Source: Anaerolineae bacterium (lineage in GTDB: Bacteria; Chloroflexota; Anaerolineae; Anaerolineales; UBA11858). Taken from it: a stretch of 64,000 nucleotides of DNA. Positions 1 to 64,000 of the stretch are shown in pieces (positions within the stretch are counted from its first letter, which is position 1; each line of letters starts with the position of its first letter). The position numbers and the translations under genes are program-made. The DNA is taken from the NCBI GenBank assembly GCA_011176615.1, contig DUEG01000001.1:209-64208 (forward strand), read 5' to 3'. The notes beneath the pieces are model-generated. The model searched no databases and had not been told where the DNA came from. It worked only from the letters and a program-made list of their open reading frames with translations.

Positions 1-392
1 TACTCTCCAATCTAATCTGGGCTCGCTTAGTGGATCGGTCTGGGAGTCGTCGAATGTTGTTCTTTTGTGCCATTATTTCGACTTTGACGCCTTTATCGGC
101 TATTGTTCTCGGCTCAATGGGGTGGCTCGCATTGTTACCAGTATTCTTTCTCGCCGGAGCAGCCTTTGATGGACGTAAAGTTGGTTTTCAGAGTGCACTC
201 CTTGAACTGGCTCCAGCCGCAAAACGAGGCACCTATGCAGGACTCAACACCGTACTAACCTTACCTATAGCCTTTCTAACCTTGATTGCTGGTTTGTTCC
301 TACAAAAATGGTCTTATAATGTTCTCTTTTTCTTTACCGCAGTTTTTATTGGAGCAGGCGCAATATTAATACATCGTTGGGCATCCCAATAA
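1..392 (+). CDS. 3' fragment of a polytopic membrane transporter gene (MFS-like); the 5' end lies outside the window
   Basis: The frame is open from the window edge to TAA 390-392. The product is a run of hydrophobic helices with short charged loops (..FDGRKVGFQSALLELAPAAKRGTYAGLN..), like the C-terminal half of MFS permeases. The family call is by resemblance only. Confidence 0.45.
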   Translation, partial: LSNLIWARLVDRSGSRRMLFFCAIISTLTPLSAIVLGSMGWLALLPVFFLAGAAFDGRKVGFQSALLELAPAAKRGTYAGLNTVLTLPIAFLTLIAGLFLQKWSYNVLFFFTAVFIGAGAILIHRWASQ

Positions 393-486
393 ATGCATTG
401 TTTATAATGGTAATCACGAGGCAAACAGGGATAATTTTTTAACAAGATCTTCTTTTAACAATCAATTAACAGTTTTACAGATATCC

Positions 487-515
487 TTGACATGTAAAGA
501 AATTTATGCAATAAT
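487..515 (+). promoter_or_regulatory. sigma70-type promoter of the SRAP gene
   Basis: TTGACA at 487-492, a 17-nt spacer, then an extended -10 TGcAATAAT at 507-515. The TTG that opens the tracked ORF at 487 is the -35 box itself. Confidence 0.5.
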
Positions 516-582
516 CACTATGCGCTCTTTGGCCTGCCCCCCTCAGGTCAAGGGGCGCCTTTGTCTACACAAGGAGTTTAAC

Positions 583-1269
583 ATGTGCGGTCGCTTCACT
601 TTAACAACGGACCCCGAGCAACTTCAAATTGCATTCCCATGGGTTTCTTTTCCGTTGAATATTAAGGAATTTAAACCTCACTATAACATCGCTCCAACCC
701 AACCTGTTGCTGTTATCCCAAATACCCAAGAGAAAAAATTGGACTTCTTCGTTTGGGGATTAATTCCTTATTGGGCAAAGGATCCAAAAATTGGCAGTAG
801 ATTAATTAATGCAAGAGCAGAGAGCCTGTCTCAAAAACCTTCTTTCAGAAATGCGTTTCGGAGAAGGCGATGCCTGATATTAGCAGATGGTTTCTATGAA
901 TGGAAACTAGAGACCAACAAAAAAACCAAAATCCCATATTATGTTCGTATGAAAAATCATCGTCCCTTCGGTCTTGCGGGCTTATGGGAATTGTGGCATG
1001 GAAAAGATGGTTCCGTGATTAAATCTTGTAGTATTATCACAACAACGCCAAACGCCCTGTTAGAACCGATACACAACCGAATGCCAGCGATTATCTCTCC
1101 CAATGCATACGAGAAATGGCTTGCAACAGAAGAGAAATCACCAGACGAATTGCAATCGCTTCTAATCTCTTACCCCCCTGATGAAATGGATGCCTTTCCG
1201 GTTTCAAGATTTGTAAACAATCCAGTAAACGATACTGTAGAGTGCATTACTCCTTTAATAAATCGTTAG
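583..1269 (+). CDS. SOS-response-associated peptidase (SRAP/YedK family, abasic-site DNA-protein crosslinking)
   Basis: The internal ATG at 583 is preceded by AAGGAG (571-576) and gives the family-defining N-terminus MCGRF (catalytic Cys2). HNRMP and the GFYEW-type core motifs are present. The upstream 32 codons of the tracked ORF overlap the promoter. Confidence 0.85.
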   Translation: MCGRFTLTTDPEQLQIAFPWVSFPLNIKEFKPHYNIAPTQPVAVIPNTQEKKLDFFVWGLIPYWAKDPKIGSRLINARAESLSQKPSFRNAFRRRRCLILADGFYEWKLETNKKTKIPYYVRMKNHRPFGLAGLWELWHGKDGSVIKSCSIITTTPNALLEPIHNRMPAIISPNAYEKWLATEEKSPDELQSLLISYPPDEMDAFPVSRFVNNPVNDTVECITPLINR

Positions 1270-1271
1270 AT

Positions 1272-2642
1272 ATGAATAAATTTGATTTCAAGATACATTC
1301 TTACGCAAATGATGATAGGCTGGCAAAAATCTATCATATTTTAAATTCTGCCCTTAATGCTGTTGACCCTTATCGCGCCATTCTTGAAAACGTAAGAAGG
1401 GATAATGAACGTCTATTTATAAACAATAACAGATTTAACCTTAACAAATTCAATAGTATCTATATAATTGGCGCAGGCAAAGCAGGTGCACCTATGGCAA
1501 GAGCCATAGAAGATATTCTAGGGCAAACGATAACAAAAGGAGTTGTTGTAATTAAACAACATTCTCCACAGCAATCAAACTCGACAACAAACAAAATTAA
1601 ATTAAGAACCGCCTCCCATCCCATCCCAAACCAGGCGGGGGTTCAAGGGACATCTGAGATCCTCCAATTATTAGACAAGGCTACTGAAAATGACCTTGTC
1701 CTTTGTCTTATATCCGGTGGCGGTTCCGCTCTCCTAACAGCGCCTGTTCCATCCATTTCCCTTGATGATCTTCAAATAATGACAAAACAATTGCTTACCT
1801 GTGGCGCAACTATCCACGAAATCAATACTTTGCGAAAACATCTCTCATTGGTCAAAGGCGGTGGTATTGCCAAACATGCTGCCCCCGCTCAAATTATCTC
1901 ACTGATTCTCTCGGACGTAGTTGGCGATCCTTTAGATGTAATCGCTTCCGGTCCAACATCCCCAGATTCCACAACCTATTCTGATTGTATTAATATACTA
2001 AGAAAGTATGATCTGTATAATGCAATCCCCAAATCTATCCAAACTTATATAAATGCTGGAAACCAAGGCGATTATCCAGAAACGCCCAAACCCAAGGATC
2101 CAATCTTCAATCGAATTATCAATTTGATCGTTGGAAATAACCTCATTGCTGCAAAAGCAGCCCAAAAACAAGCACAAGCAGAAGGCTTTAATGCTTTAAT
2201 CTTCTCAACGGAAATACAAGGTGAAGCCAGAGAGGTTGGAAAAGTTCTTGCTGCTGTTGCAAAACAAATCACAAAATCAAACGATCCGGTTCCACGACCA
2301 GCATGCATTATTTTTGGAGGCGAAACAACAGTAACAGTTAGAGGACAAGGGTTAGGAGGCAGGAATTTAGAGTTAGCATTAAGCACTGTTTCCGAAGTTG
2401 CCGGTTTGGAAGATATCGCAATCATCACACTTGCTACAGACGGAGATGATGGACCGACCCATACAGCCGGTGCGATCGTCACCGGAGAAACATACACCAG
2501 GGCGAAAAAACGAGGTCTTGATCCAATTAAATATCTTATTAATAATGATTCTTATCATTTCTTCGAACCACTTGGGAATTTACTAATTCCTGGTCTTACA
2601 GAGACCAATGTCAACGATTTGGCATTTATCTTCGCGTTTTGA
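1272..2642 (+). CDS. glycerate 2-kinase / hydroxypyruvate reductase-like protein (DUF4147 + MOFRL family)
   Basis: The N-terminal IIGAGKAGAPMA and C-terminal IFGGETTVTVRGQGLGGRNLELAL motifs are typical of MOFRL glycerate kinases. ATG 1272 lies 2 nt after the SRAP stop. Confidence 0.8.
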   Translation: MNKFDFKIHSYANDDRLAKIYHILNSALNAVDPYRAILENVRRDNERLFINNNRFNLNKFNSIYIIGAGKAGAPMARAIEDILGQTITKGVVVIKQHSPQQSNSTTNKIKLRTASHPIPNQAGVQGTSEILQLLDKATENDLVLCLISGGGSALLTAPVPSISLDDLQIMTKQLLTCGATIHEINTLRKHLSLVKGGGIAKHAAPAQIISLILSDVVGDPLDVIASGPTSPDSTTYSDCINILRKYDLYNAIPKSIQTYINAGNQGDYPETPKPKDPIFNRIINLIVGNNLIAAKAAQKQAQAEGFNALIFSTEIQGEAREVGKVLAAVAKQITKSNDPVPRPACIIFGGETTVTVRGQGLGGRNLELALSTVSEVAGLEDIAIITLATDGDDGPTHTAGAIVTGETYTRAKKRGLDPIKYLINNDSYHFFEPLGNLLIPGLTETNVNDLAFIFAF

Positions 2643-2714
2643 GCACAATCCCCATACAACAATCACAATAACTAGTCAAATCTTAAGAAAAAATAACCAA
2701 TATCAACTTGTTGT

Positions 2715-2794
2715 CCATAAGGTGACATTTTCGCTGAACACTTACAGGGTGTCAAATTCGCTGAACATCTACAATAGAACGCGTTCCCTTGACA
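2715..2794 (+). repeat. copy 1 of an ~80-bp promoter-upstream module (two 20-bp direct repeats 27 bp apart, an AGAACGCG box, then the -35)
   Basis: GGTGACATTTTCGCTGAACA (2721-2740) and GGTGTCAAATTCGCTGAACA (2748-2767); AGAACGCG at 2776-2783; TTGACA at 2789-2794. It aligns at about 75% identity by eye to 63869-63949. Confidence 0.7.
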
Positions 2795-2816
2795 TCTCTA
2801 AAACCTCTGGTAAACT
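2789..2816 (+). promoter_or_regulatory. sigma70-type promoter of the proS leader
   Basis: TTGACA at 2789-2794, a 16-nt spacer, then TGgTAAACT (extended -10, hexamer at 2811-2816). Confidence 0.5.
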
Positions 2817-2826
2817 AACCAACATC

Positions 2827-2883
2827 ATGAAAGTGGTTATGTCTTCCCCATTCCCAGTCCCTAGTATCCGAAACCTCCGATAG
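2827..2883 (+). other. candidate 18-codon leader mini-ORF (MKVVMSSPFPVPSIRNLR) in the proS leader
   Basis: The ATG lies 3-5 nt after the predicted TSS, so the mini-ORF is effectively leaderless. Three Pro codons fall within five codons (CCA 2848, CCA 2854, CCT 2860). TAG is at 2881-2883, and the terminator hairpin lies 49 nt downstream. Confidence 0.3.
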
Positions 2884-2931
2884 GCTTTCGATCTTTTGGG
2901 TTGGTAGACCACAATAATCTTGGACATGACT

Positions 2932-2962
2932 ACCCTCCGGATGAGAAAGCCGGAGGGTTTTT
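2932..2962 (+). terminator. intrinsic terminator / attenuator hairpin upstream of proS
   Basis: ACCCTCCGG (2932-2940) pairs with CCGGAGGGT (2950-2958) around a 9-nt loop, followed by TTTTT. It sits between the promoter and the proS ATG at 3009. Confidence 0.6.
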
Positions 2963-3008
2963 AATTTGAACAAGCCATTAAATCAGGCTATTTTTATGGA
3001 GGCTAAAA

Positions 3009-4781
3009 ATGCGAATGTCTCATCTTTTTGGACGAACTTTGCGAGAAGCACCTGCAGATGCTGAGATCCCAAGCCATAAGTTACTCGTACGTGCTGGTTT
3101 CATCCGCCAACTGGCAGCCGGTATTTTTACTGCGATGCCCTTAGCAAAGCGTTCATTGACGAAGCTCGAGAACATCATGAGAGAAGAAATGAATGCAATC
3201 GGGGGACAAGAACTTACCATGCCCGTTGTTCATCCCGCTGAACTGTGGCAAGAGACAGGTCGTTGGTATCAAATTGGGTCCGAGATGGGGCGCTTCAAGG
3301 ACAAGAATAACCGCGATATGGTCCTTGCCATGACTCATGAAGAAGTAGTCGCAGATTTGGTTCGAAAAGAGATCCATTCCTATCGTCAACTACCCATTTT
3401 AATCTATCATATCCAAACAAAATGGCGAGACGATCCACGTCCAAGAGCCGGACTGATTCGCGTACGCGAATTTACAATGAAGGATAGTTACAGTTTAGAC
3501 GCAACATGGGAAGGATTGGACAAACAATACCGCGCCCATTACCAAGCATATTTCAATATCTTTCACCGTTCAGGGTTACCCGTAATTGCTGTTAAATCCG
3601 ACGTCGGGATGATGGGTGGACAAATGGCTCATGAATTCATGTACCTGACCCCAATCGGTGAAGATACGTTACTTCTTTGCGATGATTGCGGTTATTCTGC
3701 CAATAGGCAAATCGCTAGATTCAAAAAGCATATTCTCCCAACCGAACCTCCACTACCAATCGAGAAAATTGCCACACCCGAAATCAAAACAATCGAAGAC
3801 CTAGCGAATTTTCTAGACATTCCAAAAGAGAAAACCGCAAAGGCTGTCTTTTTGATTGCGAGTATTACTGATAACAATGAAACAATCGATAAATTTGTCT
3901 TCGCTATCGTTCGGGGAGATATGGACCTCAACGAAACAAAACTTACCAATGCTTTGAAAGCCAAAGAACTGCGACCAGCGACCGAAGAGGAAATTCTCGC
4001 GGTTGGTGCTGTTCCAGGATATGCTTCACCAGTAGGTTTGAACGATGTGCTAATAGTTGTCGATAATATCATCCCCAAATCATCAAACCTCGTTGCCGGC
4101 GCAAACGAGGAAGGATATCACTTTCGGAACGTCAATTATGGACGAGATTACAAAGCGGATATAGTCTCAGATATTGTTGCTGCAAAAGAGGATGACTTGT
4201 GTCCTGTATGTGGACATCCGATGCACACAATTCGAGGAATTGAGGTTGGCAATATATTCAAACTAGGCACGAAATACAGTGAGGCACTTGGATGCACCTT
4301 CCAAGATAAAGACGGGAAAGATAAACCTGTTATCATGGGCTCCTATGGAATTGGGAGCGGACGATTATTAGCCTCTGTTGCTGAAGAACATCACGACGAA
4401 CATGGCCTCATTTGGCCAATCACCGTAGCACCTTATCAAGTACATCTAATCATACTGCCAGGCAAAGATAAGAAAGAGGTACAGGAAACTGCCGAGCGAC
4501 TCTATCAAAATATCAAAGAAGCAGGAATTGAAGTCCTTTTCGATGACAGGAATGAAAGCCCTGGCGTTAAATTCAACGATGCTGATTTAATCGGTAATCC
4601 CTTACGAGTTACAGTCAGCCAAAGATCATTAAATAAAAATTGCGTTGAATTTAAAAGACGTGATCAGAAGGAAAAGACAATGATACCTCTTGAGGCAATC
4701 ATCCCTTATCTAAAAAAATCGATCACAGAATTAGAGATGGAGATAAAGGAAAAAGAGGTCGAGGTACCATTTACAGACTAA
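3009..4781 (+). CDS. proS: prolyl-tRNA synthetase, bacterial type with inserted editing domain
   Basis: 590 aa. The N-terminus MRMSHLFGRTLREAPADAEIPSHKLLVRAGFIRQ matches the ProRS signature. Class II core motifs are present, with a large insertion between motifs 2 and 3. GGAGG lies 5 nt upstream of the ATG. Confidence 0.95.
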   Translation: MRMSHLFGRTLREAPADAEIPSHKLLVRAGFIRQLAAGIFTAMPLAKRSLTKLENIMREEMNAIGGQELTMPVVHPAELWQETGRWYQIGSEMGRFKDKNNRDMVLAMTHEEVVADLVRKEIHSYRQLPILIYHIQTKWRDDPRPRAGLIRVREFTMKDSYSLDATWEGLDKQYRAHYQAYFNIFHRSGLPVIAVKSDVGMMGGQMAHEFMYLTPIGEDTLLLCDDCGYSANRQIARFKKHILPTEPPLPIEKIATPEIKTIEDLANFLDIPKEKTAKAVFLIASITDNNETIDKFVFAIVRGDMDLNETKLTNALKAKELRPATEEEILAVGAVPGYASPVGLNDVLIVVDNIIPKSSNLVAGANEEGYHFRNVNYGRDYKADIVSDIVAAKEDDLCPVCGHPMHTIRGIEVGNIFKLGTKYSEALGCTFQDKDGKDKPVIMGSYGIGSGRLLASVAEEHHDEHGLIWPITVAPYQVHLIILPGKDKKEVQETAERLYQNIKEAGIEVLFDDRNESPGVKFNDADLIGNPLRVTVSQRSLNKNCVEFKRRDQKEKTMIPLEAIIPYLKKSITELEMEIKEKEVEVPFTD

Positions 4782-4814
4782 ATCGCTGATAAATTACAAA
4801 TGACAAGGAATAAT

Positions 4815-4860
4815 AATAAGGCATCTAAAACAACAACTCAGATGCCTTATTATTTTGTTT
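4815..4860. terminator. bidirectional intrinsic terminator between proS (+) and the SCP2 gene (-)
   Basis: A perfect 12-bp stem, AATAAGGCATCT (4815-4826) with AGATGCCTTATT (4840-4851). It is followed by ATTTTGTTT on the plus strand and preceded by an A/T-rich run. Confidence 0.6.
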
Positions 4861-4869
4861 ATTGGCTTA

Positions 4870-5199
4870 TTAACGTAGTTTGAAGAAGTTTGTTAACTTC
4901 ATCGCCAGATTTAGATCCCCAGCCAATTTAAGTTTTCCTTGCATAAATGCCTTCATCCCATCTATTTTCCCTAAGATGACATTTTTGTAATCCTCGGAAT
5001 CAGCCGTTAAAGTCATTTTAGGATTTTCTGCAACACCGGACTCCACCTCACATTGCCCGTCCTTAATCTTGATAATCCAATCACCAGCCTCTTCCCCCGT
5101 CAGATGATATTGGATCACTGCATCTACGCCTATCGCTTTTTCAGGGATAAATGCTTTTGGCATTCTATTCATTAAAGTTTCAATTGTTATCTCCGACAT
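4870..5199 (-). CDS. SCP2 (sterol carrier protein 2-like) lipid-binding domain protein
   Basis: 109 aa. The C-terminal GKIDGMKAFMQGKLKLAGDLNLAMKL is the SCP2 hallmark. AGGAG SD present. Starts 15 nt downstream of the thiolase stop. Confidence 0.75.
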   Translation of the reverse strand: MSEITIETLMNRMPKAFIPEKAIGVDAVIQYHLTGEEAGDWIIKIKDGQCEVESGVAENPKMTLTADSEDYKNVILGKIDGMKAFMQGKLKLAGDLNLAMKLTNFFKLR

Positions 5200-5214
5200 T
5201 TTCTTCTCCTTGAA

Positions 5215-6414
5215 TTAGTTCATATTTTGGAACACGCCAGCCGCGCCCATACCACCGCCAATGCACATGGTTACCAAACCGAATTCTACGTCACGTCGCT
5301 TCATTTCATAGAGAATTTGGGTGGTAAGCTTCGCTCCCGTGCACCCCAAAGGATGCCCAAGTGCAATTGCCCCGCCGTTAACATTGGTAATTTCTTCATT
5401 TAAACCGAGCGTACGAACAACTGCTACCGATTGCGCTGCAAACGCTTCATTTAATTCAATCAAGCCAAAATCATCTAATGACATACCCGTGATTTTCAAA
5501 ACCTTTGGAACCGCAGAAATTGGGCCAACACCCATAATCTCCGGGGGAACCCCTGCTGCCGCGAAGGCAATAAAACGCGCCATCGGCTTTAGTCCAAGAG
5601 ATTCCGCCTTTGCCCTGGACATTATTAGTACTGCAGCAGCACCATCACTCATTTGCGATGAGTTTCCAGCAGTGACTGTACCGCCCTCTTTGAAAACTGC
5701 CCTTAATTTAGCAAGCGCCTCCATGCTTGTATCCTTACGCGGTCCTTCATCCCGGCTGAAAACAAATTTCTTGGTTCTCGTTTTTCCATTGTGCCCCTCC
5801 ACAATTTCTACTTCCAAAGGAACAATTTCGGGATCAAATCGACCAGATTCGACCGCAGCGACTGCTCTCTGGTTACTCCGTAATGCAAAAGCATCCTGAT
5901 CTTCGCGGGTCACGCCATATTGCTCGGCAACATTTTCTGCAGTTAAGCCCATACTTGTAAACGCTTCAGGATAATCAACTGCCAAAGAAGGAGTAGGTGC
6001 GAACTTAATACCAGTCATTGGAACCATGCTCATTGACTCAACACCACCCGCAATCGCCACTTCTGTTTGACCAGCCATAATGGAAAAAGCCGCATGGGCA
6101 ATGCTCTGCATTCCAGATGAACAAAATCGATTTATCGTTTCTGCTGGCACAGACACTGGTAAACCAGCTCTAAAGCCAATTAAACGAGCAATGTTCATTC
6201 CTTGAGGTCCTTCTGGGAAGGCACACCCGAGAATCAAATCATCAATTTCCTTGGAATCAAGGACATCAACACGCTTCAGCAATTCCAGAATCACAGCCGT
6301 ACCCATTTCCTCCGATCTACATGTTGCCAAACTGCCTCTCTTTGCCTTACCAATCGCAGTTCGTACTGCTGCTACTATGACAGGATCGCGTGAGGGATCA
6401 TTTTTTGTAATCAT
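5215..6414 (-). CDS. acetyl-CoA acetyltransferase / 3-ketoacyl-CoA thiolase
   Basis: 399 aa. Active-site contexts are present: NRFCSSGMQ (Cys), NEAFAAQ, GGAIALGHPLGCTGA (His and Cys). AGGAG SD present. Confidence 0.9.
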   Translation of the reverse strand: MITKNDPSRDPVIVAAVRTAIGKAKRGSLATCRSEEMGTAVILELLKRVDVLDSKEIDDLILGCAFPEGPQGMNIARLIGFRAGLPVSVPAETINRFCSSGMQSIAHAAFSIMAGQTEVAIAGGVESMSMVPMTGIKFAPTPSLAVDYPEAFTSMGLTAENVAEQYGVTREDQDAFALRSNQRAVAAVESGRFDPEIVPLEVEIVEGHNGKTRTKKFVFSRDEGPRKDTSMEALAKLRAVFKEGGTVTAGNSSQMSDGAAAVLIMSRAKAESLGLKPMARFIAFAAAGVPPEIMGVGPISAVPKVLKITGMSLDDFGLIELNEAFAAQSVAVVRTLGLNEEITNVNGGAIALGHPLGCTGAKLTTQILYEMKRRDVEFGLVTMCIGGGMGAAGVFQNMN

Positions 6415-6450
6415 TTGTTACTCTCCTAATCATGTAATTTCTGTCTTAAG

Positions 6451-8874
6451 TTAATTCCTTAATGGTTTCCCAGTCTGAAGGATGTGCCACATTCGTTCCT
6501 GAGATTTTTTCTCACCACAAAGTGATAAGAAGGCTTCCCGTTCCAGATCGAGGAAATATTGTTCGTCCATCCAGGTGCCTTTACTAATTTCCCCGCCGCA
6601 CATCACATAGACCAACTTTCCACCAATGTGTGACTCGTACTCGGTGATATAGCCACCTTCCTTGAACATATACAAGCCAACCTGAAGTCCCGCAAGCACG
6701 TCCCGACCTGCGGCATATACTTTCTCAGGAGGTGGCGGGCTATATCCAACATCAAGCATGTGAAGAACCTCTTTCTTGGCTTCGGCAATCAAGTGGTCAC
6801 GGTTGATTACGATTCGGTCGCCTTCACCGAGTATTCCAAATTCCCTTGCTTCGACAGCACTGGTCGCAACCTTTGCCATCCCAACCTGCTCAAAAAGCCT
6901 TTGCAGGAAAGGAAATGGTTCAGCATCTTTTGTCCGCATAGGGGGGTTCAGAATCCTACGAACCATCTCTTTCGTTCCCCCGCCAGCTGGAATCACGCCT
7001 GCCCCCACTTCTACCAATCCTGTATATAACTCACTGGCTGCAACAACCCTGGAACCATGCATAGTGATTTCAGCCCCACCACCCAATGTTAAACCTGCTG
7101 GGGCAACTACGATTGGTTGTGGAAAATACTTCATCCTCATATTTAAATCTTGTAATTGCTTCACAATTTTTTCAAGTTGATCCCACATTCCTTCTTGGGC
7201 AGCCATGACAACCCCAAAAAGATTAGCACCAGCGCTAAAGTTATCAGCATCATTTCCGATAACCAATCCTTCGAATTCTCCTTCTTCGATACGATTGAAT
7301 GCATCATCCATCATTCCAAGAATATCTTCATCTATTGTGTTCATCTTGGTATTGAATTCTACGCAAGCGACACCATCGCCAAGGTCAATAATCGTTGCAC
7401 CAGCATTCTGAGCCACAACTTTCCCTTTAGATTTTTCTTCTTTGAGGACAATGATCGCGTCCGACCGTTTGATCGATTCATATTCTCCGAGGATGGGGTT
7501 ATATACACCTATTTTCCGCTCTCCATCATATTGATAAAAAGTTTTGAATCCGCCATCCAGCATTTTCTTTACCCACCCTGCAGGTTGAAAACCAGCAGAG
7601 CTCATCGGTTCGATCATCTTCTCAACACCAAGCATATCCCATGTTTCAAAGGGGCCAACTTGATGACCGAACCCCCAACACATTGCATCATCTATGGGTT
7701 TCGGAGAATCTGCTACCTCAGGGATTAACTCGGATGCATAAGCAAAGCCTTGGTATGTCAATGCCTGAACAAGTTTCGCGGCTTTATCTCCGTCCTGTAG
7801 CAATATTTCCAGGCGTTCTTTGAGAGAATCTAGGTCCTTTACTTTTCCAATTGATTCAAAGCGCGGTTTTTCAGGAGACTGGTATTCAAAAGTTTTTAAG
7901 TTCAATGGCCAGAATTCCTTTTTTCCATCTTTGCGAACTTGTTTGTAAAACCCCTGTTTTGTCTTGTTCCCAAGCCATTTCTTTTCAACCATTGTTTTGA
8001 TCAAGTGATTTGCAGGTTCAGATTGAAGGTATTTAAGCGCATGTTTATCATAGGGAATTGCCGCTGCTAAATTTGTGCCCACATGATCCCAAACATCTAT
8101 ACCCACAAGATCAATCAAACGAAAAGTCGCTGTCTTTGGTCTTCCAATCACAGGACCTGTAATAGCATCCACTTCCTCGACAGTGTAATTATTTTCGAGA
8201 ATATAATGCAACGCGAATGCCCCAGTTCCAAATCCGAAACGGTTAGCAATGAAATTCGGGGTATCTTTACACAATACAATCCCCTTCCCGAGACGATATT
8301 CCCCAAAGAAGGAAATAAAATCAACAACTTCAGGAAGCGTTTCCTTTGTCGGAATGACCTCCAAAAGTTTCAGATATCGAGGGGGATTGAAAAAGTGCGT
8401 TCCTAGGAAATGTTTCCGGAAACCTTCAGAACGCCCTTCTGCAATCGAGCCTATCTGAATTCCTGATGTGTTTGTACTCACAATAGCATGGGGAAGACGA
8501 ATCTCATCGACCCGTTCCATGAGATTTCTCTTGATTTTTAAATTCTCGATAACCGCTTCAATGATCCAATCTGCTCTCCCGATAGCGTCGAAATCATCTT
8601 CCAAATTACCTACTGTTATTAGCGAGGCAAGTTCTTTCGAATAGAAACTCGCTGGTCTTGATTTAATTGCCCGCTCCAGACCCTGAGTCACAATCCTATT
8701 ACGAACCTTTGGATTATCAAGGGTCAACCCCTTTGCTTCTTCTTTCGGTGTCAACTCGCGAGGAACAATATCAAGCAAAGTTACCCGCACACCAATATTT
8801 GCAAAGTGTGCCGCAATCGCTGCTCCCATTGTTCCCGATCCAATGACAACCGCTTGATGTACTTTGTATTTCAT
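6451..8874 (-). CDS. bifunctional 3-hydroxyacyl-CoA dehydrogenase / enoyl-CoA hydratase (FadN-like domain order)
   Basis: The N-terminal Rossmann motif VIGSGTMGAAIA marks the HAD domain. The C-terminal crotonase region is GLVIGNDADNFSAGANL. The ATG at 8874 (MKYK) has GGAGG 5 nt upstream, whereas the tracked TTG at 8886 overlaps that SD. Confidence 0.9.
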   Translation of the reverse strand: MKYKVHQAVVIGSGTMGAAIAAHFANIGVRVTLLDIVPRELTPKEEAKGLTLDNPKVRNRIVTQGLERAIKSRPASFYSKELASLITVGNLEDDFDAIGRADWIIEAVIENLKIKRNLMERVDEIRLPHAIVSTNTSGIQIGSIAEGRSEGFRKHFLGTHFFNPPRYLKLLEVIPTKETLPEVVDFISFFGEYRLGKGIVLCKDTPNFIANRFGFGTGAFALHYILENNYTVEEVDAITGPVIGRPKTATFRLIDLVGIDVWDHVGTNLAAAIPYDKHALKYLQSEPANHLIKTMVEKKWLGNKTKQGFYKQVRKDGKKEFWPLNLKTFEYQSPEKPRFESIGKVKDLDSLKERLEILLQDGDKAAKLVQALTYQGFAYASELIPEVADSPKPIDDAMCWGFGHQVGPFETWDMLGVEKMIEPMSSAGFQPAGWVKKMLDGGFKTFYQYDGERKIGVYNPILGEYESIKRSDAIIVLKEEKSKGKVVAQNAGATIIDLGDGVACVEFNTKMNTIDEDILGMMDDAFNRIEEGEFEGLVIGNDADNFSAGANLFGVVMAAQEGMWDQLEKIVKQLQDLNMRMKYFPQPIVVAPAGLTLGGGAEITMHGSRVVAASELYTGLVEVGAGVIPAGGGTKEMVRRILNPPMRTKDAEPFPFLQRLFEQVGMAKVATSAVEAREFGILGEGDRIVINRDHLIAEAKKEVLHMLDVGYSPPPPEKVYAAGRDVLAGLQVGLYMFKEGGYITEYESHIGGKLVYVMCGGEISKGTWMDEQYFLDLEREAFLSLCGEKKSQERMWHILQTGKPLRN

Positions 8875-8933
8875 AGTAGCCTCCAATCTTTGAATAACTT
8901 ACTCTTTTTTTGCTTCCATGTTAATGAGAACCA

Positions 8934-9827
8934 TTACGGACCCCAAATTACCAAATTATCGAAGTATACGGTAAGATTTTCTTTCGAATCCAAAGTCCCT
9001 GCCATCATCCCAACATACCCTGGACCAAGTCCTGCGACTTGCTTACGAATTAATGCCTTGTCATTAACAAATAATGTGAGCGCATTTCCACGGCAGTCTC
9101 CACGGATATGATTTGTCGCCCCTTTGTTTGTTTTAATAATATCCGATTTTTGATATACGATGAAATCCACAAACCCATTACGGGTCTGCCCCAACCCATA
9201 ATATCCATCGGATGTGATGAAAAGCGTGTAATAACTACTCGTGGACTCACGACAGGAAAAGCCATAATATCCACCCCCACTTTTCAGGGTCACATCCGCC
9301 TCAACGCGTACTTCTGCCAGTTTCAACCAACTTCTGCTACTTGTTATCTCGACATTATTATCTTCAATTGTCATGAAATATTTCCCCCCTGCAATGCCCA
9401 TCTTATAATTTTTTCCGCTTGTCTTCAACCAAGGCGTTGAAGGATCAGAGAAATCTTCCTTTAAAATAGGAATTACTTCCGGAGTGGCTGTGGGAGAAAG
9501 TGTCGGTGAAGCAGTCCAAGTTGGTCTCAATGTTTTGGATGGAAATGGTGTCCATGTCGGGCGCAGCGTTGGCTTTTCCATTCTGGTTGGTGTTGTTCTT
9601 TCAGTTGGAACCGGGGTTTTCGTAGGAACAGGAGTAATACTCGGCTCTACTATATCAGTTGGTTTTTCCGTGGCTTGTATTGACTGATCGTTCTCAGTTT
9701 CCGTTTGAAGCCTTTGCCCAAGGCTACACGCAGTACCGGCAATCCCAAGCAGTAAAACCAATAATATTAGATTGATTCTCATTGGTGATATATTTATCTT
9801 GCTCATAAGCGTTCCAATCTCTATCAA
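8934..9827 (-). CDS. secreted lipoprotein with a Pro/Thr-rich linker and a C-terminal LamG/ConA-like beta-sandwich domain (paralog A)
   Basis: Signal peptide with a lipobox-like GTAC. PT-rich linker (TPVPTKTPVPTERTTPT..). The C-terminal pattern FSD..W..YYGFSCR..YYTLFITSDGYYGLG..LTLFVND..VGMMAG..VYFDNLVIW is shared with the adjacent gene. The exact start is uncertain. Confidence 0.7.
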   Translation of the reverse strand: MIEIGTLMSKINISPMRINLILLVLLLGIAGTACSLGQRLQTETENDQSIQATEKPTDIVEPSITPVPTKTPVPTERTTPTRMEKPTLRPTWTPFPSKTLRPTWTASPTLSPTATPEVIPILKEDFSDPSTPWLKTSGKNYKMGIAGGKYFMTIEDNNVEITSSRSWLKLAEVRVEADVTLKSGGGYYGFSCRESTSSYYTLFITSDGYYGLGQTRNGFVDFIVYQKSDIIKTNKGATNHIRGDCRGNALTLFVNDKALIRKQVAGLGPGYVGMMAGTLDSKENLTVYFDNLVIWGP

Positions 9828-9852
9828 ACATCCAGATAAAATTCATAAGGAA

Positions 9853-10746
9853 TTATGGATTCAGAATCGCAAAATTATCGAATTCCACTTCCATTCCTAC
9901 ACCACTTAGTTTATTACCTACAACCATTCCAACATTCCCTGAATTAAAAGTATCATCAATTACTTGTAATAATTCTTCACCATTTGCAAATAGCGTTAGT
10001 CGTTTCTCATTACAAACACCGCATACCCGGTTCATATGGTTCTTCCCCTGGTTGATAATTCCTTTTTCATCTATCCCATCTTCCAAAAACTCGAATTCAC
10101 CGTCTTTCATCCTTCCAATCCCATAAAAACCATCATCTCCAATTACAAGAGCGTAATAATTGTCTCCTTCATCCTTGAGTCGACATACAACACCATAATA
10201 ACCATCATCAGGACCATCAACGCGCTTACCATCAACTTCAATTTTTATATTATGGTAGTTAACATCCCGAATACTCCAAATCGCTGCATTCAAGATTTTG
10301 TTATAAATATGATATGTTTCCTTTACATATTTAAAGCCATATTCATCCCCTGTATATTTGTACCAACCATTGCTATTGGAAAAATTATCTTCGAAGATCG
10401 CACCGGGTATTTCTGTCGGCGTAGGACTAAGCGTTGGCGTTTCAGAATTCGTTGGCTCAGGCGTCGCTGTAGAAGGAGATTGTGTGGGAGGTTCTAAGGT
10501 ATTTGTTTGTAATGGAGGTAAAGGTACAGGCTGAGTCATTGTCGCTTTTACTTGCTCTTCCTGTGCAGATTTTGTGTAATCAGCAACAATTGTTAAAGCA
10601 ACTGAAGTGAAAATCTCGTCCTTAGAAATAGTTTCAACAGGTTGTTGCTGCTGCAAAACGGGTAAATTACAAGAAACTAAGAATATGCTTCCAAAGAGCA
10701 AGAAAATTAAACTAAGACCCAGTATTTGTTGATGGACTTTCTTCAC
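9853..10746 (-). CDS. secreted lipoprotein with a Pro/Thr-rich linker and a C-terminal LamG/ConA-like beta-sandwich domain (paralog B)
   Basis: Signal peptide with LVSC. PT-rich linker. The C-terminal pattern FSN..W..YYGVVCR..YYALVIGDDGFYGIG..LTLFANG..VGMVVG..VEFDNFAILNP is collinear with paralog A. Confidence 0.7.
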   Translation of the reverse strand: MKKVHQQILGLSLIFLLFGSIFLVSCNLPVLQQQQPVETISKDEIFTSVALTIVADYTKSAQEEQVKATMTQPVPLPPLQTNTLEPPTQSPSTATPEPTNSETPTLSPTPTEIPGAIFEDNFSNSNGWYKYTGDEYGFKYVKETYHIYNKILNAAIWSIRDVNYHNIKIEVDGKRVDGPDDGYYGVVCRLKDEGDNYYALVIGDDGFYGIGRMKDGEFEFLEDGIDEKGIINQGKNHMNRVCGVCNEKRLTLFANGEELLQVIDDTFNSGNVGMVVGNKLSGVGMEVEFDNFAILNP

Positions 10747-10881
10747 TCGCTTATACCTCCGTTTTCTTCACTCAGAGCGACTCAAACTTACTTCATATTC
10801 AACAATTATTATCAACTAATCATTACATATTCAATCATCCACAAATAATCTCCTTGTAGGAAATCCTTAAACACTCTTTTT

Positions 10882-10923
10882 GAAAAAAAGATGACCTTGC
10901 AAAACAAAACATTGCAAGGTCAT
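10882..10923 (-). terminator. intrinsic terminator of the phosphofructokinase gene
   Basis: A perfect 12-bp stem, ATGACCTTGCAA (10891-10902) with TTGCAAGGTCAT (10912-10923), around a 9-nt loop. On the minus strand it is followed by CTTTTTTT. Confidence 0.8.
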
Positions 10924-10930
10924 TTAGTTT

Positions 10931-12100
10931 TTAGTACAAGAACATCGGCTTTCCCAGCATATCATGCACCTTCGGACGGTAATTCTCAACGTCATAAAGG
11001 GCGGTAACATCAACAATCTTCTTTCCTGATGTAACCATGGTCAGAGGAACGGTTGTATAATTTCCTTGTTGTAGGGCAACCATCCTGCCGGTATGCCCTA
11101 TGGCTATTTGATCTAATGCCAAATTTCCAAACGAGACTGCGACCATTCGGTCCAAAGAATCCGGAGAACCTGAGCGCATTAAATAAGCCAATTGTTGATG
11201 CATCACGTTAATCCCAGAACGTTTTTTTATTTCCTGTGCAACCAGGTATCCAATACCACCGAGTTTCTTATGCCCATAAGCATCTTCTTCACCCGTTTGG
11301 ATAATCTCACCTCCGAGAACTTGTGCTCCTTCAGAGATTGTCATAATCGCATAATTAGAGGGGTTATTCTTTCTATCCTTGATTAAGAAATTTACAAGCC
11401 TGTCAAGATCAATTGGCACCTCAGAAATTACTGCCCGGTTCACATCCGCCAAGTATGCAGCAAATAGAGAGGTTTCCCCAGAATTTCGTCCAAATAATTC
11501 CATCACACCTATTCTTTCATGTGAACCGACAGGGGTCCTCATATTAATAATGGCATCAACCGAGCGGGTAACTGCTGTAGAGAAGCCAATACAATAATCT
11601 GTTCCAAATACATCATTATCCATTGTCTTGGGTATAGCCACAACTTGAAAACCCTCTTGATGTAATCTTGCAGCATAACTCAGTGTATCATCACCACCAA
11701 TTGGTATTAAAGCCTCAACTTCCAACGCATCTAATACTTTAAGAACATGCGACGTACAATCTACCCGCCCGTTATCTTTCTGGAGAATGTCTTCCGCTGC
11801 TATATGATTTGGCACATCTTCGGGTTTCCAATTGGATGGATTGGTGCGCGAAGTATGTAAAACCGTCCCGCCTGTCCGATCGATCTTCCGAACACACTCT
11901 TTTGTCAAAGGAATCGTTAATTCCCGAATGGTTTCTGGGTTACTTGGATCAATTCCCAGAACACTCCACCATCCTCTGCGTAAACCAATGACCTCAATGC
12001 TGTGATCTCTAGCCCGGTTAACTACTGCTTTAATCGCAACATTCAACCCAGGAACATCACCTCCACCTGTCAAGATGCCGATTTTTCGTTTTACGACCAT
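10931..12100 (-). CDS. pfp: 6-phosphofructokinase, with PPi-dependent-type signature residues
   Basis: PfkA family: [27 protein letters not shown]. Asp in GGDD and Lys in PKTMDND are the residues associated with PPi rather than ATP use. ATG 12100 has GGAGG 7 nt upstream. Confidence 0.8.
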
Positions 12101-12319
12101 GTTGTTACCTCCGTAGTGTATTTGCAACCAGACAAAGAATCTTCCTCCTTCAAAGGTCCCGTCTGTTCCATGTTGGTCTTTTACAATCTATTTGATTTTA
12201 CCTCAAATCAACACCTTGACAGTTTGCTTCAGCGTGTCTTCTGTGGATATTTCATGGACTCTATTTTTATCGATCAAAATGAATCCTTTTGTCCAACCAT
12301 AATCTCACCGATCATCTAA

Positions 12320-13570
12320 TCATCTCAATTGACTACCCCGATAACCTAGAACATTTCTAGCAACAACAAGACGATTTATCTGACCTGTTCCTTCATATAA
12401 ATCTGTTATCTTCGAATCACGGAACCATTTCTCCAGCAACAATTCCCTGCTATACCCTAATGGACCAAGAATCTCAATCGCTTTTTGGGTTATCTTAACA
12501 ACAACATCGCCAGCACGTAATTTGGACATTGAGGCTTCTCGTGGATTATGGATATGATTGTCCGCCATCCATACAGCTTTTAGTACAAGTAACCACGCTG
12601 AATGGAGCATCATTTCCATATCAATGAATTCGCGTTCAATATTTGTTAATTTCTGCCTTGGTAACCCATATCGAATGACAACTCCATTCTTCTCAAGTTC
12701 TTCTTTGAGTAATTCCAGGGTTGCCCTAGCAATGCCAATCGCCTGTGCTGCAACGATTGGGCGAGTCGCATCAAAGGTAGCCATTGCACCTTTAAAACCC
12801 TTCGTTGTTCTCTTCTCCACTTCAGGACTACCGAGAATATTTTCGAAAGGCACTCGACAATCTTGAAGGAGGATGGAGGCAGTATCACTCACGCGTATTC
12901 CGAGTTTATACTCCAGTTTTGTGACAGTACAACCAGGCGTACCCGCTTCGACAACAAAGGACCTCATACCTGCTCTCCCTGCTGAAGGATCAATCGTCGC
13001 CCAAACAATTATGAAGCCATCAGAATCGATCAATGCTTTATGTCCTGCGGTTACGAATATCTTCTCACCATTTAATATCCATTCATTTGTTTCTTTGTCC
13101 AATACTGCGGTTGCACGAATCGCAGAAGTATCTGAACCGGCTTGTGGTTCTGTCATTGCCATCGCATCGAAAACAGGTTTATCCCCTCTGAATTTTGAAA
13201 GAAATTTCTTTTTCTGCTCAGGAGTTCCTGCAGCCGATACCGCAGCAGAACCAAGCATGCCTCCAGGTGTGCACAAATACATACCTGCATCACCCCAAGC
13301 AAGCATCTCAACCATATGCACCAAGCGCTGGTATCCGATAGGTGGTCGCTTGTCTTTCTTCTCATCTTTTGACTTCTTATCTGTTGGAGCCATTGATGCT
13401 GCGCCTCCCATGGCTTTTGTTGCCTGGTGCATAAAATTAATATAATCCCATGGAATTTCATGCTCATGGTCATCAAAGTAACGAGACACTGGGCGCATCA
13501 TATTTACTGCTACAGTCTCTACCAAATTTTGTACTTGTTGAATAGCCTCGGGTTTATCAAAATCAATCAT
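12320..13570 (-). CDS. acyl-CoA dehydrogenase (canonical FAD-binding/catalytic type)
   Basis: 416 aa. MTEPQAGSD motif and a C-terminal DLYEGTGQINRLVVAR carrying the catalytic Glu. Unusual Lys-rich insertion near residue 60 (PTDKKSKDEKKDKRPP). Confidence 0.85.
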   Translation of the reverse strand: MIDFDKPEAIQQVQNLVETVAVNMMRPVSRYFDDHEHEIPWDYINFMHQATKAMGGAASMAPTDKKSKDEKKDKRPPIGYQRLVHMVEMLAWGDAGMYLCTPGGMLGSAAVSAAGTPEQKKKFLSKFRGDKPVFDAMAMTEPQAGSDTSAIRATAVLDKETNEWILNGEKIFVTAGHKALIDSDGFIIVWATIDPSAGRAGMRSFVVEAGTPGCTVTKLEYKLGIRVSDTASILLQDCRVPFENILGSPEVEKRTTKGFKGAMATFDATRPIVAAQAIGIARATLELLKEELEKNGVVIRYGLPRQKLTNIEREFIDMEMMLHSAWLLVLKAVWMADNHIHNPREASMSKLRAGDVVVKITQKAIEILGPLGYSRELLLEKWFRDSKITDLYEGTGQINRLVVARNVLGYRGSQLR

Positions 13571-13617
13571 GATTCCATCTCCATCATTCTTTATTAATCA
13601 TCTATTTTTTTATATTT

Positions 13618-14712
13618 TCAAACGATTGCCAGTCCTGAAAAACTTGCAAACCCTCGTCCATTTCTCATCCACAACTCAACTGGGTGCTCACGGATATAAC
13701 CATGCCCCCCAAGGATTTGGACTGCTCTGTCAGTAACCATCATAGCCATGTCCATAGCACCTGTAATGGCTAAGTACGCTTGTTTACTTGATTCGGGTTT
13801 ATCATTATCAATCATCCATGCTGCCTCCCAAACAAGCATTCGGATTGCCTCAATTTCTGTTGCCATCTCCGCAATCATAAATGCAATCGCCTGTTTTTGA
13901 GCCACTTTGACTCCAAATACGTCTCGCTCTTTCGCGTAATCTCGCGAATATTCGAATGCAGCCCTTGACAAACCAACAGCCATTGCAGCCATCGCTACTC
14001 GAGACGCATCAATGATCGGTTCAATTTTATGACCTTCCTCGCCACCAATACGGTTTTCTTTTGGAATCCGTACATTATTGAATTTTACGGGATACAATGG
14101 CAATGCATTTAACCCAAGGTTTTTTTGTCGCTCCCCTACTTCTAATCCTTCTTGACCTTTAGGAATAATAAAACCCTGTGTAACGCCATCAAGGTTAGCA
14201 TATACAATCATTCCTTCCGAATCAGGCGCAAAAGGAACATATATTTTCTCGCCAGAAATAACGTAAGAGTCACCATCGATCATTGCCGTTGTATGCAAAT
14301 CATTTGGATCAAAGTCAAAGGAATTTTCCATTAAGGCTGATGTATAAGGTCTCCATTCTTCCTCGATAACAGGTGGAATGAACGTCTTTTTCTGCTCCTC
14401 GTTACCTGCAATGAGAATTGGCATGACGTAAAGTCCCGGAACCATCACAGCCATTGCGCCTGCCAAATCCCCATAGGCAATCTCTTCAGCTGCCAGGACG
14501 CCAGTTAATGCAGACCTCTCTCCAAATCCATCGTATGTTTCCGGAATGGATGCCTGCAAATACCCCAATTCCCATCCTTTTTCGATAACTTCTAGAGGAA
14601 ACTCATTCTCCTCATCAGCGTCATGCGCTGCTGCTCTTAAATCATCAAGTGCATATCGCTGAATAGCATCGATAAGCATTTTTTGTTCTTCGTTTGGACT
14701 AAAAGAATACAT
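13618..14712 (-). CDS. acyl-CoA dehydrogenase-fold protein lacking the canonical catalytic Glu and GSD motifs (candidate non-catalytic partner subunit)
   Basis: 364 aa with ACAD-like architecture (..QILGGHGYIREHPVELWMRNGR..). It has LMENSFDFDPND instead of TEPxAGSD. The C-terminus is FASFSGLAIV where YEGT is expected. GGAGG SD present. Confidence 0.75.
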   Translation of the reverse strand: MYSFSPNEEQKMLIDAIQRYALDDLRAAAHDADEENEFPLEVIEKGWELGYLQASIPETYDGFGERSALTGVLAAEEIAYGDLAGAMAVMVPGLYVMPILIAGNEEQKKTFIPPVIEEEWRPYTSALMENSFDFDPNDLHTTAMIDGDSYVISGEKIYVPFAPDSEGMIVYANLDGVTQGFIIPKGQEGLEVGERQKNLGLNALPLYPVKFNNVRIPKENRIGGEEGHKIEPIIDASRVAMAAMAVGLSRAAFEYSRDYAKERDVFGVKVAQKQAIAFMIAEMATEIEAIRMLVWEAAWMIDNDKPESSKQAYLAITGAMDMAMMVTDRAVQILGGHGYIREHPVELWMRNGRGFASFSGLAIV

Positions 14713-14764
14713 TTGATCCTCCTTTTGATTAATAAATTATTTAAAAAACTCATTTTGATTTTTT

Positions 14765-15781
14765 TTATACACGCTTATACAATAACGGAAGAGGCTTATT
14801 TTTCTCCGAAAGAGTGCCCCAGTTTTCTATCCTTAACAAACTCCGTTGGTATAAATATTCAACATGCGCTCCAGACTCCTCAAGCGCAAGTATTTCGTTG
14901 TAACCTTTCGTGTCACCGAACAAAGTTGATGAAATCTCTTGTATCGTCTTTGGTTGTTTGGCAATGTCCAATACTTGACTTAACCTTCTCATATGGAAAT
15001 CTCGGATTTCTCCGATACGCTTAGATATATCTCGAATCGGATTTTGATGTCCGGGGAGCGCTAAGTTAGTCCCATCGAGCCAGGATTCGAAAGTATTAAG
15101 GGAATTCAAATAATGTGTTAAGCCTGTATTCATCGTGATCCGCTCTGGGGCTTGGTGAGGAGTGATATCAGATAAGATGTGATCACCACAAAAGACAACA
15201 TCATGTAATCGAATGACAACTTGTCCAGCACAATGTCCAGGGACATGCAAAAATTCAAACGCTCCTAACTCCATGTTATCTAATTCGATAGTAAAATCCA
15301 CTGGAATAGAACGAAAGTCTAACTTACTCATCTTGTACAATTGAAGTAGTTGCTCAGTTTCATCTGTTGGCACACCAGCATCTAGGAAGAATCGCATTAA
15401 GCGAAGTGCAACGAGATTCAAACGTTCATCAATATTCGTGAGGCTTCGCTGATCTAATATATGAACGCCTACTTTTGCAGAGCATCTTTCCTTGATGAAG
15501 TTCAACCCACCAAAATGATCAATATGCCCATGAGTAATAAATATTCGCAAAATCTTCTCAAAATCAATCTCCTTTCCTATACTATCTCCTACACTTTTAA
15601 ATCCCTCTTCAAGATCTTGATTGTTCTTGCCAAAACCCGATCCAGTATCGATTAGAACCCAGTCGCCATCAAAATACACCAAATAAGCAAATGCCCAAAA
15701 ATTCGGAAATGCCTCAAGAGGCAACTGAAATATATCTGCTCCTAACTTTGTCTTGAAGTGCTCTACCTTGTAATTATTCAT
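14765..15781 (-). CDS. MBL-fold metallo-hydrolase
   Basis: THGHIDHFGG (HxHxDH) plus downstream His/Asp ligand contexts. The start ATG overlaps the TetR stop (ATGA). Confidence 0.8.
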   Translation of the reverse strand: MNNYKVEHFKTKLGADIFQLPLEAFPNFWAFAYLVYFDGDWVLIDTGSGFGKNNQDLEEGFKSVGDSIGKEIDFEKILRIFITHGHIDHFGGLNFIKERCSAKVGVHILDQRSLTNIDERLNLVALRLMRFFLDAGVPTDETEQLLQLYKMSKLDFRSIPVDFTIELDNMELGAFEFLHVPGHCAGQVVIRLHDVVFCGDHILSDITPHQAPERITMNTGLTHYLNSLNTFESWLDGTNLALPGHQNPIRDISKRIGEIRDFHMRRLSQVLDIAKQPKTIQEISSTLFGDTKGYNEILALEESGAHVEYLYQRSLLRIENWGTLSEKNKPLPLLYKRV

Positions 15782-16359
15782 TGATTTAGAGACTCACTGC
15801 GGGCTACCAATCCCGTCAAGATCAAATCCGCAAATTGATCGGCAATCTCGATAGGAGAAAGCCTGCCATTTGAACGAACCCAAGTTATCGACCAATTCAT
15901 CATTCCAAGAACTGCTTTAGCCGCAAGAGAAACATCTCTGCAAGAAAAAACCCCACAATTAACACCCTCCTCGATCATATCTCGCCACAATTGCTCGAAG
16001 CGATCTCGTTTTGGAATATGTTTTGCGTTCAATTCCGGATTTAACGAACGATGCTCCATTAATAGAACCGCTGCAAGGTCACGCTTATCTATTAATGATT
16101 GTATGTATGTTTCCATAGCAAGGCGCAATTTCACTTCCGGAGCCAGAGGTTTAGAAACAATCTCCTCAATCCTCTGAATTAGCATATCCAATGCCTGGTT
16201 CAAGAGAACAAAAAGTATTTCTTGCTTACTAGAAATATGATGATATAAGGAAGGTTTTTGAAGATGAACAGCCTGTGCAATATCCCGCATTGAAGCCGCG
16301 TGATAACCCTTTTCGCTGATAATTTGTGCGGCTGCTTCAAGTATTTTTTCTTTATTCAT
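15778..16359 (-). CDS. TetR/AcrR-family transcriptional regulator (likely regulator of the downstream acyl-CoA genes)
   Basis: 193 aa. The N-terminal HTH is GYHAASMRDIAQAVHLQKPSLYHHISSKQEIL. It is the first gene of the TetR-MBL-ACAD-ACAD string. Confidence 0.85.
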   Translation of the reverse strand: MNKEKILEAAAQIISEKGYHAASMRDIAQAVHLQKPSLYHHISSKQEILFVLLNQALDMLIQRIEEIVSKPLAPEVKLRLAMETYIQSLIDKRDLAAVLLMEHRSLNPELNAKHIPKRDRFEQLWRDMIEEGVNCGVFSCRDVSLAAKAVLGMMNWSITWVRSNGRLSPIEIADQFADLILTGLVARSESLNQ

Positions 16360-16389
16360 CTTAATCTACCGACCGTTCGGTAGATTAAG
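16360..16389. promoter_or_regulatory. 30-bp palindromic operator candidate abutting the TetR start codon
   Basis: CTTAATCTACCGA-ccgt-TCGGTAGATTAAG has perfect 13-bp arms. It lies between the predicted -10 and the ATG of the TetR gene. Confidence 0.6.
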
Positions 16390-16416
16390 AATAGCAAAAA
16401 AGCACTTAGTTGTCAA
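16388..16416 (-). promoter_or_regulatory. sigma70-type promoter of the TetR operon
   Basis: On the minus strand: TTGACA (16411-16416), a 17-nt spacer, then TATTCT (16388-16393). Confidence 0.5.
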
Positions 16417-16464
16417 GGGAAATTGTTTATTTTAATGAAAATTCAATATATTCTTGCTCAAAGG

Positions 16465-17337
16465 TCAATTGTTCTTCAAGTCGAGAAGAGCAAATTCAAA
16501 TAATTTCATCGGATCCTGATGTTTATATACCCCGCTTGTACGCCAAAATAGATAACTTGATTGTTCCTCTTTCGTCGCTTGAGTATCATAAAACGCCATA
16601 GGATCAAAACTCGTATTTTGTGATCCTATACGTACTTCAAGGTGAAGATGGGGATTGGCAATATTGTATCCTGACTTACCAACAATACCCAATTGCTCTC
16701 CGCATTTCACAGTCTCGCCAACCTGAAACCTGGGAGGAGCCTGGAGATGGGCATAAAGATGGTACAGGGACTGCGTAGGTTCAATTCCAAACAACTCAGT
16801 AACCCCTGGAAATAATTGATCAAACTTCGTCTCAACGATGACCATATTCCCGTAGGGAAGACGATCCGTTTGAATATAAGCGATAACGCCATCTAGAATA
16901 AAGTCTACACCCTCCCCCCCAATTGAATCCCGGATACCATCACGGTAATACGCGAAATCCACACCTTGATGACGTTCATCTCTCCCTGGTGAAGGTGGAT
17001 CATAAGGCGCTGAAATTATGCCCATTAAGGCACCAATATCATGTTCAGCCAGTGGCGAACATATTTTCAAAAGGCTTTCAGTAGGTTGAGGTGTCACACT
17101 CTTCTTGCCTGACATTGTTGAAGAAGGAGAAATTTCTTGTGTTAATTTATACGTAAGCGGTATTCTATCCGTCACTTCTATGATTGCATTTGCTGTTTGC
17201 GTGTTGGGAATTCTCGATGGAAGAGGTGTCAATGGTTTTAATAGAGCATCACTATCACAACTGAATTGAGAGATAAAAGTTAAACCCAAAATAAAAAAGG
17301 AAAATACCCTTCTATCTAATATAGATTTAATGCCCAA
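16465..17337 (-). CDS. M23 family metallopeptidase (LytM-type peptidoglycan endopeptidase), secreted or lipoprotein
   Basis: HQGVDF and NPHLHLEV motifs. N-terminal signal peptide with SQFSC. TTG start at 17337 (uncertain). Confidence 0.8.
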   Translation of the reverse strand: MGIKSILDRRVFSFFILGLTFISQFSCDSDALLKPLTPLPSRIPNTQTANAIIEVTDRIPLTYKLTQEISPSSTMSGKKSVTPQPTESLLKICSPLAEHDIGALMGIISAPYDPPSPGRDERHQGVDFAYYRDGIRDSIGGEGVDFILDGVIAYIQTDRLPYGNMVIVETKFDQLFPGVTELFGIEPTQSLYHLYAHLQAPPRFQVGETVKCGEQLGIVGKSGYNIANPHLHLEVRIGSQNTSFDPMAFYDTQATKEEQSSYLFWRTSGVYKHQDPMKLFEFALLDLKNN

Positions 17338-17852
17338 GCGAATTTGTCCTCAACACTTCTAAAGTTTTGTTAATATTAACCTGGATGATCTAGCGTAACC
17401 AATCAACCCCAAATAGTCCCTTTGTTCTAGATGGATTATCAGCATAGTTTCTTCGAGAAAATTGCCCTAAAGCAGAAATTAATATCTTCACAAAAAAAGG
17501 TAATTATGGTTTCAATCTGAGCACAGTAAATCCCAAAGTTCGCCCAAAAATGTATTCCTTCAAATAAAGGCGCCAGTATCTATAAGTATAACGCCTTCCT
17601 ATCAGGAAATAAAACGACTGTTTTTGTTAATCTAACAATTTCAGTATAATCTTCATAAAGCACTTCCAAGACACCTAATTACCAAAGATTATTGCCTCTA
17701 CCAGCGTCTAATAATCTCACTACTCTCAATCATCTCTATCGTCCTCTTTCCACCTTTGTTCTTGCCAATGCCAATTCGAACATTCCCGCGTATATATTTG
17801 GCGTCACGGTTGCTTAAACTTATAGGCGTTTTACCCATTAGAACGCGCGACC

Positions 17853-17881
17853 TTGCCAGAGGAAAAGGAACGCGCTATAAT
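17853..17881 (+). promoter_or_regulatory. sigma70-type promoter of tRNA-Pro
   Basis: TTGCCA at 17853-17858, a 17-nt spacer, then TATAAT at 17876-17881, 14 nt before the tRNA 5' end. GAACGCGC boxes sit at 17841-17848 and 17868-17875. Confidence 0.6.
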
Positions 17882-17894
17882 CCTTTTCGTTCTT

Positions 17895-17969
17895 CGGGGC
17901 GTGGCGCAGTCCGGCTAGCGCGCTACAATGGGGTTGTAGAGGTCCCGGGTTCGAATCCCGGCGCCCCGA
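17895..17969 (+). tRNA. tRNA-Pro (anticodon GGG)
   Basis: Cloverleaf folded by hand. Acceptor CGGGGCG/CGCCCCG with C1:G72 and A73 (bacterial tRNA-Pro identity). D stem GCGC/GCGC. Anticodon stem CTACA/TGTAG with loop AT-GGG-GT. Variable loop AGGTC. T arm CCGGG-TTCGAAT-CCCGG. No encoded CCA. Confidence 0.9.
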
Positions 17970-17976
17970 CTTTTTG

Positions 17977-18010
17977 ACTACTGTAGGGAAAACAACCTGC
18001 AGTAGTTTTT
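17977..18010 (+). terminator. intrinsic terminator after tRNA-Pro
   Basis: An 11-bp stem, ACTACTGTAGG with CCTGCAGTAGT (one G-U pair), an 8-nt loop, then TTTT. Confidence 0.75.
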
Positions 18011-18114
18011 GAATCAAATGGTATTATTATCAGAACTGACTCTAAATCAACTTATTAACTTATCGTAAATGTTCCTGACTTGAACTATCCAATTAGATTG
18101 AGTACAATCGCTTT

Positions 18115-19194
18115 ATGGCAAACATTCTTCCGAATGGCAAACAAAGCATATCTCGCAGAGATTTTATCAAATTAAGTCTACTTGGATTAAGCGGATTGGG
18201 GTTTATTAAGTTTCCACTTCCTCAAGATGCCTATGAGGTTCCAACAAATGTCATTGGAAGAGTAACTGTTGACCGAGTTGCACCAATCTTCGAGGAATCA
18301 CGATTCAATAGCAGTATTATCCGTTATACCCAAAAAGACGAACTATTAAATATTTACTATGAATTAACCCCCATTGAGGGACCAGTATATAATCCTCATT
18401 GGTATCGAGTTTGGGGCGGATATATCCATAGTGCATATGTCCAGCGCACTTATATCCGCTTTAATGATCCTCTTGACAAAATACCTCAAAACAACCAATT
18501 AGCAGAAGTCACCGTCCCTTTCACCCAGGCTTTTCGATATTCAAACCAAGATGGATGGACAAAAGCATATCGCTTATACTATCTCACGACTCATTGGATT
18601 ACAAATATCGCTGAAGGTCCTGATGGACAAGCATGGTATGAGTTAACTTCAGAAGTGGATAAATATTTAAAATATTATGTCCCCGCTCACCATTTGAGAC
18701 CAATACCTGATGAAGAAATCTCGCCCATCTCTCCCGAGTTACCCTATGCAGCAAAACATATTGAAGTCTCCTTGAGCAAACAGTACCTAACTGCCTACGA
18801 AGAAGACAATATTGTGTATGGCACAAAGATATCATCAGGTTTACCAGGGAGAGAAGTCCCTGATGGAACACAAACCCCAAAAGGTCGCTTTCATATCACA
18901 TCAAAGATGCCATCAAAACATATGGGGACTATAGAGGCAAGTGGAGCACCGGAAGGATATACATTACCAGGCGTTCCTTGGACGAGTTTTTTTATTTTCG
19001 AATCCGGAGTTGCATTTCACGGAACCTTCTGGCATGATAACTTTGGAATGCCGATGAGCCATGGTTGTATCAATATGCGTACTGAAGACGCAAAATGGCT
19101 ATTTCGGTGGGTCTCACCAATATATAAAACTCCAATAAAAAGTTCGGAAGACTGGGACGTGCGAGGGTACGGAACACAGGTTATAATCCACTGA
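18115..19194 (+). CDS. L,D-transpeptidase (YkuD) family protein with a twin-arginine signal
   Basis: N-terminal SRRDFIKLSLLGLSG (Tat motif). C-terminal YkuD catalytic context HGTFWHDNFGMPMSHGCINM. Confidence 0.85.
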   Translation: MANILPNGKQSISRRDFIKLSLLGLSGLGFIKFPLPQDAYEVPTNVIGRVTVDRVAPIFEESRFNSSIIRYTQKDELLNIYYELTPIEGPVYNPHWYRVWGGYIHSAYVQRTYIRFNDPLDKIPQNNQLAEVTVPFTQAFRYSNQDGWTKAYRLYYLTTHWITNIAEGPDGQAWYELTSEVDKYLKYYVPAHHLRPIPDEEISPISPELPYAAKHIEVSLSKQYLTAYEEDNIVYGTKISSGLPGREVPDGTQTPKGRFHITSKMPSKHMGTIEASGAPEGYTLPGVPWTSFFIFESGVAFHGTFWHDNFGMPMSHGCINMRTEDAKWLFRWVSPIYKTPIKSSEDWDVRGYGTQVIIH

Positions 19195-19292
19195 CGGTCT
19201 TATAAGTAAATATGTAAAAAAATAATGCAGTAATCTTCTAGCATTACTCAAATTTATGAATTATATGAATCCATTTAATTAGATTTATTTGT

Positions 19293-20351
19293 ATGTCAAT
19301 AAATATTTCACGCCGAGATTTCATCAAATTGTCTGGGTTAGGTTTTGGTTCATTTGCCGCTCGTTCTCTAAAAGATTGGCTTCCCCCTAATGAAGGCTGG
19401 GAATCTGAGCCAATCGGTGTGGGTCGAATAACAGTTCACGATGTCGATGTTTTCGCCGTACCAGATATCGATAGCAAACCGATCGATATAAAATATCGAG
19501 ATCATCTTGTCCCAATTTTCGAAGAAATCTTACCGCCAAACGCAATCCCCTCCACACCTAGGTGGTACCGCATTGATCGTGGTTATATGTTCAGTGCATA
19601 TATTCAAAGAGTTGATAGTCGTCATATAAATGAACCGGTTTCGTGGGTACCTGAAAGAGGCTGGCTAGCTGAAGTCACGGTTCCATATACAAGAACCTAC
19701 CGCTATACAGCAACATATGGATGGGTACCTTTATATCGCCTGTACTACGAATCCGTTCACTGGGTTACGGGAGTTGAAGAAGGGCCGGATAAACACCCAT
19801 GGTACAAGATCACCGATGAATTATTACATATTGATTACCACGTACCTGCTTCACATCTGCGAATTATCAATCCAAAAGAACTAACACCAATATCGCCTTC
19901 TGTACCCCCAGAAAAAAAACGCATTGAAGTTTCATTAAGAGATCAAACGTTAACAGCATATGAGGATGACAAAGTTGTCTTATTCACTTTGGTTTCCACA
20001 GGCATTCCATCTCTTAGAACAACAAGTAACGGGGTTCCTACGTCAACACCCACTGGTCGATTTACAATCGACCTTAAAATGCCATCAAAACATATGGGGG
20101 ATGGAAAACTTACTGACAAAATTTTTGCGTATGAACTGCCAGGCGTGCCCTGGGTTTGTTTTTTTCACGAAACTGGCGTTGCCTTTCACGGTACTTATTG
20201 GCATCATAATTTTGGAAGAAAAATGAGCCATGGCTGTGTCAACATGCATACTGAAGAGGCAAAATGGTTATATCGTTGGACTATGCCCGAAGCAGGACCC
20301 TATGATTGGGAACGTAAAGGTCATGGTACAAGAGTTAAAGTATATGTTTAA
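19293..20351 (+). CDS. L,D-transpeptidase (YkuD) family protein with a twin-arginine signal (tandem paralog)
   Basis: N-terminal SRRDFIKLSGLGFG. C-terminal HGTYWHHNFGRKMSHGCVNM. Collinear with 18115-19194 over its full length. Confidence 0.85.
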   Translation: MSINISRRDFIKLSGLGFGSFAARSLKDWLPPNEGWESEPIGVGRITVHDVDVFAVPDIDSKPIDIKYRDHLVPIFEEILPPNAIPSTPRWYRIDRGYMFSAYIQRVDSRHINEPVSWVPERGWLAEVTVPYTRTYRYTATYGWVPLYRLYYESVHWVTGVEEGPDKHPWYKITDELLHIDYHVPASHLRIINPKELTPISPSVPPEKKRIEVSLRDQTLTAYEDDKVVLFTLVSTGIPSLRTTSNGVPTSTPTGRFTIDLKMPSKHMGDGKLTDKIFAYELPGVPWVCFFHETGVAFHGTYWHHNFGRKMSHGCVNMHTEEAKWLYRWTMPEAGPYDWERKGHGTRVKVYV

Positions 20352-20443
20352 AACTCACACTCTAAATTAGAGAAAATGATCTCTTGTCAAATACCAAATC
20401 ATATTTCACTAAGAAAAATGCTATAGAATATCATGAAAATAAT

Positions 20444-21319
20444 TCAATTGTCGTTACGAAGAATCTTTTCCATTATGTGAAACTTTGCCCTCTCTTCTTC
20501 TCCAACATCTGGATAACGAAGATTTAATTCCCTTAGCGTCTTTACAATAATTTCAGCAACACAAGCGCGCATGTATGGTTTATCATCTGCTGGGATTGCA
20601 TACCATGGTGCCCATGAGCGGGAAGTTGCATTCAATGCTTCCTCATAAGCATCCATGTATTCATCCCAGTGCTCTCGTTCCCGAACATCGGTCTCCGAAA
20701 ACTTCCAATTCTTCTCAGGTTCTTCAATACGATCCAGAAATCTCTTGCGTTGCTCTTCCCTAGTTACATTCAACCAGAATTTAATGATCACCGTACCATT
20801 TCTGGCTAAATGTTTTTCTTGATCCCTTATCGATTCATATCGCTCTGTCCATAAATCATCCCCAGGGATTGAACTAGGCAAACGTTGTGGTCTCAGATAA
20901 TTGGGATGCACTCGAACGACCAAAACCTCTTCATAATAACTACGATTAAAAATCCCTATTCTTCCACGTTCTGGCAATCGTTTAGTTGTACGCCATAAAT
21001 AATCATGATCAAGTTCCTCAGGCGTTGGCACCTTAAACGACGACACTTGAAATCCTGCTGGGTTAACCCCTGTAGTTACCGCTCGAATTGTTCCATCTTT
21101 TCCTGCAGCATCCATTGCTTGGAAAATCAAAAGCACCGCATATTTATCGAAAGCATATAATTTTCTTTGCAATTCGTTAAATTCATCAACATATTTTTCT
21201 AGACGTTCCTTATTATCTTTCTTGTCTCGTTTCGCTTTTGGGGGTTTTGTATCCGCGCGAGATACTTTAAATGACCCGTTAAAAGGAACCAGATAGGGGC
21301 TTTTGATTGCTTTATTCAT
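20444..21319 (-). CDS. ppk2: polyphosphate kinase 2 family protein (polyP:nucleotide phosphotransferase)
   Basis: FQAMDAAGKDGTI (Walker A-like) and IFNRSYYEEV motifs. The ATG at 21319 has GGAGA upstream. The tracked TTG at 21325 is less likely. Confidence 0.85.
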   Translation of the reverse strand: MNKAIKSPYLVPFNGSFKVSRADTKPPKAKRDKKDNKERLEKYVDEFNELQRKLYAFDKYAVLLIFQAMDAAGKDGTIRAVTTGVNPAGFQVSSFKVPTPEELDHDYLWRTTKRLPERGRIGIFNRSYYEEVLVVRVHPNYLRPQRLPSSIPGDDLWTERYESIRDQEKHLARNGTVIIKFWLNVTREEQRKRFLDRIEEPEKNWKFSETDVREREHWDEYMDAYEEALNATSRSWAPWYAIPADDKPYMRACVAEIIVKTLRELNLRYPDVGEEERAKFHIMEKILRNDN

Positions 21320-21444
21320 TTCCAATTCTCCATCTTCTAAAATTTTCCATAGAAATTAATCCAATTGTCCAATTCATGATTCTAAGTGTAATTTCCCCTG
21401 AGATTCACTTATTGTGTAAAACAGAATCATTGAGGGTTTACAAA

Positions 21445-21915
21445 TTATTCTTTTAATGAATTAATTACTTCGAGTACTTCTTTACTATGTTGTCCGGGTT
21501 TCACGTTCTCAAAAACCTTGACGATCTTCCCGTCAGGATTTATTAAAAATGTTGTGCGGAAAACACCATCATATTCCCTCCCCATGAACTTTTTTCTACC
21601 CCAGACTCCATAGAGATCACATACTTTATGGTTTGGGTCTGCCAGCAAAGTAAATGGTAAGAGAAATTTATCTATGAAATTCTTGTGGGATTTCGTAGAA
21701 TCAGGGCTTACACCTAATATTACAACACCGGCTTCCCGGTACGCTGAATAATCATCCCGGAAATTGCATGCCTCAGTTGTGCAACCTTTTGTATTATCTT
21801 TAGGATAAAAATACAGGAGCACATATTTTCCTTGATAATCAGATAACTTATGAACTTTTTCATTTTCGTCTGATAACGTAAAATCAGTGTCTTGTTTACC
21901 TTCCTGAAGAATCAA
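21445..21915 (-). CDS. bcp: thiol peroxidase Bcp / peroxiredoxin Q
   Basis: YFYPKDNTKGCTTEAC peroxidatic-Cys context. 156 aa. TTG start. Confidence 0.85.
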   Translation of the reverse strand: MILQEGKQDTDFTLSDENEKVHKLSDYQGKYVLLYFYPKDNTKGCTTEACNFRDDYSAYREAGVVILGVSPDSTKSHKNFIDKFLLPFTLLADPNHKVCDLYGVWGRKKFMGREYDGVFRTTFLINPDGKIVKVFENVKPGQHSKEVLEVINSLKE

Positions 21916-22016
21916 GGTACACTTCTTTCATATTTTTCTGTTGGCTTTTACGAGCCTTTCTGTCAAAAATAAAAAATTAACTAGATTATTTTCCCTTTTT
22001 TGATATTTTCGACCTC

Positions 22017-23981
22017 TTAATCTATCTCAGCGATAATTGTCCCCATCTTTTCCACTTTATAACCAGGAAGAGACAGGACAGTTTGCTTGAACATTTCATT
22101 ATGCAATAATTCAAACACCGGTTTCATTAAAACGCTGTTGGCATACACTTGAGGAATTATCAAGTCATATCGCTCATTGAACAAAGGGATGAAATCCAAA
22201 TCCAACGCAAAAGCAGCAGCCGCGATACCCAAACCGCAGTCCGCTCTCCCTGAAGAAATAGCCGCTGCCACAGCAAGATGGGTATATTCTTCTTGTGAAT
22301 ATCCTAAAATTTGATTCGGATCGATATCCAATAAAGAAAGTTGATAATCCAACAAAATGCGAGTACCAGCACCTCTTTGCCGATTAATATACTGGACATC
22401 AGATTTGGCAATATCCTCAATTTTCTTTATGCCCTTAGGGTTTCCTTTATTGACGATCAACCCTTGTTGACGTTCCACCAGTTCCACTACCATAACAGGA
22501 ATCCCAGGTAAATACTTCTTGATATATGCAAGGTTATATTGCCCCGTCTCTGGATCCAATAAATGAGCCCCCGCCATATGGGCTTCATTCCTGTGCAAAG
22601 CGATCAAACCTCCCAAACTGCCTACGTTTGCAGAAGCGAGCCTTCTATCATGCAAAGCCAGGTACTGCGCCATAATATCTAAAGTCATATCATGCGATCC
22701 AATGGCGAAAATTGTTTTATCGATTTCTCTCTGAGATCGATACAATCGCACAGATATCTCTTCCCCAGCGGGTATCCCTTGCGAACCACTTGGCACAATT
22801 GTGATACCATCTGCTCGTACAAGGGATGTGATAACCCCCGCGCCTCGATGAAGAGGTGTTGCAAGCACTCGATCGCCAACTCTACCAACAGCCACGCGTA
22901 TATAATCATCATCGCCAGGTGGGGATGTAAGTTTGCGAGTCAGTTTTGCTTTAATTTCAATCGGTTCATGCGGTACTCTTCCCAACCAGCGATCCAAAAG
23001 AGGTTCTACAAATATCTCGCCAGTCAAAGCCGCAGATACCGGATAACCAGGTACACCAATAATGGGTACGACCTTATCCTTATTTTTATAAATTACCCCC
23101 AATATCACGGGGTGTCCCGGTCTTACCGCTACGCCATGAACCAACAATTTTCCTAATTCAGCAACCACATTGGCTGAATAATCCTCAGACCCTGCAGAAG
23201 AACCCGCGTTTAATAAAATCAAATCGTGCCCTTTAGATGCTTCTTCAACGCGTTCTTTTATCTTTTCAAAATCATCAGCGGTGATTGGATAACGCTTTGC
23301 TTTTCCTCCCCACTTGAGTACCTGTGTTGCCAAAACCAAAGAATTATATTCAATGATATCCCCTGTTTTAACTGTCTGCCCAATTTCGACGAGTTCAGTG
23401 CCCGTGGGAAGAATCGCAACTCGTGGCTTTTTCGCCACAACAATCTCATCATGACCACATCCAGCAATAGCCCCAAGGTCCACCGGTCGTAACACATGAC
23501 CCGCGGGGAGGACCAATTGTGTCGCCACCATATCCTCCCCCATGGGTCTTACATTTTTCCATGGCACAAAGGAAGCTCTTATTCTTATCTTTGCGGGGTT
23601 TCGCGGATTCTTCTCAAGTTGATTATGGTCATCTAAAGGTTCTATATTTTCAATTGGGACAACGCAATTTGCCCATGATGGTAACGGATCTCCTGTATCC
23701 AGATATTTCGCTTGAGTTCCCACCTCTATAATCTTCGGAGATGTCGGGGATGCGCCATCGGTTTCCTCTGCACGAAGAGCAAACCCATCCATCGCCGAAG
23801 CATGGTAATGCGGAGAAGAGATTTTAGCCCACACAGGCTCTGCCAATACGCGCCCAAGGGCATTTTCGTCCAACGGAATTGTTTCCTTACCAAGGATTGT
23901 ATGCAGATTATATTTATTTAATTCATTAAAAAACCTATTTAACGCTTCCTTCAAGGGAATATCTTTTAGATATACTGACAT
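22017..23981 (-). CDS. moeA: MoeA (molybdopterin molybdenumtransferase) fused to a C-terminal periplasmic-binding-protein-like domain
   Basis: The N-terminal ~410 aa is MoeA-like (SAMDGFAL, LLNAGSSAGSEDY, GVPGYPVSA). The C-terminal ~240 aa resembles substrate-binding/PBP-like domains (IGSHDMTLD.., ..GAGTRILLD..). ATG 23981 with AAGGA upstream. Confidence 0.75.
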   Translation of the reverse strand: MSVYLKDIPLKEALNRFFNELNKYNLHTILGKETIPLDENALGRVLAEPVWAKISSPHYHASAMDGFALRAEETDGASPTSPKIIEVGTQAKYLDTGDPLPSWANCVVPIENIEPLDDHNQLEKNPRNPAKIRIRASFVPWKNVRPMGEDMVATQLVLPAGHVLRPVDLGAIAGCGHDEIVVAKKPRVAILPTGTELVEIGQTVKTGDIIEYNSLVLATQVLKWGGKAKRYPITADDFEKIKERVEEASKGHDLILLNAGSSAGSEDYSANVVAELGKLLVHGVAVRPGHPVILGVIYKNKDKVVPIIGVPGYPVSAALTGEIFVEPLLDRWLGRVPHEPIEIKAKLTRKLTSPPGDDDYIRVAVGRVGDRVLATPLHRGAGVITSLVRADGITIVPSGSQGIPAGEEISVRLYRSQREIDKTIFAIGSHDMTLDIMAQYLALHDRRLASANVGSLGGLIALHRNEAHMAGAHLLDPETGQYNLAYIKKYLPGIPVMVVELVERQQGLIVNKGNPKGIKKIEDIAKSDVQYINRQRGAGTRILLDYQLSLLDIDPNQILGYSQEEYTHLAVAAAISSGRADCGLGIAAAAFALDLDFIPLFNERYDLIIPQVYANSVLMKPVFELLHNEMFKQTVLSLPGYKVEKMGTIIAEID

Positions 23982-24096
23982 CGTCAATTCCTTAAGTTAT
24001 CAATATCGAGATCTTTTGTTGCTTTGTTTAGTATTTATTACCATAGATTCAGGTATTTTCCGAATAATCATTGATGAAAAACCAATAAAACAGTGA

Positions 24097-25065
24097 TTAA
24101 TTTTCCCATGGCAAATAAGAAGAGAACATTTTTAAATTGTCCGTCCCATGAATCTCTATCCGACTCAAGTAATACATTGTTCCATAGGTGTGTTTAATGC
24201 TCGTTCCAAGACCAACTGCCCCTCTATATCCATAATTCTGCGTTTTTGTTGCAATGAATGGATCAATCGTCCCATAAGGGTAAGCAAACGTCTGAATCTT
24301 AATTCCTAGTTTTTCCTCTAAAAATAATCTAGAATCCAATAATTCGTGTTTCGCCTGCTTATGCGATGAGGTAAGGTCAGGATGTGAAAAACTATGACTA
24401 CCAATTTCCCAGCCATGATTACTTAGATACTTTAATTCTTTAACGCCCACGAATCCATCAGATTCCAATCTATTAGCCACTATATAAAAAACACCAACAA
24501 AACCATATTTTTCCATGATTGGATAAGCATCTTCGTAAACACTCATATGCCCATCGTCAAAGGTTATCACAATGGGTTTCGGAGGCAATTCTCCCCCATA
24601 AATTAGCACATCCAATAATTGCGAGACTGTGATTGTCTTATACCCTCGCTCATACAACATCTCCATTTGCTTTTGAAACGCGCGAGGGGTTACATAATAA
24701 CGATTCCCATCCTCTTCATCAGAGACATGGTGATAAAGAAGAATAGGAACCTCTATTTCTCCTGCAGGATGATAGACCCAAGTTGCTGTCGGTGTCGGTG
24801 TCCCGGTAATGGTTGGGCTTGGCGTTATGCTAGGAACCTGAGTATGTGTGTTTGCAGGAGTAGTCGTAAAAATAGGTTTTAAGGTACTACTTGATGAAGG
24901 CGTTGGACTTACAATAGTTGTGCTCGTTTGAGAAGGCTTATTGCTAGATTTCCGAGCCTGGTTTTCGCTCATTTGGCATGATGAAAACACTAAAGAAACA
25001 AAAACCGTAAACAAGGCAAGGTTTATCATAGAATTGCAGCATTGAATCTTCATCTTCATCTTCAT
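24097..25065 (-). CDS. polysaccharide deacetylase (NodB/CE4) lipoprotein with a Ser/Thr/Pro-rich linker
   Basis: TFDDGH motif 1 and GSHSFSH. Signal peptide with VFSSC. The exact start among the MKMKMK codons is uncertain. Confidence 0.8.
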   Translation of the reverse strand: MKMKMKIQCCNSMINLALFTVFVSLVFSSCQMSENQARKSSNKPSQTSTTIVSPTPSSSSTLKPIFTTTPANTHTQVPSITPSPTITGTPTPTATWVYHPAGEIEVPILLYHHVSDEEDGNRYYVTPRAFQKQMEMLYERGYKTITVSQLLDVLIYGGELPPKPIVITFDDGHMSVYEDAYPIMEKYGFVGVFYIVANRLESDGFVGVKELKYLSNHGWEIGSHSFSHPDLTSSHKQAKHELLDSRLFLEEKLGIKIQTFAYPYGTIDPFIATKTQNYGYRGAVGLGTSIKHTYGTMYYLSRIEIHGTDNLKMFSSYLPWEN

Positions 25066-25069
25066 TTAT

Positions 25070-26311
25070 CTACATATAAACAACATCGACTATCTCGCCC
25101 GCCTCTAATCCATTGGCATCCAGAGGAATACGAATTAATCCCACTGCCCGGGCTAACGTAAATATCAGATTGCTCCGTCCAAAAATAGGCTCTGCCAGAT
25201 AACCCGCTTCTGTTTCAAGGATCCTGACTGGAATCCAATCCTCTCGCCCTGTTTGAGAAGCAATATTGATAGCCAGTTTTGCTTTAACTGTCGGGCGTGG
25301 TCCTCGGGTTGCTTCCCCCAACAAAGTTTTTATCGCGGGTACAACGAACAAATATGAATTCGACAAAGCGCTCACTGGGTTTCCGGGCAACCCCACCATC
25401 ACGACACCATCACTAATCCCCAAAATTGTTGGCTTACCCGGTCTTATATTAACGCCATGCACAAGTACTCCTGGTTTTCCAAGATTATTAATGACATCTG
25501 CCGTCAAATCTCTTGTAGAGGCTGACGAGCCGGCAGTTATGATGACCATATCATCGGTTTTCATCGCCTCTTTAAGAACCGGTAACATCTCTTTCTGATT
25601 ATCGCCCACAATCCCGTACCCTATCGGTTCGCCGCCAACAGATTCAACCAAAGCGCTCAAAGTATAGGCGTTCACATCACGTACTTGCCCTAATCGAGGG
25701 GTTTGATTTGGGGGAATGACCTCATCACCGCTGGATATGATTCCTATCCTGGGTTTTTTCACAACTTTCACACTTACAAAACCAAGCGCCATTAACCCGC
25801 CAATTTCAGCGGGACGCAATCTCATCCCTGCAGGAATAACAACTTCCCCTTTTTGAACATCTTCCCCAATCTGGATAACATTTTCCCCTACCGCAACTGA
25901 TTTTAGCACTTCAATTTCTGTATCCCGAACAGATTGAGTATCTTCGAGCATAACAACAGCATCTGCACCGTTAGGAATCATTCCCCCAGTATGAATTAGG
26001 GCACTTTGATCTGGTTCTAAAATAATTTTCGGTATATCTCCCATTGGAATCTCCCCAATCAAAGACAGATATGCAGGGAGACTTTCACTTGCGCCAAAAG
26101 TATCTGCTGCTCTTACTGCATACCCATCCACCGTAGAACGAGGAAATTCAGGTAAAGGATGTGGTGAAAATATCGGTTTAGCCAATATTCTCCCTAAGGA
26201 ATTCTCTGTATCAACTTCTTCAAAATCAAGATGATGTACTGAATTGCGGATCGCACTCAGAAAAACATTTAATGCTTCTTGAGGTGGCAATAAATCTAAA
26301 AATTCTGGCAT
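25070..26311 (-). CDS. moeA: MoeA, molybdopterin molybdenumtransferase (stand-alone)
   Basis: 413 aa. STVDGYAVRA, ITAGSSASTRD, GLPGNPVSAL motifs. Confidence 0.85.
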   Translation of the reverse strand: MPEFLDLLPPQEALNVFLSAIRNSVHHLDFEEVDTENSLGRILAKPIFSPHPLPEFPRSTVDGYAVRAADTFGASESLPAYLSLIGEIPMGDIPKIILEPDQSALIHTGGMIPNGADAVVMLEDTQSVRDTEIEVLKSVAVGENVIQIGEDVQKGEVVIPAGMRLRPAEIGGLMALGFVSVKVVKKPRIGIISSGDEVIPPNQTPRLGQVRDVNAYTLSALVESVGGEPIGYGIVGDNQKEMLPVLKEAMKTDDMVIITAGSSASTRDLTADVINNLGKPGVLVHGVNIRPGKPTILGISDGVVMVGLPGNPVSALSNSYLFVVPAIKTLLGEATRGPRPTVKAKLAINIASQTGREDWIPVRILETEAGYLAEPIFGRSNLIFTLARAVGLIRIPLDANGLEAGEIVDVVYM

Positions 26312-26342
26312 ATTTCACCTTTGTTGATAATTACCATATTGA

Positions 26343-27254
26343 TTAACGAATCCAGAACGCGAACGCCATTAAATACGCCATTAATCCAAAAAGTGCTGTT
26401 GCACTCAATTTAAAAGTAGACCATTGTGGCTTAATACCATCTTCAATCTTTGATAAATACCAAATCTGGAATAACCCTAAAGGTAATGCTAAAAATCCTT
26501 GCCAAGAGACAGCAATTGGCAATCCCATAACCATAGCCAATCCTAACATCAAAAATGATGTCAAAATCAACACATTATGTAAAACCATTCCTTTTTGCCA
26601 ACCCAAACGAATCAAGAGCGTCTGCCTTTCGTTTTTTAGGTCCGACGCGTAATTTGGTAATTCATAAGCGATGTTCAAAGCAAGAAATAAAAATGTTAAT
26701 GGGAATGTGCTCATTGATAAAAGCCGATGAAATTCTCCTGACTGCAAGATAAATCCCAAAGCGGGAACCAGATTTGCAACAATGATAGATATTGTTAATT
26801 CCCCATAACCTCTAGTAATTAATCTAACAGGGGGTAGAGAGTAGAACAAAGCACCAAGAAATATTAGTGCCATCACCAAGGCAACGGCAGGGTTAACTAA
26901 GCCTAATCGCAGCATATCGAAAGTACTTATCGCTACGGCTGTCAAACTAGTAATCGCCGCATAGAGCGATACGTTTGCGGGTAGTTCGTTTTCCCCATTT
27001 GCATTACTTCCATTAGAGAAAAGGGTCCTATGTACATTTTTAGGGTTAGATATAAAATCGAAATATTCACTTATATAAAGGGCTGTCAGCTGCATGCCTG
27101 TAACCCATAACTGTCCTAAAATGTATACTTCCCAATTTATCTGAAACCCCAAATACTTGGCTATCCCAACTCCAAGGGCATAGACAAGTGCTGCGCCCAA
27201 CAAAAATATTGGTCTTGAAATGCGAATAAAAGATCGTATCGTTTGGAAATTCAT
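26343..27254 (-). CDS. UbiA/MenA-superfamily prenyltransferase-like integral membrane protein
   Basis: About 8-9 TM helices. The second motif is YASDLKNERQTLLIRLG (D...G..TL..RLG type). The first Asp-rich motif is degenerate (SEYFDF instead of NDxxD). Confidence 0.5.
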   Translation of the reverse strand: MNFQTIRSFIRISRPIFLLGAALVYALGVGIAKYLGFQINWEVYILGQLWVTGMQLTALYISEYFDFISNPKNVHRTLFSNGSNANGENELPANVSLYAAITSLTAVAISTFDMLRLGLVNPAVALVMALIFLGALFYSLPPVRLITRGYGELTISIIVANLVPALGFILQSGEFHRLLSMSTFPLTFLFLALNIAYELPNYASDLKNERQTLLIRLGWQKGMVLHNVLILTSFLMLGLAMVMGLPIAVSWQGFLALPLGLFQIWYLSKIEDGIKPQWSTFKLSATALFGLMAYLMAFAFWIR

Positions 27255-27389
27255 TTCCCAACATTATACCCTCTGCTGCCCCCCTTGTAGAATTAATGGA
27301 AAATAAATCTTTAGGGCAATAATTAATTATCGTTTATAGTTCGCTTTTCGTATGTTCCGCTGGTGGATTTGAACATAGCAATACACAAT

Positions 27390-28352
27390 CTACTTTTTAA
27401 CAAAATTTGTGAGGAAAAACCATAGATTCGCGGGTCTCTCGGCAAGACGTCTAACAAAATAAGGATACCATTCAGTCCCGTAAGGAACATAAACACGCAC
27501 AGGATATCCTTGTTTCGCCAGTTGTTCTTGCAGATCTCGACGAATTCCATAAAGCATCTGAAATTCCAATGCATCTTTAGACAAGCCAATCATATCTACA
27601 TATTGTTTTGTGTATTCAATCCTTTTCTGATCATGGGTCCCTATAGCGGGTATTGGGGGAATTTTTCCATCTGGACTTATTTTTATCGAGCCATTTTGCA
27701 GAGCACCATCCAATAGTATTTTCACAATTTGATCAAAATTCTGATCAACCCCAGATTTTTCGGGGAATGCAATTTCAGGCGGCTCGTTGTAAGCACCCTT
27801 ACAAAGCCTGACCCTTGCACCTTCCTTCATTAATCTCTTTACATCTTCTTCGCTGCGATATAAATATGCCTGAATTACGACCCCAACAGTATCTTTATAA
27901 CCTGCTTGGATCATGCGACGGAATAATTTCAATGTAACCTCTGTAAAAGGCGAATCCTCCATATCTATACGAACAAAATTCTTCAATTCTTTTGCCTTTT
28001 CCAGAATCTTTCTCAAGTTCTCTTCACATAAAGACTCACTTAATAAAATCCCTATCTGGCTTAATTTAACAGAAACACCTGCTACGACCCTGGCTCTTTC
28101 AATTCTTTCAAGCATCTCAATGATCTCTTGGGTAGCAGCACTTGCTTCATCTAGATTTGTCACATTTTCTCCTAGATGATCCAAGGTTGCGTTGATCCCC
28201 TTAGAATTCAAATCCGCAATAGCATTAATCGCATCTTCCTGCTTATCCCCTGCAACAAATCTGGAAGCAACCCGCCAAGAAAAACTCCACTTTGTCATTA
28301 TATTACGCGCCCAAACAGCCTTTGATAAATAAATCAATATTGAACGAAGCAT
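27390..28352 (-). CDS. proline dehydrogenase (monofunctional PRODH)
   Basis: The C-terminal LYGIRRDLQ...VYVPYGTEWYPYFVRRLAERPANLWF is the PRODH signature. ATG 28352 has AAGGAAG upstream. The tracked GTG at 28361 is less likely. Confidence 0.85.
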   Translation of the reverse strand: MLRSILIYLSKAVWARNIMTKWSFSWRVASRFVAGDKQEDAINAIADLNSKGINATLDHLGENVTNLDEASAATQEIIEMLERIERARVVAGVSVKLSQIGILLSESLCEENLRKILEKAKELKNFVRIDMEDSPFTEVTLKLFRRMIQAGYKDTVGVVIQAYLYRSEEDVKRLMKEGARVRLCKGAYNEPPEIAFPEKSGVDQNFDQIVKILLDGALQNGSIKISPDGKIPPIPAIGTHDQKRIEYTKQYVDMIGLSKDALEFQMLYGIRRDLQEQLAKQGYPVRVYVPYGTEWYPYFVRRLAERPANLWFFLTNFVKK

Positions 28353-28613
28353 AATTGTCACTTCCTTTTTTTATGATTCAACAATAATCAAAACAATATG
28401 GTTACATAATTAATCCAATTATCCCTTTAGAATTACTAACCACTATCTTACGAGCCATCTGATTCAATTATAAGTGTATAAGGTAACAAAAATCAATGAA
28501 TTTTGACATAATTCTTTCAATTAAACAATAAATTTCATGCTCACCTTACTGAAATTATCATCATTTTCTATCGGACTTGCTTGTGATATACTCTTGACGC
28601 TACGGAGGTATCT

Positions 28614-30101
28614 GTGAGAAGTAAACAATCGTTCTCTGGTCTGCAATGGTTATCAGCATTTCTCTTACTCGCAGCCATTATTCTTCTTGCTTTACAACTT
28701 GTTAAATATAGCCGATTAAGGGCTTCCTTTCCCCAAGGAATGTCCATTGCAGGCGTGCCTGTTAGTGGACTAGACAGACAACAAGCCGCACAACGAATAT
28801 TGGAAGCATATAACGTGCCAGTAGAACTACACTATGGGGAAAACGTCATTCAAATGAATCCAGCTATTATCGGATTCGAACTAGATTTAGAGAGTATGCT
28901 TGCTGCAGCAGATCTCGAACGAACCCGCCAATCATTCTGGCTCGGTTTTTGGGATTATCTTTGGGGAAGAAGCATTGAACCTATTAATATTCCCCTACGA
29001 TCTTCTTACTCCGAATCAAGATTAAGATCATATCTACAAAATGAAATAACAACTCGATACGACAAACCCCCAACTCCTGCTTCTCCAATTGTGGGAACCG
29101 TTAATTTTCAACCGGGAACACTTGGAACAAGTTTGGATATTGACCAATCAATCATTCCTATCGAAAATGCTCTTCACTCAATCAATCATAGGATTGTCAA
29201 CCTATCTTTAAAACGTACACTCCCACCCAGACCTTCCTTTCAAAATCTGGAAATTCTTCTTAAACAGACCATTGAAATCTCTGGCTTCGATGGTACGTTA
29301 GGGCTGTATCTCTTAGATTTACAGACAGCCCAGGAAATTCATTTTGGTTTGAATAGCGGAGTAGAGATTTCAGTCAATCCCGATATTGCTTTTACGACCG
29401 CTAGTATTATCAAAATCCCAATAGTTGTCTCAACATTCAAGAGATTAGACGAGGAACCAGACACAGAAACCGCAAATTTAATCGAGAAAATGATTATTGA
29501 ATCAGGCAATGAGGCAGCGGATTGGTTAATGGAACGCGTAATTGATCCTTCGCGTGCGCCATTGCTGGTCACAGAAGATATGCGGGCTTTAGGATTGGAG
29601 AGCACTTTCCTGGCTGGTCATTTTTATCAAGGAGCCCCGCTTCTTGCTGTGGTTAAAACCCCTGCAAATCAACGCACGGATATAAATACTTCACCAGACC
29701 TTTACAATCAAACAACTCCATCTGATATGGGAATGCTCTTGGAGGACATTTATCAATGCGCTCAAACGGGAGGGGGAACCCTTACAGCAGTCTTTCCAGG
29801 GCAAATCAACCAAACCGAATGTCAAATAATCATCAGTTACTTATCGCGTAATAAAATAGGTAATCTAATTGAAGCCGGTGTACCAGAAACAACCCAAATT
29901 GCTCACAAACACGGTTGGGTTAGTAATAACGGAATCATTAACTTAATAGGGGATGCGGCAATCGTATATACGCCTGGTGGTAATTATATCTTCGTGATCT
30001 TTCTCCACCACCCTGTACAACTACTCTGGGACCCATCTGCTAAACTTATCGTCGATTTGTCTCGAGCAATTTACAACTTTTATAATCTTCCTACCCAATA
30101 A
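28614..30101 (+). CDS. membrane-anchored class-A beta-lactamase-like serine hydrolase
   Basis: N-terminal TM anchor. SxxK (TASIIK), SxN (ESGNEA) and KxG (KHGW) triad in the C-terminal half. GTG start with GGAGG 5 nt upstream. Confidence 0.7.
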   Translation: MRSKQSFSGLQWLSAFLLLAAIILLALQLVKYSRLRASFPQGMSIAGVPVSGLDRQQAAQRILEAYNVPVELHYGENVIQMNPAIIGFELDLESMLAAADLERTRQSFWLGFWDYLWGRSIEPINIPLRSSYSESRLRSYLQNEITTRYDKPPTPASPIVGTVNFQPGTLGTSLDIDQSIIPIENALHSINHRIVNLSLKRTLPPRPSFQNLEILLKQTIEISGFDGTLGLYLLDLQTAQEIHFGLNSGVEISVNPDIAFTTASIIKIPIVVSTFKRLDEEPDTETANLIEKMIIESGNEAADWLMERVIDPSRAPLLVTEDMRALGLESTFLAGHFYQGAPLLAVVKTPANQRTDINTSPDLYNQTTPSDMGMLLEDIYQCAQTGGGTLTAVFPGQINQTECQIIISYLSRNKIGNLIEAGVPETTQIAHKHGWVSNNGIINLIGDAAIVYTPGGNYIFVIFLHHPVQLLWDPSAKLIVDLSRAIYNFYNLPTQ

Positions 30102-30178
30102 AACTTTCTGTTAAATAAAAATCCAAAGGACTTACTTTCCATAAGGTTGTGGAAATTTAGTTTTCCAAAAGATAAATC

Positions 30179-31144
30179 TCAAATATCTCGATCTACGACA
30201 TACTCAGCGAAATCAATTAACGCATCTCGTTCTGCACTGAATGGAAATTCACTAATAGTATCAACCCCTTTTTCAATAAAATTACGAGCCTCATTCATTG
30301 ATTTCTCAATAACATCACTGTTACGAATGGAATTAATCAGGTTAGTCATAAGCAAATCATTATAAAAATTTCCATCAAGAACAGCCTGCATATTCTCATC
30401 ATCAGGATGTAATTCGTTATAATAAATCGCCGGCAAAGTAATAATTCCCTGTCTTAAATCACTGGCGACTGGTTTGCCTACAGTTACCTGTTCACCAGTA
30501 AAGTCCAATATATCATCCACAATCTGAAAAGCCATTCCGACATGGTATCCATAGACTTCCATATTATGGATAACTTCTCCATTTGCTTCACTTAGTAAAG
30601 CAGTAGCCTTGGTTGCTAACACGAACATTGACGCCGTTTTCGCGTTGATTCGCTTGTAATATTCCTGCCGATTTGCAACCCTCTTACGAGAAAACAATTG
30701 ATTTATCTCACCAGTAACAATCGTTGATAGTGTTCGCGCAAATATCTTCATTACATCAATCGATTCCGTTTCAGCGGCTAATTCCGCAGCCCTTGCAAAG
30801 ATGAAGTCACCGGCTAATACGGTAGCAGCAGGAGACCACTCCGAATTCAAAGTTGGAATGCCCCTTCTCAGTAAAGAGCCGTCAATCAAATCATCATGAA
30901 CCAGGGTCGCGGTATGTAACAATTCAATAGCAGCGGCTAAAGTGATTACCCGCTCAGTTTCAGCTCCAAGCATTTTTCCTACAAGGAGAGCCAGGACAGG
31001 ACGCAATCGCTTTCCTCCGGATGCTATGAGATGATCAAGGGCTTGTTGCAAATTTGTATGATAGTCGCTTGAATGACTATGCATCTTCTTCTCAACCAAT
31101 ATTAAATCATTCTCCACCAGGGAATTAAACCTCGTTTTAATCAA
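30179..31144 (-). CDS. polyprenyl diphosphate synthase (trans-IPPS, long-chain type)
   Basis: FARM LVHDDLIDGS and SARM QIVDDILDFTG motifs. The TTG start overlaps the TatD stop (TTGA). Confidence 0.85.
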   Translation of the reverse strand: MIKTRFNSLVENDLILVEKKMHSHSSDYHTNLQQALDHLIASGGKRLRPVLALLVGKMLGAETERVITLAAAIELLHTATLVHDDLIDGSLLRRGIPTLNSEWSPAATVLAGDFIFARAAELAAETESIDVMKIFARTLSTIVTGEINQLFSRKRVANRQEYYKRINAKTASMFVLATKATALLSEANGEVIHNMEVYGYHVGMAFQIVDDILDFTGEQVTVGKPVASDLRQGIITLPAIYYNELHPDDENMQAVLDGNFYNDLLMTNLINSIRNSDVIEKSMNEARNFIEKGVDTISEFPFSAERDALIDFAEYVVDRDI

Positions 31145-31983
31145 GAAATCTTACTCCAATGAAATAAAAGATTAGCATTTCGTGTTGTTTCTCTATATAT
31201 ATTATCTACAGGCAGATTATATACCTCTGCAATTTTTTTGGCTACCTTTATTACGTATGCTGGTTCATTGCGCTTCCCACGATAGGGATGAGGCGCTAAA
31301 AATGGAGAATCCGTTTCAATGAGGATTCGATTTAAGGGGAGCATGGACACAACATCACGCAAGTTTTGTGCGTTTTTGAAAGTAACCGGGCCAGAAACTC
31401 CCACATAAAATCCCATTTCAATTGCTGTATTTGCTTCTTGAATATTTCCAGAGAAAGAGTGTAAAACACCTCTCCTGTTTTTTCTTATACTTTGTTTCTT
31501 TTGATTATTAAACTTATTACTAAATTCTCCTATGATATGCAACACATCCTCAATGCACTTTCGGTCTCTTTCGCTCTTATTTCGAGTATGTATAACAACA
31601 GGAATTTTATGTTTATATGCAATTTCTAACTGTATCCGAAAGACTTCCTTTTGGATTTCTCTCGGCACTTCATCCCGATAATAATCCAATCCAATCTCGC
31701 CTAGGGCAATAACCTTTGGGTGCTCAACGAGTACTTCTAACTGTTTTTTGGTTTGGTTATTCCAATTTAAGGCACTATTCGGATGTATACCAACCGCGGC
31801 AAATATCCGGTCATCCTTTTCAGCAATTTCAATCGTGTCTTGACTGCTTTCTAAGTCAATCCCAATCGTTAATAATCTGACAATGCCTACTTGCCATGCT
31901 CTTTTTAGTACTTGACCGAGGTCTCCTTCAAATTGGTCAAATTCCAAATGACAATGCGTATCTGTTAAATTAGCCTCTCGCAA
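31141..31983 (-). CDS. TatD-family metal-dependent hydrolase
   Basis: DTHCHLEF, HSFSG and ETDSPFLAP motifs. The TTG start directly abuts the PGM stop. Confidence 0.85.
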   Translation of the reverse strand: MREANLTDTHCHLEFDQFEGDLGQVLKRAWQVGIVRLLTIGIDLESSQDTIEIAEKDDRIFAAVGIHPNSALNWNNQTKKQLEVLVEHPKVIALGEIGLDYYRDEVPREIQKEVFRIQLEIAYKHKIPVVIHTRNKSERDRKCIEDVLHIIGEFSNKFNNQKKQSIRKNRRGVLHSFSGNIQEANTAIEMGFYVGVSGPVTFKNAQNLRDVVSMLPLNRILIETDSPFLAPHPYRGKRNEPAYVIKVAKKIAEVYNLPVDNIYRETTRNANLLFHWSKIS

Positions 31984-33405
31984 TTAATTTATCCCTGCTA
32001 TCCGCAATCCATCTTTCAGGATTTGCTGAACCCTACTCTCTTTCGTCGTTTCACAATATACACGGATTATCGGCTCTGTTCCTGAAAAACGAATTAACAG
32101 CCATCCGCCATCCTCAAGATTGAACTTGTAACCATCAGTTGTCACTAATCCATCAACCCTTAAACCTCCAATCGTTTTCGGATTTGCGGATAATATTCGT
32201 TTAATTTTTTCCTGCTTATTCCCTTTAAACGGTGTATCTATCCGATCATAATAATGGGCTCCAACTTTTGAGAAAAGCAAGTCCAATAATTCGGACGGTT
32301 TTCGATTTAGACTGACCATCATATCCAAGATATATAAACCAGCCAAAATGCCATCTCTCTCAGGGACATTTCCACGAAAAGCGTATCCACCCGATTCTTC
32401 CCCTCCAATCATAGCATTAGTCTCTATCATTTTAGGCGCTACATATTTAAATCCAACTCCAGTTTCATAAACTGGAACATTGTACAACTCACCAAGTTTG
32501 ATCAACATATTCGTGGTTGATAATGTCTTAACAATCGGACCCCTTTCACCACGAACTTCAAGCAGATAATATGCCAATAATCCATATACGCGCAATTGGT
32601 TAATAAACTTTCCCTTTTCATCCCCCACGCCAAGTCGGTCTGCATCACCGTCTGTAATCAACAAAACATCTGCGTTATAATCAAGGGTTGCTCTGAGCCC
32701 AGCATCAATGTTTGGCGGTATCGGTTCAGGTCTTGCCATCTCGGGGAATATTGGATTCCTTGTATTATGTATTTCAAATACTTTTGTATTTCCTCCCGCT
32801 AACAGATGTGTAAACCAACCCGCTCCATTTCCCCACATTGGATCAATAAGGATTGTTAATCCGGCTTTTTTAATTCGCTCCAGATCAACAAGAGTCTTGA
32901 TATGTTCGATATATGCTGGCGCCGGGTCAAATCTAACGATTAATCCCTTCTTCTCAGCATCAGTAAATGGTATTTTCTCAACTTTATCTACCGTTTCTGG
33001 AATCAGACTTTCAATTTCCTTTAATCCTTGCGGATCAATTGCTCCCCCATGTTCATCTCTCACCTTGAATCCGTTATCCGATGGAGGATTATGAGAAGCC
33101 GTGATATTTACCGCTCCGACAGCCTTTTTTACTACGACTGAATATGAAATCACAGGAGTCGGGGTCGCGCCTTCTGTCAAGAATACACGCAATCCATTGC
33201 CAACAAGAACCTCCGAAACAGTAACCGCAAATTCCTCTCCCAGAAAACGCTTATCATACCCAACAACAACCCACGACTTTTTCTTCCCCTGCAAAACAAG
33301 GTACTTAGCAAAACCTTGTGCACATCTACTTACATTGTCAAAAGTATAATTTGCTGCAATTTTTCCTCGCCAGCCATCAGTGCCAAAAACAATTTTATAA
33401 CCCAT
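31984..33405 (-). CDS. phosphoglucomutase/phosphomannomutase family protein
   Basis: The catalytic loop is [13 protein letters not shown] and the Mg site is [13 protein letters not shown] 33405 ([14 protein letters not shown]) has GGAGG 4 nt upstream. Confidence 0.9.
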
Positions 33406-33881
33406 TATTCCTCCAATATCCTTGTCAAATAACAATCATCACCCGATTATTATATCAAACGGACACAAAAACAACGCACCAAAATCTAGTCATTAAGCAA
33501 AGCGTGCCGAATTTGAATAATTTGACTTTGCACCTAACACACAAATCTTGACACATTCATAATTATTTGGATTATGATTATGCACCAATGTTCTTTAAGG
33601 TAGACATGCTATAATTTTCTGATGCTCGATTTTTGAATTCAATCTACTTTTTCTGAGATTATCTTTATGAATTACTTCTTAGATTATATTTAACAACCCT
33701 TTTAAATCCTCAGGGAGCGGATTACTCCTGGTCAATGTGGAACCGCCCGCCCAAAAAGATGAAGTAGAAAGATTTTTAAACGCCTTACCAGATGCGGTTG
33801 CAAGCGCGTGGATTGTAAAAGAATATATAGAAAACTTAGAAGTAGCAATTCTTGTCTAGGATTTTTAAGGAATTTGTCTTT

Positions 33882-34958
33882 ATGAAAAACAAATTAGGTA
33901 AAGTTGTTATCGCAATGAGCGGCGGTGTAGATAGTTCCGTAGCGGCTGCTTTACTAGTCCAGCAGGGATATGATGTTATTGGTTTGATGTTAAGATTATG
34001 GAGTGAGCCCGGCAAAGAATCTGAGAATCGCTGCTGTACGATTGATTCCATGTTTATGGCAAGGCATGTGGCAGAAATAATCGGAATTCCTTTTCACGTC
34101 ATTGATGCCAAAGAGGTATTCAAAAAAACGGTCGTTGAGTATTTTATCAATGGATATCTAAATGGTATCACGCCAAACCCATGCCTTATCTGCAATCAAA
34201 AAATCCGTTGGGGTTATTTATTAAACCATGCCCTTGCTCTTGGTCCAGAAAAACTAGCAACGGGACATTACGCGAGGACTCATTTTACTCAAAGCAGAAG
34301 CATTCAGTTATTGAAAGCCAAGGATAGCTCAAAAGATCAATCCTATGTATTACATATGCTAAGTCAGGAACAATTGAGTAAGACCCTCTTCCCCCTTGGA
34401 AAAATCACAAAAAAAGAGGTGCGAATACTCGCTAAGGATTTCGGACTTCCTGTTGCGGAACGTTCTGACAGTCAAGATCTTTGTTTCTTGGGGAACGGTT
34501 CTGTCAATGATTTCCTAAAAAGAAATGCACCTAATTCACTCAATCCAGGTCTAATCACAGATAAAAACAGAAACGTCTTAGGAGAACATTCGGGATTAGC
34601 CTTTTATACGATAGGACAACGTCGTGGAATTGGTTTGTATTCCCCTCAACCGCTCTATGTTCTAGAGAAAGACATATCACAAAACATCTTAGTTGTTGGA
34701 CCAGGTGAAGAACTGGGAAAAGATGAACTGATTGCATCTAATGTGAATTGGATTTCTGGGTCTCCCCTTAAAGAGGCTCGCAAGGTGAAGACAAAGATTC
34801 GCTATAAGTCTCCAGAAATCGACTCGATTGTAACCCCTATAGAAAACCAGGATGTTCATGTTAAGTTTAAGCGTAAAATACGAGATATTACTCCTGGGCA
34901 AGCCGCCGTTTTTTACGATGGAGATGTTTGCCTGGGTGGTGGAATAATCCAATCATGA
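33882..34958 (+). CDS. mnmA: tRNA 2-thiouridine(34) synthase MnmA
   Basis: PP-loop AMSGGVDSSVAA, then RCCTIDS and ..ATGHYAR.. motifs. The start is taken at ATG 33882 (MKNKLGK). Confidence 0.9.
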   Translation: MKNKLGKVVIAMSGGVDSSVAAALLVQQGYDVIGLMLRLWSEPGKESENRCCTIDSMFMARHVAEIIGIPFHVIDAKEVFKKTVVEYFINGYLNGITPNPCLICNQKIRWGYLLNHALALGPEKLATGHYARTHFTQSRSIQLLKAKDSSKDQSYVLHMLSQEQLSKTLFPLGKITKKEVRILAKDFGLPVAERSDSQDLCFLGNGSVNDFLKRNAPNSLNPGLITDKNRNVLGEHSGLAFYTIGQRRGIGLYSPQPLYVLEKDISQNILVVGPGEELGKDELIASNVNWISGSPLKEARKVKTKIRYKSPEIDSIVTPIENQDVHVKFKRKIRDITPGQAAVFYDGDVCLGGGIIQS

Positions 34959-35045
34959 ATAGGTCAAAAAGACCGAAAATATTTCACAATCAGAAGCATT
35001 CACCTCTGCTTATATGCTATACTTTAACCACAAATAATTACTCCT

Positions 35046-35351
35046 GTGATAAGAGATATGACAATTCATTCATTAATTCTTGGTGCTGTTTTCGCAACAT
35101 TGTATGGAGCCATCCTTCACCTCTGGCGAGGGGGTGGGTTAGGAAAACTACTTTTCTACGTTTTCATGTCTTGGATTGGTTTTTGGGTAGGACATAACCT
35201 TGGTTCGCATCTTTCGTGGGGATTTGTTAAAATCGGCCCCCTATATGTCGGAACCGCAACGCTCGGAAGCGTAATTCTCCTCTTTATTGCTGCTTTCTTA
35301 AGTGACAACGCCGCTAACCCATCTTTAAAAGATAGCCAATTAAAAGAATGA
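35046..35351 (+). CDS. small hypothetical membrane protein (3 predicted TM helices)
   Basis: Hydrophobic helices in an otherwise unassigned ORF. The start is either GTG 35046 or ATG 35058. No recognisable motif. Confidence 0.5.
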   Translation: MIRDMTIHSLILGAVFATLYGAILHLWRGGGLGKLLFYVFMSWIGFWVGHNLGSHLSWGFVKIGPLYVGTATLGSVILLFIAAFLSDNAANPSLKDSQLKE

Positions 35352-35591
35352 AATCAATGGTTCATTTTGGATCTTTGCTCTCTTTCTGCCCTTTCCTAAC
35401 ACCCCAACAAATCGTGGATCACATCATTTTCAAAGGCAATCTATGTGAACAATTAAGCCTATAACAAATTCATTTCTGGCAATGTTGAACATCCCCTATC
35501 TGATTTTAGAGATCATTTGCTTTATTGTGGTAGTACAATCCAATCACTAGAAAAATAATCTAACTCAATTTCTGCAATTTGAAAAAAGGTT

Positions 35592-36236
35592 TTGCTGCAT
35601 CATTATAAGTTGATGATGATTCTCACAGAAGAACTAATCACTAAAAGGCTTGATTCTCATTATGATCCTCAAGCCACTCCAAATTCTCCCTATCCTCAAG
35701 GTTACCTGTCAGGCGAACCCCAACGTGCATCAGTGCTGATACCATTCCTCCAAAAAGGAGCGGATTGGCACATTCTATTCATACATAGAACTAGCAATCA
35801 AAATGACCTTCACTCTGGTCAAGTTGCATTTCCAGGCGGACGTTTTGACCACAAAGATCGAGACGCTATCAACACTGCTTTGAGAGAAGCCCATGAGGAA
35901 ATTGGAATAGAACCTGATCAAGTTAAAGTGCTTGGAAAATTAAACGACTTTATGACAATAACAAATTACCAAGTGACACCGATAATTGGTGTTATTCCAT
36001 GGCCTATTCCATTAAAACTTCAAATAGAAGAAGTAAAACGAGTTTTTACCATTCCTCTTGATTGGCTGGCAAATGAGAACCATTTTGGAATCAAGGAACG
36101 GAAGATCAAAAATTTTTTCCCATTACCAGTCATCTATTATGAAATGTACGAAAATGAAATCTTATGGGGAGCAAGTGCACGAATAATGCTTTATCTTCTG
36201 TTCGTCTTAGATCTTCTACCGCATGCTTACTTATAG
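35592..36236 (+). CDS. NUDIX hydrolase, CoA pyrophosphatase-like
   Basis: Nudix box GGRFDHKDRDAINTALREAHEEIGI, preceded by the LFIHRTSNQNDLHSGQVAFPGG motif typical of CoA pyrophosphatases. The start is ambiguous (TTG 35592 or ATG 35613). Confidence 0.8.
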   Translation: MLHHYKLMMILTEELITKRLDSHYDPQATPNSPYPQGYLSGEPQRASVLIPFLQKGADWHILFIHRTSNQNDLHSGQVAFPGGRFDHKDRDAINTALREAHEEIGIEPDQVKVLGKLNDFMTITNYQVTPIIGVIPWPIPLKLQIEEVKRVFTIPLDWLANENHFGIKERKIKNFFPLPVIYYEMYENEILWGASARIMLYLLFVLDLLPHAYL

Positions 36237-36269
36237 TTGTAATTATCTAGATACAATCATAGGAATAAT

Positions 36270-36932
36270 CTAATTCCTCTCCCCCACGATCTCTACCGCA
36301 TCAATTTCATTCCAACCTAAACCTAAAACCGTTTGATCAATAATTATATTTATTGTTTTCGATTTAAACTTTGGCTTCTTAACATCAATCGTGAGCGTAT
36401 ACGGACAAGGTTGATCTATATGTACTGGTGGTTGATCATAAACCAATTGTTTCTCACCATTTTCCCCAACTAATATCACCTGAACGACTTGATTTGGATT
36501 ATTTGACTCAATTATATTTATTGTCGTAATTCTTACTGAGAGCGTATATGTTAATACTAAAATTTCAAGAGTATCACTGGCAGCAGATGCCCAGGCAGTC
36601 TGATAATCGCCACATCTTTCCGTATCTGGGATTCCTATCATTTGCTGTGGCGCCCATTCTGGGTCCGAAAATTGACTTGATGCACTGGCATCAATCGCCC
36701 ATTGACTTATTAAATGTTGATCAACATAACCTTGTTCTTCCATTAGCGCCAAGGGAGTTTGATTCAGGTTTTTATGCGGTTCTTCAGGAAGTGAAGTTGA
36801 TGTTGTATTTATCTCTGTTACGTTCTTTTCGGCTCCATTCAAATTTTGCAATTGACATGAAACGCCCCCTACCAAGATAAAAATCGCAGATAAGAAAACC
36901 AAAAGAATTCGTCTTATATACTGATCACGCAT
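36270..36932 (-). CDS. hypothetical secreted lipoprotein with a C-terminal beta-sandwich-like domain
   Basis: Signal peptide with GGVSC. C-terminal pattern WA.DASASSQFS...WAPQQ.IG.PD...AWASA..LEILVLTY...I.IIESNNPNQVVQV...EIDAVEIVG. No catalytic motif recognised. Confidence 0.6.
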   Translation of the reverse strand: MRDQYIRRILLVFLSAIFILVGGVSCQLQNLNGAEKNVTEINTTSTSLPEEPHKNLNQTPLALMEEQGYVDQHLISQWAIDASASSQFSDPEWAPQQMIGIPDTERCGDYQTAWASAASDTLEILVLTYTLSVRITTINIIESNNPNQVVQVILVGENGEKQLVYDQPPVHIDQPCPYTLTIDVKKPKFKSKTINIIIDQTVLGLGWNEIDAVEIVGERN

Positions 36933-37012
36933 TGATGATAATTATCCTACAATTGGATACTGAGAAGTAAAATCCCGCGAGGAAAACCCCCGCGGGACAG
37001 AAGGGAAACCTA

Positions 37013-37666
37013 TTATTCTTCGGTTTCTTCTTCCTCTTTACCCTTCTCGATAACTTCCGGTTCTGCGCCCTCCTCTAGCACTTCTTCCTCTTCCACTTCT
37101 TCTTCAGCAACAGGGGCAGGAGGCGTTGCCAATACAATCATTGCATTAACATCTTCTAGCAATTCAATATTCTTCGGAATTGTAATATCCTTAAGCAAAA
37201 TCGAATCGCCAATATTTTCAAGACTACTGATATCTACTGTGAACTGATCAACCAAATCAGTTGGCAAACACTCAATTTCGAGTTCTTCAAGTCCAGTTTC
37301 GATAAATGCTCCATATTCCTTCGCTGCAGGCGCTTCACCCTCAAGGATTATTCTAACCTTGGCACGAACCTTCTCCGTTAGAGAAACAGCCTGAAAATCT
37401 ACATGGAGTAATGCCCTTGATAATACATCCTTTTGGCGTTCACGAACAAGTACGCTGTATTTCTTGCCATCAACTTTCACAGTCACTAACGTTGAAGAAC
37501 CAACATTTGACAAGGCTCGTGATACTTCCTTCGCATTCAAATAAATAGGGGTCGATTCAACACCCTTCCCATAGAGTACGGCTGGCAGTTTTCCTTCTTT
37601 GCGCAAGTTTTTAACATGCTTCCCAATAATTTCTCTTCGTGATGCATCTAAAACAATTTTATCCAT
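37013..37666 (-). CDS. rplY: 50S ribosomal protein L25 / general stress protein Ctc, with an acidic C-terminal tail
   Basis: The RKEGKLPAVLYGKG motif and Ctc-type two-domain length. ATG 37666 has GGAAGGA upstream. The tracked GTG at 37693 is unlikely. Confidence 0.9.
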   Translation of the reverse strand: MDKIVLDASRREIIGKHVKNLRKEGKLPAVLYGKGVESTPIYLNAKEVSRALSNVGSSTLVTVKVDGKKYSVLVRERQKDVLSRALLHVDFQAVSLTEKVRAKVRIILEGEAPAAKEYGAFIETGLEELEIECLPTDLVDQFTVDISSLENIGDSILLKDITIPKNIELLEDVNAMIVLATPPAPVAEEEVEEEEVLEEGAEPEVIEKGKEEEETEE

Positions 37667-37773
37667 TTTATCCTTCCTCGGAACGCCTCTCACTTATATT
37701 ATATAAGTTACCCTCGCTCCTGTAAATTTGGCAAAGGCTTCCTTTACCTTAACGAAATATTCGAGTTGCTGAC

Positions 37774-37803
37774 AAAAAAAACCGCCACCTTGTTCAAGGC
37801 GAC
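37774..37803 (-). terminator. minus-strand-specific intrinsic terminator about 110 nt upstream of the rplY start
   Basis: The minus-strand RNA GUCGCCUUG-AA-CAAGGUGGC (the stem needs two G-U pairs, so it forms only on the minus-strand transcript) is followed by GG and U8 (A8 at 37774-37781 on the plus strand). Confidence 0.55.
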
Positions 37804-37821
37804 GACGCCATTAACATAAAT

Positions 37822-37850
37822 ATTTTAACTGGCTTGGTTATATTCGTCAA
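37822..37850 (-). promoter_or_regulatory. candidate minus-strand promoter immediately upstream of that terminator
   Basis: On the minus strand: TTGACG (37845-37850), a 17-nt spacer, then TAAAAT (37822-37827). Confidence 0.4.
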
Positions 37851-38035
37851 TAGCGCACATTTCTATTTAGGTATTTTTTTAGGACATTTCTATTTTGCCT
37901 TGCCATTAGCCCACCCTCCATGCTCTACCAACCAATTTAATATCCGGACGCCAATCCCAATTACAGCCCAACATCTCATCCATAATGCGGCATATTTCTT
38001 GCATCAATTAAAACGAGACAATCTCGGAGGTAATT

Positions 38036-38365
38036 ATGAACATTATATCCCAACAAGAAATGATTTTTATTATGACCGCAAGTCTTTTTATCCTCGGGCT
38101 GATTACATTTGTTACAGGCATGATAATCCTCATCACGCGTTCATTTGGTAAGGATATCCGAATATTAACCCAACAAACCGCAAAATTAACTCAAAAGGGT
38201 TTTACAGAAAACATTGCAGGTCTGGTAGGCAATGCTTCTGCGTTACTAAGCGCCACAAGTGAGTTGGTGAAAACCGCTGCAGGAGTAGGTGTTTTTCTCA
38301 CTGTCATCGGTTTAATACTTATGTCAACCTCAGTTGGAATAGTTATGTATGTATATATAGGATAA
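38036..38365 (+). CDS. small membrane protein (2 TM helices flanking an amphipathic segment), first gene of the TPR/peptidase operon
   Basis: GGAGG lies 6 nt upstream of the ATG. TM1 is FIMTASLFILGLITFVTGMIILI and TM2 is GVGVFLTVIGLILMSTSVGIVMYV. The stop lies 4 nt before the next ATG. Confidence 0.7.
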   Translation: MNIISQQEMIFIMTASLFILGLITFVTGMIILITRSFGKDIRILTQQTAKLTQKGFTENIAGLVGNASALLSATSELVKTAAGVGVFLTVIGLILMSTSVGIVMYVYIG

Positions 38366-38369
38366 TTCA

Positions 38370-41300
38370 ATGGAAAAACAAAATCTCATTGCTGATTTAA
38401 AAAATATTTTCCCTGAAAAGAATTGGTCTTGGATAATTCCAACCCTTCAAAACGATCCTTTAGTTTGGGAACAGATCCGCGATACAAAGTTCCGCAGGTT
38501 GGTGGTCGAGAAACTCCATAGAAAACCATTGTTATGGACACCTGCTAATCTAGCCTTGATAGCAATAGATCCTAATATACCCAAAGAGAATCTCACCACC
38601 AATCAATCACCTCTGTCCATTCCATATATTCTCGAAAAGGCTAAAGTTCTATTGCGTGAATATTCTATTAAACCTAATCCGCCCAAATCACTAGCAGAGG
38701 CAGGATATTACGCAATAGCATTGTTAGATGATTTCAACAAAAAGAAAGATTGGAATCAAACCTTTAAACATGTTCTCTCTACAAACGAGCCAAGTATATT
38801 CGAAACCAGTTTAAGGACGGCGCTTGCATGTATTTATAGTTGGTTTCTTCCCCCACAAGATTTCTTGAATGCTCTCTACCGGATTTCAAAGAAAGAATCG
38901 TTAATTATTCATATTATCTTGTCTAATCCTGCACAACCGGAAGAACGTGCCGAATTGTTCACTCACTTGGTCAAACCTTATGATTTAAATTCTAAATTTC
39001 ACTTCGTCGACACATTAAATCAATATGACCCTAAAATTGCTCAAGAAGTCGCAAAACAAATAGTAAGAAGGTTGCCAAGGGATGTGTTTCCTAATCACAG
39101 CAAGAGCATACCGTCCCTCTCTGAAGAGATACAAACATTGCTCGCTAAAGATGGACTTTATACCATTGCCTCTGAAATTTCAAACGCAAAACAAATTCTA
39201 CAAAAAGCATGGGAATCTACAAAGAATCTGAATAATGAGATTGCATTAACATTTGCTAAGCGTGAAGTTAAAGCCGGTCATATTGAGAATGCGCTAGAAA
39301 CGTGGAAGAAGATGGAAGCATCTTCTGACCTCGAACTAACCACGGATTTCATTATCGAACTTATCCAACAACAATATACCAAAGAAGCGAAAAATATATT
39401 CAACAAGATAAATGGTACGCGAGGGAAAATTTCAAGTAGTAACGGTAAATCTCATCCATCACTGACTTTTGTAAAAGCGTTAATGAACTTTAAGGAAGGG
39501 AACCTCCAAGATGCTTATAAATACGCAAAAATCATCCGTGAAGAAATTCAAAATGTCAACAGTAAAACCATTTATCATAAATATTCAAAGAAAAACTTAT
39601 TATCATTGGCGAACTTATTCTTAGATTTGGGTTATCCATTTGATGCTTACCAAGTTACATCGATTGCTCAAAAATATTATGCTAATGACCTGGATATTGT
39701 AAAAGCCCATTATCAATCTCTGAATTTAATGGTTCCTCACACAGAAGACACACTCTTTCATGAGGAAGCGATTAATACTGCCCACCTCGCGACGACCTTA
39801 TCGCCTGACCGAATCGATTTTCGTCGAAATCTCGCAAAAGCATATGAATCCGCTAGGATGTGGGATGATGCTAATAATCAGTGGGTCGAAATTCTCGACA
39901 AACAAGCCACTCCGAGGATTGAAGACCTACGATCATACGCAAAATGCGCTTTTCAGGCTGGATTTAAGGAACAGGCAGTCAAAGCATGTAATTATGGTTT
40001 AAGTATAGATTCAGAAGATGGTCTTACTTATCTTATCTTAGCAAAAATCCATGAGGCGGACGAAAAAGTCAAAAAAGCCTATGATTATTACTCAAAAGCA
40101 CTTCAATATTCTCCGGATGAACCTGATGTCTGGTTAGGATATGCAGATTCTTTGATAAAGCAAGGAAAAAGAGGCGAGGCTATCGCCATCATCAATCGTG
40201 GATTGAATGCTATTCCAAATGCACCATTACTCCACGAGAAAATTGGTGAAATCCATTTATTAAATAAAGATTTCGAGAATGCCGTAGAACAACTGAAAAT
40301 AGTAAATAAATATCTCAATGAGATCCCCTCATCAAAAAATAATGAATTGAGATTGAAAAACGCTTCATCATTAGGGGATGCTTACTATCAGACGGGGAAA
40401 TATAAACAAGCCATCGAAATACTAAAGCCCGTTCATATTGCCCATCCTACTGACCCACATATTGCATATCAATATGCAAAATCATTATTAGAAGCGAATC
40501 AACCAAATAAGGCTATTCAACCTATGGTGCGAGTTCTGCAGACAAACCCCAAAGAAATAGCCCCATACATTGATTATGCAAAAGCCCAAATTGCTGCAGA
40601 AAACGATCCAAAAGAGGCTATACGTTCTCTAGAACATGTGATGAAAATTAAACCAGATCACCAAGAAGCGCTTGCGCTTTTAGGAGATGCATATGCTCAA
40701 GATGATCAACTAGAAAAAGCAATCAAGACATATCAAAAAGTTCTAGAAACCCCTCTAAAAGAGAACCCATTGTGGTTTGTTCGCCTTTCCCATGGTATTG
40801 GGAAAGCCCATCTTCGTATGGGAAAAACAGAGGCAGCAATTACTATGCTCAAACAAGCACAAGCAGAAGATCCCAATAACATCAAGGTACTAAAGACATT
40901 GGCAGACGCCTATATCCAGGCTAAATTACCTGAAAATGCTTTAGAAATAAGTAAAAATGTACTTCACAAGAAACCTGAGGATATTGATGTCCATTTGTGG
41001 TATGCCAAAATTGCAAAATCATTAGACAATTCTTCTGACGCTATCAGGGTTCTAAAACGAGCCAACGAAATCAATCCCGATCGACAAGATGTACTCATAT
41101 CTCTTGGTCAAACTCATTATGACGCAGGGAATATTGATCTTGCCCGACAAACTTTTACAAGCATTGTCAACCACCCAAAAACAAATCTACATGATTTAAA
41201 GAAGGTCGCTTCATATTTATTGACACTTGATGATTTACCTAATGCTACAAAGGCATTGACCAAAGCCCTCGAATTAGCAAAGAAATCATTTGATAACACC

Positions 41301-43937
41301 CAAGAAATAGTCAACACCACAATTGATCTGGCTAAAGTTTATCAATTACAAGACAAGCAAGAAAAAGCGATCCAATTACTCGATGAAATCAGTCAAGACT
41401 CAAATGACCTAACCATCAAACTTTTAAAAGTTCGCATTTTCCATTCATTAGGCAAAACCCAAGCAGCAATCGCGGCATTAGAAGATGCATTCAACCTATA
41501 TCCTGAACACCCCGAATGTCATTTCATTGCGGCTCAAATTTATCGCTCAAAAGGAGATTTGGTTCCTGCCCTTTACCACGCTAGCGAAGTCTTAGCCAAA
41601 CTTCCTCAAAATCAGAAAGCAAGGGTTCTAGCGGCAGAGATCAGCACTTCTGTTTTGGACAAAAAAGAATCCTTAAAATTCTTACAATCAGCATCAATTA
41701 ATGCACAAGATAACAAGCACGGGTGGATTAATAATAACCAAAATGCTGGAGTGCAATACCCCTGCCTCCGAGCAGAGGCTGCTTTGGTTGACAATAATGA
41801 GGTTGAGGCAGCAGATGCGTTAACCCAAGCCATGAAAATCAACTCATCCCACCCAAGGGTTCTCGCTATTCAGGCTCGTCTTACTGCTCGACGGGGTGAT
41901 AATGAGGCTGCCAACGAGATCCTCAATTCGGCTGTCGAAACGCTAAGAAATTCCAAGGCGATCTCAAGGGATCGTTTCCCAATCACCAGTCTCGAAGAAA
42001 ATTCTGATAACGCACAAAATCCATCTGAATTTCCATTTGCTGCCGAAGATTACTTTGGAGTAACCGAAGCATCTATTGAGTTAAATCGTTGGGAATCTGC
42101 TATCTCCTTATCGAAAAAGGGAGCCCATCTAGCACCGTTTGAACCAAAATCACATTTAACTATTGCCCGGACACTTGTGCTACGAGCCGAGATGCAAAGA
42201 ATCTGCAATGACCTACTCATCATCGAACATGCACCAGGTGATATAGCCCTTAATAAACTAGCATGGGATCAATTCGAAGAAGCCATAAAAAAAGTTGAAT
42301 TATTAATCCCTGATCATACTTTATCGCCTAATGAGGATTTAGACACCCTTATTTCCCAATGGCAATTACGTGGCGAGGCAGTCTTCAGTCCCAACGATGG
42401 GTTGATCAAAAATCTTGAAAAATACGATAGCGATGATGTACTTAGCATTTCTCTGATTGAAACTCTTAGACTCTTGAATAAAAATCATCGTGCTGCAGAT
42501 ATAGCCAATAATCTAATAATCCAGCAAGATGACCGGAGTCTTACCAACCCCAAACAATTAATCGTGATCGCATTGGGCTTAGCCGAAACTGACCCTCATA
42601 AAGCTATGATAACAATCCAAGAAGCCATTGAGTCTTATCCAATACACGACTTGCAGAAGACACCACTCCTCTATGCTTTGCTAAGTAAAACAGCATTTCT
42701 CGACTCGGATTATAAGGTGGCGATTGAAGCAATCGATAAAGCATTGGAAATATGGGATAACGAAGCAAACTGGCACGCACTAGCCGCTGACATTATCCTT
42801 GCTCAAGAAAAATCAAATAACGCTAAAATGGGCACAATCTCCCTTTCTCATCAAGCAATTACGGGGATCATCGATCATAGGGAACGTTGCCACCAACTTC
42901 TTCCAAATGACATCAATCATCAAATCTCGCTCGCCAAAACATATCAAATCACTGGGCGTTTATTTGATGCAATAAAGCAATTGGAAGATGCTGTCCACGA
43001 GCACCCCAACCATCCCGAAGCCTGGATAGCATTAGCCGAAATTTACCAAGACAAAGGGGAACTCGACAAAGCTGTCGAAATGAGCAAAAAGGCAATCAAA
43101 CTTGACGAATCGAATAGCAAAAACTTACTATTCTTTGCTCGCTTACTTGTGAACACCAAGAAATTTAAAGAGGCAGCAGAAATAACGAAAGCCATAATCC
43201 ATAATAATCCCAAAAATCCTGATGGCTATTATTTATTATCCAAATCTCTCCTTGGTACTGACAAAAAAGTCGATGCAATCAAAGCCCTTGAAAGAGCCCT
43301 TTCACTCGCTCCTGACGACATCAAATTAGAACTCGAAAAAATTCATTTGCTTGAATTAACGCAAGGGAAAGAAAGCGCATTCAAATCTCTCCAAATGCTC
43401 TCGGAGAAATATCCCAATGAATCTGTTATCCAAATAACATACGCAAAGGAACTTTTACAGAGGAATCAATATGAAGATGCAATCGCCATCACCAAAAACG
43501 CGCTAAATCTTATCAACAATCAAGACGTAGCGGATATTAAGGCATCAGAATTGCATTTCCTTCTTGGACATCTTTATAAAAAAACTGGACAATTGGATCA
43601 TGCAATTCATCATCTATCACAATCCATAAGCCTTAATCCCAACAACGCAAAAGCATATATCGAAGCAGGGAGTACTTACCAAAAACAACATCAGTATCGA
43701 AAAGCAATTGAATCTTTCAAATCCGCAATTGAGATTGCTCCCAATTCTTCAGATGCATACTATCACGCTGGGTTAAATTACAAAAGTATGAAAGATTATC
43801 AAAACGCTGAGAGTATGTTCCGAAAAGCAGCAGAGTATGCACCCAATGATTTATCTATCCATCGACAATTAGGCGCCATGGTTGCAATCAATCTGGTACA
43901 TAATCGTCAGAATTTAGCCGCTGTAGGTGCTGATTAA
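38370..43937 (+). CDS. giant (1855 aa) tetratricopeptide-repeat protein, no signal peptide
   Basis: Uninterrupted 5.6-kb ORF with dozens of 34-aa TPR units, for example AEAWIALAEIYQDKGELDKAVEMSKKAIKLDESN and SDAYYHAGLNYKSMKDYQNAESMFRKAAEYAPND. The first ~450 aa show no obvious TPR periodicity. Confidence 0.9.
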   Translation: MEKQNLIADLKNIFPEKNWSWIIPTLQNDPLVWEQIRDTKFRRLVVEKLHRKPLLWTPANLALIAIDPNIPKENLTTNQSPLSIPYILEKAKVLLREYSIKPNPPKSLAEAGYYAIALLDDFNKKKDWNQTFKHVLSTNEPSIFETSLRTALACIYSWFLPPQDFLNALYRISKKESLIIHIILSNPAQPEERAELFTHLVKPYDLNSKFHFVDTLNQYDPKIAQEVAKQIVRRLPRDVFPNHSKSIPSLSEEIQTLLAKDGLYTIASEISNAKQILQKAWESTKNLNNEIALTFAKREVKAGHIENALETWKKMEASSDLELTTDFIIELIQQQYTKEAKNIFNKINGTRGKISSSNGKSHPSLTFVKALMNFKEGNLQDAYKYAKIIREEIQNVNSKTIYHKYSKKNLLSLANLFLDLGYPFDAYQVTSIAQKYYANDLDIVKAHYQSLNLMVPHTEDTLFHEEAINTAHLATTLSPDRIDFRRNLAKAYESARMWDDANNQWVEILDKQATPRIEDLRSYAKCAFQAGFKEQAVKACNYGLSIDSEDGLTYLILAKIHEADEKVKKAYDYYSKALQYSPDEPDVWLGYADSLIKQGKRGEAIAIINRGLNAIPNAPLLHEKIGEIHLLNKDFENAVEQLKIVNKYLNEIPSSKNNELRLKNASSLGDAYYQTGKYKQAIEILKPVHIAHPTDPHIAYQYAKSLLEANQPNKAIQPMVRVLQTNPKEIAPYIDYAKAQIAAENDPKEAIRSLEHVMKIKPDHQEALALLGDAYAQDDQLEKAIKTYQKVLETPLKENPLWFVRLSHGIGKAHLRMGKTEAAITMLKQAQAEDPNNIKVLKTLADAYIQAKLPENALEISKNVLHKKPEDIDVHLWYAKIAKSLDNSSDAIRVLKRANEINPDRQDVLISLGQTHYDAGNIDLARQTFTSIVNHPKTNLHDLKKVASYLLTLDDLPNATKALTKALELAKKSFDNTQEIVNTTIDLAKVYQLQDKQEKAIQLLDEISQDSNDLTIKLLKVRIFHSLGKTQAAIAALEDAFNLYPEHPECHFIAAQIYRSKGDLVPALYHASEVLAKLPQNQKARVLAAEISTSVLDKKESLKFLQSASINAQDNKHGWINNNQNAGVQYPCLRAEAALVDNNEVEAADALTQAMKINSSHPRVLAIQARLTARRGDNEAANEILNSAVETLRNSKAISRDRFPITSLEENSDNAQNPSEFPFAAEDYFGVTEASIELNRWESAISLSKKGAHLAPFEPKSHLTIARTLVLRAEMQRICNDLLIIEHAPGDIALNKLAWDQFEEAIKKVELLIPDHTLSPNEDLDTLISQWQLRGEAVFSPNDGLIKNLEKYDSDDVLSISLIETLRLLNKNHRAADIANNLIIQQDDRSLTNPKQLIVIALGLAETDPHKAMITIQEAIESYPIHDLQKTPLLYALLSKTAFLDSDYKVAIEAIDKALEIWDNEANWHALAADIILAQEKSNNAKMGTISLSHQAITGIIDHRERCHQLLPNDINHQISLAKTYQITGRLFDAIKQLEDAVHEHPNHPEAWIALAEIYQDKGELDKAVEMSKKAIKLDESNSKNLLFFARLLVNTKKFKEAAEITKAIIHNNPKNPDGYYLLSKSLLGTDKKVDAIKALERALSLAPDDIKLELEKIHLLELTQGKESAFKSLQMLSEKYPNESVIQITYAKELLQRNQYEDAIAITKNALNLINNQDVADIKASELHFLLGHLYKKTGQLDHAIHHLSQSISLNPNNAKAYIEAGSTYQKQHQYRKAIESFKSAIEIAPNSSDAYYHAGLNYKSMKDYQNAESMFRKAAEYAPNDLSIHRQLGAMVAINLVHNRQNLAAVGAD

Positions 43938-43983
43938 ACACTAAACACTGCATAATCTAAATTACATCAGAGATTAAAAACTT

Positions 43984-46641
43984 ATGATTAAATCAACGCT
44001 CTCCCCCATCCCGACAAATGAGCCTTGGCCAAGACAATACGTGCAAAAATTAGTCGAAACTGCATTGAGTGCAAATTCAATTAGGTTTGCAAGAGCTTTA
44101 TCGGAAGCCTGGCTAGATAACTTTCCTGGTGATTTAACCTTTCACTTTCTCCTGGCAAAATCCTGGTTTGCACTAAAAAGACTTAACAAGGCAACTGGAA
44201 TCATCAAGAAAGTAATAGATACGGATCCGGAATATCTTGCAGCACAAAGACTATACCAAAAGTTGCTCCTGTCTCTAAAGCATCCATCCCTTCCTATCGT
44301 GAATGGTGATGTCTATGTTCTCAGCGGTAAGTATGAAGGTAAGATCAAATTGCCAAAGTGGAGCGAGACCTTGATTTATGCAAGACGAGCAATCAATCAA
44401 GAGAATTTTCAACTTGCCGAAAAATTAACTCACGAAATTCTTGGACAAGACCCTCCCACCCCATTAGGAGCAATTACTCACATACGCGCAATGATCGGTT
44501 CACCGATAAATCTTTCGCGACCACCTATTTCCTCATTACAGAAAATCACCGAATTCTATCATAAAAAGTGGCCATCATGCCTTCTTTTCGACCTGGTTTT
44601 AGCGGATACTCTCCTGGATACTGGTCAGGAAGATCAAGCCGTTTCAATGATCCATCATGCAGCCTCGCGAGACTCTTCTGGACAAGTTGCGAAGAGATTA
44701 TGGGGACCTAAGCATCCTTACTTAAACATGTGGCTTAAAAATATGGAAGCCCGCTTTGATATACCAATTCCTGCGGATGTCTCTACGGTTTTAGGATGGA
44801 ACCAGCTTCCTATCGGGTCATCAGGGTCAGACGAACCTCTCGTTCAGGAGGAAGAAAATAACAAACTAAAAACACCTTTCGAATTTGATATTAATCTCAT
44901 TGAAACCAAAAATAAACATGGGGAAAAACAAAAAGAATCTGAGTCACTAGAATCCGTAAAAGAACAATTAGAACGAGTCGCTAAAAGAATAAAGAGACCT
45001 GACCTAATTCAAGCAGACGGTCGATATCCTGTCTATGTTGTTTTTACAACAAAACAAGGTTTGATCTCAAAATATGGCGTGGATACAGCAGAAATGATTG
45101 ACAAAGAACTCCAGCAAATCGTTTCGGCGGTTCGAGATAAAGAAAACTGGGGTGCAGTTCTTGTGTACGCAGATGATCCGATTTGTATGGCAGCATTCGA
45201 TCTCAAACCAGCAAAGGCAAATGACCCTTGGAGTTTGAAATTATTAATATCTGAATTAGATAAAAAACTCGGCGAAAAAGGATCAATGATTGGTTCTTTA
45301 CTTATCATTGGAGGACCCGATGTTGTTCCCTATCATATGTTACCCAATCCAACCGATGATATAGATGCAGAAGTGCCATCCGACAATCCTTATGCAACAC
45401 GGGACGAAAACTATTTCATTCCAGAGTGGCCGACCGGTCGTTTGCCTGATGGATTTGGAAATGATCCGGGGCTATTGATCAGTGTTCTCAGAAAAATTTC
45501 TGAGTATCACTGGAACCAGAATCATAAAAATACCAATCCATTCAAGATATGGATAGAGCAGATTATTGCTTTCTTTAAAGGTAAGCACAATTCCAAGCGC
45601 AAACCTTTTGGATTCAGTGCTGAGGCATGGTTAAGAGCATCTGTTTCCGTATATAAGACAATTGGAAAACCGGAAGAAATTGTCACTTCACCACCGAATG
45701 GATTGTCAAATGGGTTCTCTTTATCTCCCTACCACTTAGGATATTTCAACTTGCACGGTTTACCCGATGCGCCCGAATGGTACGGACAAAGTGACCCACA
45801 AACGAATCAAGGAGAGATTTATTATCCAATCGCTATTCACCCAAACGATTTAAACAATGGTAAGGAAACCGGCTCTCACCAAACACGTGTTCCTAAAATT
45901 GTTTTTACAGAGGCTTGCTTTGGCGCAAACATTATTGACAAAATAATTGATGAATCTCTAGCGTTAAAATTTATCGTCTCAGGAACAAAAGTATTCATCG
46001 GGTCAACAGCGATTGCTTATGGCTCAATCGACATGAATCTCACTTCCGCAGATTTGCTTGGTAAAACATTTTGGCGTTTTGTCAAAGACGGCTACACTAC
46101 AGGGGAAGCGCTATATCGTGCAAAGATTTTTTACGCGAAAGAGATGCACGAGCGTAATGATTACCTCGACGGTGAAGATCAAAAGACATTGATTTCCTTC
46201 ATTCACTTCGGTGATCCTCTCTATCATTCGCCAATATTCCAGAAGAGTTACGCCAAACTCAAAGATCAACAAGCGGACATGGGAATCCTAAGAGTTAAAG
46301 CACCCATCGAAGAAATTAATACTGTTTGTGATAACTGTGAAACCTGGAACGATGGCGATTCCATTCCCCCGCAAGTCATGGCACATGTCAAAGCAGTTGT
46401 AGAACAATATCTGCCAACAATGTCTGGCGCTCATGTTACTGTCCACCAAGATGAAATCTCCTGCTTAAATTCAGAATCAGTTTGCTTAAATGGTTCAACA
46501 AGCAAAAAAGTAACCCTGAAGAATCATAGAGTTGTTGTTCTAAACAAGCAAATAAAACAGGCTAAACATCTCCATAATCGTTATGCACGCTTAACCTTAG
46601 ATAATAGCGACAAAATTGTCAAGATATCAGTATCAAGATAA
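43984..46641 (+). CDS. 885-aa protein with a TPR-like N-terminus and a C-terminal gingipain/C25-like (clan CD) cysteine peptidase domain; no signal peptide
   Basis: C25-like motif order: YVVFTT.., LLIIGGPDVVPYHML, SDNPYA, TGRLP, YFNLHG (His591, nt 45754-45756), IVFTEACFGAN (Cys645, nt 45916-45918), VFIGSTAIAYG, TTGEALYRAK, FIHFGDPLY. The fold call is by motif resemblance and was not searched. Confidence 0.6.
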   Translation: MIKSTLSPIPTNEPWPRQYVQKLVETALSANSIRFARALSEAWLDNFPGDLTFHFLLAKSWFALKRLNKATGIIKKVIDTDPEYLAAQRLYQKLLLSLKHPSLPIVNGDVYVLSGKYEGKIKLPKWSETLIYARRAINQENFQLAEKLTHEILGQDPPTPLGAITHIRAMIGSPINLSRPPISSLQKITEFYHKKWPSCLLFDLVLADTLLDTGQEDQAVSMIHHAASRDSSGQVAKRLWGPKHPYLNMWLKNMEARFDIPIPADVSTVLGWNQLPIGSSGSDEPLVQEEENNKLKTPFEFDINLIETKNKHGEKQKESESLESVKEQLERVAKRIKRPDLIQADGRYPVYVVFTTKQGLISKYGVDTAEMIDKELQQIVSAVRDKENWGAVLVYADDPICMAAFDLKPAKANDPWSLKLLISELDKKLGEKGSMIGSLLIIGGPDVVPYHMLPNPTDDIDAEVPSDNPYATRDENYFIPEWPTGRLPDGFGNDPGLLISVLRKISEYHWNQNHKNTNPFKIWIEQIIAFFKGKHNSKRKPFGFSAEAWLRASVSVYKTIGKPEEIVTSPPNGLSNGFSLSPYHLGYFNLHGLPDAPEWYGQSDPQTNQGEIYYPIAIHPNDLNNGKETGSHQTRVPKIVFTEACFGANIIDKIIDESLALKFIVSGTKVFIGSTAIAYGSIDMNLTSADLLGKTFWRFVKDGYTTGEALYRAKIFYAKEMHERNDYLDGEDQKTLISFIHFGDPLYHSPIFQKSYAKLKDQQADMGILRVKAPIEEINTVCDNCETWNDGDSIPPQVMAHVKAVVEQYLPTMSGAHVTVHQDEISCLNSESVCLNGSTSKKVTLKNHRVVVLNKQIKQAKHLHNRYARLTLDNSDKIVKISVSR

Positions 46642-46698
46642 ATCATTCCCCTAAACAAGCGCTTAATCTTCTACATACGCGTTTGTTTATTTAATACA

Positions 46699-47187
46699 TC
46701 ATAAATCTACAAATGAAATTGTAGAAGCCTCTACTTCTAATATTGCGATAGTACTTCTGCCATTTAGCCCCATCAATTCTCCTGGGTTGACCAACCGTGT
46801 GCGTCCAATCATTTCATCATGAATTGTATGATCATGACCATAGCAAACGAGGTTATAGCGCTGACTTTGAGCTAGGGCTTTTCCAATAGCCGGATAATGA
46901 TTTATGGCTATCTTAAACCCATTGAAATTAAATTCAGCAAATTCACCATGAATAGTAATATCACTTACTTTTTGAGCTGCCATTCCCAATGCTAGTTTAT
47001 CGCCATCATTATTCCCCCACACAATATGGATTGGAATACCTTGAATTTCTTTTGCTAAACGAGCAATCATGAATGGCGAAACAATGTCTCCACAATGTAA
47101 AATGGCATCAGATTCTTTTAGGTAAGGGTAAGCTTTTTCTAATTTCCAGACATTGTCATGGGTGTCACTTATTATGGCTATGTGCAT
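46699..47187 (-). CDS. YfcE/MJ0936-type metallophosphoesterase
   Basis: ISDTHDN, CGDIV, GNNDGD and GHDH motif series. 162 aa. Confidence 0.85.
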   Translation of the reverse strand: MHIAIISDTHDNVWKLEKAYPYLKESDAILHCGDIVSPFMIARLAKEIQGIPIHIVWGNNDGDKLALGMAAQKVSDITIHGEFAEFNFNGFKIAINHYPAIGKALAQSQRYNLVCYGHDHTIHDEMIGRTRLVNPGELMGLNGRSTIAILEVEASTISFVDL

Positions 47188-47466
47188 CGTTTACTCCTTT
47201 TCCTTTTAGCCTATAGCTTTTTTCCCTTCAAGCATTATATTCCAAATTAATTATGATGATAAATTAGACTAAGAAAATATTCTATCCATTAATACCCTGG
47301 AATCTGAGTATTAAATCATCAATGTACTTAATGTGTTCCCTTATTTTTCTTGTTGGCTAAATCAAAAATGTTCTAACGATATTAAACAATTCTTATAAAA
47401 ATCAGAAAATCCCGAAACACAAAAGATCGTATTCGATGCTTTTGTTTCTATGCTAAAATCATTAAT

Positions 47467-47919
47467 ATGAACGAGAGAAATATCGCAACGAATCGTAAAG
47501 CACGACATAACTATATCATTCTTGATACTTATGAGGCAGGTCTTATCCTCCAGGGTAGTGAGATAAAATCTATCCGCGCGGGTCGCGTGAGTATAAAAGA
47601 AGCCTATATCAGAGTTGAAGAAAACGAGGCTTGGTTGGTCGATGCTTATATTGCGCCTTATGATCAGGCTAGTCGTTTTAATCATGATCCAAGGCGCAAA
47701 CGCAAATTGCTCCTGCATCGAAAAGAGATATGGAAATTATGGGATCAAACCCGCCAACAAAATTTAGCAATCATTCCATTACGTATCTATCTCAAAAAGG
47801 GGCGAGCAAAAATAGAAATTGCCTTGGCAAAAGGCAAGAAACTATATGACAAAAGACGAACCCTCGCTAAGCGTGACGCTCAGCGAGAAATCGAAAGGCA
47901 ATTAGCGAAGAAAAGGTAA
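47467..47919 (+). CDS. smpB: SsrA-binding protein SmpB
   Basis: ATNRKARHNYIILDTYEAGLILQGSEIKS and a basic C-terminal tail. 150 aa. Confidence 0.95.
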   Translation: MNERNIATNRKARHNYIILDTYEAGLILQGSEIKSIRAGRVSIKEAYIRVEENEAWLVDAYIAPYDQASRFNHDPRRKRKLLLHRKEIWKLWDQTRQQNLAIIPLRIYLKKGRAKIEIALAKGKKLYDKRRTLAKRDAQREIERQLAKKR

Positions 47920-47930
47920 CCACTATCCAA

Positions 47931-48719
47931 ATGATAACCCCATCCTCCATTGGAAGTATCAATAAACTTCCAAAAAGTGAAAAGCGACAAATCTATACAC
48001 GATTAATACCTAAAGAATTGCTGGATACTTACCAAATCTCAGATACATTATATGACAAACAAGGTAATGATCTTATATCAATGAAATGCGATCCAGGCAC
48101 CAGCACCTTAGAATTATCCCTTTATCATCAATATGGTTTTATAGATCCGATCTTATATGGTCACATTACTGACACCTTAACAGGATATATTCACATCTTG
48201 CTTTATATATTAAATGATCCGTTTTCACCGCGCTTTGATGTTGATGTAATGAAAGATGGCACTCCTACTAAATTTGGTATTCTCCAACGTAACGTAGAGG
48301 CAGAAATTTCCGCAATGAAATCAGGGCTTGCCCCAGGTCAGATACGTAAAGGGCCTCATCTCCTCCCTGCTGCAATAAAAGCCTTCGAAGCGTTCGTCGA
48401 ATCACTTGGACATGACCGTTACTTTGCTGAACCGCTCTATTATCATAACGCAATCAACTTTGAACGATATGGTTTTGCGTACCAAATAGGTCGGCACTTA
48501 ATGGAGAGGATCCAAGAAGGCTTCTCAAACCCTGGAGATCTCCTTCCGCTACTTAATGGATCATCACCTTTCCGAATGCCAGAAGCAGCCAATAGTATAA
48601 GGCTCAGATCATGGGCAATTCATGATGGCATTTTAGGAAAACCTTTTACAAACGTCACAATGTATAAGCAGATTGGAAAACATGCAGGTTTCTCAACATG
48701 CCAAAACTGTACCTGGTGA
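47931..48719 (+). CDS. hypothetical protein (262 aa), function unknown
   Basis: Clean ORF starting 11 nt after smpB. No motif I can assign. The C-terminus contains CQNC. Confidence 0.6.
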   Translation: MITPSSIGSINKLPKSEKRQIYTRLIPKELLDTYQISDTLYDKQGNDLISMKCDPGTSTLELSLYHQYGFIDPILYGHITDTLTGYIHILLYILNDPFSPRFDVDVMKDGTPTKFGILQRNVEAEISAMKSGLAPGQIRKGPHLLPAAIKAFEAFVESLGHDRYFAEPLYYHNAINFERYGFAYQIGRHLMERIQEGFSNPGDLLPLLNGSSPFRMPEAANSIRLRSWAIHDGILGKPFTNVTMYKQIGKHAGFSTCQNCTW

Positions 48720-48722
48720 ACC

Positions 48723-49433
48723 ATGCTAAATAATAATATTATTGCCTTATTAATTACATTCACTATTTCTCTGGTTTGGCTCCGCATCAATGATTTCTTC
48801 GCGCATAAAGGTTGGATTAGTAGTCATATCAGCCGTAAGATTATTCATATGGGTACTGGCTTATTATTCGTCTTATGCTGGATACTCTTCAATGATGATC
48901 CTTTATCGAGGTACCTCGCTACACTGGTACCCTTTGTGATTACAATTCAATTTTTACTTGTGGGTACGGGAATTATCAAAGATGATGCAGCAGTTAAGGC
49001 TATGTCCAGATCGGGTGATAGAAGGGAGATTTTACGCGGACCATTATTCTATGGGATTATTTTTATCATCATAACTTTGTTTTATTGGAAAGATTCCGCC
49101 ATTGGTATAACTGCACTGATGTTATTATGCGGTGGTGATGGGTTCGCAGATATTCTAGGTAGAAAATTTGGAAAGAAACCTTTACCATGGGCAAAAAACA
49201 AAACGTGGATGGGTTCTCTAGGAATGTTCCTAGGAGGATGGGTTTTTTCAACCTTCATTCTAGCAATCTACACCCATTACGGGGTATTACTTGGAACAAT
49301 ATCAACTTATATATTCCCAATCACACTTGTTACTTTCATTGGCACGGTCACTGAATCGCTCCCATTAAAAGATATTGATAATATCACCATAACCCTCATT
49401 TCCATAATCGCGGGTATATTCTTATTCCCATAA
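48723..49433 (+). CDS. phytol/dolichol/diacylglycerol-kinase-like (CTP-dependent polyprenol kinase family) membrane protein
   Basis: Polytopic protein. CGGDGFADILGRKFGKKPLPWAKNKTWMGSLGMF matches the VTE5/dolichol-kinase/CdsA-type motif. Confidence 0.65.
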   Translation: MLNNNIIALLITFTISLVWLRINDFFAHKGWISSHISRKIIHMGTGLLFVLCWILFNDDPLSRYLATLVPFVITIQFLLVGTGIIKDDAAVKAMSRSGDRREILRGPLFYGIIFIIITLFYWKDSAIGITALMLLCGGDGFADILGRKFGKKPLPWAKNKTWMGSLGMFLGGWVFSTFILAIYTHYGVLLGTISTYIFPITLVTFIGTVTESLPLKDIDNITITLISIIAGIFLFP

Positions 49434-49465
49434 CCAAAATAATATCCATAATAGAAAAAATACCT

Positions 49466-51022
49466 ATGATAACAATAAATGGTCATCAATTAACAATCGA
49501 AGAAGTAATCAAAGTTGCACGCCATAACGAGATAGTTAAAATCGATCAATCCGCTTATGGACAAATTGAAGAATCAAGACATTGGGTTGATGAGATCACT
49601 CAAGCCGAGACGCCCGTTTACGGAATTAACACTGGTTTCGGGATATTTTCCGATCGGAAGATATCTAAAGCAGATGCAGCGTTATTAAGTAGAAAACTAA
49701 TCTTGAGCCATGCAGTTGGTACCGGTGAAAACCTTCCAATCGAGGTTGTGCGCGCTGCTATGCTAATTCGGGCAAACACATTGGCAAAAGGTTATTCAGG
49801 AGTTCGTCCAGTCATCATTGAAACGATAATACAAATGCTTAACAAGCATGTAACCCCTTTAGTCCCCTCTCAAGGCTCGCTAGGATCTTCTGGTGACCTC
49901 GCTCCTTTGTCTCACTTAGCACTAGTTTTTACCAATGACGAGCAAGATAATGATGAGGATTCCGGTTGGGCACTTTTCGATGGGGAAAAGATAAGCGGAA
50001 AAGCAGCCATGCATAAAGCGGGGATTCCCAGGATCTGTCTTCAAGAAAAAGAGGGCTTGGCACTCAATAATGGCGCATCCTTTTCCGCAGCCATTGCAGC
50101 AATTGCAGTTTACGACGCAGAATGCTTACTAACCTCCGCTGAGATAGCACTTGCAATGAGCATGGATGCATTGCTTGGTGTTTCGACCGCATATGACCAA
50201 AGAATCCACGCTGTACGTAATCACCCAGGTCAGGTTAAAGTCGCCGACAAAATTCGAAATTTAATCAAAGGAAGCACGCTTATTGATGCCACCGGGCGTG
50301 TACAAGACGCTTATTCATTACGATGCGCACCACAGGTCCAAGGCGCTGCAGAGGATGCCTTGACATTCATCCGCGACATGATTAGCAGGGAAATTAACGC
50401 AGCAACAGATAATCCTCTGTTATTCAGCCCAGGAATCGCACTCTCCGGCGGCAATTTTCATGGCGAACCCATCGGAATGGTCATGGACTTCCTTAGCATT
50501 GCCTTAACTGAAGTGGCTGGTATATCAGAAAGAAGAATATTCCGTTTAACTGATGGGAAATTGAACGAAGGACTTCCCCCAATGCTTGTAGATACCCCTC
50601 AGGATGCAGGGTTGAACTCGGGGATGATGATGCCTCAATATACTGCAGCCTCTCTCGTTCTAGAAAACCAAACTCTTTCTTCGCCAGACTCTATATACTC
50701 CCTCCCAACTTCTGCTGAACAAGAAGACCATAATGCAAACTCGATGACTGCGGCTCGACATGCTCTCCAGGTTACAGAGAATACTGCCCATGTAATCGCA
50801 ATAGAAGTATATTGTGCCGCGAGAGCATTAGATATACGTCTTCGGCAATACCCTGAAGCGAAAATGGGAAGAGGTGTTAGTATGGCGCATCAATTCATAC
50901 GTTCTCATATCCCTTATCAAGCAGGAGATATTTTGTGGGGTCCTGAAATCGAAAGAACAAAAAAACTCGTACGGACTCAAGAACTGAACAAATTCGTCAT
51001 GGGCGCCATTGACGTTAATTAA
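49466..51022 (+). CDS. histidine ammonia-lyase family (MIO-dependent aromatic amino acid lyase/mutase)
   Basis: 518 aa. The MIO region GSLGSSGDLAPLSH has Ser141-Ser142-Gly143 (nt 49886-49894), with NNG, SLRC and NFHGEP contexts. No hutU or hutI lies nearby. Confidence 0.85.
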   Translation: MITINGHQLTIEEVIKVARHNEIVKIDQSAYGQIEESRHWVDEITQAETPVYGINTGFGIFSDRKISKADAALLSRKLILSHAVGTGENLPIEVVRAAMLIRANTLAKGYSGVRPVIIETIIQMLNKHVTPLVPSQGSLGSSGDLAPLSHLALVFTNDEQDNDEDSGWALFDGEKISGKAAMHKAGIPRICLQEKEGLALNNGASFSAAIAAIAVYDAECLLTSAEIALAMSMDALLGVSTAYDQRIHAVRNHPGQVKVADKIRNLIKGSTLIDATGRVQDAYSLRCAPQVQGAAEDALTFIRDMISREINAATDNPLLFSPGIALSGGNFHGEPIGMVMDFLSIALTEVAGISERRIFRLTDGKLNEGLPPMLVDTPQDAGLNSGMMMPQYTAASLVLENQTLSSPDSIYSLPTSAEQEDHNANSMTAARHALQVTENTAHVIAIEVYCAARALDIRLRQYPEAKMGRGVSMAHQFIRSHIPYQAGDILWGPEIERTKKLVRTQELNKFVMGAIDVN

Positions 51023-51066
51023 CGCCATTATTATTTGATAATGAGAAATTCACAATAGAGTCCGCA

Positions 51067-51690
51067 TCAACGACGACGCAAGATAGATATTACGACACCA
51101 AACCCACCTAACATCCCTAAACCAATGATTATAAATCCCATTGGCAAGCCCCCTGAGAGATTTGTGTTTTCTTGGGGCGAGAAAGTTGGAATAACCAATG
51201 GAGGCGGGGGTGTAAAAGTGGGCATTCTTGTCGGAGGAATCTCAACAATGAATTGTGCCGCTAGCGTTGGGTCAACTGTTGGCGTTGTCCGTGGAGTTGG
51301 CGTTGGAGGCGGTTCAACAATCGGCAACTCGCCATTGACTCGAACGAGCGGGGAATACACCCAAGCCACACCCCCTTCGACACCCAAATAAATAATCTGG
51401 ATCCACAAACCCCCTGGTGTTCTACCGATTGCTGGGACTTGCTGCCTATTCAATAAAACACCAACTTCTGGATATTCTACGCCAGGTCCTGATCTCACAT
51501 TGATCTGGTCTACCGGATCAGAATACACAATTGCAATCGGACCAGTAGGAGTTCCTGTTACTGTCGGAATATCTACAGTGGGTTGCTGCGAATGACTTCC
51601 CGCATAACCATAAGAAATAGGGACGACTAAGAAAAAAAGAACCGTACTAAATATCGTCCCGATAATAGTCCACTTAACCCAAGATCTCAT
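51067..51690 (-). CDS. membrane-anchored SH3b-domain protein with a Pro/Thr-rich region and a C-terminal TM + RRR tail
   Basis: N-terminal TM segment. SH3b-like INVRSGPGVEYPEVGVL...GLWIQI. PT-rich PPPTPTPRTTPT. C-terminus LPMGFIIIGLGMLGGFGVVISILRRR. GGAGG SD present. Confidence 0.7.
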   Translation of the reverse strand: MRSWVKWTIIGTIFSTVLFFLVVPISYGYAGSHSQQPTVDIPTVTGTPTGPIAIVYSDPVDQINVRSGPGVEYPEVGVLLNRQQVPAIGRTPGGLWIQIIYLGVEGGVAWVYSPLVRVNGELPIVEPPPTPTPRTTPTVDPTLAAQFIVEIPPTRMPTFTPPPPLVIPTFSPQENTNLSGGLPMGFIIIGLGMLGGFGVVISILRRR

Positions 51691-51812
51691 TAAACCTCCA
51701 AACGCAACGCACCCAAAAATTTAACGTATATTATAGTAGAAAATAAGCAATACGAAAGACCTGCAAAATTCATAATGAACATACAGGCTTTCTTGATATA
51801 ATTCACATCAAT

Positions 51813-52397
51813 ATGACTACAAAAATATTTCACGGTGATATAAATCCTACCGATTTCGCACAAGCATTAATTGCAGAATTTAACAGCGGAAATCTTGCTG
51901 TACAGCAAATCGGCTCTCGTGACGAAATTGTCCTTCAAATTGCTACTCGCCAAATGAGGAGATCTGGGGGAAAAACAGCGATATCTATTGCAATAAAAAA
52001 AGTAGCCGATGGCGTTTCAATTGATGTTGGGAAACAATCATGGTTTGGAGTAGCCGCAAGTCTCGGAACGACAGCATTGGCGGCTTTAAGAAATCCATTT
52101 TCCTTATTAGGTAGATTGGATGATGTTGCACAAGATATCGAAAGCCTGCAATTAATAGAAGATATTTGGGATACGATTGACCAGGTGTCGCGCTCTGCAA
52201 ACGCAACATTCGAATTATCAGAAAGATTAAAGCGCATTGTTTGTGAATATTGTAATACCGCTAATCCCGTTGGTGTATCAAACTGCATCGCATGTGGCGC
52301 CCCCCTCGGTAATGTACAACCCAGAACATGCCCCCAATGTGGTTTTGTCTTAAAAGCAGACGACACCCGATGTCCTAATTGCGGATACACTCTCTAA
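51813..52397 (+). CDS. hypothetical protein with two C-terminal zinc-ribbon motifs
   Basis: CEYCNTANPVGVSNCIACG and CPQCGFVLKADDTRCPNCG. The N-terminal 140 aa are unassigned. Confidence 0.65.
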   Translation: MTTKIFHGDINPTDFAQALIAEFNSGNLAVQQIGSRDEIVLQIATRQMRRSGGKTAISIAIKKVADGVSIDVGKQSWFGVAASLGTTALAALRNPFSLLGRLDDVAQDIESLQLIEDIWDTIDQVSRSANATFELSERLKRIVCEYCNTANPVGVSNCIACGAPLGNVQPRTCPQCGFVLKADDTRCPNCGYTL

Positions 52398-52548
52398 ATC
52401 TCATTGCCATCGCTATAAAAACAGTTGCTCATTAAATTGAAAATCGGTAGAAATACCTTTTCAATTTAAAGAATTCTACCCGCCTTGCCATTGACCAGAA
52501 TTTCCCAACCTCTCCATTAATTATATGCCTTCCTCATCATAATTTAAT

Positions 52549-52601
52549 TTAACATTCTTTGGAAATTATGTTATAATATTTATGACGCAATGCGTCATAA
52601 A
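52549..52601 (+). promoter_or_regulatory. promoter plus palindromic operator candidate of the phasin-like/PhaR-like genes
   Basis: TTAACA at 52549-52554, a 17-nt spacer, then TGtTATAAT (hexamer at 52572-52577). A perfect inverted repeat follows at 52579-52601, ATTATGACGCA-a-TGCGTCATAAT, covering the predicted TSS. Confidence 0.55.
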
Positions 52602-52629
52602 CCTAGATTTTCATATATTGGAGGTAACA

Positions 52630-52995
52630 ATGACTAAAAAAGATTCAAGTGAAACTGAAAAGGAAAGTACGAAACCAATTTTCGAATCACTGCGAAAGAT
52701 CATGCTTGCAAGTATAGGGGTTGTTGCGCTCGCTCAGGATGAAATCGAAGATTTTATTAATAGACTTATTGACCGAGGAGAAATTGCTGAAAAAGATGGG
52801 CGAAATTTGATTGCTGATCTTCGAAAAAAACGAGCGCAGAAATTTGAAGAAAGAGGAAGCGAATTCGAAAAGCATATGAGAAAAATTGTCGACCGGATGG
52901 GTGTACCTACGAGGTCAGAAATTCAGGACCTAAACGACAAAATTTCAATGCTCACTAAACAGATCGAAGAATTAAATAAAAAAGAAGAGAAGTAA
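52630..52995 (+). CDS. phasin-like / PHA-granule-associated regulator-like coiled-coil protein (COG3937-like)
   Basis: ATG 52630 has GGAGG upstream. LRKIMLASIGVVALAQDEIEDFINRLIDRGEI...VPTRSEIQDLNDKISMLTKQIEEL is typical of this family. Confidence 0.65.
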   Translation: MTKKDSSETEKESTKPIFESLRKIMLASIGVVALAQDEIEDFINRLIDRGEIAEKDGRNLIADLRKKRAQKFEERGSEFEKHMRKIVDRMGVPTRSEIQDLNDKISMLTKQIEELNKKEEK

Positions 52996-53029
52996 ACATC
53001 ACACAATCACACATTATAAGAGGTCAAGG

Positions 53030-53052
53030 TGCAGGAATTCCATGAATTCCTG
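53030..53052. promoter_or_regulatory. perfect 10-bp inverted repeat between the phasin-like and PhaR-like genes
   Basis: GCAGGAATTC-cat-GAATTCCTGC. There is no U-tract after it, so it is not a classical terminator. It could be an RNA stem-loop or a protein-binding site. Confidence 0.45.
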
Positions 53053-53073
53053 CTACCTTTCCAAATCTACAGC

Positions 53074-53613
53074 ATGACAACAATCAAGCGTTACTCAAAC
53101 CGAAAACTCTATGATACTGAAACAAAACGCTATATCACCCTATCAGATGTCATCACTATGCTTCGCGAAGGGAAAGATATCACGGTCATTGATAATCAAT
53201 CCGGAAGAGACATCACAAACCTTACGCTAACTCAGACAATTCTTGAACTAGAAAAAAAACATGGGGGACATTTTCCAAGACATATTTTAAAAAATCTGAT
53301 ATCAACTGGAAGTCATGCCCTGGAAAAAACATGGTCAACTATACCATCACCCTCTTCTTTATTTCAGGTTATCGATGTGCTAATTGAAAAACGTATAAAT
53401 GGGTTAATTAGACAGGGCACTATAACAAAATCCGAGGGTCAACGAATTATCGCTGACCTTTCAAAGGCACCTTTGGCAGAAAGTTGGATTTCAGACCAAT
53501 TCTTCGAGAATCTCTTCGAGAGGTTTAATATCCCTACCCGAGACAAACTAAATGCACTAACTTCAAGCATTGATGCCTTGATCCAGCAGATTGACGAAAC
53601 ACTTGAAAAATAG
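53074..53613 (+). CDS. PhaR-like protein (PHA synthesis repressor N-terminal DNA-binding domain)
   Basis: The start is at ATG 53074. IKRYSNRKLYDTETKRYITLSDVITMLREGKDITVIDNQSGRDITNLTLTQTILELE matches the PHB_acc_N/PhaR signature. Confidence 0.75.
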   Translation: MTTIKRYSNRKLYDTETKRYITLSDVITMLREGKDITVIDNQSGRDITNLTLTQTILELEKKHGGHFPRHILKNLISTGSHALEKTWSTIPSPSSLFQVIDVLIEKRINGLIRQGTITKSEGQRIIADLSKAPLAESWISDQFFENLFERFNIPTRDKLNALTSSIDALIQQIDETLEK

Positions 53614-53658
53614 ATGTACAGAAAAAAAACAAAATAATACCGTATTTAAAAAAAAAAC

Positions 53659-53685
53659 GAGGAGCGCGATTTGCTCCTCATTTTG
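53659..53685. terminator. bidirectional intrinsic terminator between the PhaR-like (+) and helical-repeat (-) genes
   Basis: GAGGAGC-gcgattt-GCTCCTC, a 7-bp stem flanked by A10 upstream and ATTTTG downstream. Confidence 0.6.
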
Positions 53686-53703
53686 CCAATTATTCTTTAA
53701 CCC

Positions 53704-54378
53704 TCAAGTTCTGAGTAATGCCCTCGTCTTATGAGCATCTTTCAACAGAGAGACATCCTCATCCTTTACGCGCGGGGCAAATGTCATCATCTTCTGTCCA
53801 TTTATCCGCGATTCAAGTCTAGTAATCAATCGCTCTAAAGCGGGAATTGTGTCCAGGAATCCTACCAATCCCGAAAAATAAATCGCTTGCTTCCGAATAG
53901 GAACGGGGGCTTTCCTATCCAAGAATATATTCGACAAAGAGTTCCCAGCAAAAGAACAAGCATTTAATAATGATGCAATGCTTGTTTCTGATTGCGGATA
54001 TTTCTCTGCAACCTGTAGTAAACCGAATATTTCTCTTCGACGCATTTTAGACAAATAGATTTTCAACGTGTATCGAACCGGTTCTGGGGCAAGTAGTCCA
54101 TCTTTATCAGGGACAAGAACATTTCCTAAAGCAATCACAATTTGATAACGTAATTCGATCTTTGGTTCACAGATTCTGGTTGCGAAGATATAAGCAATTA
54201 ACGGTGAAAACCTGGGCGCATTAACAGAAACCAATCGTTCGATTGCATTCTCCCGAACGGTTAATACAGGAGATACCATTTCCTCTGCGGCTCTCCATAC
54301 CTCCGGGAATAATTCAATAGCCTCTGATGAGACATCTGAAAAATCAAAAAGTGTTGATTGTGAAAAGTTTTTTTCCAT
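53704..54378 (-). CDS. hypothetical all-helical protein (possible HEAT/ARM-like repeats)
   Basis: 224 aa with a clean ORF. Weak HEAT-like periodicity (..VRENAIERLVSVNAPRFSPLIAYIF..). No catalytic motif. Confidence 0.5.
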   Translation of the reverse strand: MEKNFSQSTLFDFSDVSSEAIELFPEVWRAAEEMVSPVLTVRENAIERLVSVNAPRFSPLIAYIFATRICEPKIELRYQIVIALGNVLVPDKDGLLAPEPVRYTLKIYLSKMRRREIFGLLQVAEKYPQSETSIASLLNACSFAGNSLSNIFLDRKAPVPIRKQAIYFSGLVGFLDTIPALERLITRLESRINGQKMMTFAPRVKDEDVSLLKDAHKTRALLRT

Positions 54379-54502
54379 TTTAGAGAAGTATAACTGAATT
54401 ATTAAATCAAGCCGAAGTCAATGTAGGAGTTATCCATTTTTTTATAATATATTTCCAGCCGGGTTTGTCATTACAGGATTTATAGATAAGCACAAGTTAT
54501 GT

Positions 54503-55633
54503 CTATGACATCTTAAGCGTTTCTTTTCTTCGTTCTTCTATTGAATTTAGCAAATTTGTAAAAGCATCAGCAAATGCTTTTACCCCTTGGTCCTCTAATT
54601 CCTGGGTTACTTCATCCATTGAAATGCCCAATGCTTCAATATCAACGAATGCTTGCCGCGCTTCATCTACTCCATTTTCTAGGGTTAATTCCACCTTTCC
54701 ATGGTCTTTAAATGCTTGTAGTGTTTTGGGAGGCACTGTATTTACCGTATTGGGACCGATCAAATTATCTACATAGGTCGTATCAGGATAAGCAGGATTC
54801 TTCGTACTAGTTGACGCCCATAATGGTCTCTGAAGGTTAGCACCCTTGGATTCAAGGGCCTTGAACCGCTTCGATCCAAATATCTCTTTGAATTCTTGGT
54901 ACGCAAGTTTTGCACTGGCAATTGCCAGTTTTCCCTGGAGTTTTTTTACACTGGCTGAATCTCTCTTTCCAGTCTCTATTAATGTGTTCAACCTATTGTC
55001 AACATTTGTGTCAATTCTCGAGACAAAGAAAGAAGCCACTGAGGCGATATTATCCACGCGTAAACCATTTGCAAGTCGTTTTTCGATCCCCATAAGGTAT
55101 GCTTCTACTACTTCTTTATAGCGTTCAAGGGAAAAAATCAGGGTTACATTTATATTAATTCCTTGCATGATCGCTTGGGTTATTGCTGGTAAACCTTCTT
55201 TTGTAGCAGGTATCTTTACCATTAAATTCGGTCGATTCACGTGCGTCCAGAGGTAGACAGCATCTTTAAGGGTCTTTTCTGTATCATACGCAAGGTAAGG
55301 ATTAACTTCCAAACTTACATATCCATCACCATAATTTGTTTCATTATACAAGGGGTAGAAAAGATCTGCAGAGGTTTGAATATCTTTGATAGACAATTGT
55401 TGATAAATCTCCTCTTTCTCTAATCCTTTTCTTGCCAAGATGATAAGTTCATCGTTATATTCATCTGATTTAGCAATGGCTTTATTAAATATACTGGGGT
55501 TTGAAGTAACCCCTCGAATATCTCCCCTATTTATCATTTGCTTAAACATGCCGTTCTTCAACAATCTGCGCTCTATATTGTCATACCAGATTGACTGACC
55601 GAGTGCATGAAGTTCTTCAAGTTTGTTTACCAT
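54503..55633 (-). CDS. tal: transaldolase (long, ~375-aa type)
   Basis: SIWYDN, RGVTSNPSIF and the Schiff-base Lys context MVKIPATKEG. Confidence 0.9.
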   Translation of the reverse strand: MVNKLEELHALGQSIWYDNIERRLLKNGMFKQMINRGDIRGVTSNPSIFNKAIAKSDEYNDELIILARKGLEKEEIYQQLSIKDIQTSADLFYPLYNETNYGDGYVSLEVNPYLAYDTEKTLKDAVYLWTHVNRPNLMVKIPATKEGLPAITQAIMQGININVTLIFSLERYKEVVEAYLMGIEKRLANGLRVDNIASVASFFVSRIDTNVDNRLNTLIETGKRDSASVKKLQGKLAIASAKLAYQEFKEIFGSKRFKALESKGANLQRPLWASTSTKNPAYPDTTYVDNLIGPNTVNTVPPKTLQAFKDHGKVELTLENGVDEARQAFVDIEALGISMDEVTQELEDQGVKAFADAFTNLLNSIEERRKETLKMS

Positions 55634-55827
55634 TTCTTCTCCAAATAGATTTCGTTGTCCTTGATTAATATTTTATTTTCAAATTCATTATACCTTTTTC
55701 TCCGAAAAACATTCCTCCACTCATTTATTTGTTAGATAACTCAGTGTCATAATTTCTTACGCAATTAAAGATTGAAAATATATTAATTATTACAAAAATA
55801 ATTTTATGTTTAAATCCCTTGTCTACT

Positions 55828-55843
55828 GGTGACATATATCACA
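55828..55843. promoter_or_regulatory. CRP/FNR-family-type palindrome upstream of hdrC
   Basis: GGTGA-catata-TCACA versus the consensus TGTGA-N6-TCACA (9 of 10 half-site positions). It lies in the 369-bp very AT-rich intergenic region about 173 bp before the hdrC ATG. Confidence 0.4.
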
Positions 55844-56008
55844 ATAAGTTTATGCTATTCATAACTATCATTATTACTTATGTTACTTGATACTTATATA
55901 TATACCCAGTCTTCAAGCATGCCATCTAATAATAAAGGAAAATATATCGCGTGTTCAATAAACCTTGTTAAAAATATGATAGACCTTTAATAATCCAAGG
56001 AGGTCTGA

Positions 56009-56596
56009 ATGGAAACAAATTTACAAACTTCTAGGACACCCACCTTCTATGATGAAGTGATTCGTGATACCCCCGGAGGGGATCCGAATCTAGAAATGTG
56101 TATCCAATGTGGCACTTGTGGTGGCTCTTGTCCTTCTGGAGCGGATATGGATCATACACCCAGAAATTTATTCGCAATGATCAATGCTGGCATGAAAGAA
56201 GATGTGCTTCGTTCAAACTCTCCTTGGTATTGCGTATCGTGCTATTACTGCATGGTACGATGCCCCCAAGAAATCCATATCACCGACATCATGTATACAT
56301 TAAAGCGCATGGCTATCAAAGAGGGTTTGTACCGTGAATCAAGCGCCAGCGAAGCCCCTGGATTTTCTGAAACATTCATCCATTACGTTGAGAATTATGG
56401 GCGCAGTTTTGAACTCGGTTTAGCCACCTGGCATCATCTGAGATACCACCCGATTAATGCCATTCGCATGGCTTCAACGATGGGACTTGAATTACTCAGG
56501 AAAGGACGCATGGATTTAACCCCGACTCGGATTAAAAATATGCCTCAACTTAAAAAAATACTTAAAAAAGCGAAAGCGATAGGAGGCACAACATGA
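56009..56596 (+). CDS. hdrC: heterodisulfide reductase subunit C-like (2x[4Fe-4S])
   Basis: CIQCGTCGGSCP and CVSCYYCMVRCP. AAGGAGG SD present. The stop overlaps the hdrB ATG (ATGA). Confidence 0.85.
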   Translation: METNLQTSRTPTFYDEVIRDTPGGDPNLEMCIQCGTCGGSCPSGADMDHTPRNLFAMINAGMKEDVLRSNSPWYCVSCYYCMVRCPQEIHITDIMYTLKRMAIKEGLYRESSASEAPGFSETFIHYVENYGRSFELGLATWHHLRYHPINAIRMASTMGLELLRKGRMDLTPTRIKNMPQLKKILKKAKAIGGTT

Positions 56597-57564
56597 AGTA
56601 CGGTTATTACCCGGGTTGCTCCCTTGAGCGTAATGCTATTGCATATCAACAATCCACTATGGCTATCGCAAAGCCATTGGGAATTGAATTCATCGAAGTG
56701 GAGGATTGGAATTGTTGTGGGGCGACTGAGTACTTCGCTATCGATGCCCTAGCCGCTTATGCGCTCGTAGGAAGAAATCTCGCTCTTGCTTCTCAACAAA
56801 AACTCAATGGGGATAGAAATCAATTGGTAGCACCTTGTAGTGCTTGCTTTTTAAATTTGTACAAAACAGATCACTATATGGCTGAGGACAACAAGTTAAA
56901 TGCCAATGTCAACGAAGCCTTAGCCGCAGGTGGTCTTCACTATGACCCAGGTACTGTAAAAGTACGCCATCTTCTTGATATCATCGTCAATGATATCGGT
57001 TACGAAGCAATCGCTGAGAGAGTTACTAAACCCCTATTTAACCTGCGTGTTGCACCTTATTACGGATGCATGATTGTACGTCCCGCCTCCATAGAATCTT
57101 TTGATAACCCTGAATACCCCACAAGTCTAGATAAATTAACACATTCTCTTGGGGCAGAGGTTGTTGATTTTCCACTAAAAGCGCATTGCTGTGGCGGGCA
57201 TATGACCCAGATCAGTGAGAATACTGCTTTAGAATTAATCAGACGCTTGTTGAAAAACGCTGCTGATTACGACGCAGACATGATTGTAACGCTATGTCCA
57301 ATGTGTCAATTGAATCTAGATGCTTACCAAGAAAATGTCAACAAACACTTTGGAACCAATTTTCATATACCTGTCCTTTACTTCACCCAACTGATGGGAT
57401 TAGCATTCGGATTATCAGCAAATAACCTGGGCTTAGGGAAAGAATTTATTAATGCAAAACCCGCATTGGATAAGATAAGTAGTGAGCCTCTAAAAAAACA
57501 ACGGAGAAAGAAACGACCGCCAAAAGAAACGCTCCCGATGCCAACAATGCCGGAGGAGAGTTAA
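56593..57564 (+). CDS. hdrB: heterodisulfide reductase subunit B-like (two CCG domains)
   Basis: The CCG motifs are WNCCGATEYF and AHCCGGHM, with associated CxxC contexts (CSAC.., CPMC..). Confidence 0.85.
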   Translation: MKYGYYPGCSLERNAIAYQQSTMAIAKPLGIEFIEVEDWNCCGATEYFAIDALAAYALVGRNLALASQQKLNGDRNQLVAPCSACFLNLYKTDHYMAEDNKLNANVNEALAAGGLHYDPGTVKVRHLLDIIVNDIGYEAIAERVTKPLFNLRVAPYYGCMIVRPASIESFDNPEYPTSLDKLTHSLGAEVVDFPLKAHCCGGHMTQISENTALELIRRLLKNAADYDADMIVTLCPMCQLNLDAYQENVNKHFGTNFHIPVLYFTQLMGLAFGLSANNLGLGKEFINAKPALDKISSEPLKKQRRKKRPPKETLPMPTMPEES

Positions 57565-57567
57565 GCC

Positions 57568-59598
57568 ATGACTGAAGAAAGAATTGGTGTTTACGTCTGT
57601 CACTGTGGAACAAACATCGCTGGAACAGTCGATGTTGAAGAAGTCTCGAAATGGGCAGGAGAAAAACTAAAAAAAGATGGGGTTGTAGTTTCTCGTGACT
57701 ATAAATTTATGTGTTCAAGCCTTGGTCAGGAACTAATCCAAGCCGATATCAAAGAAAAAAGTTTGAATCGAGTAGTTGTAGCCGCCTGCTCACCTCATCT
57801 TCACGAAAAAACATTCCGCACTGCCTGCCAAAAAGCGGACATGAATCCATACTTATGCGAAATGGTCTCCATCAGAGAACAGGTTTCATGGGTTCACACA
57901 GACAAACGTGTTGCTACAGAAAAAGCCAAAGCGCTGATAAGTGGAGGTGTTCTAAGAGTTGCAAAGGACGAACCATTGGAAGCCATCCACGTGCCAATTA
58001 ACCCAGCAACTCTCATCGTTGGGGCTGGAATTGCCGGTATTCAAGCAGCATTGGAAATTGCAGATAGCGGATTTCCAGTTTACCTTGTAGAACGCGATTC
58101 ATCGATTGGCGGTCACATGGCTCAATTCGATAAAACATTCCCAACCCTTGACTGTGCAGCGTGTATATTAACACCGAAGATGGTAGACGCAGGTGATCAT
58201 CCAAATATTACCCTGCTTACATTAAGTGAAATTGAGCAAGTAGATGGGTATGTAGGCAACTTCACTGTAACGATCCGCAAGGGCGCAAGATATGTCAAAG
58301 AAGATGTATGCACTGGTTGCGGTATTTGCATCGAAAAATGCCCAATTAAAGTAATTGACACAAATTTCGAAGCGGGTCTTGGTTACCGAAAAGCAATTTA
58401 CCGCAATTTTCCTCAAGCAATTCCCAAATATCCAGCCATTGACACAGAGCACTGCACCTATTTCCTACACGGCAAATGCAAAGCCTGCCAACTTTTCTGT
58501 CCAACCCAACCTAATTCCATCGATTTCGAACAGCAAGACGAAGTTATCCGGATCGAAGTAGGGAATATCATCTTGGCTACAGGTTATGATCTCTTCAACT
58601 CTCGCCGAATCCCTCAATATGGTTATGGTAGGCTCGCCAACGTTTTCACCAGCCTCGAATTTGAGCGCATGTGTAATGCAGCAGGACCAACCGAAGGGAG
58701 GGTCTTTTTACGTGATGGTATTACCCAGCCAAAGACTGTTGGCATCATCCATTGCGTTGGCAGTAGAGATAAGCACTACAACAACTACTGTTCGGTCATT
58801 TGTTGTATGCAAAGTCTTAAATTTGCTCACTTGGTCAAAGAACGCACAGGTGCTGAGGTGTACGAATTCTATATTGATATGCGTACGGCTTTCAAGGATT
58901 ATGATGAGTTTTATCAAAGAGTGCTCCAAGAGGGCGTCAACTTTATTAGAGGCAGAGTGGCAGAAGCTACAGACGCTGCCCGCTTACCAGGGGAAGAAGG
59001 TAAATTGATTATCCAAGCAGAGGATACATTAATTGGAAAACAACGACGAATTCCGGTTGATATGGTCATCCTCTCAGCGGGTCTAGAACCGAGAGCAGAT
59101 TCAGAAGAAGTTGCCAAGAAATTTGGTATTTCTTGCAGTTCAAATGGGTTTTTCATCGAAAAACACCCAAAACTCGACCCAATATCAACACTGACCGAAG
59201 GCATTTTCATCGCAGGAGCATGCCAGGGACCTAAAGACATCCCGGCAAGTGTTACTCAAGGCGCAGCAGCAGCAGCACGCGTCCTCGGTCGCATCCAATC
59301 GAAAGAACTTGCACTTGAACCAATACGAGCAAGCGTGATAGAAGAAAGGTGTTCGGGCTGTAGAATATGCAACGACCTCTGCCCATTCAATGCAATAACT
59401 TTCAACGAAGAACTGAATGTAACAAATATCAATCAAGCCTTATGCCAAGGTTGTGGCACTTGTGTCGCAGCCTGCCCATCTGGCGCAATTTCCGGAACAC
59501 AATTTAGCGACGAACAGATACTTGCCCAACTCGATGGAATTCTATCTTTACCGATTAATAGCGGAAAGGTAAAAACCTTGGAAAGTGTGCCTGCCTGA
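57568..59598 (+). CDS. hdrA: heterodisulfide reductase subunit A-like (FAD, multiple Fe-S; electron-bifurcating type)
   Basis: N-terminal Cys domain VYVCHCGTNIAG. FAD-binding GAGIAGIQAALE. Ferredoxin motifs CTGCGICIEKCP, CSGCRICNDLCP and CQGCGTCVAACP. Confidence 0.9.
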   Translation: MTEERIGVYVCHCGTNIAGTVDVEEVSKWAGEKLKKDGVVVSRDYKFMCSSLGQELIQADIKEKSLNRVVVAACSPHLHEKTFRTACQKADMNPYLCEMVSIREQVSWVHTDKRVATEKAKALISGGVLRVAKDEPLEAIHVPINPATLIVGAGIAGIQAALEIADSGFPVYLVERDSSIGGHMAQFDKTFPTLDCAACILTPKMVDAGDHPNITLLTLSEIEQVDGYVGNFTVTIRKGARYVKEDVCTGCGICIEKCPIKVIDTNFEAGLGYRKAIYRNFPQAIPKYPAIDTEHCTYFLHGKCKACQLFCPTQPNSIDFEQQDEVIRIEVGNIILATGYDLFNSRRIPQYGYGRLANVFTSLEFERMCNAAGPTEGRVFLRDGITQPKTVGIIHCVGSRDKHYNNYCSVICCMQSLKFAHLVKERTGAEVYEFYIDMRTAFKDYDEFYQRVLQEGVNFIRGRVAEATDAARLPGEEGKLIIQAEDTLIGKQRRIPVDMVILSAGLEPRADSEEVAKKFGISCSSNGFFIEKHPKLDPISTLTEGIFIAGACQGPKDIPASVTQGAAAAARVLGRIQSKELALEPIRASVIEERCSGCRICNDLCPFNAITFNEELNVTNINQALCQGCGTCVAACPSGAISGTQFSDEQILAQLDGILSLPINSGKVKTLESVPA

Positions 59599-59618
59599 GG
59601 GAAGGAAGGAAAATAAAT

Positions 59619-60104
59619 ATGACTGATCAGACAAATTTCGAACCAATGGTTGTCGGTTTTACATGCAATTGGTGTAGTTATCGTGCTGCCGACCTGGCAG
59701 GTATGTCAAGAATTAAGTATCCACCCAATATCAGACTCATCCGTTTAATGTGTTCAGGTAGATTGGACCCAACTTTTGTATTGAAAGCATTCGAAGGAGG
59801 CGCTGATGGAGTTCTAATCTCAGGATGTCATCCCGGAGAATGCCACTATCTTGAACAAAATTACAAAATGTTGAAACGATTTTTGCTCTTAAGAAAAATG
59901 CTTATCCAAATGGGTATAGAACCAGACCGCTTAAAACTTCTATGGGCGAGCGCCGCCGAAGGAGCACGTTTCGCAGAGGAAGTAACGAAAATGGTAGAAA
60001 CAGTCCGATCCCTCGGCCCATTAAATTGGTCTAAGGTAGTAGATTCAAATGGTGGACATGCTACCGTAATTCCTGTCCTAGCCAAAGAGGAGGTGACCGC
60101 ATGA
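59619..60104 (+). CDS. mvhD: MvhD/FlpD-family protein (methyl-viologen-reducing hydrogenase delta subunit)
   Basis: GFTCNWCSYRAADLAG...LMCSGR...ISGCHPGECHY is the family signature. Confidence 0.85.
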   Translation: MTDQTNFEPMVVGFTCNWCSYRAADLAGMSRIKYPPNIRLIRLMCSGRLDPTFVLKAFEGGADGVLISGCHPGECHYLEQNYKMLKRFLLLRKMLIQMGIEPDRLKLLWASAAEGARFAEEVTKMVETVRSLGPLNWSKVVDSNGGHATVIPVLAKEEVTA

Positions 60105-61132
60105 ACGATAACGGTAAACCAAAACTAGCAATGTACTGGTGTGCTTCATGTGGTGGCTGCGAAATCTCAGTACTCAATATCCACGAACACATCCTCGACG
60201 TAGATGCTGTGTTCGATATAGTATTTTTCCCTTGCATCGCTGACTTTAAACTCCAGGATGTACAAGGATATCCTGATGGCTATATTGATGTATGCCTTTT
60301 CAATGGAGCAATTCGAAACTCTGAAAATGAGGAGATGGCGCATCTTCTCCGAAAAAAATCGAAGATATTGGTTGCTTATGGTTCATGCTCTTATGAAGGA
60401 TGTATTCCAGCCCTTTCAAATCTAACCTCAAAAGAAGCAACTTTCCAAACTGTGTATATAGATAATCCCACAATCGATAACCCTGATGGAATACTACCCC
60501 AAACTATGACAAAAGTTCCCGAAGGAGAATTAGAATTACCGTTTTTTTACAATACTGTAAAATCTTTGGATCAAGTCGTAGAGGTTGATTATTATCTTCC
60601 TGGATGTCCACCTGAACCTCCCCAAATTTGGGCTGTATTAGAAGTAGTCATCGCCGCACTTACACAAGGTGCTCCCTTACCCCCGAAAGGATCTATCGTC
60701 GGCGCAAAAGATGTCGCAGTTTGTGAAGAATGCCCAAGGGAGAAACACGAAAAAACAATCGCTCGGTTTTACCGACCATACGAGATCAATCCCGATCCAG
60801 ATCTTTGCCTACTCGAACAAGGAATCATTTGCATGGGTATTGCTACCAGAGGAGGATGTGGGGCACTATGCCCACAAGTCGGAATGGGATGTAGAGGTTG
60901 TTATGGGCCTCTTCCGGGCGTCGAAGATCAAGGAGCCAAAATGCTCAGTGCCATCGCATCCGTTATTGATGTGGGGGATGTGGGTGACGATGAAAAACTA
61001 TTAGAACAAAAAATCGAAGAAGTAATTGCAACCATTCCTGATCCCGCAGGGACTTTCTATCGATTCAGCATGGCACATTCAATCCTACAACGCACACGAA
61101 TAAGCGAAAACGGGAAAGGAGATTCAGAATGA
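60101..61132 (+). CDS. mvhG: [NiFe]-hydrogenase small subunit, F420-non-reducing (MvhG) type
   Basis: Proximal cluster context YWCASCGGCEISVLN, then LPGCPPEP, with distal cluster Cys runs CEECP and GGCGALCP..GCRGCYGP. ATGA overlaps occur at both ends. Confidence 0.85.
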   Translation: MNDNGKPKLAMYWCASCGGCEISVLNIHEHILDVDAVFDIVFFPCIADFKLQDVQGYPDGYIDVCLFNGAIRNSENEEMAHLLRKKSKILVAYGSCSYEGCIPALSNLTSKEATFQTVYIDNPTIDNPDGILPQTMTKVPEGELELPFFYNTVKSLDQVVEVDYYLPGCPPEPPQIWAVLEVVIAALTQGAPLPPKGSIVGAKDVAVCEECPREKHEKTIARFYRPYEINPDPDLCLLEQGIICMGIATRGGCGALCPQVGMGCRGCYGPLPGVEDQGAKMLSAIASVIDVGDVGDDEKLLEQKIEEVIATIPDPAGTFYRFSMAHSILQRTRISENGKGDSE

Positions 61133-62619
61133 AACGGATAACAATTGATCCCATCACCCGTCTGGAAGGACACGGAAAGATAGAAATCTTTCTCAACGAG
61201 GAAGGAGAAGTTGCCAACGCTTATCTCCAAATCCCAGAACTTCGTGGATTTGAACAATTCTGCATTGGACGACCCGCGGAAGAGATGCCTCGGATAACAA
61301 ATCGGATTTGTGGTGTTTGTCCAGAAGCCCATCACATGGCTGCTACAAAGGCATTGGATGCCTTATTCCATGTTGAACCACCTTCTGTCACCAAAAAGTT
61401 GCGCGAATTGTTCTATTCAGCCTTCTATGTTACAGACCATACTGTTCACTTCTATGCCCTAGGTGGACCTGATTTTATCCTCGGACCTGATTCCCCTGCT
61501 GCAGAACGGAATATATTGGGTGTAATCCACAAAGTTGGCGTAGAAATTGGTAAAAAAGTTATTAATACGCGTAAGCGCAATCATCATGTCATCCAAATGC
61601 TTGGCGGACGCGGTATCCATCCGGTTGCGGGTCTCCCCGGCGGTTGGAGCAAAGCCATGACTAAAGAAGAAAGGGATGAAATCGAGGGTTATGCCAAGGA
61701 AAATGTAGAATTTGCCCTATTCAGCCTCCAACTATTTGAAGATATTGTCCTTGCTAACAAAGCCTATGTAGATTTGATCCTATCCGATGCTTTTACCCAC
61801 AAAACCTACTATATGGGAACAGTGGACAAAAACAACCAAATAAATTTTTATGATGGGATGATTCGAGTCGTTGGACCTGATGGCAAAGAGTTTGTGAAGT
61901 ATCACCCGGAGGACTATGCTAAACATATCGCCGAACATGTTGAACCTTGGTCTTACCTCAAATTTCCTTATCTTAAAGACATTGGTTGGAAAGGATTTGT
62001 GGATGGAAAGGACAGCGGCGTATATTGTGCAACGCCACTATCAAGGCTTAATGCTTCCGATGGAATGGCTACACCAAAAGCGCAGGAATTCTACGAGAAA
62101 TTTTATGAAACCTTGGGAAGTAAAAAAATTAACGGGCGTTATCAACCAGTCCATTATCGCCTTGCAACACATTGGGCTCGATTGATTGAATTGCTATATG
62201 CGGCAGAACGTATGCTTGAATTGGTTCAGGACCCTGAAATTACTGACCCCAATGTCCGCGCTCCAATAACGGAGAAACCCGATGAAGGTATTGGAGGAGT
62301 TGAAGCGCCCCGTGGAACGCTAACCCATCACTATGCCACAGATGAAAACGGCATCCTTACTAAAGTTAATCTAATCGTTGGAACCACAAATAACTATGCC
62401 CCTATCAGCATGTCTATAAAGAAGGCTGCCCAGGGATTAATCAAAAAGGGAACCATTATCTCTGATGGTCTATTAAACATGATCGAAATGGCTTTTCGCA
62501 ACTACGATCCTTGCATGTCATGCGCCACACACTCTCTACCTGGGCAGATGCCTCTAGAAGTCGTGATTCGTAATGTTGATGGGAATGAAATCGAGCGTTT
62601 AAGCCAGTTCATCAATTAA
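61129..62619 (+). CDS. mvhA: [NiFe]-hydrogenase large subunit, group 3c (MvhA) type
   Basis: N-terminal Ni-Fe ligand motif RICGVCPEAHH and C-terminal DPCMSCATH, followed by a 30-aa extension for proteolytic maturation. Confidence 0.9.
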   Translation: MKRITIDPITRLEGHGKIEIFLNEEGEVANAYLQIPELRGFEQFCIGRPAEEMPRITNRICGVCPEAHHMAATKALDALFHVEPPSVTKKLRELFYSAFYVTDHTVHFYALGGPDFILGPDSPAAERNILGVIHKVGVEIGKKVINTRKRNHHVIQMLGGRGIHPVAGLPGGWSKAMTKEERDEIEGYAKENVEFALFSLQLFEDIVLANKAYVDLILSDAFTHKTYYMGTVDKNNQINFYDGMIRVVGPDGKEFVKYHPEDYAKHIAEHVEPWSYLKFPYLKDIGWKGFVDGKDSGVYCATPLSRLNASDGMATPKAQEFYEKFYETLGSKKINGRYQPVHYRLATHWARLIELLYAAERMLELVQDPEITDPNVRAPITEKPDEGIGGVEAPRGTLTHHYATDENGILTKVNLIVGTTNNYAPISMSIKKAAQGLIKKGTIISDGLLNMIEMAFRNYDPCMSCATHSLPGQMPLEVVIRNVDGNEIERLSQFIN

Positions 62620-62672
62620 ACCTCTGTAACCCTGCGAGAACTTTTTGTTCTAACAGGATTTAATTAATATAT

Positions 62673-63170
62673 ATGAAAACTCTTGTTATTGGATTAGGAA
62701 ACCCCATCCTTACGGATGATGGCGTAGGAGTTAAAGTAGCATATCAGATTCAAGAGGATTTGTGTTCGGTACCGCATCCTGATATTGACATCACAGAAGC
62801 CTCTGTTGGGGGCTTGCATCTAATGGAAACAATGATCGGCTATGACCAAGTTTTCATTATCGATGCCATAATTCTTGAACATCAACCACAGCCAGGCAAG
62901 GTTCAACGCATGGCAATTGACGACCTACGCAACCTAAGCCCAACTCAACATAGTGCATCTGCTCACGATACAACATTAGTTACTGCATTGGATATGGCAA
63001 AACGAATAGGTCTGTCAATTCCCACTAAAATCGTGATTTATGCGATTGAAGTGGAGAATGTTCTCGAATTCAGCGAAACCACAACTTCAGAGGTATCTAA
63101 GAGCATTCCATTTGTTGCTCAAAAGATTATCGATGAATTAGCGATTGACTACAATCTCTCAATAAGTTAG
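62673..63170 (+). CDS. hydrogenase maturation endopeptidase (HyaD/HybD/FrhD family)
   Basis: VIGLGNPILTDDGVGV.. and ..FIIDAI.. motifs. 165 aa. Directly downstream of the large subunit. Confidence 0.85.
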   Translation: MKTLVIGLGNPILTDDGVGVKVAYQIQEDLCSVPHPDIDITEASVGGLHLMETMIGYDQVFIIDAIILEHQPQPGKVQRMAIDDLRNLSPTQHSASAHDTTLVTALDMAKRIGLSIPTKIVIYAIEVENVLEFSETTTSEVSKSIPFVAQKIIDELAIDYNLSIS

Positions 63171-63186
63171 AACTTTGGAGGGCGTT

Positions 63187-63687
63187 ATGATTTCACCTGA
63201 AACAATTCGTATGTATTCATTTTTCTCTGGTTTATCGAATGAGCAGATTATTCATCTGGCAAACGCTGCAGAGATAATTGATTTCGAAAAAGGACAATAT
63301 CTAATCGAAGAAGAGAAACCCTTAGAGAATTTCTTTATCGTCATCGAAGGAGAAATAGCCATCACAACAAAAGTTCCCGATCCAGAGAGGGCTCACGAGA
63401 CTTCCAAAATGATAACAGGCGAAGAACTGGAAAGCAAAGAAATCCAAACGAGCGTTATCGAAGGAGGTAATGTCTTTGCATGGTCTGCATTTATCCCCCC
63501 ATATATTGCTACCGCTAATGCAAAAGGGCTTACATCTGGAAAAGCAATTCAGTTTGATGCATTGAAATTACGGGAAATTTTCAAGCAAGACCCCCAATTT
63601 GGATACTTAATGACCCAAAAATCTGCCCAACTTATCCGGGACAGAATGAAGGATTTGCGTATCGAAACTCTTCTGTGTAAAGTTTAG
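63187..63687 (+). CDS. stand-alone cyclic-nucleotide-binding-domain (CAP effector domain-like) protein without an HTH
   Basis: ATG 63187 has GGAGGG upstream. FFSGLSNEQIIHLANAAEIIDFEKGQYLIEEEKPLENFFIVIEGEI is the beta-barrel N-terminus. The phosphate-binding-cassette position reads FAWSA (no Arg). The protein ends after the C-helix. Confidence 0.7.
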   Translation: MISPETIRMYSFFSGLSNEQIIHLANAAEIIDFEKGQYLIEEEKPLENFFIVIEGEIAITTKVPDPERAHETSKMITGEELESKEIQTSVIEGGNVFAWSAFIPPYIATANAKGLTSGKAIQFDALKLREIFKQDPQFGYLMTQKSAQLIRDRMKDLRIETLLCKV

Positions 63688-63868
63688 AAGACCAATACAT
63701 TTTCGTATGACTGTTATACCCAACGAAAGCGCGCGATAATCCGTCTCACTTGACCCAGGGAAAACCCTTTAAACCCGGCAGCCTGTACTGCGTTAATATG
63801 ATTACAGACTACCATCTGCATGCCTTCCTAATGTTTGATTTCTTTAATCGTCAATGCCAACTTTTTAT

Positions 63869-63972
63869 CCATAGGGTGACATTTCCATTGAACACTTAAG
63901 GGGTACCAATTTCGCTAAGCAATAAAAAAGACGCGCAGAATATTTGACATTTACTGATTAATGTTATATATT
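63869..63972 (+). repeat. copy 2 of the ~80-bp promoter-upstream module plus its promoter, facing out of the window
   Basis: GGTGACATTTCCATTGAACA (63875-63894) and GGTACCAATTTCGCTAAGCA (63902-63921), 27 bp apart. AAGACGCG at 63928-63935. TTGACA at 63944-63949, a 17-nt spacer, then TATATT at 63967-63972. Confidence 0.65.
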
Positions 63973-64000
63973 ATTAGTAAATTAAAAAGTAAGTAAGCGG

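Follow-up and report, generated by a model that had tools for sequence, protein, structure and literature searches.

The window, i.e. the whole 64-kb stretch of DNA analysed here, carries the gene proS near its left end, preceded by a leader with a small open reading frame and a terminator hairpin, while a gene encoding 786 amino acids starts just beyond its right end. A promoter was identified upstream of each gene, and directly upstream of each promoter lies one copy of a repeated module (copies A and B; see Table 1 for coordinates). A repeat search within the window found positions 2698-2767 and 63852-63921 to be 79% identical over 70 nt without gaps and in the same orientation, and the wider 141-nt stretches around both copies had a mean column identity of 76% when aligned with MAFFT. 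The 20-bp sequence GGTGACATTTTCGCTGAACA was found at 2721-2740 (no mismatches) and, with three mismatches each, at 2748-2767 and 63875-63894 (0.01 expected by chance). The preliminary description of this DNA had reported two such copies, each with two 20-bp direct repeats at an offset of 27 bp and each followed by TTGACA and a -10 hexamer at a spacing of 16-17 nt, and all of these observations were confirmed; the promoter beyond copy B was scored on a sequence 99.3% identical to the window (L005). The homology reaches further to the left than had been described, to 2698 in copy A and to approximately 63724 in copy B.

Table 1. Features at the two copies of the module. Positions refer to the window; promoter scores are matches out of 12 in the promoter scan.
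Feature	Position	Strand	Details
Transposase 5' relic (copy A)	2683-2718	-	ATG (CAT at 2716-2718), reads MDNKLILVIFS*; stop after 11 codons
Copy A stump	2698-2773	-	Complete IRL, tip ...ACA at 2771-2773, first few transposase codons
Inner subterminal repeat A	2721-2740	-	Presumed transposase-binding site; holds -10 of transposase promoter (minus strand)
Inward promoter of the lost transposase gene	2727-2755	-	TTGACA, 17 nt, GAAAAT; score 10/12
Outer subterminal repeat A	2748-2767	-	27 bp from inner repeat; TTGACA on minus strand
Host spacer, IS tip to -35	2774-2788		15 nt; surviving copy of target-site duplication; same 15 nt in metagenome contig L109
Predicted host promoter of proS leader	2789-2816	+	TTGACA 2789-2794, 16 nt, TG-n-TAAACT 2811-2816; score 10/12
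Small ORF of proS leader	2827-2883	+	MKVVMSSPFPVPSIRNLR*; within leader 2827-2962
Terminator hairpin of proS leader	2933-2962	+	With T-run; followed by proS (3009-4781)
Copy B, older stump of related element	63724-63927	-	Decayed IRL and ~50 decayed transposase codons
Inner subterminal repeat B	63875-63894	-	3 mismatches to GGTGACATTTTCGCTGAACA
Outer subterminal repeat B	63902-63921	-	Degenerate, GGTACCAATTTCGCTAAGCA; from repeat pairing and element-end profile
Host spacer, decayed tip to -35	63928-63943		16 nt; from sequence, spacing fits the family rule
Predicted host promoter beyond copy B	63944-63972	+	TTGACA 63944-63949, 17 nt, TATATT 63967-63972; score 11/12

A search of Rfam for structured RNAs such as riboswitches, within the module or following it, gave a tRNA elsewhere in the window and only sub-threshold noise around 2640-3020, and a T-box in the proS leader received no support at the Rfam gathering thresholds. 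An RNA hairpin between the repeats was also rejected: the pairing of UGACAUUU with GGGUGUCA that can be read in copy A is broken in copy B.

The preliminary description had called for further copies to be sought. A core of 20 specified bases (GGTGACATTTNNNNTGAACACTTA) was scanned against one genome per GTDB species and against JGI metagenome contigs, and matched at 28 and 66 places respectively, compared to approximately one match expected (our own estimate from the size of the collections); such DNA-pattern scans sample only those ends which keep the 20-base core. The GTDB matches were in Dehalococcoidia, Anaerolineales, Ktedonobacteraceae, Chloroflexia, MAGs labelled Terriglobia and one MAG labelled Eubacteriales. 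In genomes with several copies, these are identical to the left of the core and through the two repeat units and then diverge right after ...ACA, which indicates the end of a mobile element. At two of the comparative loci (designated by L numbers), L021 and L022, an open reading frame of 438-442 residues lies on the opposite strand and starts at the CAT that adjoins the core on its left; at L022 the whole element could be delimited between TGT...ACA ends (positions 95-1629, 1535 bp). Its left end (IRL) and its right end (IRR) span 52 bp each, and each contains a pair of 20-bp repeats at an offset of 27 bp; a further copy of the repeat, in inverted orientation, lies in codons 4-12 of the transposase gene.

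Both ends were found on one contig for 49 elements (L022, L021 and 47 further), with TGT...ACA tips. The elements are 1.4-1.6 kb long with imperfect inverted ends of approximately 52 bp, and each intact element has one DDE transposase gene, the ATG of which lies about 55 bp from the left tip. Clean target duplications of 16-17 bp were seen at L048, L090, L025, L020, L018, L086 and L116 and for the pair L110/L117. Intact copies occur across the Chloroflexota and in the MAGs labelled Terriglobia. Most of the comparative loci are short-read metagenome assemblies, which can be chimeric at repeated IS copies, and several elements have non-matching flanks.

The transposases matched the NCBIfam model NF033594 (transpos_ISNCY_2) with 378 bits (L022), 396 bits (L012) and 398 bits (L096) against a cutoff of 250, while IS481, the next best model, remained below its cutoff. 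Six residues are near-invariant in 21 full-length transposases (D148, D169, D170, D209, E259 and Q266), and an N-terminal helix-turn-helix is indicated by Pfam matches (HTH_23, HTH_28, HTH_29 and HTH_32) to residues ~9-117. The transposase family is very large, with more than 7800 homologues below E=1e-20; most of these are on contigs of approximately 1.5 kb, which is consistent with a multi-copy repeat, as short-read assemblers tend to isolate such repeats.

A signature of the form D..DD..D..E..Q is given for the IS1202 family in the available text of Siguier et al. (bioRxiv 10.1101/2022.12.17.520857), and the six near-invariant residues fit it. Judged from its sequence, the module is the IRL of an insertion sequence of this family (formerly the IS1202 group of ISNCY), read from the inside outward. 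The element resembles the ISTde1 subgroup, by described features rather than by a tree. In the subgroup descriptions available, ISTde1-type elements are reported from Chloroflexi and Acidobacteria among other phyla (bioRxiv 10.1101/2022.12.17.520857), make target duplications of 15-17 bp (same source and a table in PMC10132070, Hall and colleagues), here 16-17 bp, and share with the present element a length of 1.3-1.7 kb, a single DDE transposase with an N-terminal helix-turn-helix and the D..DD..D..E..Q signature, and TGT termini. The available text of these two family papers reports no target preference for the ISTde1-like subgroup, whereas the IRL tips described here lie 15-18 bp upstream of promoter -35 boxes; nor was any mention found there of paired 20-bp subterminal repeats 27 bp apart or of the promoter which they contain.

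A profile of the element end, built from related elements, had exactly two nhmmer matches in the window, at 2721-2773 (57.6 bits, E=8e-17) and at 63875-63927 (32.9 bits, E=4e-9), and no inverted partner end of either copy was found in the 64 kb at E<100. By blastn, copy A is 95.7% identical over 94 nt to the intact element of L109 and 98% over 49 nt to L096, while its identity with the L074 IRL is 91.7% over 84 nt. It is without the rest of the transposase gene and without a right end; only about the first 7 transposase codons, back to 2698, still match the element, whose intact N-termini read MDNKVILTMKE... (L096). Copy B aligns with L021 at 66% over 239 nt (blastn) and with residues 1-50 of the L096 transposase at 46% identity (blastx, E=3e-9). 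Its tip has mutated from ACA to AAA (63925-63927), and from the start codon (CAT at 63870-63872) the minus-strand frame reads MDKKLALTIKEIKH*, with a stop after 14 codons; the tip, the consensus of the outer repeat and the inward promoter have all been lost. On this evidence the window copies are ordinary relics, a pair of solo IRL stumps of an IS1202/ISNCY-family element.

Being short, dispersed, non-coding and composed of IS-end sequence, the copies could be taken for a MITE, that is, a short non-autonomous element with both ends which the family transposase can still move. That reading is very improbable, since an inverted partner end lies near neither copy, copy B is bordered on its left by the decayed coding part of a transposase gene and not by a right end, and copy B has lost the terminal CA; the preliminary description, too, had judged the module not to be a MITE. 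The 9-mer CAGGGAAAA to the left of copy B was considered as a right-end relic of a MITE and rejected, as blastn and blastx assign this stretch to the decayed coding sequence.

The promoter scan placed the sole promoter inside the module on the opposite strand, facing inward. In copy A 8 nt separate its GAAAAT from the ATG, and the same layout, with 6-9 nt to the ATG, was found in the intact elements of L021, L022 and L096; so short a distance implies a leaderless transposase mRNA. Transcripts from the inward promoter of copy A, still a 10/12 match, could run into the MOFRL-family gene upstream at its 3' end. A circle-junction promoter, joining an outward -35 at one tip to an inward -10 at the other, received no support: although TTGACA stands at the end of some tips, the facing tip has no credible -10.

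The upstream region of proS was aligned between the window, L104/L105 (ProS 86% identical), L106 (83%) and L107 (78%). All keep CCC-TTGACA-N16-TGGTAAACT as well as a proline-codon-rich small ORF, a stem and the terminator. An IS end is present at this promoter in the window, L104/L105 and L106, while no module was recognisable in the alignment of L107, where the upstream gene also differs. As the promoter is kept in L107 without an IS end, it appears to be native to proS and the module an addition. The TTGACA/-10 pairs next to both copies are predicted host promoters and lie outside the repeat. Of the 'dispersed promoter-carrying repeat family' put forward in the preliminary description, the dispersed repeat was upheld, but the promoter-carrying part was not, since the outward TTGACA/-10 pairs are host DNA beyond the tip.

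The intact element on the metagenome contig L109 encodes a transposase of 440 residues. Its IRL together with the next 15 nt (ATAGAACGCG-TTCCC) is 95.7% identical to 2698-2788 of the window, so that copy A looks like a remnant of the same insertion. Taking the 15-nt spacer as a part of the element was rejected, as the flank differs at the same IS type in L074; the match to L109 more likely means that the insertion site is the same. By eye, no second copy of the spacer was seen in the sequence adjacent to either window copy. The place where L109 should have the proS -35 box is occupied by another IS, whose rve-type transposase is unclassified.

The preliminary description had proposed that the module may be a shared cis-regulatory cassette in which a regulator that binds direct repeats, for example a response regulator, has its sites in tandem. 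A cassette of this kind, native to the host and common to a regulon, would look like what is seen twice here, namely paired direct repeats at a constant distance in front of a -35 box. The sequence is, however, a terminal inverted repeat, and the element to which it belongs encodes a transposase and occurs in many phyla-level lineages; beside both copies, what is left of the transposase start codon and N-terminus can still be read. The intact element of another metagenome has the same IRL and the same 15-nt flank, and the 78%-identical ProS relative has the promoter and leader as a conserved unit without the module. The genes downstream of the IRLs on the promoter strand, which the preliminary description had wished to see tabulated, are mutually unrelated (proS, trpS, regulators of the IclR, TetR and MerR types, a kinase and the 786-aa protein of unknown function), which speaks against a shared regulon. 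The copies fall within a known IS family (IS1202/ISNCY), the finding which the preliminary description itself had named as contradicting a cassette, and we regard a native cassette as scarcely credible. The suspicion that the link of the module to promoters is not accidental was borne out.

Beyond the IRL tips the flanks are mutually unrelated in sequence, and promoters were scored in them at defined distances from the tip. Among 38 unique IRL flanks from the DNA-pattern scans, 28 have their best -35/-10 match at an offset of 15-18 nt, counted from the tip to the start of the match. A score of at least 8.5 out of 12 at this offset was obtained in 53% of IRL flanks compared to 1.2% of shuffles (maximum of 13% in 2000), and in 0/12 right-end (IRR) flanks at the expected offset. 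TTGAC was present at offset 15-18 in 18 of the 38 IRL flanks, once elsewhere, and never in right-end flanks. Within complete elements, a strong promoter lay at 13-19 nt from the IRL in 14/37 cases and from the IRR in 1/39 (Fisher p=9e-5).

When 8 further flanks (6 protein-selected, copy B of the window and L104) were pooled with the 38, a sigma-70-type promoter was seen at offset 15-18 in 29/46, with offsets 16 and 17 dominating, and the spacer between the hexamers was most often 17 nt (21 of the pooled promoters). An extended -10 was frequent in these 29 sites (T in 20/29, G in 22/29); as the TG played no part in the selection of sites, its presence argues for real promoters. In the protein-selected set a clear promoter was found at 16-17 nt in four IRL flanks (L110, L111, L113 and L121) and a partial one in L123, while L114, L120 and L122 were without a promoter or had one at the wrong offset; three further flanks abut another IS end and L116 is complex. 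In approximately one third of IRL flanks, no promoter was seen where it would be expected.

Where both duplications can be seen, for example at L048, L090, L025, L020 and L110/L117, the 16-17 bp that are duplicated lie right next to the -35 hexamer, and an element with identical IRLs, present at five sites in one sample series (L038, L039, L043, L094 and L076), has TTGAC[AT] at 17 nt in four of them. A base-pair-precise and oriented association of this IS lineage with promoters is strongly supported by these counts and, as an association, is the new point of the present analysis. We attribute the association to the element itself, which would face the promoter with its IRL at a distance of one duplication upstream of the -35 box. 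It plausibly reflects targeting, as judged from surviving insertions, among which purging of insertions inside genes could enrich those adjacent to promoters.

Taking all of this together, we assign a probability of about 85% to the reading that the module is the IRL of an IS1202-family insertion sequence, that this IS inserts one way, 15-18 bp upstream of a sigma-70-type -35 box, and that the stumps in the window are most likely inert. Insertion would occur in one orientation and leave the IRL tip upstream of the promoter, separated from the -35 box by one target duplication; transposase gene and host gene would then be divergent, and the promoter would keep its native DNA from -36 to -52. 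As the duplication would restore this proximal upstream DNA, promoters would be a safe haven for the element. The two direct repeats are putative binding sites for the N-terminal helix-turn-helix domain of the transposase, and on the opposite strand the outer repeat would provide the TTGACA and the inner repeat the GAAAAT of the transposase's own, apparently leaderless promoter; since the binding repeats form this promoter, the transposase would repress itself. In the window the elements have been deleted down to the IRL and a few codons (copy A), or to a decayed IRL and approximately 50 decayed codons (copy B).

The target -35 box may be read by the same helix-turn-helix, which would recognise TTGACACC or the TGTCACC core of the repeats. 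Two observations suggest that the -35 box is read like the repeats: the TTGACA within the element is 18 nt away from the tip, much as the -35 box outside is 16-17 nt away, and the tips of other insertion sequences (TGTCAA, TGTCAT) lie 15-17 bp from IRL tips (L014, L078, L083, L093, L112 and L115). As the -35 hexamer resembles part of the repeat (TTGACACC, contained in the outer repeat), the transposase may read TTGACA alone and not a whole promoter. These same features would be expected if the transposase recognised only a TTGACA-like word (TGWCA) and inserted 16-17 bp away from it, insertions inside genes being lost afterwards and those at real promoters surviving. This explanation by survivorship is a serious one which we nonetheless consider unlikely, as TTGAC at 15-18 nt is accompanied in nearly every flank by TAnnnT at a spacing of 16-18 nt and by the unselected extended -10 TG, and as the difference between IRL and IRR within the same elements is not predicted by selection against gene disruption alone. 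The strict orientation of the IRL argues for an active, asymmetric mechanism.

A bolder version of the preferred reading can be put forward tentatively, at somewhat less than even odds: an IS1202-family lineage, widespread and occurring in Chloroflexota and MAGs labelled Terriglobia, would integrate where it reads a sigma-70-type promoter, precisely to the base pair and always the same way round, the promoter surviving because exactly the DNA from -36 to -52 is duplicated, and its decayed insertions would seed host promoters with IRL stumps consisting of transposase-binding repeats and a divergent promoter. The signal could be a DNA signature (CC-TTGACA ... TGnTAnAAT) or promoter-bound RNA polymerase. 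Stumps may still fire their inward promoter, transposase supplied from intact copies elsewhere in the genome could bind both repeats of copy A, and host genes such as proS could in this way be wired to transposase levels.

It is a further step to suppose that the stumps have been co-opted, i.e. that they are IS-derived but are kept by selection as regulatory modules at host promoters, whether because the transposase or a domesticated helix-turn-helix relative binds both repeats and modulates the adjacent promoter or because the inward promoter drives a useful divergent or antisense transcript. IS-end stumps at the proS promoter of the window and of relatives with 86% and 83% ProS identity would fit such a role, as would the intact inward promoter of copy A, the frequency of solo IRL stumps (L019, L024, L027, L042, L044, L070, L100 and L102) and the comparison of the window with L104, in which the repeat unit (~77%) is far better conserved than the adjacent spacer of 15-16 nt. 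The shared position is, however, also explained by recurrent insertion at the same promoter, and copy A, at 95.7-98% identity to intact elements, is young and not anciently conserved. Copy B has lost its tip, its outer-repeat consensus and its inward promoter, stump lengths vary freely (11, 14, 16, 32, 34, 76 and 81 codons), as random deletions predict, and the relatives have decayed in different ways: the stump of L104/L105 lost one of the two repeats, with at least 90 transposase codons running to the contig edge in L105, and L106 lost 10 bp of the spacer. Losses of this kind speak against a conserved function of the stumps, co-option appears improbable, and the stumps are most likely inert remnants which do nothing essential.

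Comparable cases are solo remnants of IS ends and IS-derived promoter effects such as the hybrid or outward promoters of IS5, IS1 and IS2. The present case is alike in that IS-derived DNA adjoins host promoters on their upstream side and could affect them, but here the host promoter pre-exists complete, the IS contributes no outward -35, and its own promoter faces inward only. Among eukaryotic retrotransposons, which are tethered by host transcription factors, Ty3 and Ty1 integrate at Pol III genes and Tf1 at Pol II promoters. As with these, integration at a fixed position relative to the landing site of the transcription machinery spares coding sequence, whereas the present element is a bacterial DDE insertion sequence and is not known to be tethered. 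To our knowledge, a bacterial IS that lands at promoters would be a rare counterpart of the promoter-proximal integration of eukaryotic retroelements.

Within the IS1202 family, the ISAba32/ISAjo2 subgroup is described, in the available text of PMC10132070 and bioRxiv 10.1101/2022.12.17.520857, as targeting XerCD (dif, pdif) sites, the IRL abutting the XerC site across a 5-bp duplication. The present element shares with it a strict orientation in which the IRL always faces the target at exactly one target duplication from the recognised site, and the logic of a safe haven is plausible for both; the target of the subgroup is a recombinase site and its duplication 5-6 bp, compared to a sigma-70-type promoter and 16-17 bp here. 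No report of a promoter-targeting IS of the IS1202 family was found in the searchable literature. Promoter targeting, if true, would be a second and different case of site-specific targeting in this family after the dif-hunting ISAba32 group, and it is this, and not the relics in the window, which is of interest. With such targeting, the insertions would show naturally where promoters lie in uncultured Chloroflexota, whose promoters are poorly mapped, and the element could guide the engineering of insertions placed at promoters.

For the window itself the result is a deflationary one, as the module is transposon debris and is unsuited to mining as a regulator-binding motif. It also carries a warning for motif discovery, in which relics of IS ends will appear as 'conserved upstream elements'. 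Short-read contigs of the window organism (L003, L004 and L009) break inside or right after the module, as a dispersed repeat would cause them to do.

The region upstream of proS, the prolyl-tRNA synthetase gene, was compared with its counterparts in three relatives (L104, L106 and L107), and looks like a ribosome-mediated attenuator. The window's leader contains a small, near-leaderless ORF (MKVVMSSPFPVPSIRNLR*) with many proline codons, which reads ...SPPSPVPS... in the relatives and is enclosed by a conserved stem (GUGGU.../...GACCAC); the terminator hairpin shows one compensatory change. There was no match for the leader in Rfam, where the sole hint was a sub-threshold hit to His_leader (16.5 bits). 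A proline-sensing leader peptide for prolyl-tRNA synthetase may be undescribed so far in Anaerolineae.

Locations of the proS leader and other features in the window and comparison loci
Feature	Location	Remark
proS leader	window 2827-2962; L104 836-975; L106 2795-2935; L107 upstream of 2893	
tRNA-Pro(GGG)	window 17895-17970	sole RNA gene detected in window
Gene driven by copy-B promoter, and neighbours	L005 11517-14961	immediately past window's right end
Second, unclassified IS	L109 55-1421	430-residue rve-type transposase

The L104 locus (NODE_118 1-5799) and L005, the locus extending past the right end of the window (NODE_118 50141-70638), were found to belong to one contig of 92.9 kb. Over its last part this contig matches the window at 99.3% identity; its syntenic proS end gave no megablast-level match, and the ProS proteins share 86% identity. 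This points either to a chimeric assembly or to a genome that is a mosaic, through recombination, of two lineages from one sample. The gene read from the copy-B promoter in L005 encodes a protein of 786 residues which has neither a recorded Pfam family nor a match in NCBIfam; next come a gene for an Mrr_N-domain protein and a patatin-like gene, and the three may form a defence island.

A distance of 19 bp separates the second IS in L109 from the IRL of that contig's intact ISNCY-type element. The top NCBIfam matches of the second IS's transposase were far under the cutoff, and this IS has its own subterminal direct-repeat pair (two copies of AAAAGATAATGTTACCGAAC) and a tip ending in TTGACA.

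Among the other comparison loci, the distance between an element end and the tip of another copy or related IS was often exactly 15-17 bp (L014, L078, L083/L084, L093, L112 and L115), and was 32 bp in L034. Tandem dimers, circle junctions or IS tips serving as targets could account for these distances. Flank sequence of 14-18 bp was also found tandemly copied beside element tips, at the IRL in L116 (where GGAACTTTGGCTTGACAT is present 3-4 times) and at the IRR in L021 (2020-2056), L097 and L117; these copies look like footprints of insertion and excision recurring at one site. In MAGs labelled Terriglobia (L012, L014, L020 and L032), variants of one word, TCAAACAGTCAC(A/C), flank several copies of one element, which suggests a repeated target used repeatedly, or paralogous promoters, in that genome.

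Within the window itself, two direct-repeat families (124 nt, 78%; 55 nt, 73%) were observed at 18873-19110 and 20045-20279, with a spacing of approximately 1170 bp, and probably mark paralogous genes in tandem.

Follow-up and report, generated by a model that had tools for sequence, protein, structure and literature searches.

We conclude that the open reading frame at positions 43984 to 46641 on the forward strand of the window (the whole 64,000-nucleotide stretch of DNA that was analysed) likely codes for a gingipain-type cysteine endopeptidase (family C25, clan CD) that is intracellular and probably active and belongs to a conserved three-gene operon; limited cleavage is the mode of action that we propose for it. 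The protein has a C25-type fold with a conserved His/Cys dyad and lacks an export signal, and its operon is conserved in Anaerolineae. The family is already annotated automatically, yet it is uncharacterised: one ortholog carries the NCBI label 'C25 family cysteine peptidase', and literature searches found no paper on the TPR-C25 protein family. The operon and the parts of its third product are laid out as follows.

38026 to 38030, forward strand: Shine-Dalgarno sequence GGAGG, 5 nt 5' of the gene 1 ATG, read from the sequence
38036 to 38365, forward strand: gene 1, a 109-aa two-helix membrane protein, from translation and hydropathy
38370 to 43937, forward strand: gene 2, a 1,855-aa all-TPR scaffold protein, starting 4 nt 3' of the gene 1 stop
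43984 to 46641, forward strand: gene 3, the TPR-C25 protein, 885 aa, starting 46 nt 3' of the gene 2 stop
44032 to 44793, forward strand: N-terminal TPR solenoid of gene 3, aa 17-270, from AlphaFold2, Pfam TPR_19 and Foldseek
44806 to 45003, forward strand: linker predicted to be disordered, aa 275-340
45016 to 46233, forward strand: C25 catalytic domain (gingipain-type, clan CD), aa 345-750
46234 to 46638, forward strand: family-specific C-terminal region, aa 751-885, from AlphaFold2 models and alignment

An earlier note, made from the sequence, had described nine motifs in a fixed order around a His591/Cys645 dyad. All nine are present in that order and at the claimed places in the 885-aa ORF (43984-46641, forward strand), and the codons assigned to the two residues indeed read CAC and TGC at the positions given below.

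aa 348-356 of gene 3, nt 45025-45051: YPVYVVFTT
aa 439-453 of gene 3: LLIIGGPDVVPYHML
aa 466-471 of gene 3: SDNPYA
aa 484-488 of gene 3: TGRLP
aa 586-592 of gene 3: GYFNLHG
45754 to 45756, forward strand: CAC codon of His591 in the context NLHG, immediately after strand 585-588 (AlphaFold2)
aa 638-649 of gene 3: KIVFTEACFGAN
45916 to 45918, forward strand: TGC codon of Cys645 in the context EACFG, immediately after strand 639-642 (AlphaFold2)
aa 670-680 of gene 3: VFIGSTAIAYG
aa 707-714 of gene 3: GEALYRAK
aa 739-747 of gene 3, nt 46198-46224: FIHFGDPLY

The AlphaFold2 model of the gene 3 protein (mean pLDDT 78.7) begins with a confident helical-hairpin solenoid over aa 17-270, where pLDDT is mostly above 90; its 14 helices are 13 solenoid helices and a short one at 264-270. 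Pfam TPR_19 matched aa 36-94 above its cut-off (26.5 bits versus 25, E 8.3e-6), and Foldseek matched the solenoid to the TPR domains of OGT, SPY, PEX5 and APC. The N-terminus is thus TPR-like, as had been proposed. A linker follows whose length and sequence differ among homologs (aa 275-340) and whose first part has pLDDT below 50 (aa 275-318). Within the catalytic domain, the N-terminal sub-domain holds LLIIGGPDVVP, SDNPYA and GRLP, and the C-terminal, caspase-like sub-domain holds the His591/Cys645 dyad. Model confidence is low for aa 510-580, the first half of the caspase-like lobe, and for aa 603-614 in the His-Cys loop.

Upon comparison of this model with PDB structures by Foldseek, the four top matches were all to RgpB and Kgp, two Porphyromonas gingivalis gingipains (MEROPS C25; 1CVR, 4IEF, 4RBM and 6I9A), with E-values of 3.2e-7 to 1.4e-6 and probability 1.00. 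RgpB was matched as 4ief_D (E 3.2e-7, TM 0.58 per target) and 1cvr (E 9.8e-7), and Kgp as 6i9a_A and 4rbm. These matches had TM scores of 0.51-0.58 per target over 434-598 aligned columns, with aa 510-580 of the model at low pLDDT, and identities of 10-14%. Since each match covers at least about 434 columns, both gingipain sub-domains are included. Structure prediction had been set beforehand as a possible refutation of the protease reading; the predicted fold is gingipain-like and not that of a non-protease.

Alignment of profiles led to the same family. With hhalign, the gene 3 family and a profile of 16 gingipain homologs were colinear over 265 columns, at weak statistics (E 0.014, probability 3%), and His591 paired with RgpB His211 and Cys645 with RgpB Cys244 (RgpB residue numbers were verified on the 1cvr sequence). 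The segments LLIIGGPDVVP, SDNPYA, GRLP and FGDP likewise paired with the matching RgpB motifs, so that the order LL(I/V)GG..(V/I)P, SD..Y, GR, His-Gly, AC and FGDP is shared with the gingipains; the His-Gly pair reads NLHG in the gene 3 protein and TGHG in RgpB. The 16-member profile was required for the alignment to extend to the dyad; with RgpB as a single sequence, hhalign recovered the motifs of the N-terminal sub-domain alone (E 0.064).

Searches with Pfam Peptidase_C25 (PF01364.23) matched 17 of 53 family members (best E 3.8e-17), three homologs scoring 43-50 bits against a cut-off of 23. The window protein itself had no match to PF01364.23 even at E<=10, whether as the full protein or as its C-terminal 552 aa; it had none in NCBIfam, and phmmer against the PDB returned no match, gingipains included. 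A 57-sequence family profile gave weak TPR matches and no gingipain in the PDB. However, an identical protein bears a precomputed match to PF01364.25 at the E<=1e-5 level, so C25 membership stands at the level of the family and extends to the window protein via this newer model and transitivity. Taken together, the precomputed match, the matches of the 17 homologs, the fold and the dyad alignment support assignment to C25 and bear out the C25-like domain that the note had claimed.

Conservation points to a functional dyad. His591 and Cys645 are each present in 120 of 120 homologs, as the proposed check on orthologs asked, and the same holds for Gly592 and Glu643 although the homologs share only about 40% identity. 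Ala644, beside Cys645, is also perfectly kept, and so are P449, H451, S466, D467, N468, Y470, R486, Y587, N589, L590, G743, D744 and P745; most residues of the remaining motifs are present in all 120 homologs as well. Judged from the sequences, conservation of the motifs and dyad at this level of identity is more than chance. Clan CD enzymes as a rule carry the His/Cys dyad on neighbouring strands, each residue at the C-terminal end of its strand (PMC4357240), and in agreement with this His591 and Cys645 are located at the ends of adjacent strands in the AlphaFold2 model. His and Cys lie 54 residues apart in the window protein; the distance is 47 in most homologs (range 44-62) and 33 in RgpB.

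Substrate-pocket residues could be followed less far. In RgpB, Asp163 is the acidic S1 residue that sets Arg/Lys specificity, and Gln282 and Trp284 form the lid. No aligned counterpart of Asp163 was found in the gene 3 protein by hhalign, RgpB 150-170 facing either a gap or the low-confidence segment 532-550. We also considered Glu547 as a third catalytic residue, by comparison of 'SAE' in FGFSAE with RgpB S150-A151-E152, and rejected it: the position is Glu in only 72 of 120 homologs, and hhalign leaves Glu547 unpaired with RgpB E152.

The two genes preceding gene 3 are its invariant companions. The gene 1 product has hydrophobic helices at about aa 15-35 and 83-107 (Kyte-Doolittle 19-residue maximum 2.54), separated by a K/R-rich loop of roughly 45 residues with the family motif QT..LAQKG(I/L)AE..GLVGNAS.LL; by the positive-inside rule this loop would be cytoplasmic. 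Its aligned orthologs (n=64) have a median length of 109 aa, and it had no match in Pfam, NCBIfam or PADLOC. The gene 2 product matched Pfam TPR_19 with 274 bits over 14 stretches, along with many other TPR models, and had no signal peptide or membrane segment (Kyte-Doolittle maximum 1.03). Among its orthologs, identity is about 25% and the median length 1,803 aa; conservation is highest in the C-terminal helix I(H/Q)RQLGAVVALNLVHN. When we looked in the gene 2 protein for a conserved cleavage or docking motif, this terminal helix was the only conserved element found.

The small membrane gene, the TPR giant and the TPR-C25 gene follow each other in this order on the same strand, 4 and 46 nt apart, and they co-occur strictly: all three genes are together in 42 of 42 loci of at least 18 kb, in which every other neighbour gene occurs at most 12 times. 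Relatives were found in at least 573 species representatives. All of these belong to Anaerolineae/Chloroflexota, and the cultured Bellilinea caldifistulae is among them. The family is compact: E<=1e-30 gives 390 clusters, and a single architecture is common to the top 150. Invariance of the operon over hundreds of Anaerolineae species suggests a core, completely unstudied function in a group that is abundant, hard to culture and dominant in sludge, sediment and subsurface communities. The neighbours are housekeeping genes such as those for L25, smpB and ftsZ, and not variable islands. As a separate observation, the operon directly follows ftsZ in one complete genome. Rfam and tRNA scans of the operon found nothing, and a promoter/terminator scan gave counts no higher than in shuffled sequence.

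From these data we propose a model of how the gene 3 protein may act. Gene 3 would be co-transcribed with the small two-pass membrane protein and the 1,855-aa TPR scaffold, and synteny suggests that the protein forms a physical complex with these two operon neighbours. His591 and Cys645 would form the catalytic dyad of the two-lobed C25 domain, whose activity is a prediction. Most likely, it would cut one or a small number of cytoplasmic proteins, possibly the operon partners themselves, at specific sites and to a limited extent, with the TPR modules selecting the substrates and holding them on the cytoplasmic side of the membrane; the role would then be regulatory processing. This mode would resemble that of clan CD proteases fused to helical repeats, such as separase and TPR-CHAT (Csx29), and not bulk extracellular degradation.

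A different use of the same chemistry has to be weighed, in which the gene 3 protein is a sortase-like transpeptidase or ligase that cleaves a partner and joins the new end to another molecule. In type IX secretion (T9SS), PorU acts as a transpeptidase/ligase and illustrates that C25 enzymes can do dedicated processing of specific partner proteins; clan CD GPI8 and legumain can act as ligases too. PorU (6ZA2), a T9SS sortase, belongs to the same peptidase family as the gene 3 protein and is detectably related to RgpB (6za2_A, E 2.5e-8). Transpeptidation is possible with the same His/Cys dyad chemistry, which the gene 3 dyad would permit, and the tight, invariant tie to two specific partners suits a dedicated processing reaction. 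However, PorU is exposed on the cell surface as part of the T9SS of Bacteroidota, and the gene neighbourhoods examined contain no T9SS genes or other secretion context. The operon has no T9SS components, CTD signal or outer-membrane context, the gene 3 protein is without export signals, and the neighbourhood points to no acceptor molecule. PorU was also absent among the listed fold matches, which RgpB and Kgp top. We therefore regard a ligase role as unlikely and retain limited cleavage as the preferred reading.

Cleavage outside the cell is harder still to reconcile with the data. All characterised C25 enzymes are secreted (PMC4357240), and export of the gene 3 protein as an extracellular degradative peptidase, by a non-classical route, would be in line with them. 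It would also fit the usual reading of environmental C25 matches, gingipain C25 being listed among Chloroflexi extracellular peptidases in metagenome surveys (PMC8359207). Against this, the hydropathy scan found no signal peptide, Tat motif or membrane segment in the gene 3 protein or in any of 120 homologs, so the claimed absence of an export signal extends to the family. In the window protein, the first 40 aa reach a Kyte-Doolittle maximum of only 0.56 over a 12-residue window, with no hydrophobic h-region, and no 19-residue window along the whole length exceeds 1.43; the mildly hydrophobic N-terminal stretches are the first TPR helix. The N-terminus is instead occupied, from about residue 17, by the conserved and confidently folded TPR solenoid, and the partner is a signal-less 1,855-aa TPR protein. 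Gingipain-type secretory organisation is absent: unlike the gingipains, the gene 3 protein has no signal peptide, N-terminal prodomain, recognisable Ig-like domain or T9SS C-terminal domain, and it carries an N-terminal TPR solenoid instead. Such a secretory layout is typical of the characterised C25 enzymes but does not enter into the definition of the catalytic family. The gene 3 family also differs from the gingipains in its Chloroflexota hosts and in having a TPR giant and a small membrane protein as conserved operon partners. We consider export very unlikely; by this hydropathy heuristic the protein is probably cytoplasmic, which suggests a cytoplasmic substrate.

To our knowledge, every characterised C25 peptidase (gingipains, PorU) acts outside the cytoplasm of Bacteroidota. 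In a family whose other known proteases are all secreted, the gene 3 protein is probably an intracellular variant. Intracellular regulatory proteolysis in clan CD has so far been tied to caspases/metacaspases, separase and CHAT. If true, a conserved, signal-less, TPR-fused C25 enzyme of Chloroflexota would extend C25 to this kind of proteolysis, and surveys that score C25 matches as Chloroflexi 'extracellular peptidases' (e.g. PMC8359207) would mis-assign any gene 3 family members that they include.

The architecture of a TPR region and a clan CD protease is identical to that of conflict or defence proteins, for instance TPR-CHAT (Csx29; type III-E CRISPR 'Craspase', 7Y84 chain C), which likewise joins a cytoplasmic N-terminal TPR region to a clan CD His/Cys protease, and it raised the idea of an abortive-infection effector like Csx29 or the CHAT/caspase-like proteases of NLR-like systems. 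TPR-CHAT was among the fold matches (7y84_C, E 1.6e-3), and 21 of 53 homologs had weak, sub-threshold matches to CHAT (PF12770) over the Cys region (best E 5e-4). Pfam found no CHAT match in the window protein, and the individually listed homologs scored 12-17 bits against a cut-off of 24. The catalytic domain is nearer to C25 than to CHAT by far, at 43-50 versus 12-17 bits and Foldseek E-values of 1e-7 versus 1e-3. Gene 3 is not sporadic but conserved class-wide, without a CRISPR or gRAMP neighbour, as the same three genes with one family-wide architecture in at least 573 species. The surroundings are housekeeping genes and not islands, and five annotated loci contained no CRISPR, gRAMP, NTPase or other defence-module neighbour. 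PADLOC returned no defence match for the protease and the small membrane protein, and generic TPR matches only for the gene 2 giant. A defence role is thus most improbable. Hardly any more credible is a catalytically dead pseudo-protease serving only as a scaffold or peptide-binding module: the RgpB S1 Asp has no identifiable counterpart and the active-site surroundings are partly of low confidence in the model, but pseudo-enzymes usually lose nucleophile or general-base residues, and here the nucleophile, the general base, Gly592, Glu643 and Ala644 are perfectly kept at about 40% identity.

Lastly, the preferred reading of an intracellular, partner-bound C25 protease can be taken further, to a membrane-tethered, separase-like machine formed by the three genes as a core, lineage-defining cell-biology module of filamentous Anaerolineae. 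We offer this as a doubtful extension. Separase is an intracellular protease and a member of clan CD (MEROPS C50; clan membership, PMC4357240). In separase, the substrates for one regulated cut are chosen by a large region of helical repeats, and it would be the closest functional analogy for a TPR giant combined with a clan CD protease. Separase is eukaryotic, however, and no sequence or profile match to C50 appeared in any search made; the helical-repeat mass of the operon lies mostly on a separate polypeptide. By analogy, the small membrane protein might anchor or gate a TPR platform of roughly 2,700 residues, from which the C25 protease would make a single regulated cut controlling a cell-cycle, septation or envelope step.

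The family-specific region at aa 751-885 starts with a stretch that is poorly predicted, after which come one helix and an antiparallel sheet of four strands. A separate AlphaFold2 model of this C-terminal domain (pLDDT 74) had no significant match among PDB folds, the best being NTF2- or OCP-CTD-like at E 0.15. Its identification as the gingipain Ig-like domain is unsupported, with no significant fold match and none to Ig-like domains. We also rejected as essential a zinc site formed by the family Cys/His cluster VCDR...EHxxCxCxGHxCPT because the window protein has the cluster in degenerate form and its nearest homolog lacks it. By residue counts among homologs, the region ends in a near-invariant tail, ...VSR, which in a separase-like machine might act in auto-inhibition, as a product-like plug, or be bound by the TPR domain as a ligand.

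The stretch flagged in the earlier note lies within a single plus-strand ORF, in which all nine motifs quoted there were found in the order and at the positions described.

43984..46641, + strand: TPR-C25 protease ORF, 885 aa, enclosing the flagged stretch
45754-45756, + strand: His591 codon, CAC (from translation)
45916-45918, + strand: Cys645 codon, TGC (from translation)

Searching 5.8 billion proteins gave 769 relatives. The best 120, almost all full-length (850-1,000 aa, ∼40% identity), come mostly from Chloroflexota/Anaerolineales genomes. When these 120 homologs were aligned, both members of the predicted dyad, His591 and Cys645, proved invariant, as did G592, E643, Y587, N589, L590, W599, and G601 and most other motif residues (P449, H451, S466-N468, Y470, R486, and G743-P745). 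The His-to-Cys spacing ranges from 44 to 62 residues; most homologs have 47, the window protein 54. Glu547 was considered as a third residue and ruled out, since it varies among the 120 homologs. With the protease domain alone as query, an exhaustive HMMER search gave 1,378 clusters (50% identity) at E ≤ 1e-3 and 390 at E ≤ 1e-30; except for a few shorter, apparently truncated sequences, the top 150 clusters share one architecture.

The catalytic domain belongs to the C25 (gingipain) family, an identity on which four independent lines converge: profile matches, fold, active-site geometry, and alignment with RgpB. Searched directly against local Pfam (PF01364.23), the window protein matched only TPR_19 (aa 36-94), and its C-terminal 552 residues matched nothing even at E ≤ 10. 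NCBIfam and a phmmer search of PDB sequences likewise gave no protease match for it, and a 57-member family profile found no protease in the PDB. Precomputed PF01364.25 annotation marks the identical protein as Peptidase_C25, along with all homologs listed. The local model matched 17 of 53 homologs (best E 3.8e-17); for three homologs the score was 43-50 bits (cut-off 23). CHAT gave sub-threshold matches only (21/53 homologs, best E 5e-4), and C11, C13, and C14 were absent from the 25 families listed for the homologs. The AlphaFold2 model of the full-length protein (mean pLDDT 78.7, with residues 510-580 and 603-614 poorly modelled) had RgpB (4ief_D, E 3.2e-7, TM 0.58 per target; 1cvr, E 9.8e-7) and Kgp (6i9a_A and 4rbm) as its four best PDB fold matches. 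Since each gingipain match spans ∼434 or more aligned columns, both sub-domains are covered. In the model, strand 585-588 directly precedes His591 and strand 639-642 directly precedes Cys645; a His and a Cys placed directly after strands are the clan CD arrangement, as in RgpB and caspases (PMC4357240). Lastly, we aligned a gingipain profile of 16 homologs with the window-protein family; the statistics were weak (E 0.014), yet the alignment was colinear over 265 columns.

Profile-profile pairings, window protein with RgpB
LLIIGGPDVVP with LLVGDHKDIP
SDNPYA with SDQVYG
GRLP with GRFS
H591 with His211
C645 with Cys244
GST with AST
FGDP with FGDP

The numbering of RgpB His211 and Cys244 was confirmed on the true 1cvr sequence. 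In this alignment nothing in the window protein pairs with RgpB Asp163, the S1 residue. The C25-like domain first proposed from sequence is thus borne out by the gingipain-type fold, the homolog profile matches, and the colinear RgpB alignment; neither a non-protease fold nor variation at His591 or Cys645 was found.

Two further claims, that the protein lacks an export signal and that its N-terminus is TPR-like, also held. A hydropathy scan of the window protein revealed an N-terminus without a hydrophobic core and no membrane-segment-like stretch. No hydrophobic N-terminal core or membrane segment was seen in any of the 120 homologs scanned; where their N-termini are mildly hydrophobic, the stretch aligns with the first TPR helix, an amphipathic one that begins at the conserved Arg17. 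AlphaFold2 modelled aa 17-270 as a confident helical solenoid (pLDDT above 90) whose fold matches are TPR proteins (OGT, SPY, PEX5, and APC subunits). Between this domain and the protease runs a disordered linker (aa 275-318, pLDDT below 50), and the model contains no gingipain-like prodomain. A cytoplasmic location of the window protein is a well-supported prediction from these features.

Past FGDPLY, ∼135 residues lead to a near-invariant VSR tail (S884 in 118/120 homologs; R885 in 115/120, with Lys in a further 3). Family members end almost invariably in K(L/I)(A/S)VSR-COOH (window 46618-46638), and the conserved basic residue could be a product-like S1-pocket plug or a TPR-groove ligand; in the model, the tail sits instead at the end of the last β-strand. 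Modelled separately, the C-terminal domain has a single helix lying against an antiparallel sheet of four strands. It has no significant match among PDB folds (best E 0.15), so its assignment as a gingipain Ig-like domain is not supportable. In most of the family this region holds a Cys/His cluster, VCDR...EHxxCxCxGHxCPT (window 46327-46590, aa 782-869), suggestive of a zinc site; with only a degenerate version in the window protein and none in its nearest homolog, the cluster is dispensable.

The protease gene is the third of a three-gene operon, in which 4 nt separate the small and giant genes and 46 nt the giant and protease genes.

5 nt ahead of the small-protein ATG, + strand: Shine-Dalgarno sequence GGAGG
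38036..38365, + strand: small membrane-protein gene, 109 aa, two hydrophobic helices
38370..43937, + strand: giant TPR gene, 1,855 aa, all TPRs, no signal peptide

The trio recurs in this order at five annotated loci, drawn from different genomes. When one genome was scanned for each species, relatives turned up in at least 573 species; every one of the 80 loci retained belongs to Anaerolineae or Chloroflexota, and the cultured Bellilinea caldifistulae is among them. Where a locus offers 18 kb of sequence or more (42 loci), the three genes occur together in every case (42/42), and the next commonest neighbour, L25, in 12. The small protein is well conserved and reads TM1, K/R-rich loop, TM2, with the loop motif QT..LAQKG(I/L)AE..GLVGNAS.LL; by the positive-inside rule, the loop would face the cytoplasm. 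The giant protein shows ∼25% identity between species, is most conserved in its C-terminal helix, and contains no catalytic motif. On a matching metagenome scaffold (ENA ERZ23491060 scaffold_194), the protease is 100% identical and the giant protein (locus positions 4387-9951, against window 38370-43937) 99.57% identical, which suggests that strain-level variation has concentrated in the giant scaffold protein.

Several minor features accompany the operon. A 105-aa ORF (37834-38151, +) overlaps the small-protein gene start in another frame; without a Pfam match and uncalled in the public record, it is probably spurious. On the minus strand, an 11-bp GC-rich hairpin followed by seven T (37781-37806) has no minus-strand gene upstream for more than 8 kb, and just downstream, ahead of the ribosomal protein L25 gene, lies an 11/12 sigma-70-like promoter (37698-37726); Rfam holds no known RNA at this site. 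In a complete Chloroflexota genome (CP070764.1, locus positions 2125-12757), the operon lies directly downstream of ftsZ with only a 76-aa ORF between, whereas in most other loci it is divergent from the L25 gene; this single adjacency may be coincidence. A contig labelled Nitrosomonadaceae (CAXMRF010000062.1) carries a complete Anaerolineae-type operon with a C25 protein 41% identical to that of the window, and is probably a mis-binned Chloroflexota contig rather than a transfer.

The analyses establish the gingipain-type fold, the invariant His/Cys dyad, the absence of export signals, the TPR fusion, and the invariant operon linkage. Beyond these, we propose that the protein is an active enzyme, as the nucleophile, general base, and flanking Gly/Ala are all kept at 40% identity. 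It would work in the cytoplasm, where the small protein, via the TPR scaffold, may position it at the membrane, and its cleavage would be limited and specific rather than bulk degradation. In function it would most resemble separase and TPR-CHAT (Csx29), clan CD proteases whose substrates are picked by helical repeats, and our model weakly matches the fold of the TPR-CHAT structure 7y84_C. Set against such a protease, a PorU-like transpeptidase is unlikely, and a degradative peptidase exported by a non-classical route very unlikely. A defence effector is highly improbable, since the operon is conserved across the class, lies among housekeeping genes, and gives no PADLOC match for the protease or the small protein. 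Equally improbable is a pseudo-protease, since pseudo-enzymes rarely keep nucleophile, general base, and flanking Gly/Ala.

The bare C25 assignment is not new, since one ortholog is already called "C25 family cysteine peptidase" at NCBI and the current Pfam model marks the family. Environmental studies have treated Chloroflexi C25 matches as extracellular peptidases (PMC8359207), and our literature search found no paper on the TPR-C25 family. The family differs from every characterised C25 enzyme in predicted cellular location and phylum, in its TPR fusion and invariant operon partners, in a longer His-Cys spacer, and in lacking the prodomain, Ig-like domain, and T9SS C-terminal domain. The conserved operon adds a concrete, testable system to the original prediction. 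Further downstream in the window, a 262-aa ORF without a Pfam match directly follows smpB (47931-48719, +) and occurs in only 3 of 82 related loci, and phasin and PHB_acc_N (PhaR-like) genes lie side by side (52582-53613, +), suggesting polyhydroxyalkanoate granule proteins in this genome.

Follow-up and report, generated by a model that had tools for sequence, protein, structure and literature searches.

The gene cluster at positions 56009–63170 most probably encodes a cytoplasmic complex of the MvhAGD-HdrABC type (we put the probability at roughly 0.7), in which a group-3c-type [NiFe]-hydrogenase would be coupled to an Hdr-like module and would bifurcate electrons, with a disulfide other than CoM-S-S-CoB as acceptor. 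Structure matches, conserved ligand cysteines, the Anaerolineae host and the absence of methanogenesis genes from the window (the whole 64-kb stretch of DNA analysed) make a bifurcating Mvh-Hdr-type complex in a non-methanogen, as the sequence-only reading had proposed, the best reading.

The gene set is real, but it is already described and very common in Chloroflexota, and so is not new. West-Roberts et al. (bioRxiv 10.1101/2021.08.23.457424) describe hdrABC followed by a group 3c [NiFe]-hydrogenase in Anaerolineae and Dehalococcoidia genomes, and PMC6472368 reports bacterial 3c clusters in sediment MAGs and raises the same electron-acceptor question. Our cluster is of the same kind and from the same phylum; nothing substantive differs, and it is one more instance. 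What we add is the replacement of pocket residues across the clade, a conserved eighth gene and a recurring CRP-type palindrome, none of which is mentioned in the passages on these clusters in the two sources.

Gene content and conservation of the operon

The features discussed below are as follows.

54503–55633, minus strand: transaldolase, operon neighbour
55828–55843, no strand: CRP/FNR-type palindrome GGTGACATATATCACA, in AT-rich intergenic DNA 166 nt 5' of the hdrC start codon
56009–56596, plus strand: hdrC, 195 aa; Pfam Fer4_8/9/17
56593–57564, plus strand: hdrB, 323 aa; Pfam CCG twice
57568–59598, plus strand: hdrA, 676 aa; FAD flavoprotein
59619–60104, plus strand: mvhD, 161 aa; Pfam FlpD, E = 2.7e-52
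60101–61132, plus strand: mvhG, 343 aa; [NiFe]-hydrogenase small subunit
61129–62619, plus strand: mvhA, 496 aa; [NiFe]-hydrogenase large subunit
62673–63170, plus strand: hydrogenase maturation endopeptidase, 165 aa; Pfam HycI
63187–63687, plus strand: stand-alone cNMP-binding-domain protein, 166 aa; Pfam cNMP_binding, without DNA-binding domain

The open reading frame listing gives exactly the seven co-directional genes claimed earlier, all intact and on the plus strand, in the order hdrC-hdrB-hdrA-mvhD-mvhG-mvhA-protease. None has an internal stop, and the ATGA translational-coupling overlaps lie where they had been read, at 56593, 60101 and 61129. All seven genes start with ATG, and six are preceded by a GGAGG-type Shine-Dalgarno sequence, none being evident 5' of the protease gene. 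Pfam and NCBIfam models identify the products, in gene order, as Fer4 dicluster/HdrC, double CCG/HdrB, HdrA/HdrA2, FlpD (MvhD), VhuG-like, VhuA-like and hydrogenase maturation protease. About 40 further open reading frames in the window carry only ordinary bacterial functions by Pfam, such as beta-oxidation, PFK, ProRS, two MoeA, SmpB, L25, histidine ammonia-lyase and proline dehydrogenase; as had been stated, no mcr or CoM/CoB genes are among them. The GC content of the cluster (0.43–0.45) is slightly above that of adjacent bins (0.36–0.41), yet inside the range of the whole window (0.36–0.45).

Close relatives of the cluster occur in at least 577 species-level genomes. The window's MvhA is 100% identical to a protein of an NCBI Anaerolineae MAG and 82–90% identical to thousands of proteins. 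In 42 of the 54 related loci with complete flanks the genes stand in the same order, hdrC-B-A-mvhD-G-A, an indication that the unit is under selection, and the same operon is found in phototrophic Chloroflexaceae and in other lineages of differing lifestyle.

The hydrogenase module

The two large-subunit motifs pointed out in the sequence-only reading are located in MvhA: RICGVCPEAHH (L1) at residues 59–69 (61303–61335) and DPCMSCATH (L2) at residues 460–468 (62506–62532). A C-terminal tail of 28 residues follows His468 and is presumably removed by the operon's protease, which scores 102 bits against TIGR00072 (cutoff 47) and has a homologue 3' of mvhA in 65 of 73 related loci.

Against the PDB, MvhA matches 9sw2_F (376 bits), 7t2r_D (375), 5odc_F (370) and 9sfi_g (368), and the group-3d enzyme 5xf9_D at 305 bits. 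Because 7t2r_D, from the non-Hdr bifurcating HydABCSL, ties with methanogen MvhA, the large subunit alone leaves the subgroup unfixed, and we base the group-3c call on the closest characterised proteins, on a small subunit of the MvhG type and on the presence of mvhD and hdrA alongside. MvhG matches 5odc_E over residues 8–327 (222 bits) and NCBIfam VhuG at 225 bits, whereas 7t2r_E and 5xf9_C, which are short small subunits, align only with residues ~6–188 (87 and 64 bits). By these matches, MvhG belongs to the long Mvh type of small subunit, which has multiple clusters. MvhD is closest to 5odc_D (159 bits) and would be the [2Fe-2S] adaptor linking the hydrogenase to HdrA. Taken from sequence, the assignment to the group-3c-type, flavin-based bifurcating hydrogenases is well supported.

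The Hdr-like module and its substrate pocket

HdrC, whose closest PDB matches are the HdrC chains 8rvv_C and 5odc_C, has two [4Fe-4S] motifs (Cys 31/34/37/41 and 75/78/81/85), and all eight cysteines are kept across 52–53 relatives in the alignment. HdrB (closest to 8rvu_b, 183 bits) has exactly 10 cysteines, all of which align with methanogen ligands and are kept in 51–53 of 53 relatives; its two CCG motifs, noted before, are at residues 41 and 199. HdrB is predicted to hold two noncubane [4Fe-4S] clusters and to be the site of substrate reduction. HdrA matches 5odc_A at 686 bits and 52% identity. The FAD and Cys-cluster motifs ascribed to it are present: 24 cluster cysteines are conserved, and so is a Cys196/Cys199 pair at the FAD (194/197 in 5odc_A). 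We predict that HdrA carries six [4Fe-4S] clusters and is the site of bifurcation.

All scores against the methanogen equivalog models of NCBIfam are below the curated cutoffs: 92 bits for HdrC (TIGR03290, cutoff 160), 214 for HdrB (TIGR03288, cutoff 345), 810 for HdrA (HdrA2, cutoff 1100) and 404 for MvhA (VhuA, cutoff 800). In the methanogen enzyme, HdrB H154 and E87 lie on the route by which protons reach the thiol of CoM, and HdrC K98 may help to stabilise water molecules and the CoM reactant (PMC13518236). In the alignment, H154 is replaced by M/L/Q, E87 by K/R/F/S and K98 by Y/H in all bacterial relatives. Replacement of these pocket and proton-relay residues throughout the bacterial clade argues against CoM-S-S-CoB as the substrate.

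Proposed mechanism and alternatives

The closest solved structures of all six subunits are methanogen MvhAGD-HdrABC complexes, and we infer the mechanism by homology to them. The Ni-Fe site of MvhA, which the operon protease would mature, would oxidise H2. The MvhG FeS clusters and the MvhD [2Fe-2S] cluster would relay the electrons to the HdrA FAD, and the pair would be split there. One electron, at low potential, would exit by way of the HdrA ferredoxin domains to ferredoxin; its high-potential counterpart would reach the two noncubane HdrB clusters by way of HdrC and reduce a disulfide, most probably a bacterial low-molecular-weight or protein disulfide and not CoM-S-S-CoB. The reaction is probably reversible in vivo. 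Gene content, cofactor ligands, conservation and synteny are shown directly by the sequences. To our knowledge, no Mvh-Hdr complex has been purified from this bacterial clade, and bifurcation, complex formation and direction are therefore extrapolated.

It is possible, though we favour it less, that the same complex runs backwards, as a confurcating, H2-evolving enzyme that re-oxidises reduced ferredoxin and thiol in syntrophic fermentation. Most cultured Anaerolineae ferment and do better beside hydrogenotrophic partners, and flavin-based bifurcating enzymes can run in either direction; both count for this alternative, as do the fermentative and catabolic genes of the window (PFK, beta-oxidation, histidine ammonia-lyase, proline dehydrogenase) and the absence from the window of autotrophy or respiratory hydrogenase genes. 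However, the sequence carries no directional information, the operon also occurs in phototrophic Chloroflexaceae and lineages of other lifestyles, and nothing points to what would hold the thiol pool in its reduced state. This alternative concerns direction only and leaves the identity of the complex unchanged.

It seems unlikely that the HdrBC-like module instead feeds a non-thiol acceptor (for instance a quinone or organic acid), in the manner of other CCG-domain enzymes (MFR/SdhE, GlpC, GlcF and LutA). HdrB scores about equally against the model for the MFR membrane anchor SdhE (206 bits) and the HdrB model, the replaced pocket residues would fit such an acceptor too, and 19 of the 83 related loci encode a ~650-aa Fer4-CCG protein within 10 kb. 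At the single locus looked at closely (L009), this protein has a NarI-like membrane domain and adjoins cytochrome b/Rieske genes; the gene set downstream at this locus is common to seven loci. Yet the complete set of ten cysteines that marks two noncubane clusters, alongside an HdrC partner, is the arrangement familiar from disulfide chemistry, neither HdrB nor HdrC has a detectable membrane segment or quinone-site features, and no Fer4-CCG gene was found near the window's cluster. As a point against our main reading, no candidate disulfide carrier stands out by position: metFV, flx, fdh, lbpA, tusA and dsrE are absent from the window and the 10 kb beyond, and neither these nor DsrC recurs within ±10 kb of the 83 related loci.

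That the cluster encodes a true CoM-S-S-CoB heterodisulfide reductase, acquired recently from a methanogen and served by archaeal cofactors, is very improbable: HdrA is 52% identical to the methanogen enzyme and the NCBIfam names are all 'CoB-CoM heterodisulfide reductase', but every equivalog cutoff fails, the pocket residues are replaced, the window is without mcr or CoM/CoB genes, the GC content of the cluster stays inside the window range, and copies 69–90% identical in hundreds of bacterial genomes indicate a deep bacterial clade, not a recent transfer.

Comparison with known Hdr systems

Compared to MvhAGD-HdrABC of Methanothermococcus thermolithotrophicus and Methanothermobacter marburgensis (PDB 5ODC, 8RVU, 9SW2), the six subunits are identical in kind. 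The Ni-Fe CxxC pairs, the full-length MvhG-type small subunit, the MvhD homologue, the FAD and six clusters of HdrA, the two HdrC clusters and the two HdrB CCG clusters are all kept. Here, however, the host is bacterial, all six genes lie in one operon (hdrCBA-mvhDGA), MvhB polyferredoxin is absent, HdrB ends in a basic tail and MvhG is ~40 aa longer. The HdrB and HdrC pocket residues are replaced and the scores are below the equivalog cutoffs. CoM-S-S-CoB cannot be assumed to be the substrate of the Anaerolineae complex.

Methanosarcina acetivorans HdrA2B2C2 uses F420H2 and CoM-S-S-CoB. HdrA2 is the best NCBIfam model for our HdrA, and the C-terminal part of this model is matched by the adjacent MvhD (186 bits): in M. 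acetivorans HdrA is fused to MvhD, whereas here the two are separate genes attached to a hydrogenase. An HdrABC-like core with MvhD-like adaptors is likewise found in the non-methanogen systems HdrABC-MvhD-MetFV of Moorella and marine Chloroflexi (PMC5736913), FlxABCD-HdrABC of Desulfovibrio, and sHdr with LbpA/TusA in Hyphomicrobium and Thermomicrobium (PMC6776052). For most of these, the HdrB substrate is not established or is non-archaeal; unlike in these systems, the partner here is a [NiFe]-hydrogenase.

A probable eighth gene and an upstream palindrome

Transaldolase and a cNMP-domain protein had been named as neighbours of the cluster. Transaldolase is one, but the cNMP gene looks like an eighth operon member, being co-directional, with its ATG at 63187 behind a GGAGG box and only 17 nt past the protease stop. 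Of 73 related loci, 30 (~40%) have a homologue 3' of either mvhA or the protease gene, and three of three homologues chosen regardless of context also occupy that position. We consider membership probable. The AF2 model (pLDDT 89.7) shows a CNB fold and a long helix at the C-terminus; an HTH is absent.

The position is that of HoxI in the group 3d HoxFUYHI2 of Cupriavidus necator H16 (operon hoxFUYHWI), where on pHG1 the large subunit is followed by a maturation protease, the ~167-aa stand-alone cNMP-domain protein HoxI and hyp genes (compare related locus L002). In the purified C. necator enzyme, HoxI is a subunit that can dissociate (PMC3189943), and a regulatory HoxI dimer is described in PMC12809855. 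The partner module differs, being the HoxFU diaphorase there and MvhD-HdrABC here, and HoxI itself is only remotely similar in sequence (19% identity, hhalign 85.8%); a CNB protein in a Burkholderia savannae hydrogenase operon is closer (hhalign 99.7%). The gene set of that operon resembles group 3b. The cNMP protein is a candidate for a HoxI-like subunit, with a probable accessory or regulatory role.

The palindrome upstream of hdrC is a candidate operator through which a CRP/FNR-family regulator probably controls the operon. It is one of only two sites in the 64-kb window with at most one mismatch to TGTGA-N6-TCACA, and the hdrC-upstream regions of related loci (n = 50) hold 20 such sites, compared to 0.92 ± 1.0 in 200 dinucleotide-preserving shuffles.

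Gene cluster and genomic setting

The sequence-only reading had described seven co-directional genes, from hdrC to a maturation protease, at 56009-63170, and the ORF table gives the identical set, all on the forward strand.

Genes of the Mvh-Hdr cluster (ORF table)
56009-56596, + strand, hdrC, 195 aa
56593-57564, + strand, hdrB, 323 aa
57568-59598, + strand, hdrA, 676 aa
59619-60104, + strand, mvhD, 161 aa
60101-61132, + strand, mvhG, 343 aa
61129-62619, + strand, mvhA, 496 aa
62673-63170, + strand, maturation protease, 165 aa

The frames are intact, as claimed: all seven genes start with ATG and none (0/7) has an internal stop codon. Direct sequence reading shows the reported ATGA start/stop overlaps at 56593, 60101 and 61129; mvhD starts 20 nt past hdrA and overlaps mvhG by 4 nt. 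A GGAGG-type ribosome-binding site precedes six of the seven genes, with none evident before the protease gene. Pfam and NCBIfam assign the expected families to all seven proteins, including FlpD for MvhD (Pfam, E = 2.7e-52). The motifs named for the large subunit and HdrB are also in place, with RICGVCPEAHH and DPCMSCATH at MvhA residues 59-69 and 460-468, and CCG at HdrB residues 41 and 199.

The neighbours were likewise read correctly: a transaldolase gene lies upstream on the opposite strand (54503-55633) and a cNMP-domain gene downstream. The absence of methanogenesis and CoM/CoB genes from the window also holds, as its roughly 40 further ORFs are all ordinary bacterial ones: SRAP, ProRS, thiolase, hydroxyacyl-CoA dehydrogenase, acyl-CoA dehydrogenases, PFK, two MoeA, PPK2, peroxiredoxin, proline dehydrogenase, phosphoglucomutase, MnmA, L25, SmpB, histidine ammonia-lyase and a 1855-aa TPR protein among them. 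We read the 10 kb past the window end from a near-identical metagenome contig (MvhA match ~100%). These 10 kb contain no hyp genes and no recognisable partner, and neither they nor the 64-kb window contain genes for CoM/CoB synthesis or methyl-CoM reductase; the host is a member of the Anaerolineae. A protein of NCBI 'MAG TPA: Anaerolineae bacterium' matches MvhA at 100% identity, and thousands of proteins from Anaerolineales/Chloroflexota MAGs match it at 82-90%. The GC content of the cluster (0.43-0.45) is inside the range of the window.

Elsewhere in the window, tRNA and Rfam scans found only an unrelated tRNA-Pro (17895-17970). The 1855-aa protein consists almost entirely of TPR repeats, and after it comes an 885-aa protein whose TPR match is only marginal (38370-46641). 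The two MoeA paralogues lie near each other (22017-26311), and one of them (656 aa) carries a fused PBP-like domain of the periplasmic-binding-protein superfamily. On the reverse strand, a pair of neighbouring 297-aa ORFs (8934-10746) without a Pfam match at E <= 1e-6 lies within a beta-oxidation cluster, flanked by the genes for hydroxyacyl-CoA dehydrogenase and PFK.

Hydrogenase subunits and group assignment

We assigned the hydrogenase group from the nearest solved structures, the small-subunit architecture and the gene context, in place of HydDB. MvhA carries the Ni-Fe ligand motifs at both ends, extends 28 residues past His468 and has a dedicated protease gene next to it. Its scores against methanogen Mvh-Hdr chains (9sw2_F 376, 5odc_F 370 and 9sfi_g 368 bits) are tied by HydABCSL (7t2r_D, 375 bits), so that the MvhA sequence by itself leaves the subgroup unsettled; group 3d (5xf9_D) scores 305 bits and all other groups at most 135. 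Among NCBIfam models VhuA is the best for MvhA at 404 bits, with the next best at 174.

The subgroup is discriminated by MvhG, which is of the long multi-cluster type with a C-terminal FeS domain. It has 16 Cys and matches the methanogen chain 5odc_E across residues 8-327 (222 bits), whereas its match to 7t2r_E (HydABCSL) and 5xf9_C (group 3d) is limited to the N-terminal ~185 residues. MvhD has 5odc_D as its best PDB match (159 bits). Because MvhG is of this type and mvhD and hdrA lie in the same operon, the evidence supports a group 3c hydrogenase of the Mvh/Vhu type, linked to Hdr. In the phylogeny described by West-Roberts et al. (bioRxiv 10.1101/2021.08.23.457424), Chloroflexi hydrogenases in an hdr context likewise fall in group 3c.

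Hdr subunits and the CoM-side pocket

All six subunits have a methanogen Mvh-Hdr complex as their best solved-structure match. HdrA aligns with 5odc_A at 52% identity (686 bits), including the 24 Cys of six [4Fe-4S] clusters and the flavin-adjacent Cys196/Cys199. HdrB (best match 8rvu_b, 183 bits) has exactly ten Cys, at residues 9, 41, 42, 82, 85, 159, 199, 200, 235 and 238, which align with the methanogen ligands of two noncubane [4Fe-4S] clusters. The eight Cys of HdrC (best match 8rvv_C, 77 bits) form two [4Fe-4S] motifs, also aligned to methanogen ligands. Every methanogen equivalog cutoff in NCBIfam was missed: VhuA (404 vs 800 bits), VhuG (225 vs 450), VhuD (130 vs 215), HdrB (TIGR03288, 214 vs 345), HdrC (TIGR03290, 92 vs 160) and the HdrA models NF041778/NF040770 (HdrA 605 vs 1400, HdrA2 810 vs 1100). 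The proteins are therefore homologues, not equivalogs, of the archaeal enzymes.

One local difference in HdrA (gene 57568-59598) concerns the inserted ferredoxin domain: its second cluster motif (residues 296-311) reads Cx7CxxCxxxCP, with five residues inserted (TYFLHGK) compared with the CxxCxxCxxxC of 5odc_A.

The passage on 5ODR in PMC13518236 describes a proton path to the CoM thiol through HdrB H154, HdrB E87 and HdrC Y81 (methanogen numbering), and gives HdrC K98 a possible role in stabilising waters and the CoM reactant. The window equivalents are Met160 and Lys91 in HdrB and Tyr79 and Tyr96 in HdrC, so only Y81 is retained of the four. The replacement extends to the bacterial relatives: the H154 position is M/L/Q in 53/53, the E87 position K/R/F/S (n=53) and the K98 position Y/H in 52/52, with Y81 and the cluster Cys conserved among the 52-53 relatives. 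HdrB also has a two-residue deletion past the second CCG motif. We take the residue replacements as evidence, at the level of sequence, that the HdrBC pocket is not tuned for CoM-S-S-CoB, which is consistent with the bacterial host.

A stand-alone cNMP-domain gene follows the protease

The cNMP-domain gene at 63187-63687 most likely starts at the ATG at 63187, 17 nt past the protease stop and with a GGAGG box ahead of it. In 30 of 73 related loci, some of which lack hdrBC, a homologue comes after mvhA or after the protease, and all three homologues taken from a protein search regardless of context occupy this position as well. Members of the family measure ~150-170 aa and invariably begin with MISPE; the phosphate-binding cassette is modified (VFAWSAxxPPxxATA) and lacks the canonical Arg. 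An AlphaFold model (pLDDT 89.7) has the cNMP-binding fold and a long C-terminal helix, with no DNA-binding domain; 3mdp, itself a stand-alone protein, matches it best in the PDB.

This arrangement resembles hoxFUYHWI on plasmid pHG1 of Cupriavidus necator, where the large subunit is followed by a protease, a ~167-aa cNMP-domain protein and hyp genes (compare L002, a related locus). In C. necator, HoxI is a subunit that can dissociate from the soluble hydrogenase after purification (PMC3189943), and it is described as a regulatory dimer (PMC12809855). The window protein shares the fold of HoxI and is only remotely similar to it in sequence (19% identity, pairwise E = 6e-4, hhalign 85.8%). A closer relative (hhalign 99.7%) lies on a plasmid of Burkholderia savannae, inside a hydrogenase operon that resembles group 3b (4Fe-4S protein, FAD/NAD(P)-binding protein, small and large subunit). 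Taking together the position, the fold, the HoxI parallel and the Burkholderia relative, we read the gene as probably encoding an accessory or regulatory component of the HoxI kind.

An IPPY/FGYxM signature is common to the Chloroflexota and Burkholderia proteins. Overall, stand-alone cNMP-domain proteins occur in cytoplasmic [NiFe]-hydrogenase operons of three subgroups (window 63187-63687; L087, 8971-9429; L089, 24836-25339), namely 3c (the window and ~40% of its relatives), group-3b-like (Burkholderia savannae) and group 3d (HoxI, pHG1).

Electron acceptor and proposed mechanism

In the scheme proposed by homology, H2 would be oxidised at MvhA and electrons would pass through MvhG and MvhD to the FAD of HdrA, where bifurcation would occur. 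One electron would reach ferredoxin via the ferredoxin domains of HdrA, and the other would travel through HdrC to the noncubane clusters of HdrB to reduce a disulfide. The complex could run either as H2 uptake or as confurcating H2 evolution.

All-vs-all clustering of flanking ORFs from 83 loci found no recurrent DsrC, TusA, LbpA, MetFV or Fdh within +/-10 kb of the cluster, and Pfam annotation of the whole window and the 10 kb past its end gave no partner for a known pathway. The only items that do recur in the 83 loci are the cNMP-domain gene (33), a ~650-aa Fer4-CCG protein (19), a histidine kinase with response regulator (14) and pentose-phosphate genes.

A further reading is that the Chloroflexota Mvh-Hdr is an eight-component enzyme, unlike the archaeal one in kind. 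Its HdrBC pocket would be remodelled (HdrB H154M, HdrB E87K, HdrC K98Y and the two-residue deletion) to reduce a bacterial thiol/disulfide couple not described so far, whether a protein carrier or a low-molecular-weight thiol of a new kind, and the HoxI-like cNMP-fold subunit, shared with group 3b/3d operons, would serve cytoplasmic [NiFe]-hydrogenases in general as a nucleotide-sensing switch. We consider this reading as a whole unlikely, with a probability of roughly 0.15. If it were true, the remodelled pocket would make H2 the driver of a hidden thiol cycle, in a phylum that is among the most abundant in sediments.

A candidate operator upstream of hdrC

A CRP/FNR-type palindrome, GGTGACATATATCACA, lies at 55828-55843, 166 nt upstream of hdrC in an AT-rich region of 375 nt. 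It has one mismatch to the CRP consensus TGTGA-N6-TCACA, and the 64-kb window has just one other site of this kind. The 600-nt regions upstream of hdrC in 50 related loci hold 20 such sites, in 16 loci, compared with 0.92 +/- 1.0 in dinucleotide-preserving shuffles, a ~20-fold enrichment; taken whole, the loci have 41 CRP-type sites in 947 kb. The palindrome is a recurrent candidate CRP-type operator.

We rejected the cNMP-domain protein as the regulator binding this palindrome, given that it has no DNA-binding domain and that the presence of the site shows no correlation with that of the gene (7/21 loci with it vs 9/29 without). Predicted sigma-70 promoters (17 found vs 19.1 expected) and intrinsic terminators (6 vs 7.1) in 55500-64000 are at chance level.

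Immediately upstream of hdrC, the divergent transaldolase gene of the window (54503-55633) recurs in four relatives. Eight others have transketolase upstream (divergent in L005, 2474-4486), and FBPase is co-directional in L002 (3466-4434). A pentose-phosphate/gluconeogenesis gene beside hdrC is probably inherited synteny, and its co-regulation through the shared intergenic region is possible.

Distribution and significance

We scanned GTDB, each species represented by a single genome, with an alignment of MvhA and found relatives in at least 577 genomes, the best 80 of which are 69-83% identical to MvhA. The matches listed are mostly from Chloroflexota (Anaerolineae, Chloroflexia, Dehalococcoidia) and also include Nitrospirota, Acidobacteriota, Margulisbacteria, Gemmatimonadales and Armatimonadota. 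The order hdrC-hdrB-hdrA-mvhD-mvhG-mvhA is found in 42 of the 54 loci having both flanks, and within those 42 the protease is also present in 39 and the cNMP-domain gene in 19. Relatives in Nitrospirota, Acidobacteriota and Margulisbacteria have the order mvhG-mvhA-protease-hdrA-mvhD with no hdrBC within 10 kb (L033, L035, L037, L045, L048, L050, L063, L067, L081 and L082); the hydrogenase-HdrA core of these lineages is not coupled to an HdrBC module. We rejected a recent horizontal acquisition from a methanogen, as the clade is broad and deep in bacteria and the cluster does not depart from the window in GC content.

Hdr-linked group 3c enzymes rank among the most abundant hydrogenases of anoxic sediments and of Chloroflexota. 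Given the widespread relatives and the published descriptions, the cluster finding is correct but already known: the observation made from the sequence is confirmed and its interpretation as a bifurcating complex supported, while its novelty falls away, this type of cluster being very widespread and described, for Anaerolineae and Dehalococcoidia, by West-Roberts et al. A preprint on syntrophic acetate oxidisers does not discuss Mvh-Hdr in Anaerolineae. According to Dong et al. (PMC6472368), the bacterial role of group 3c enzymes 'remains unresolved', so every well-documented case is a small gain. The window presents no new kind of system, and since it comes from an uncultured MAG the question is not directly testable from it. 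Its by-products are three checkable leads, namely the clade-wide replacement of the CoM-side pocket and proton relay, the HoxI-like cNMP-fold gene and the CRP-type operator; these are testable leads, not discoveries.

Selenocysteine candidates and membrane-linked neighbours in related loci

Two Nitrospirota relatives have an in-frame TGA in place of the second Cys codon of the MvhA L1 motif (RICGV*PEAHH; L050, 10190-10192, and L067, 10187-10189), with the MvhA frame conserved past it. A hairpin common to both, GGCGUC-AGUUAA-GGCGCU, lies ~20 nt downstream of the TGA (z = -2.6 in L067). The sequences suggest selenocysteine at the N-terminal Ni-Fe ligand position of these two MvhA proteins; in known [NiFeSe] hydrogenases the selenocysteine is C-terminal. 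Chloroflexia and Dehalococcoidales relatives have in-frame TGA at the equivalents of HdrA Cys199, beside the FAD, and MvhD Cys70 (L044, 7248 and 8828; L068, 3470 and 5041; L072, 3449 and 5020), positions at which some methanogens use selenocysteine. The window has Cys at both.

In seven loci (L009, 14295-18248, and six similar ones) the genes for cytochrome b6, subunit IV and a Rieske protein lie downstream of the Mvh-Hdr operon, at a distance of 2-5 kb, and beside them is a gene for a 642-aa NarI-Fer4-CCG membrane protein (HdrED/DsrMK/EMO-like). No Fer4-CCG gene lies near the cluster of the window. The ~650-aa Fer4-CCG family occurs within 10 kb in 19 of the 83 loci, in L003 directly after an ETF gene, and could point to a counterpart of the soluble Hdr that is linked to the membrane.
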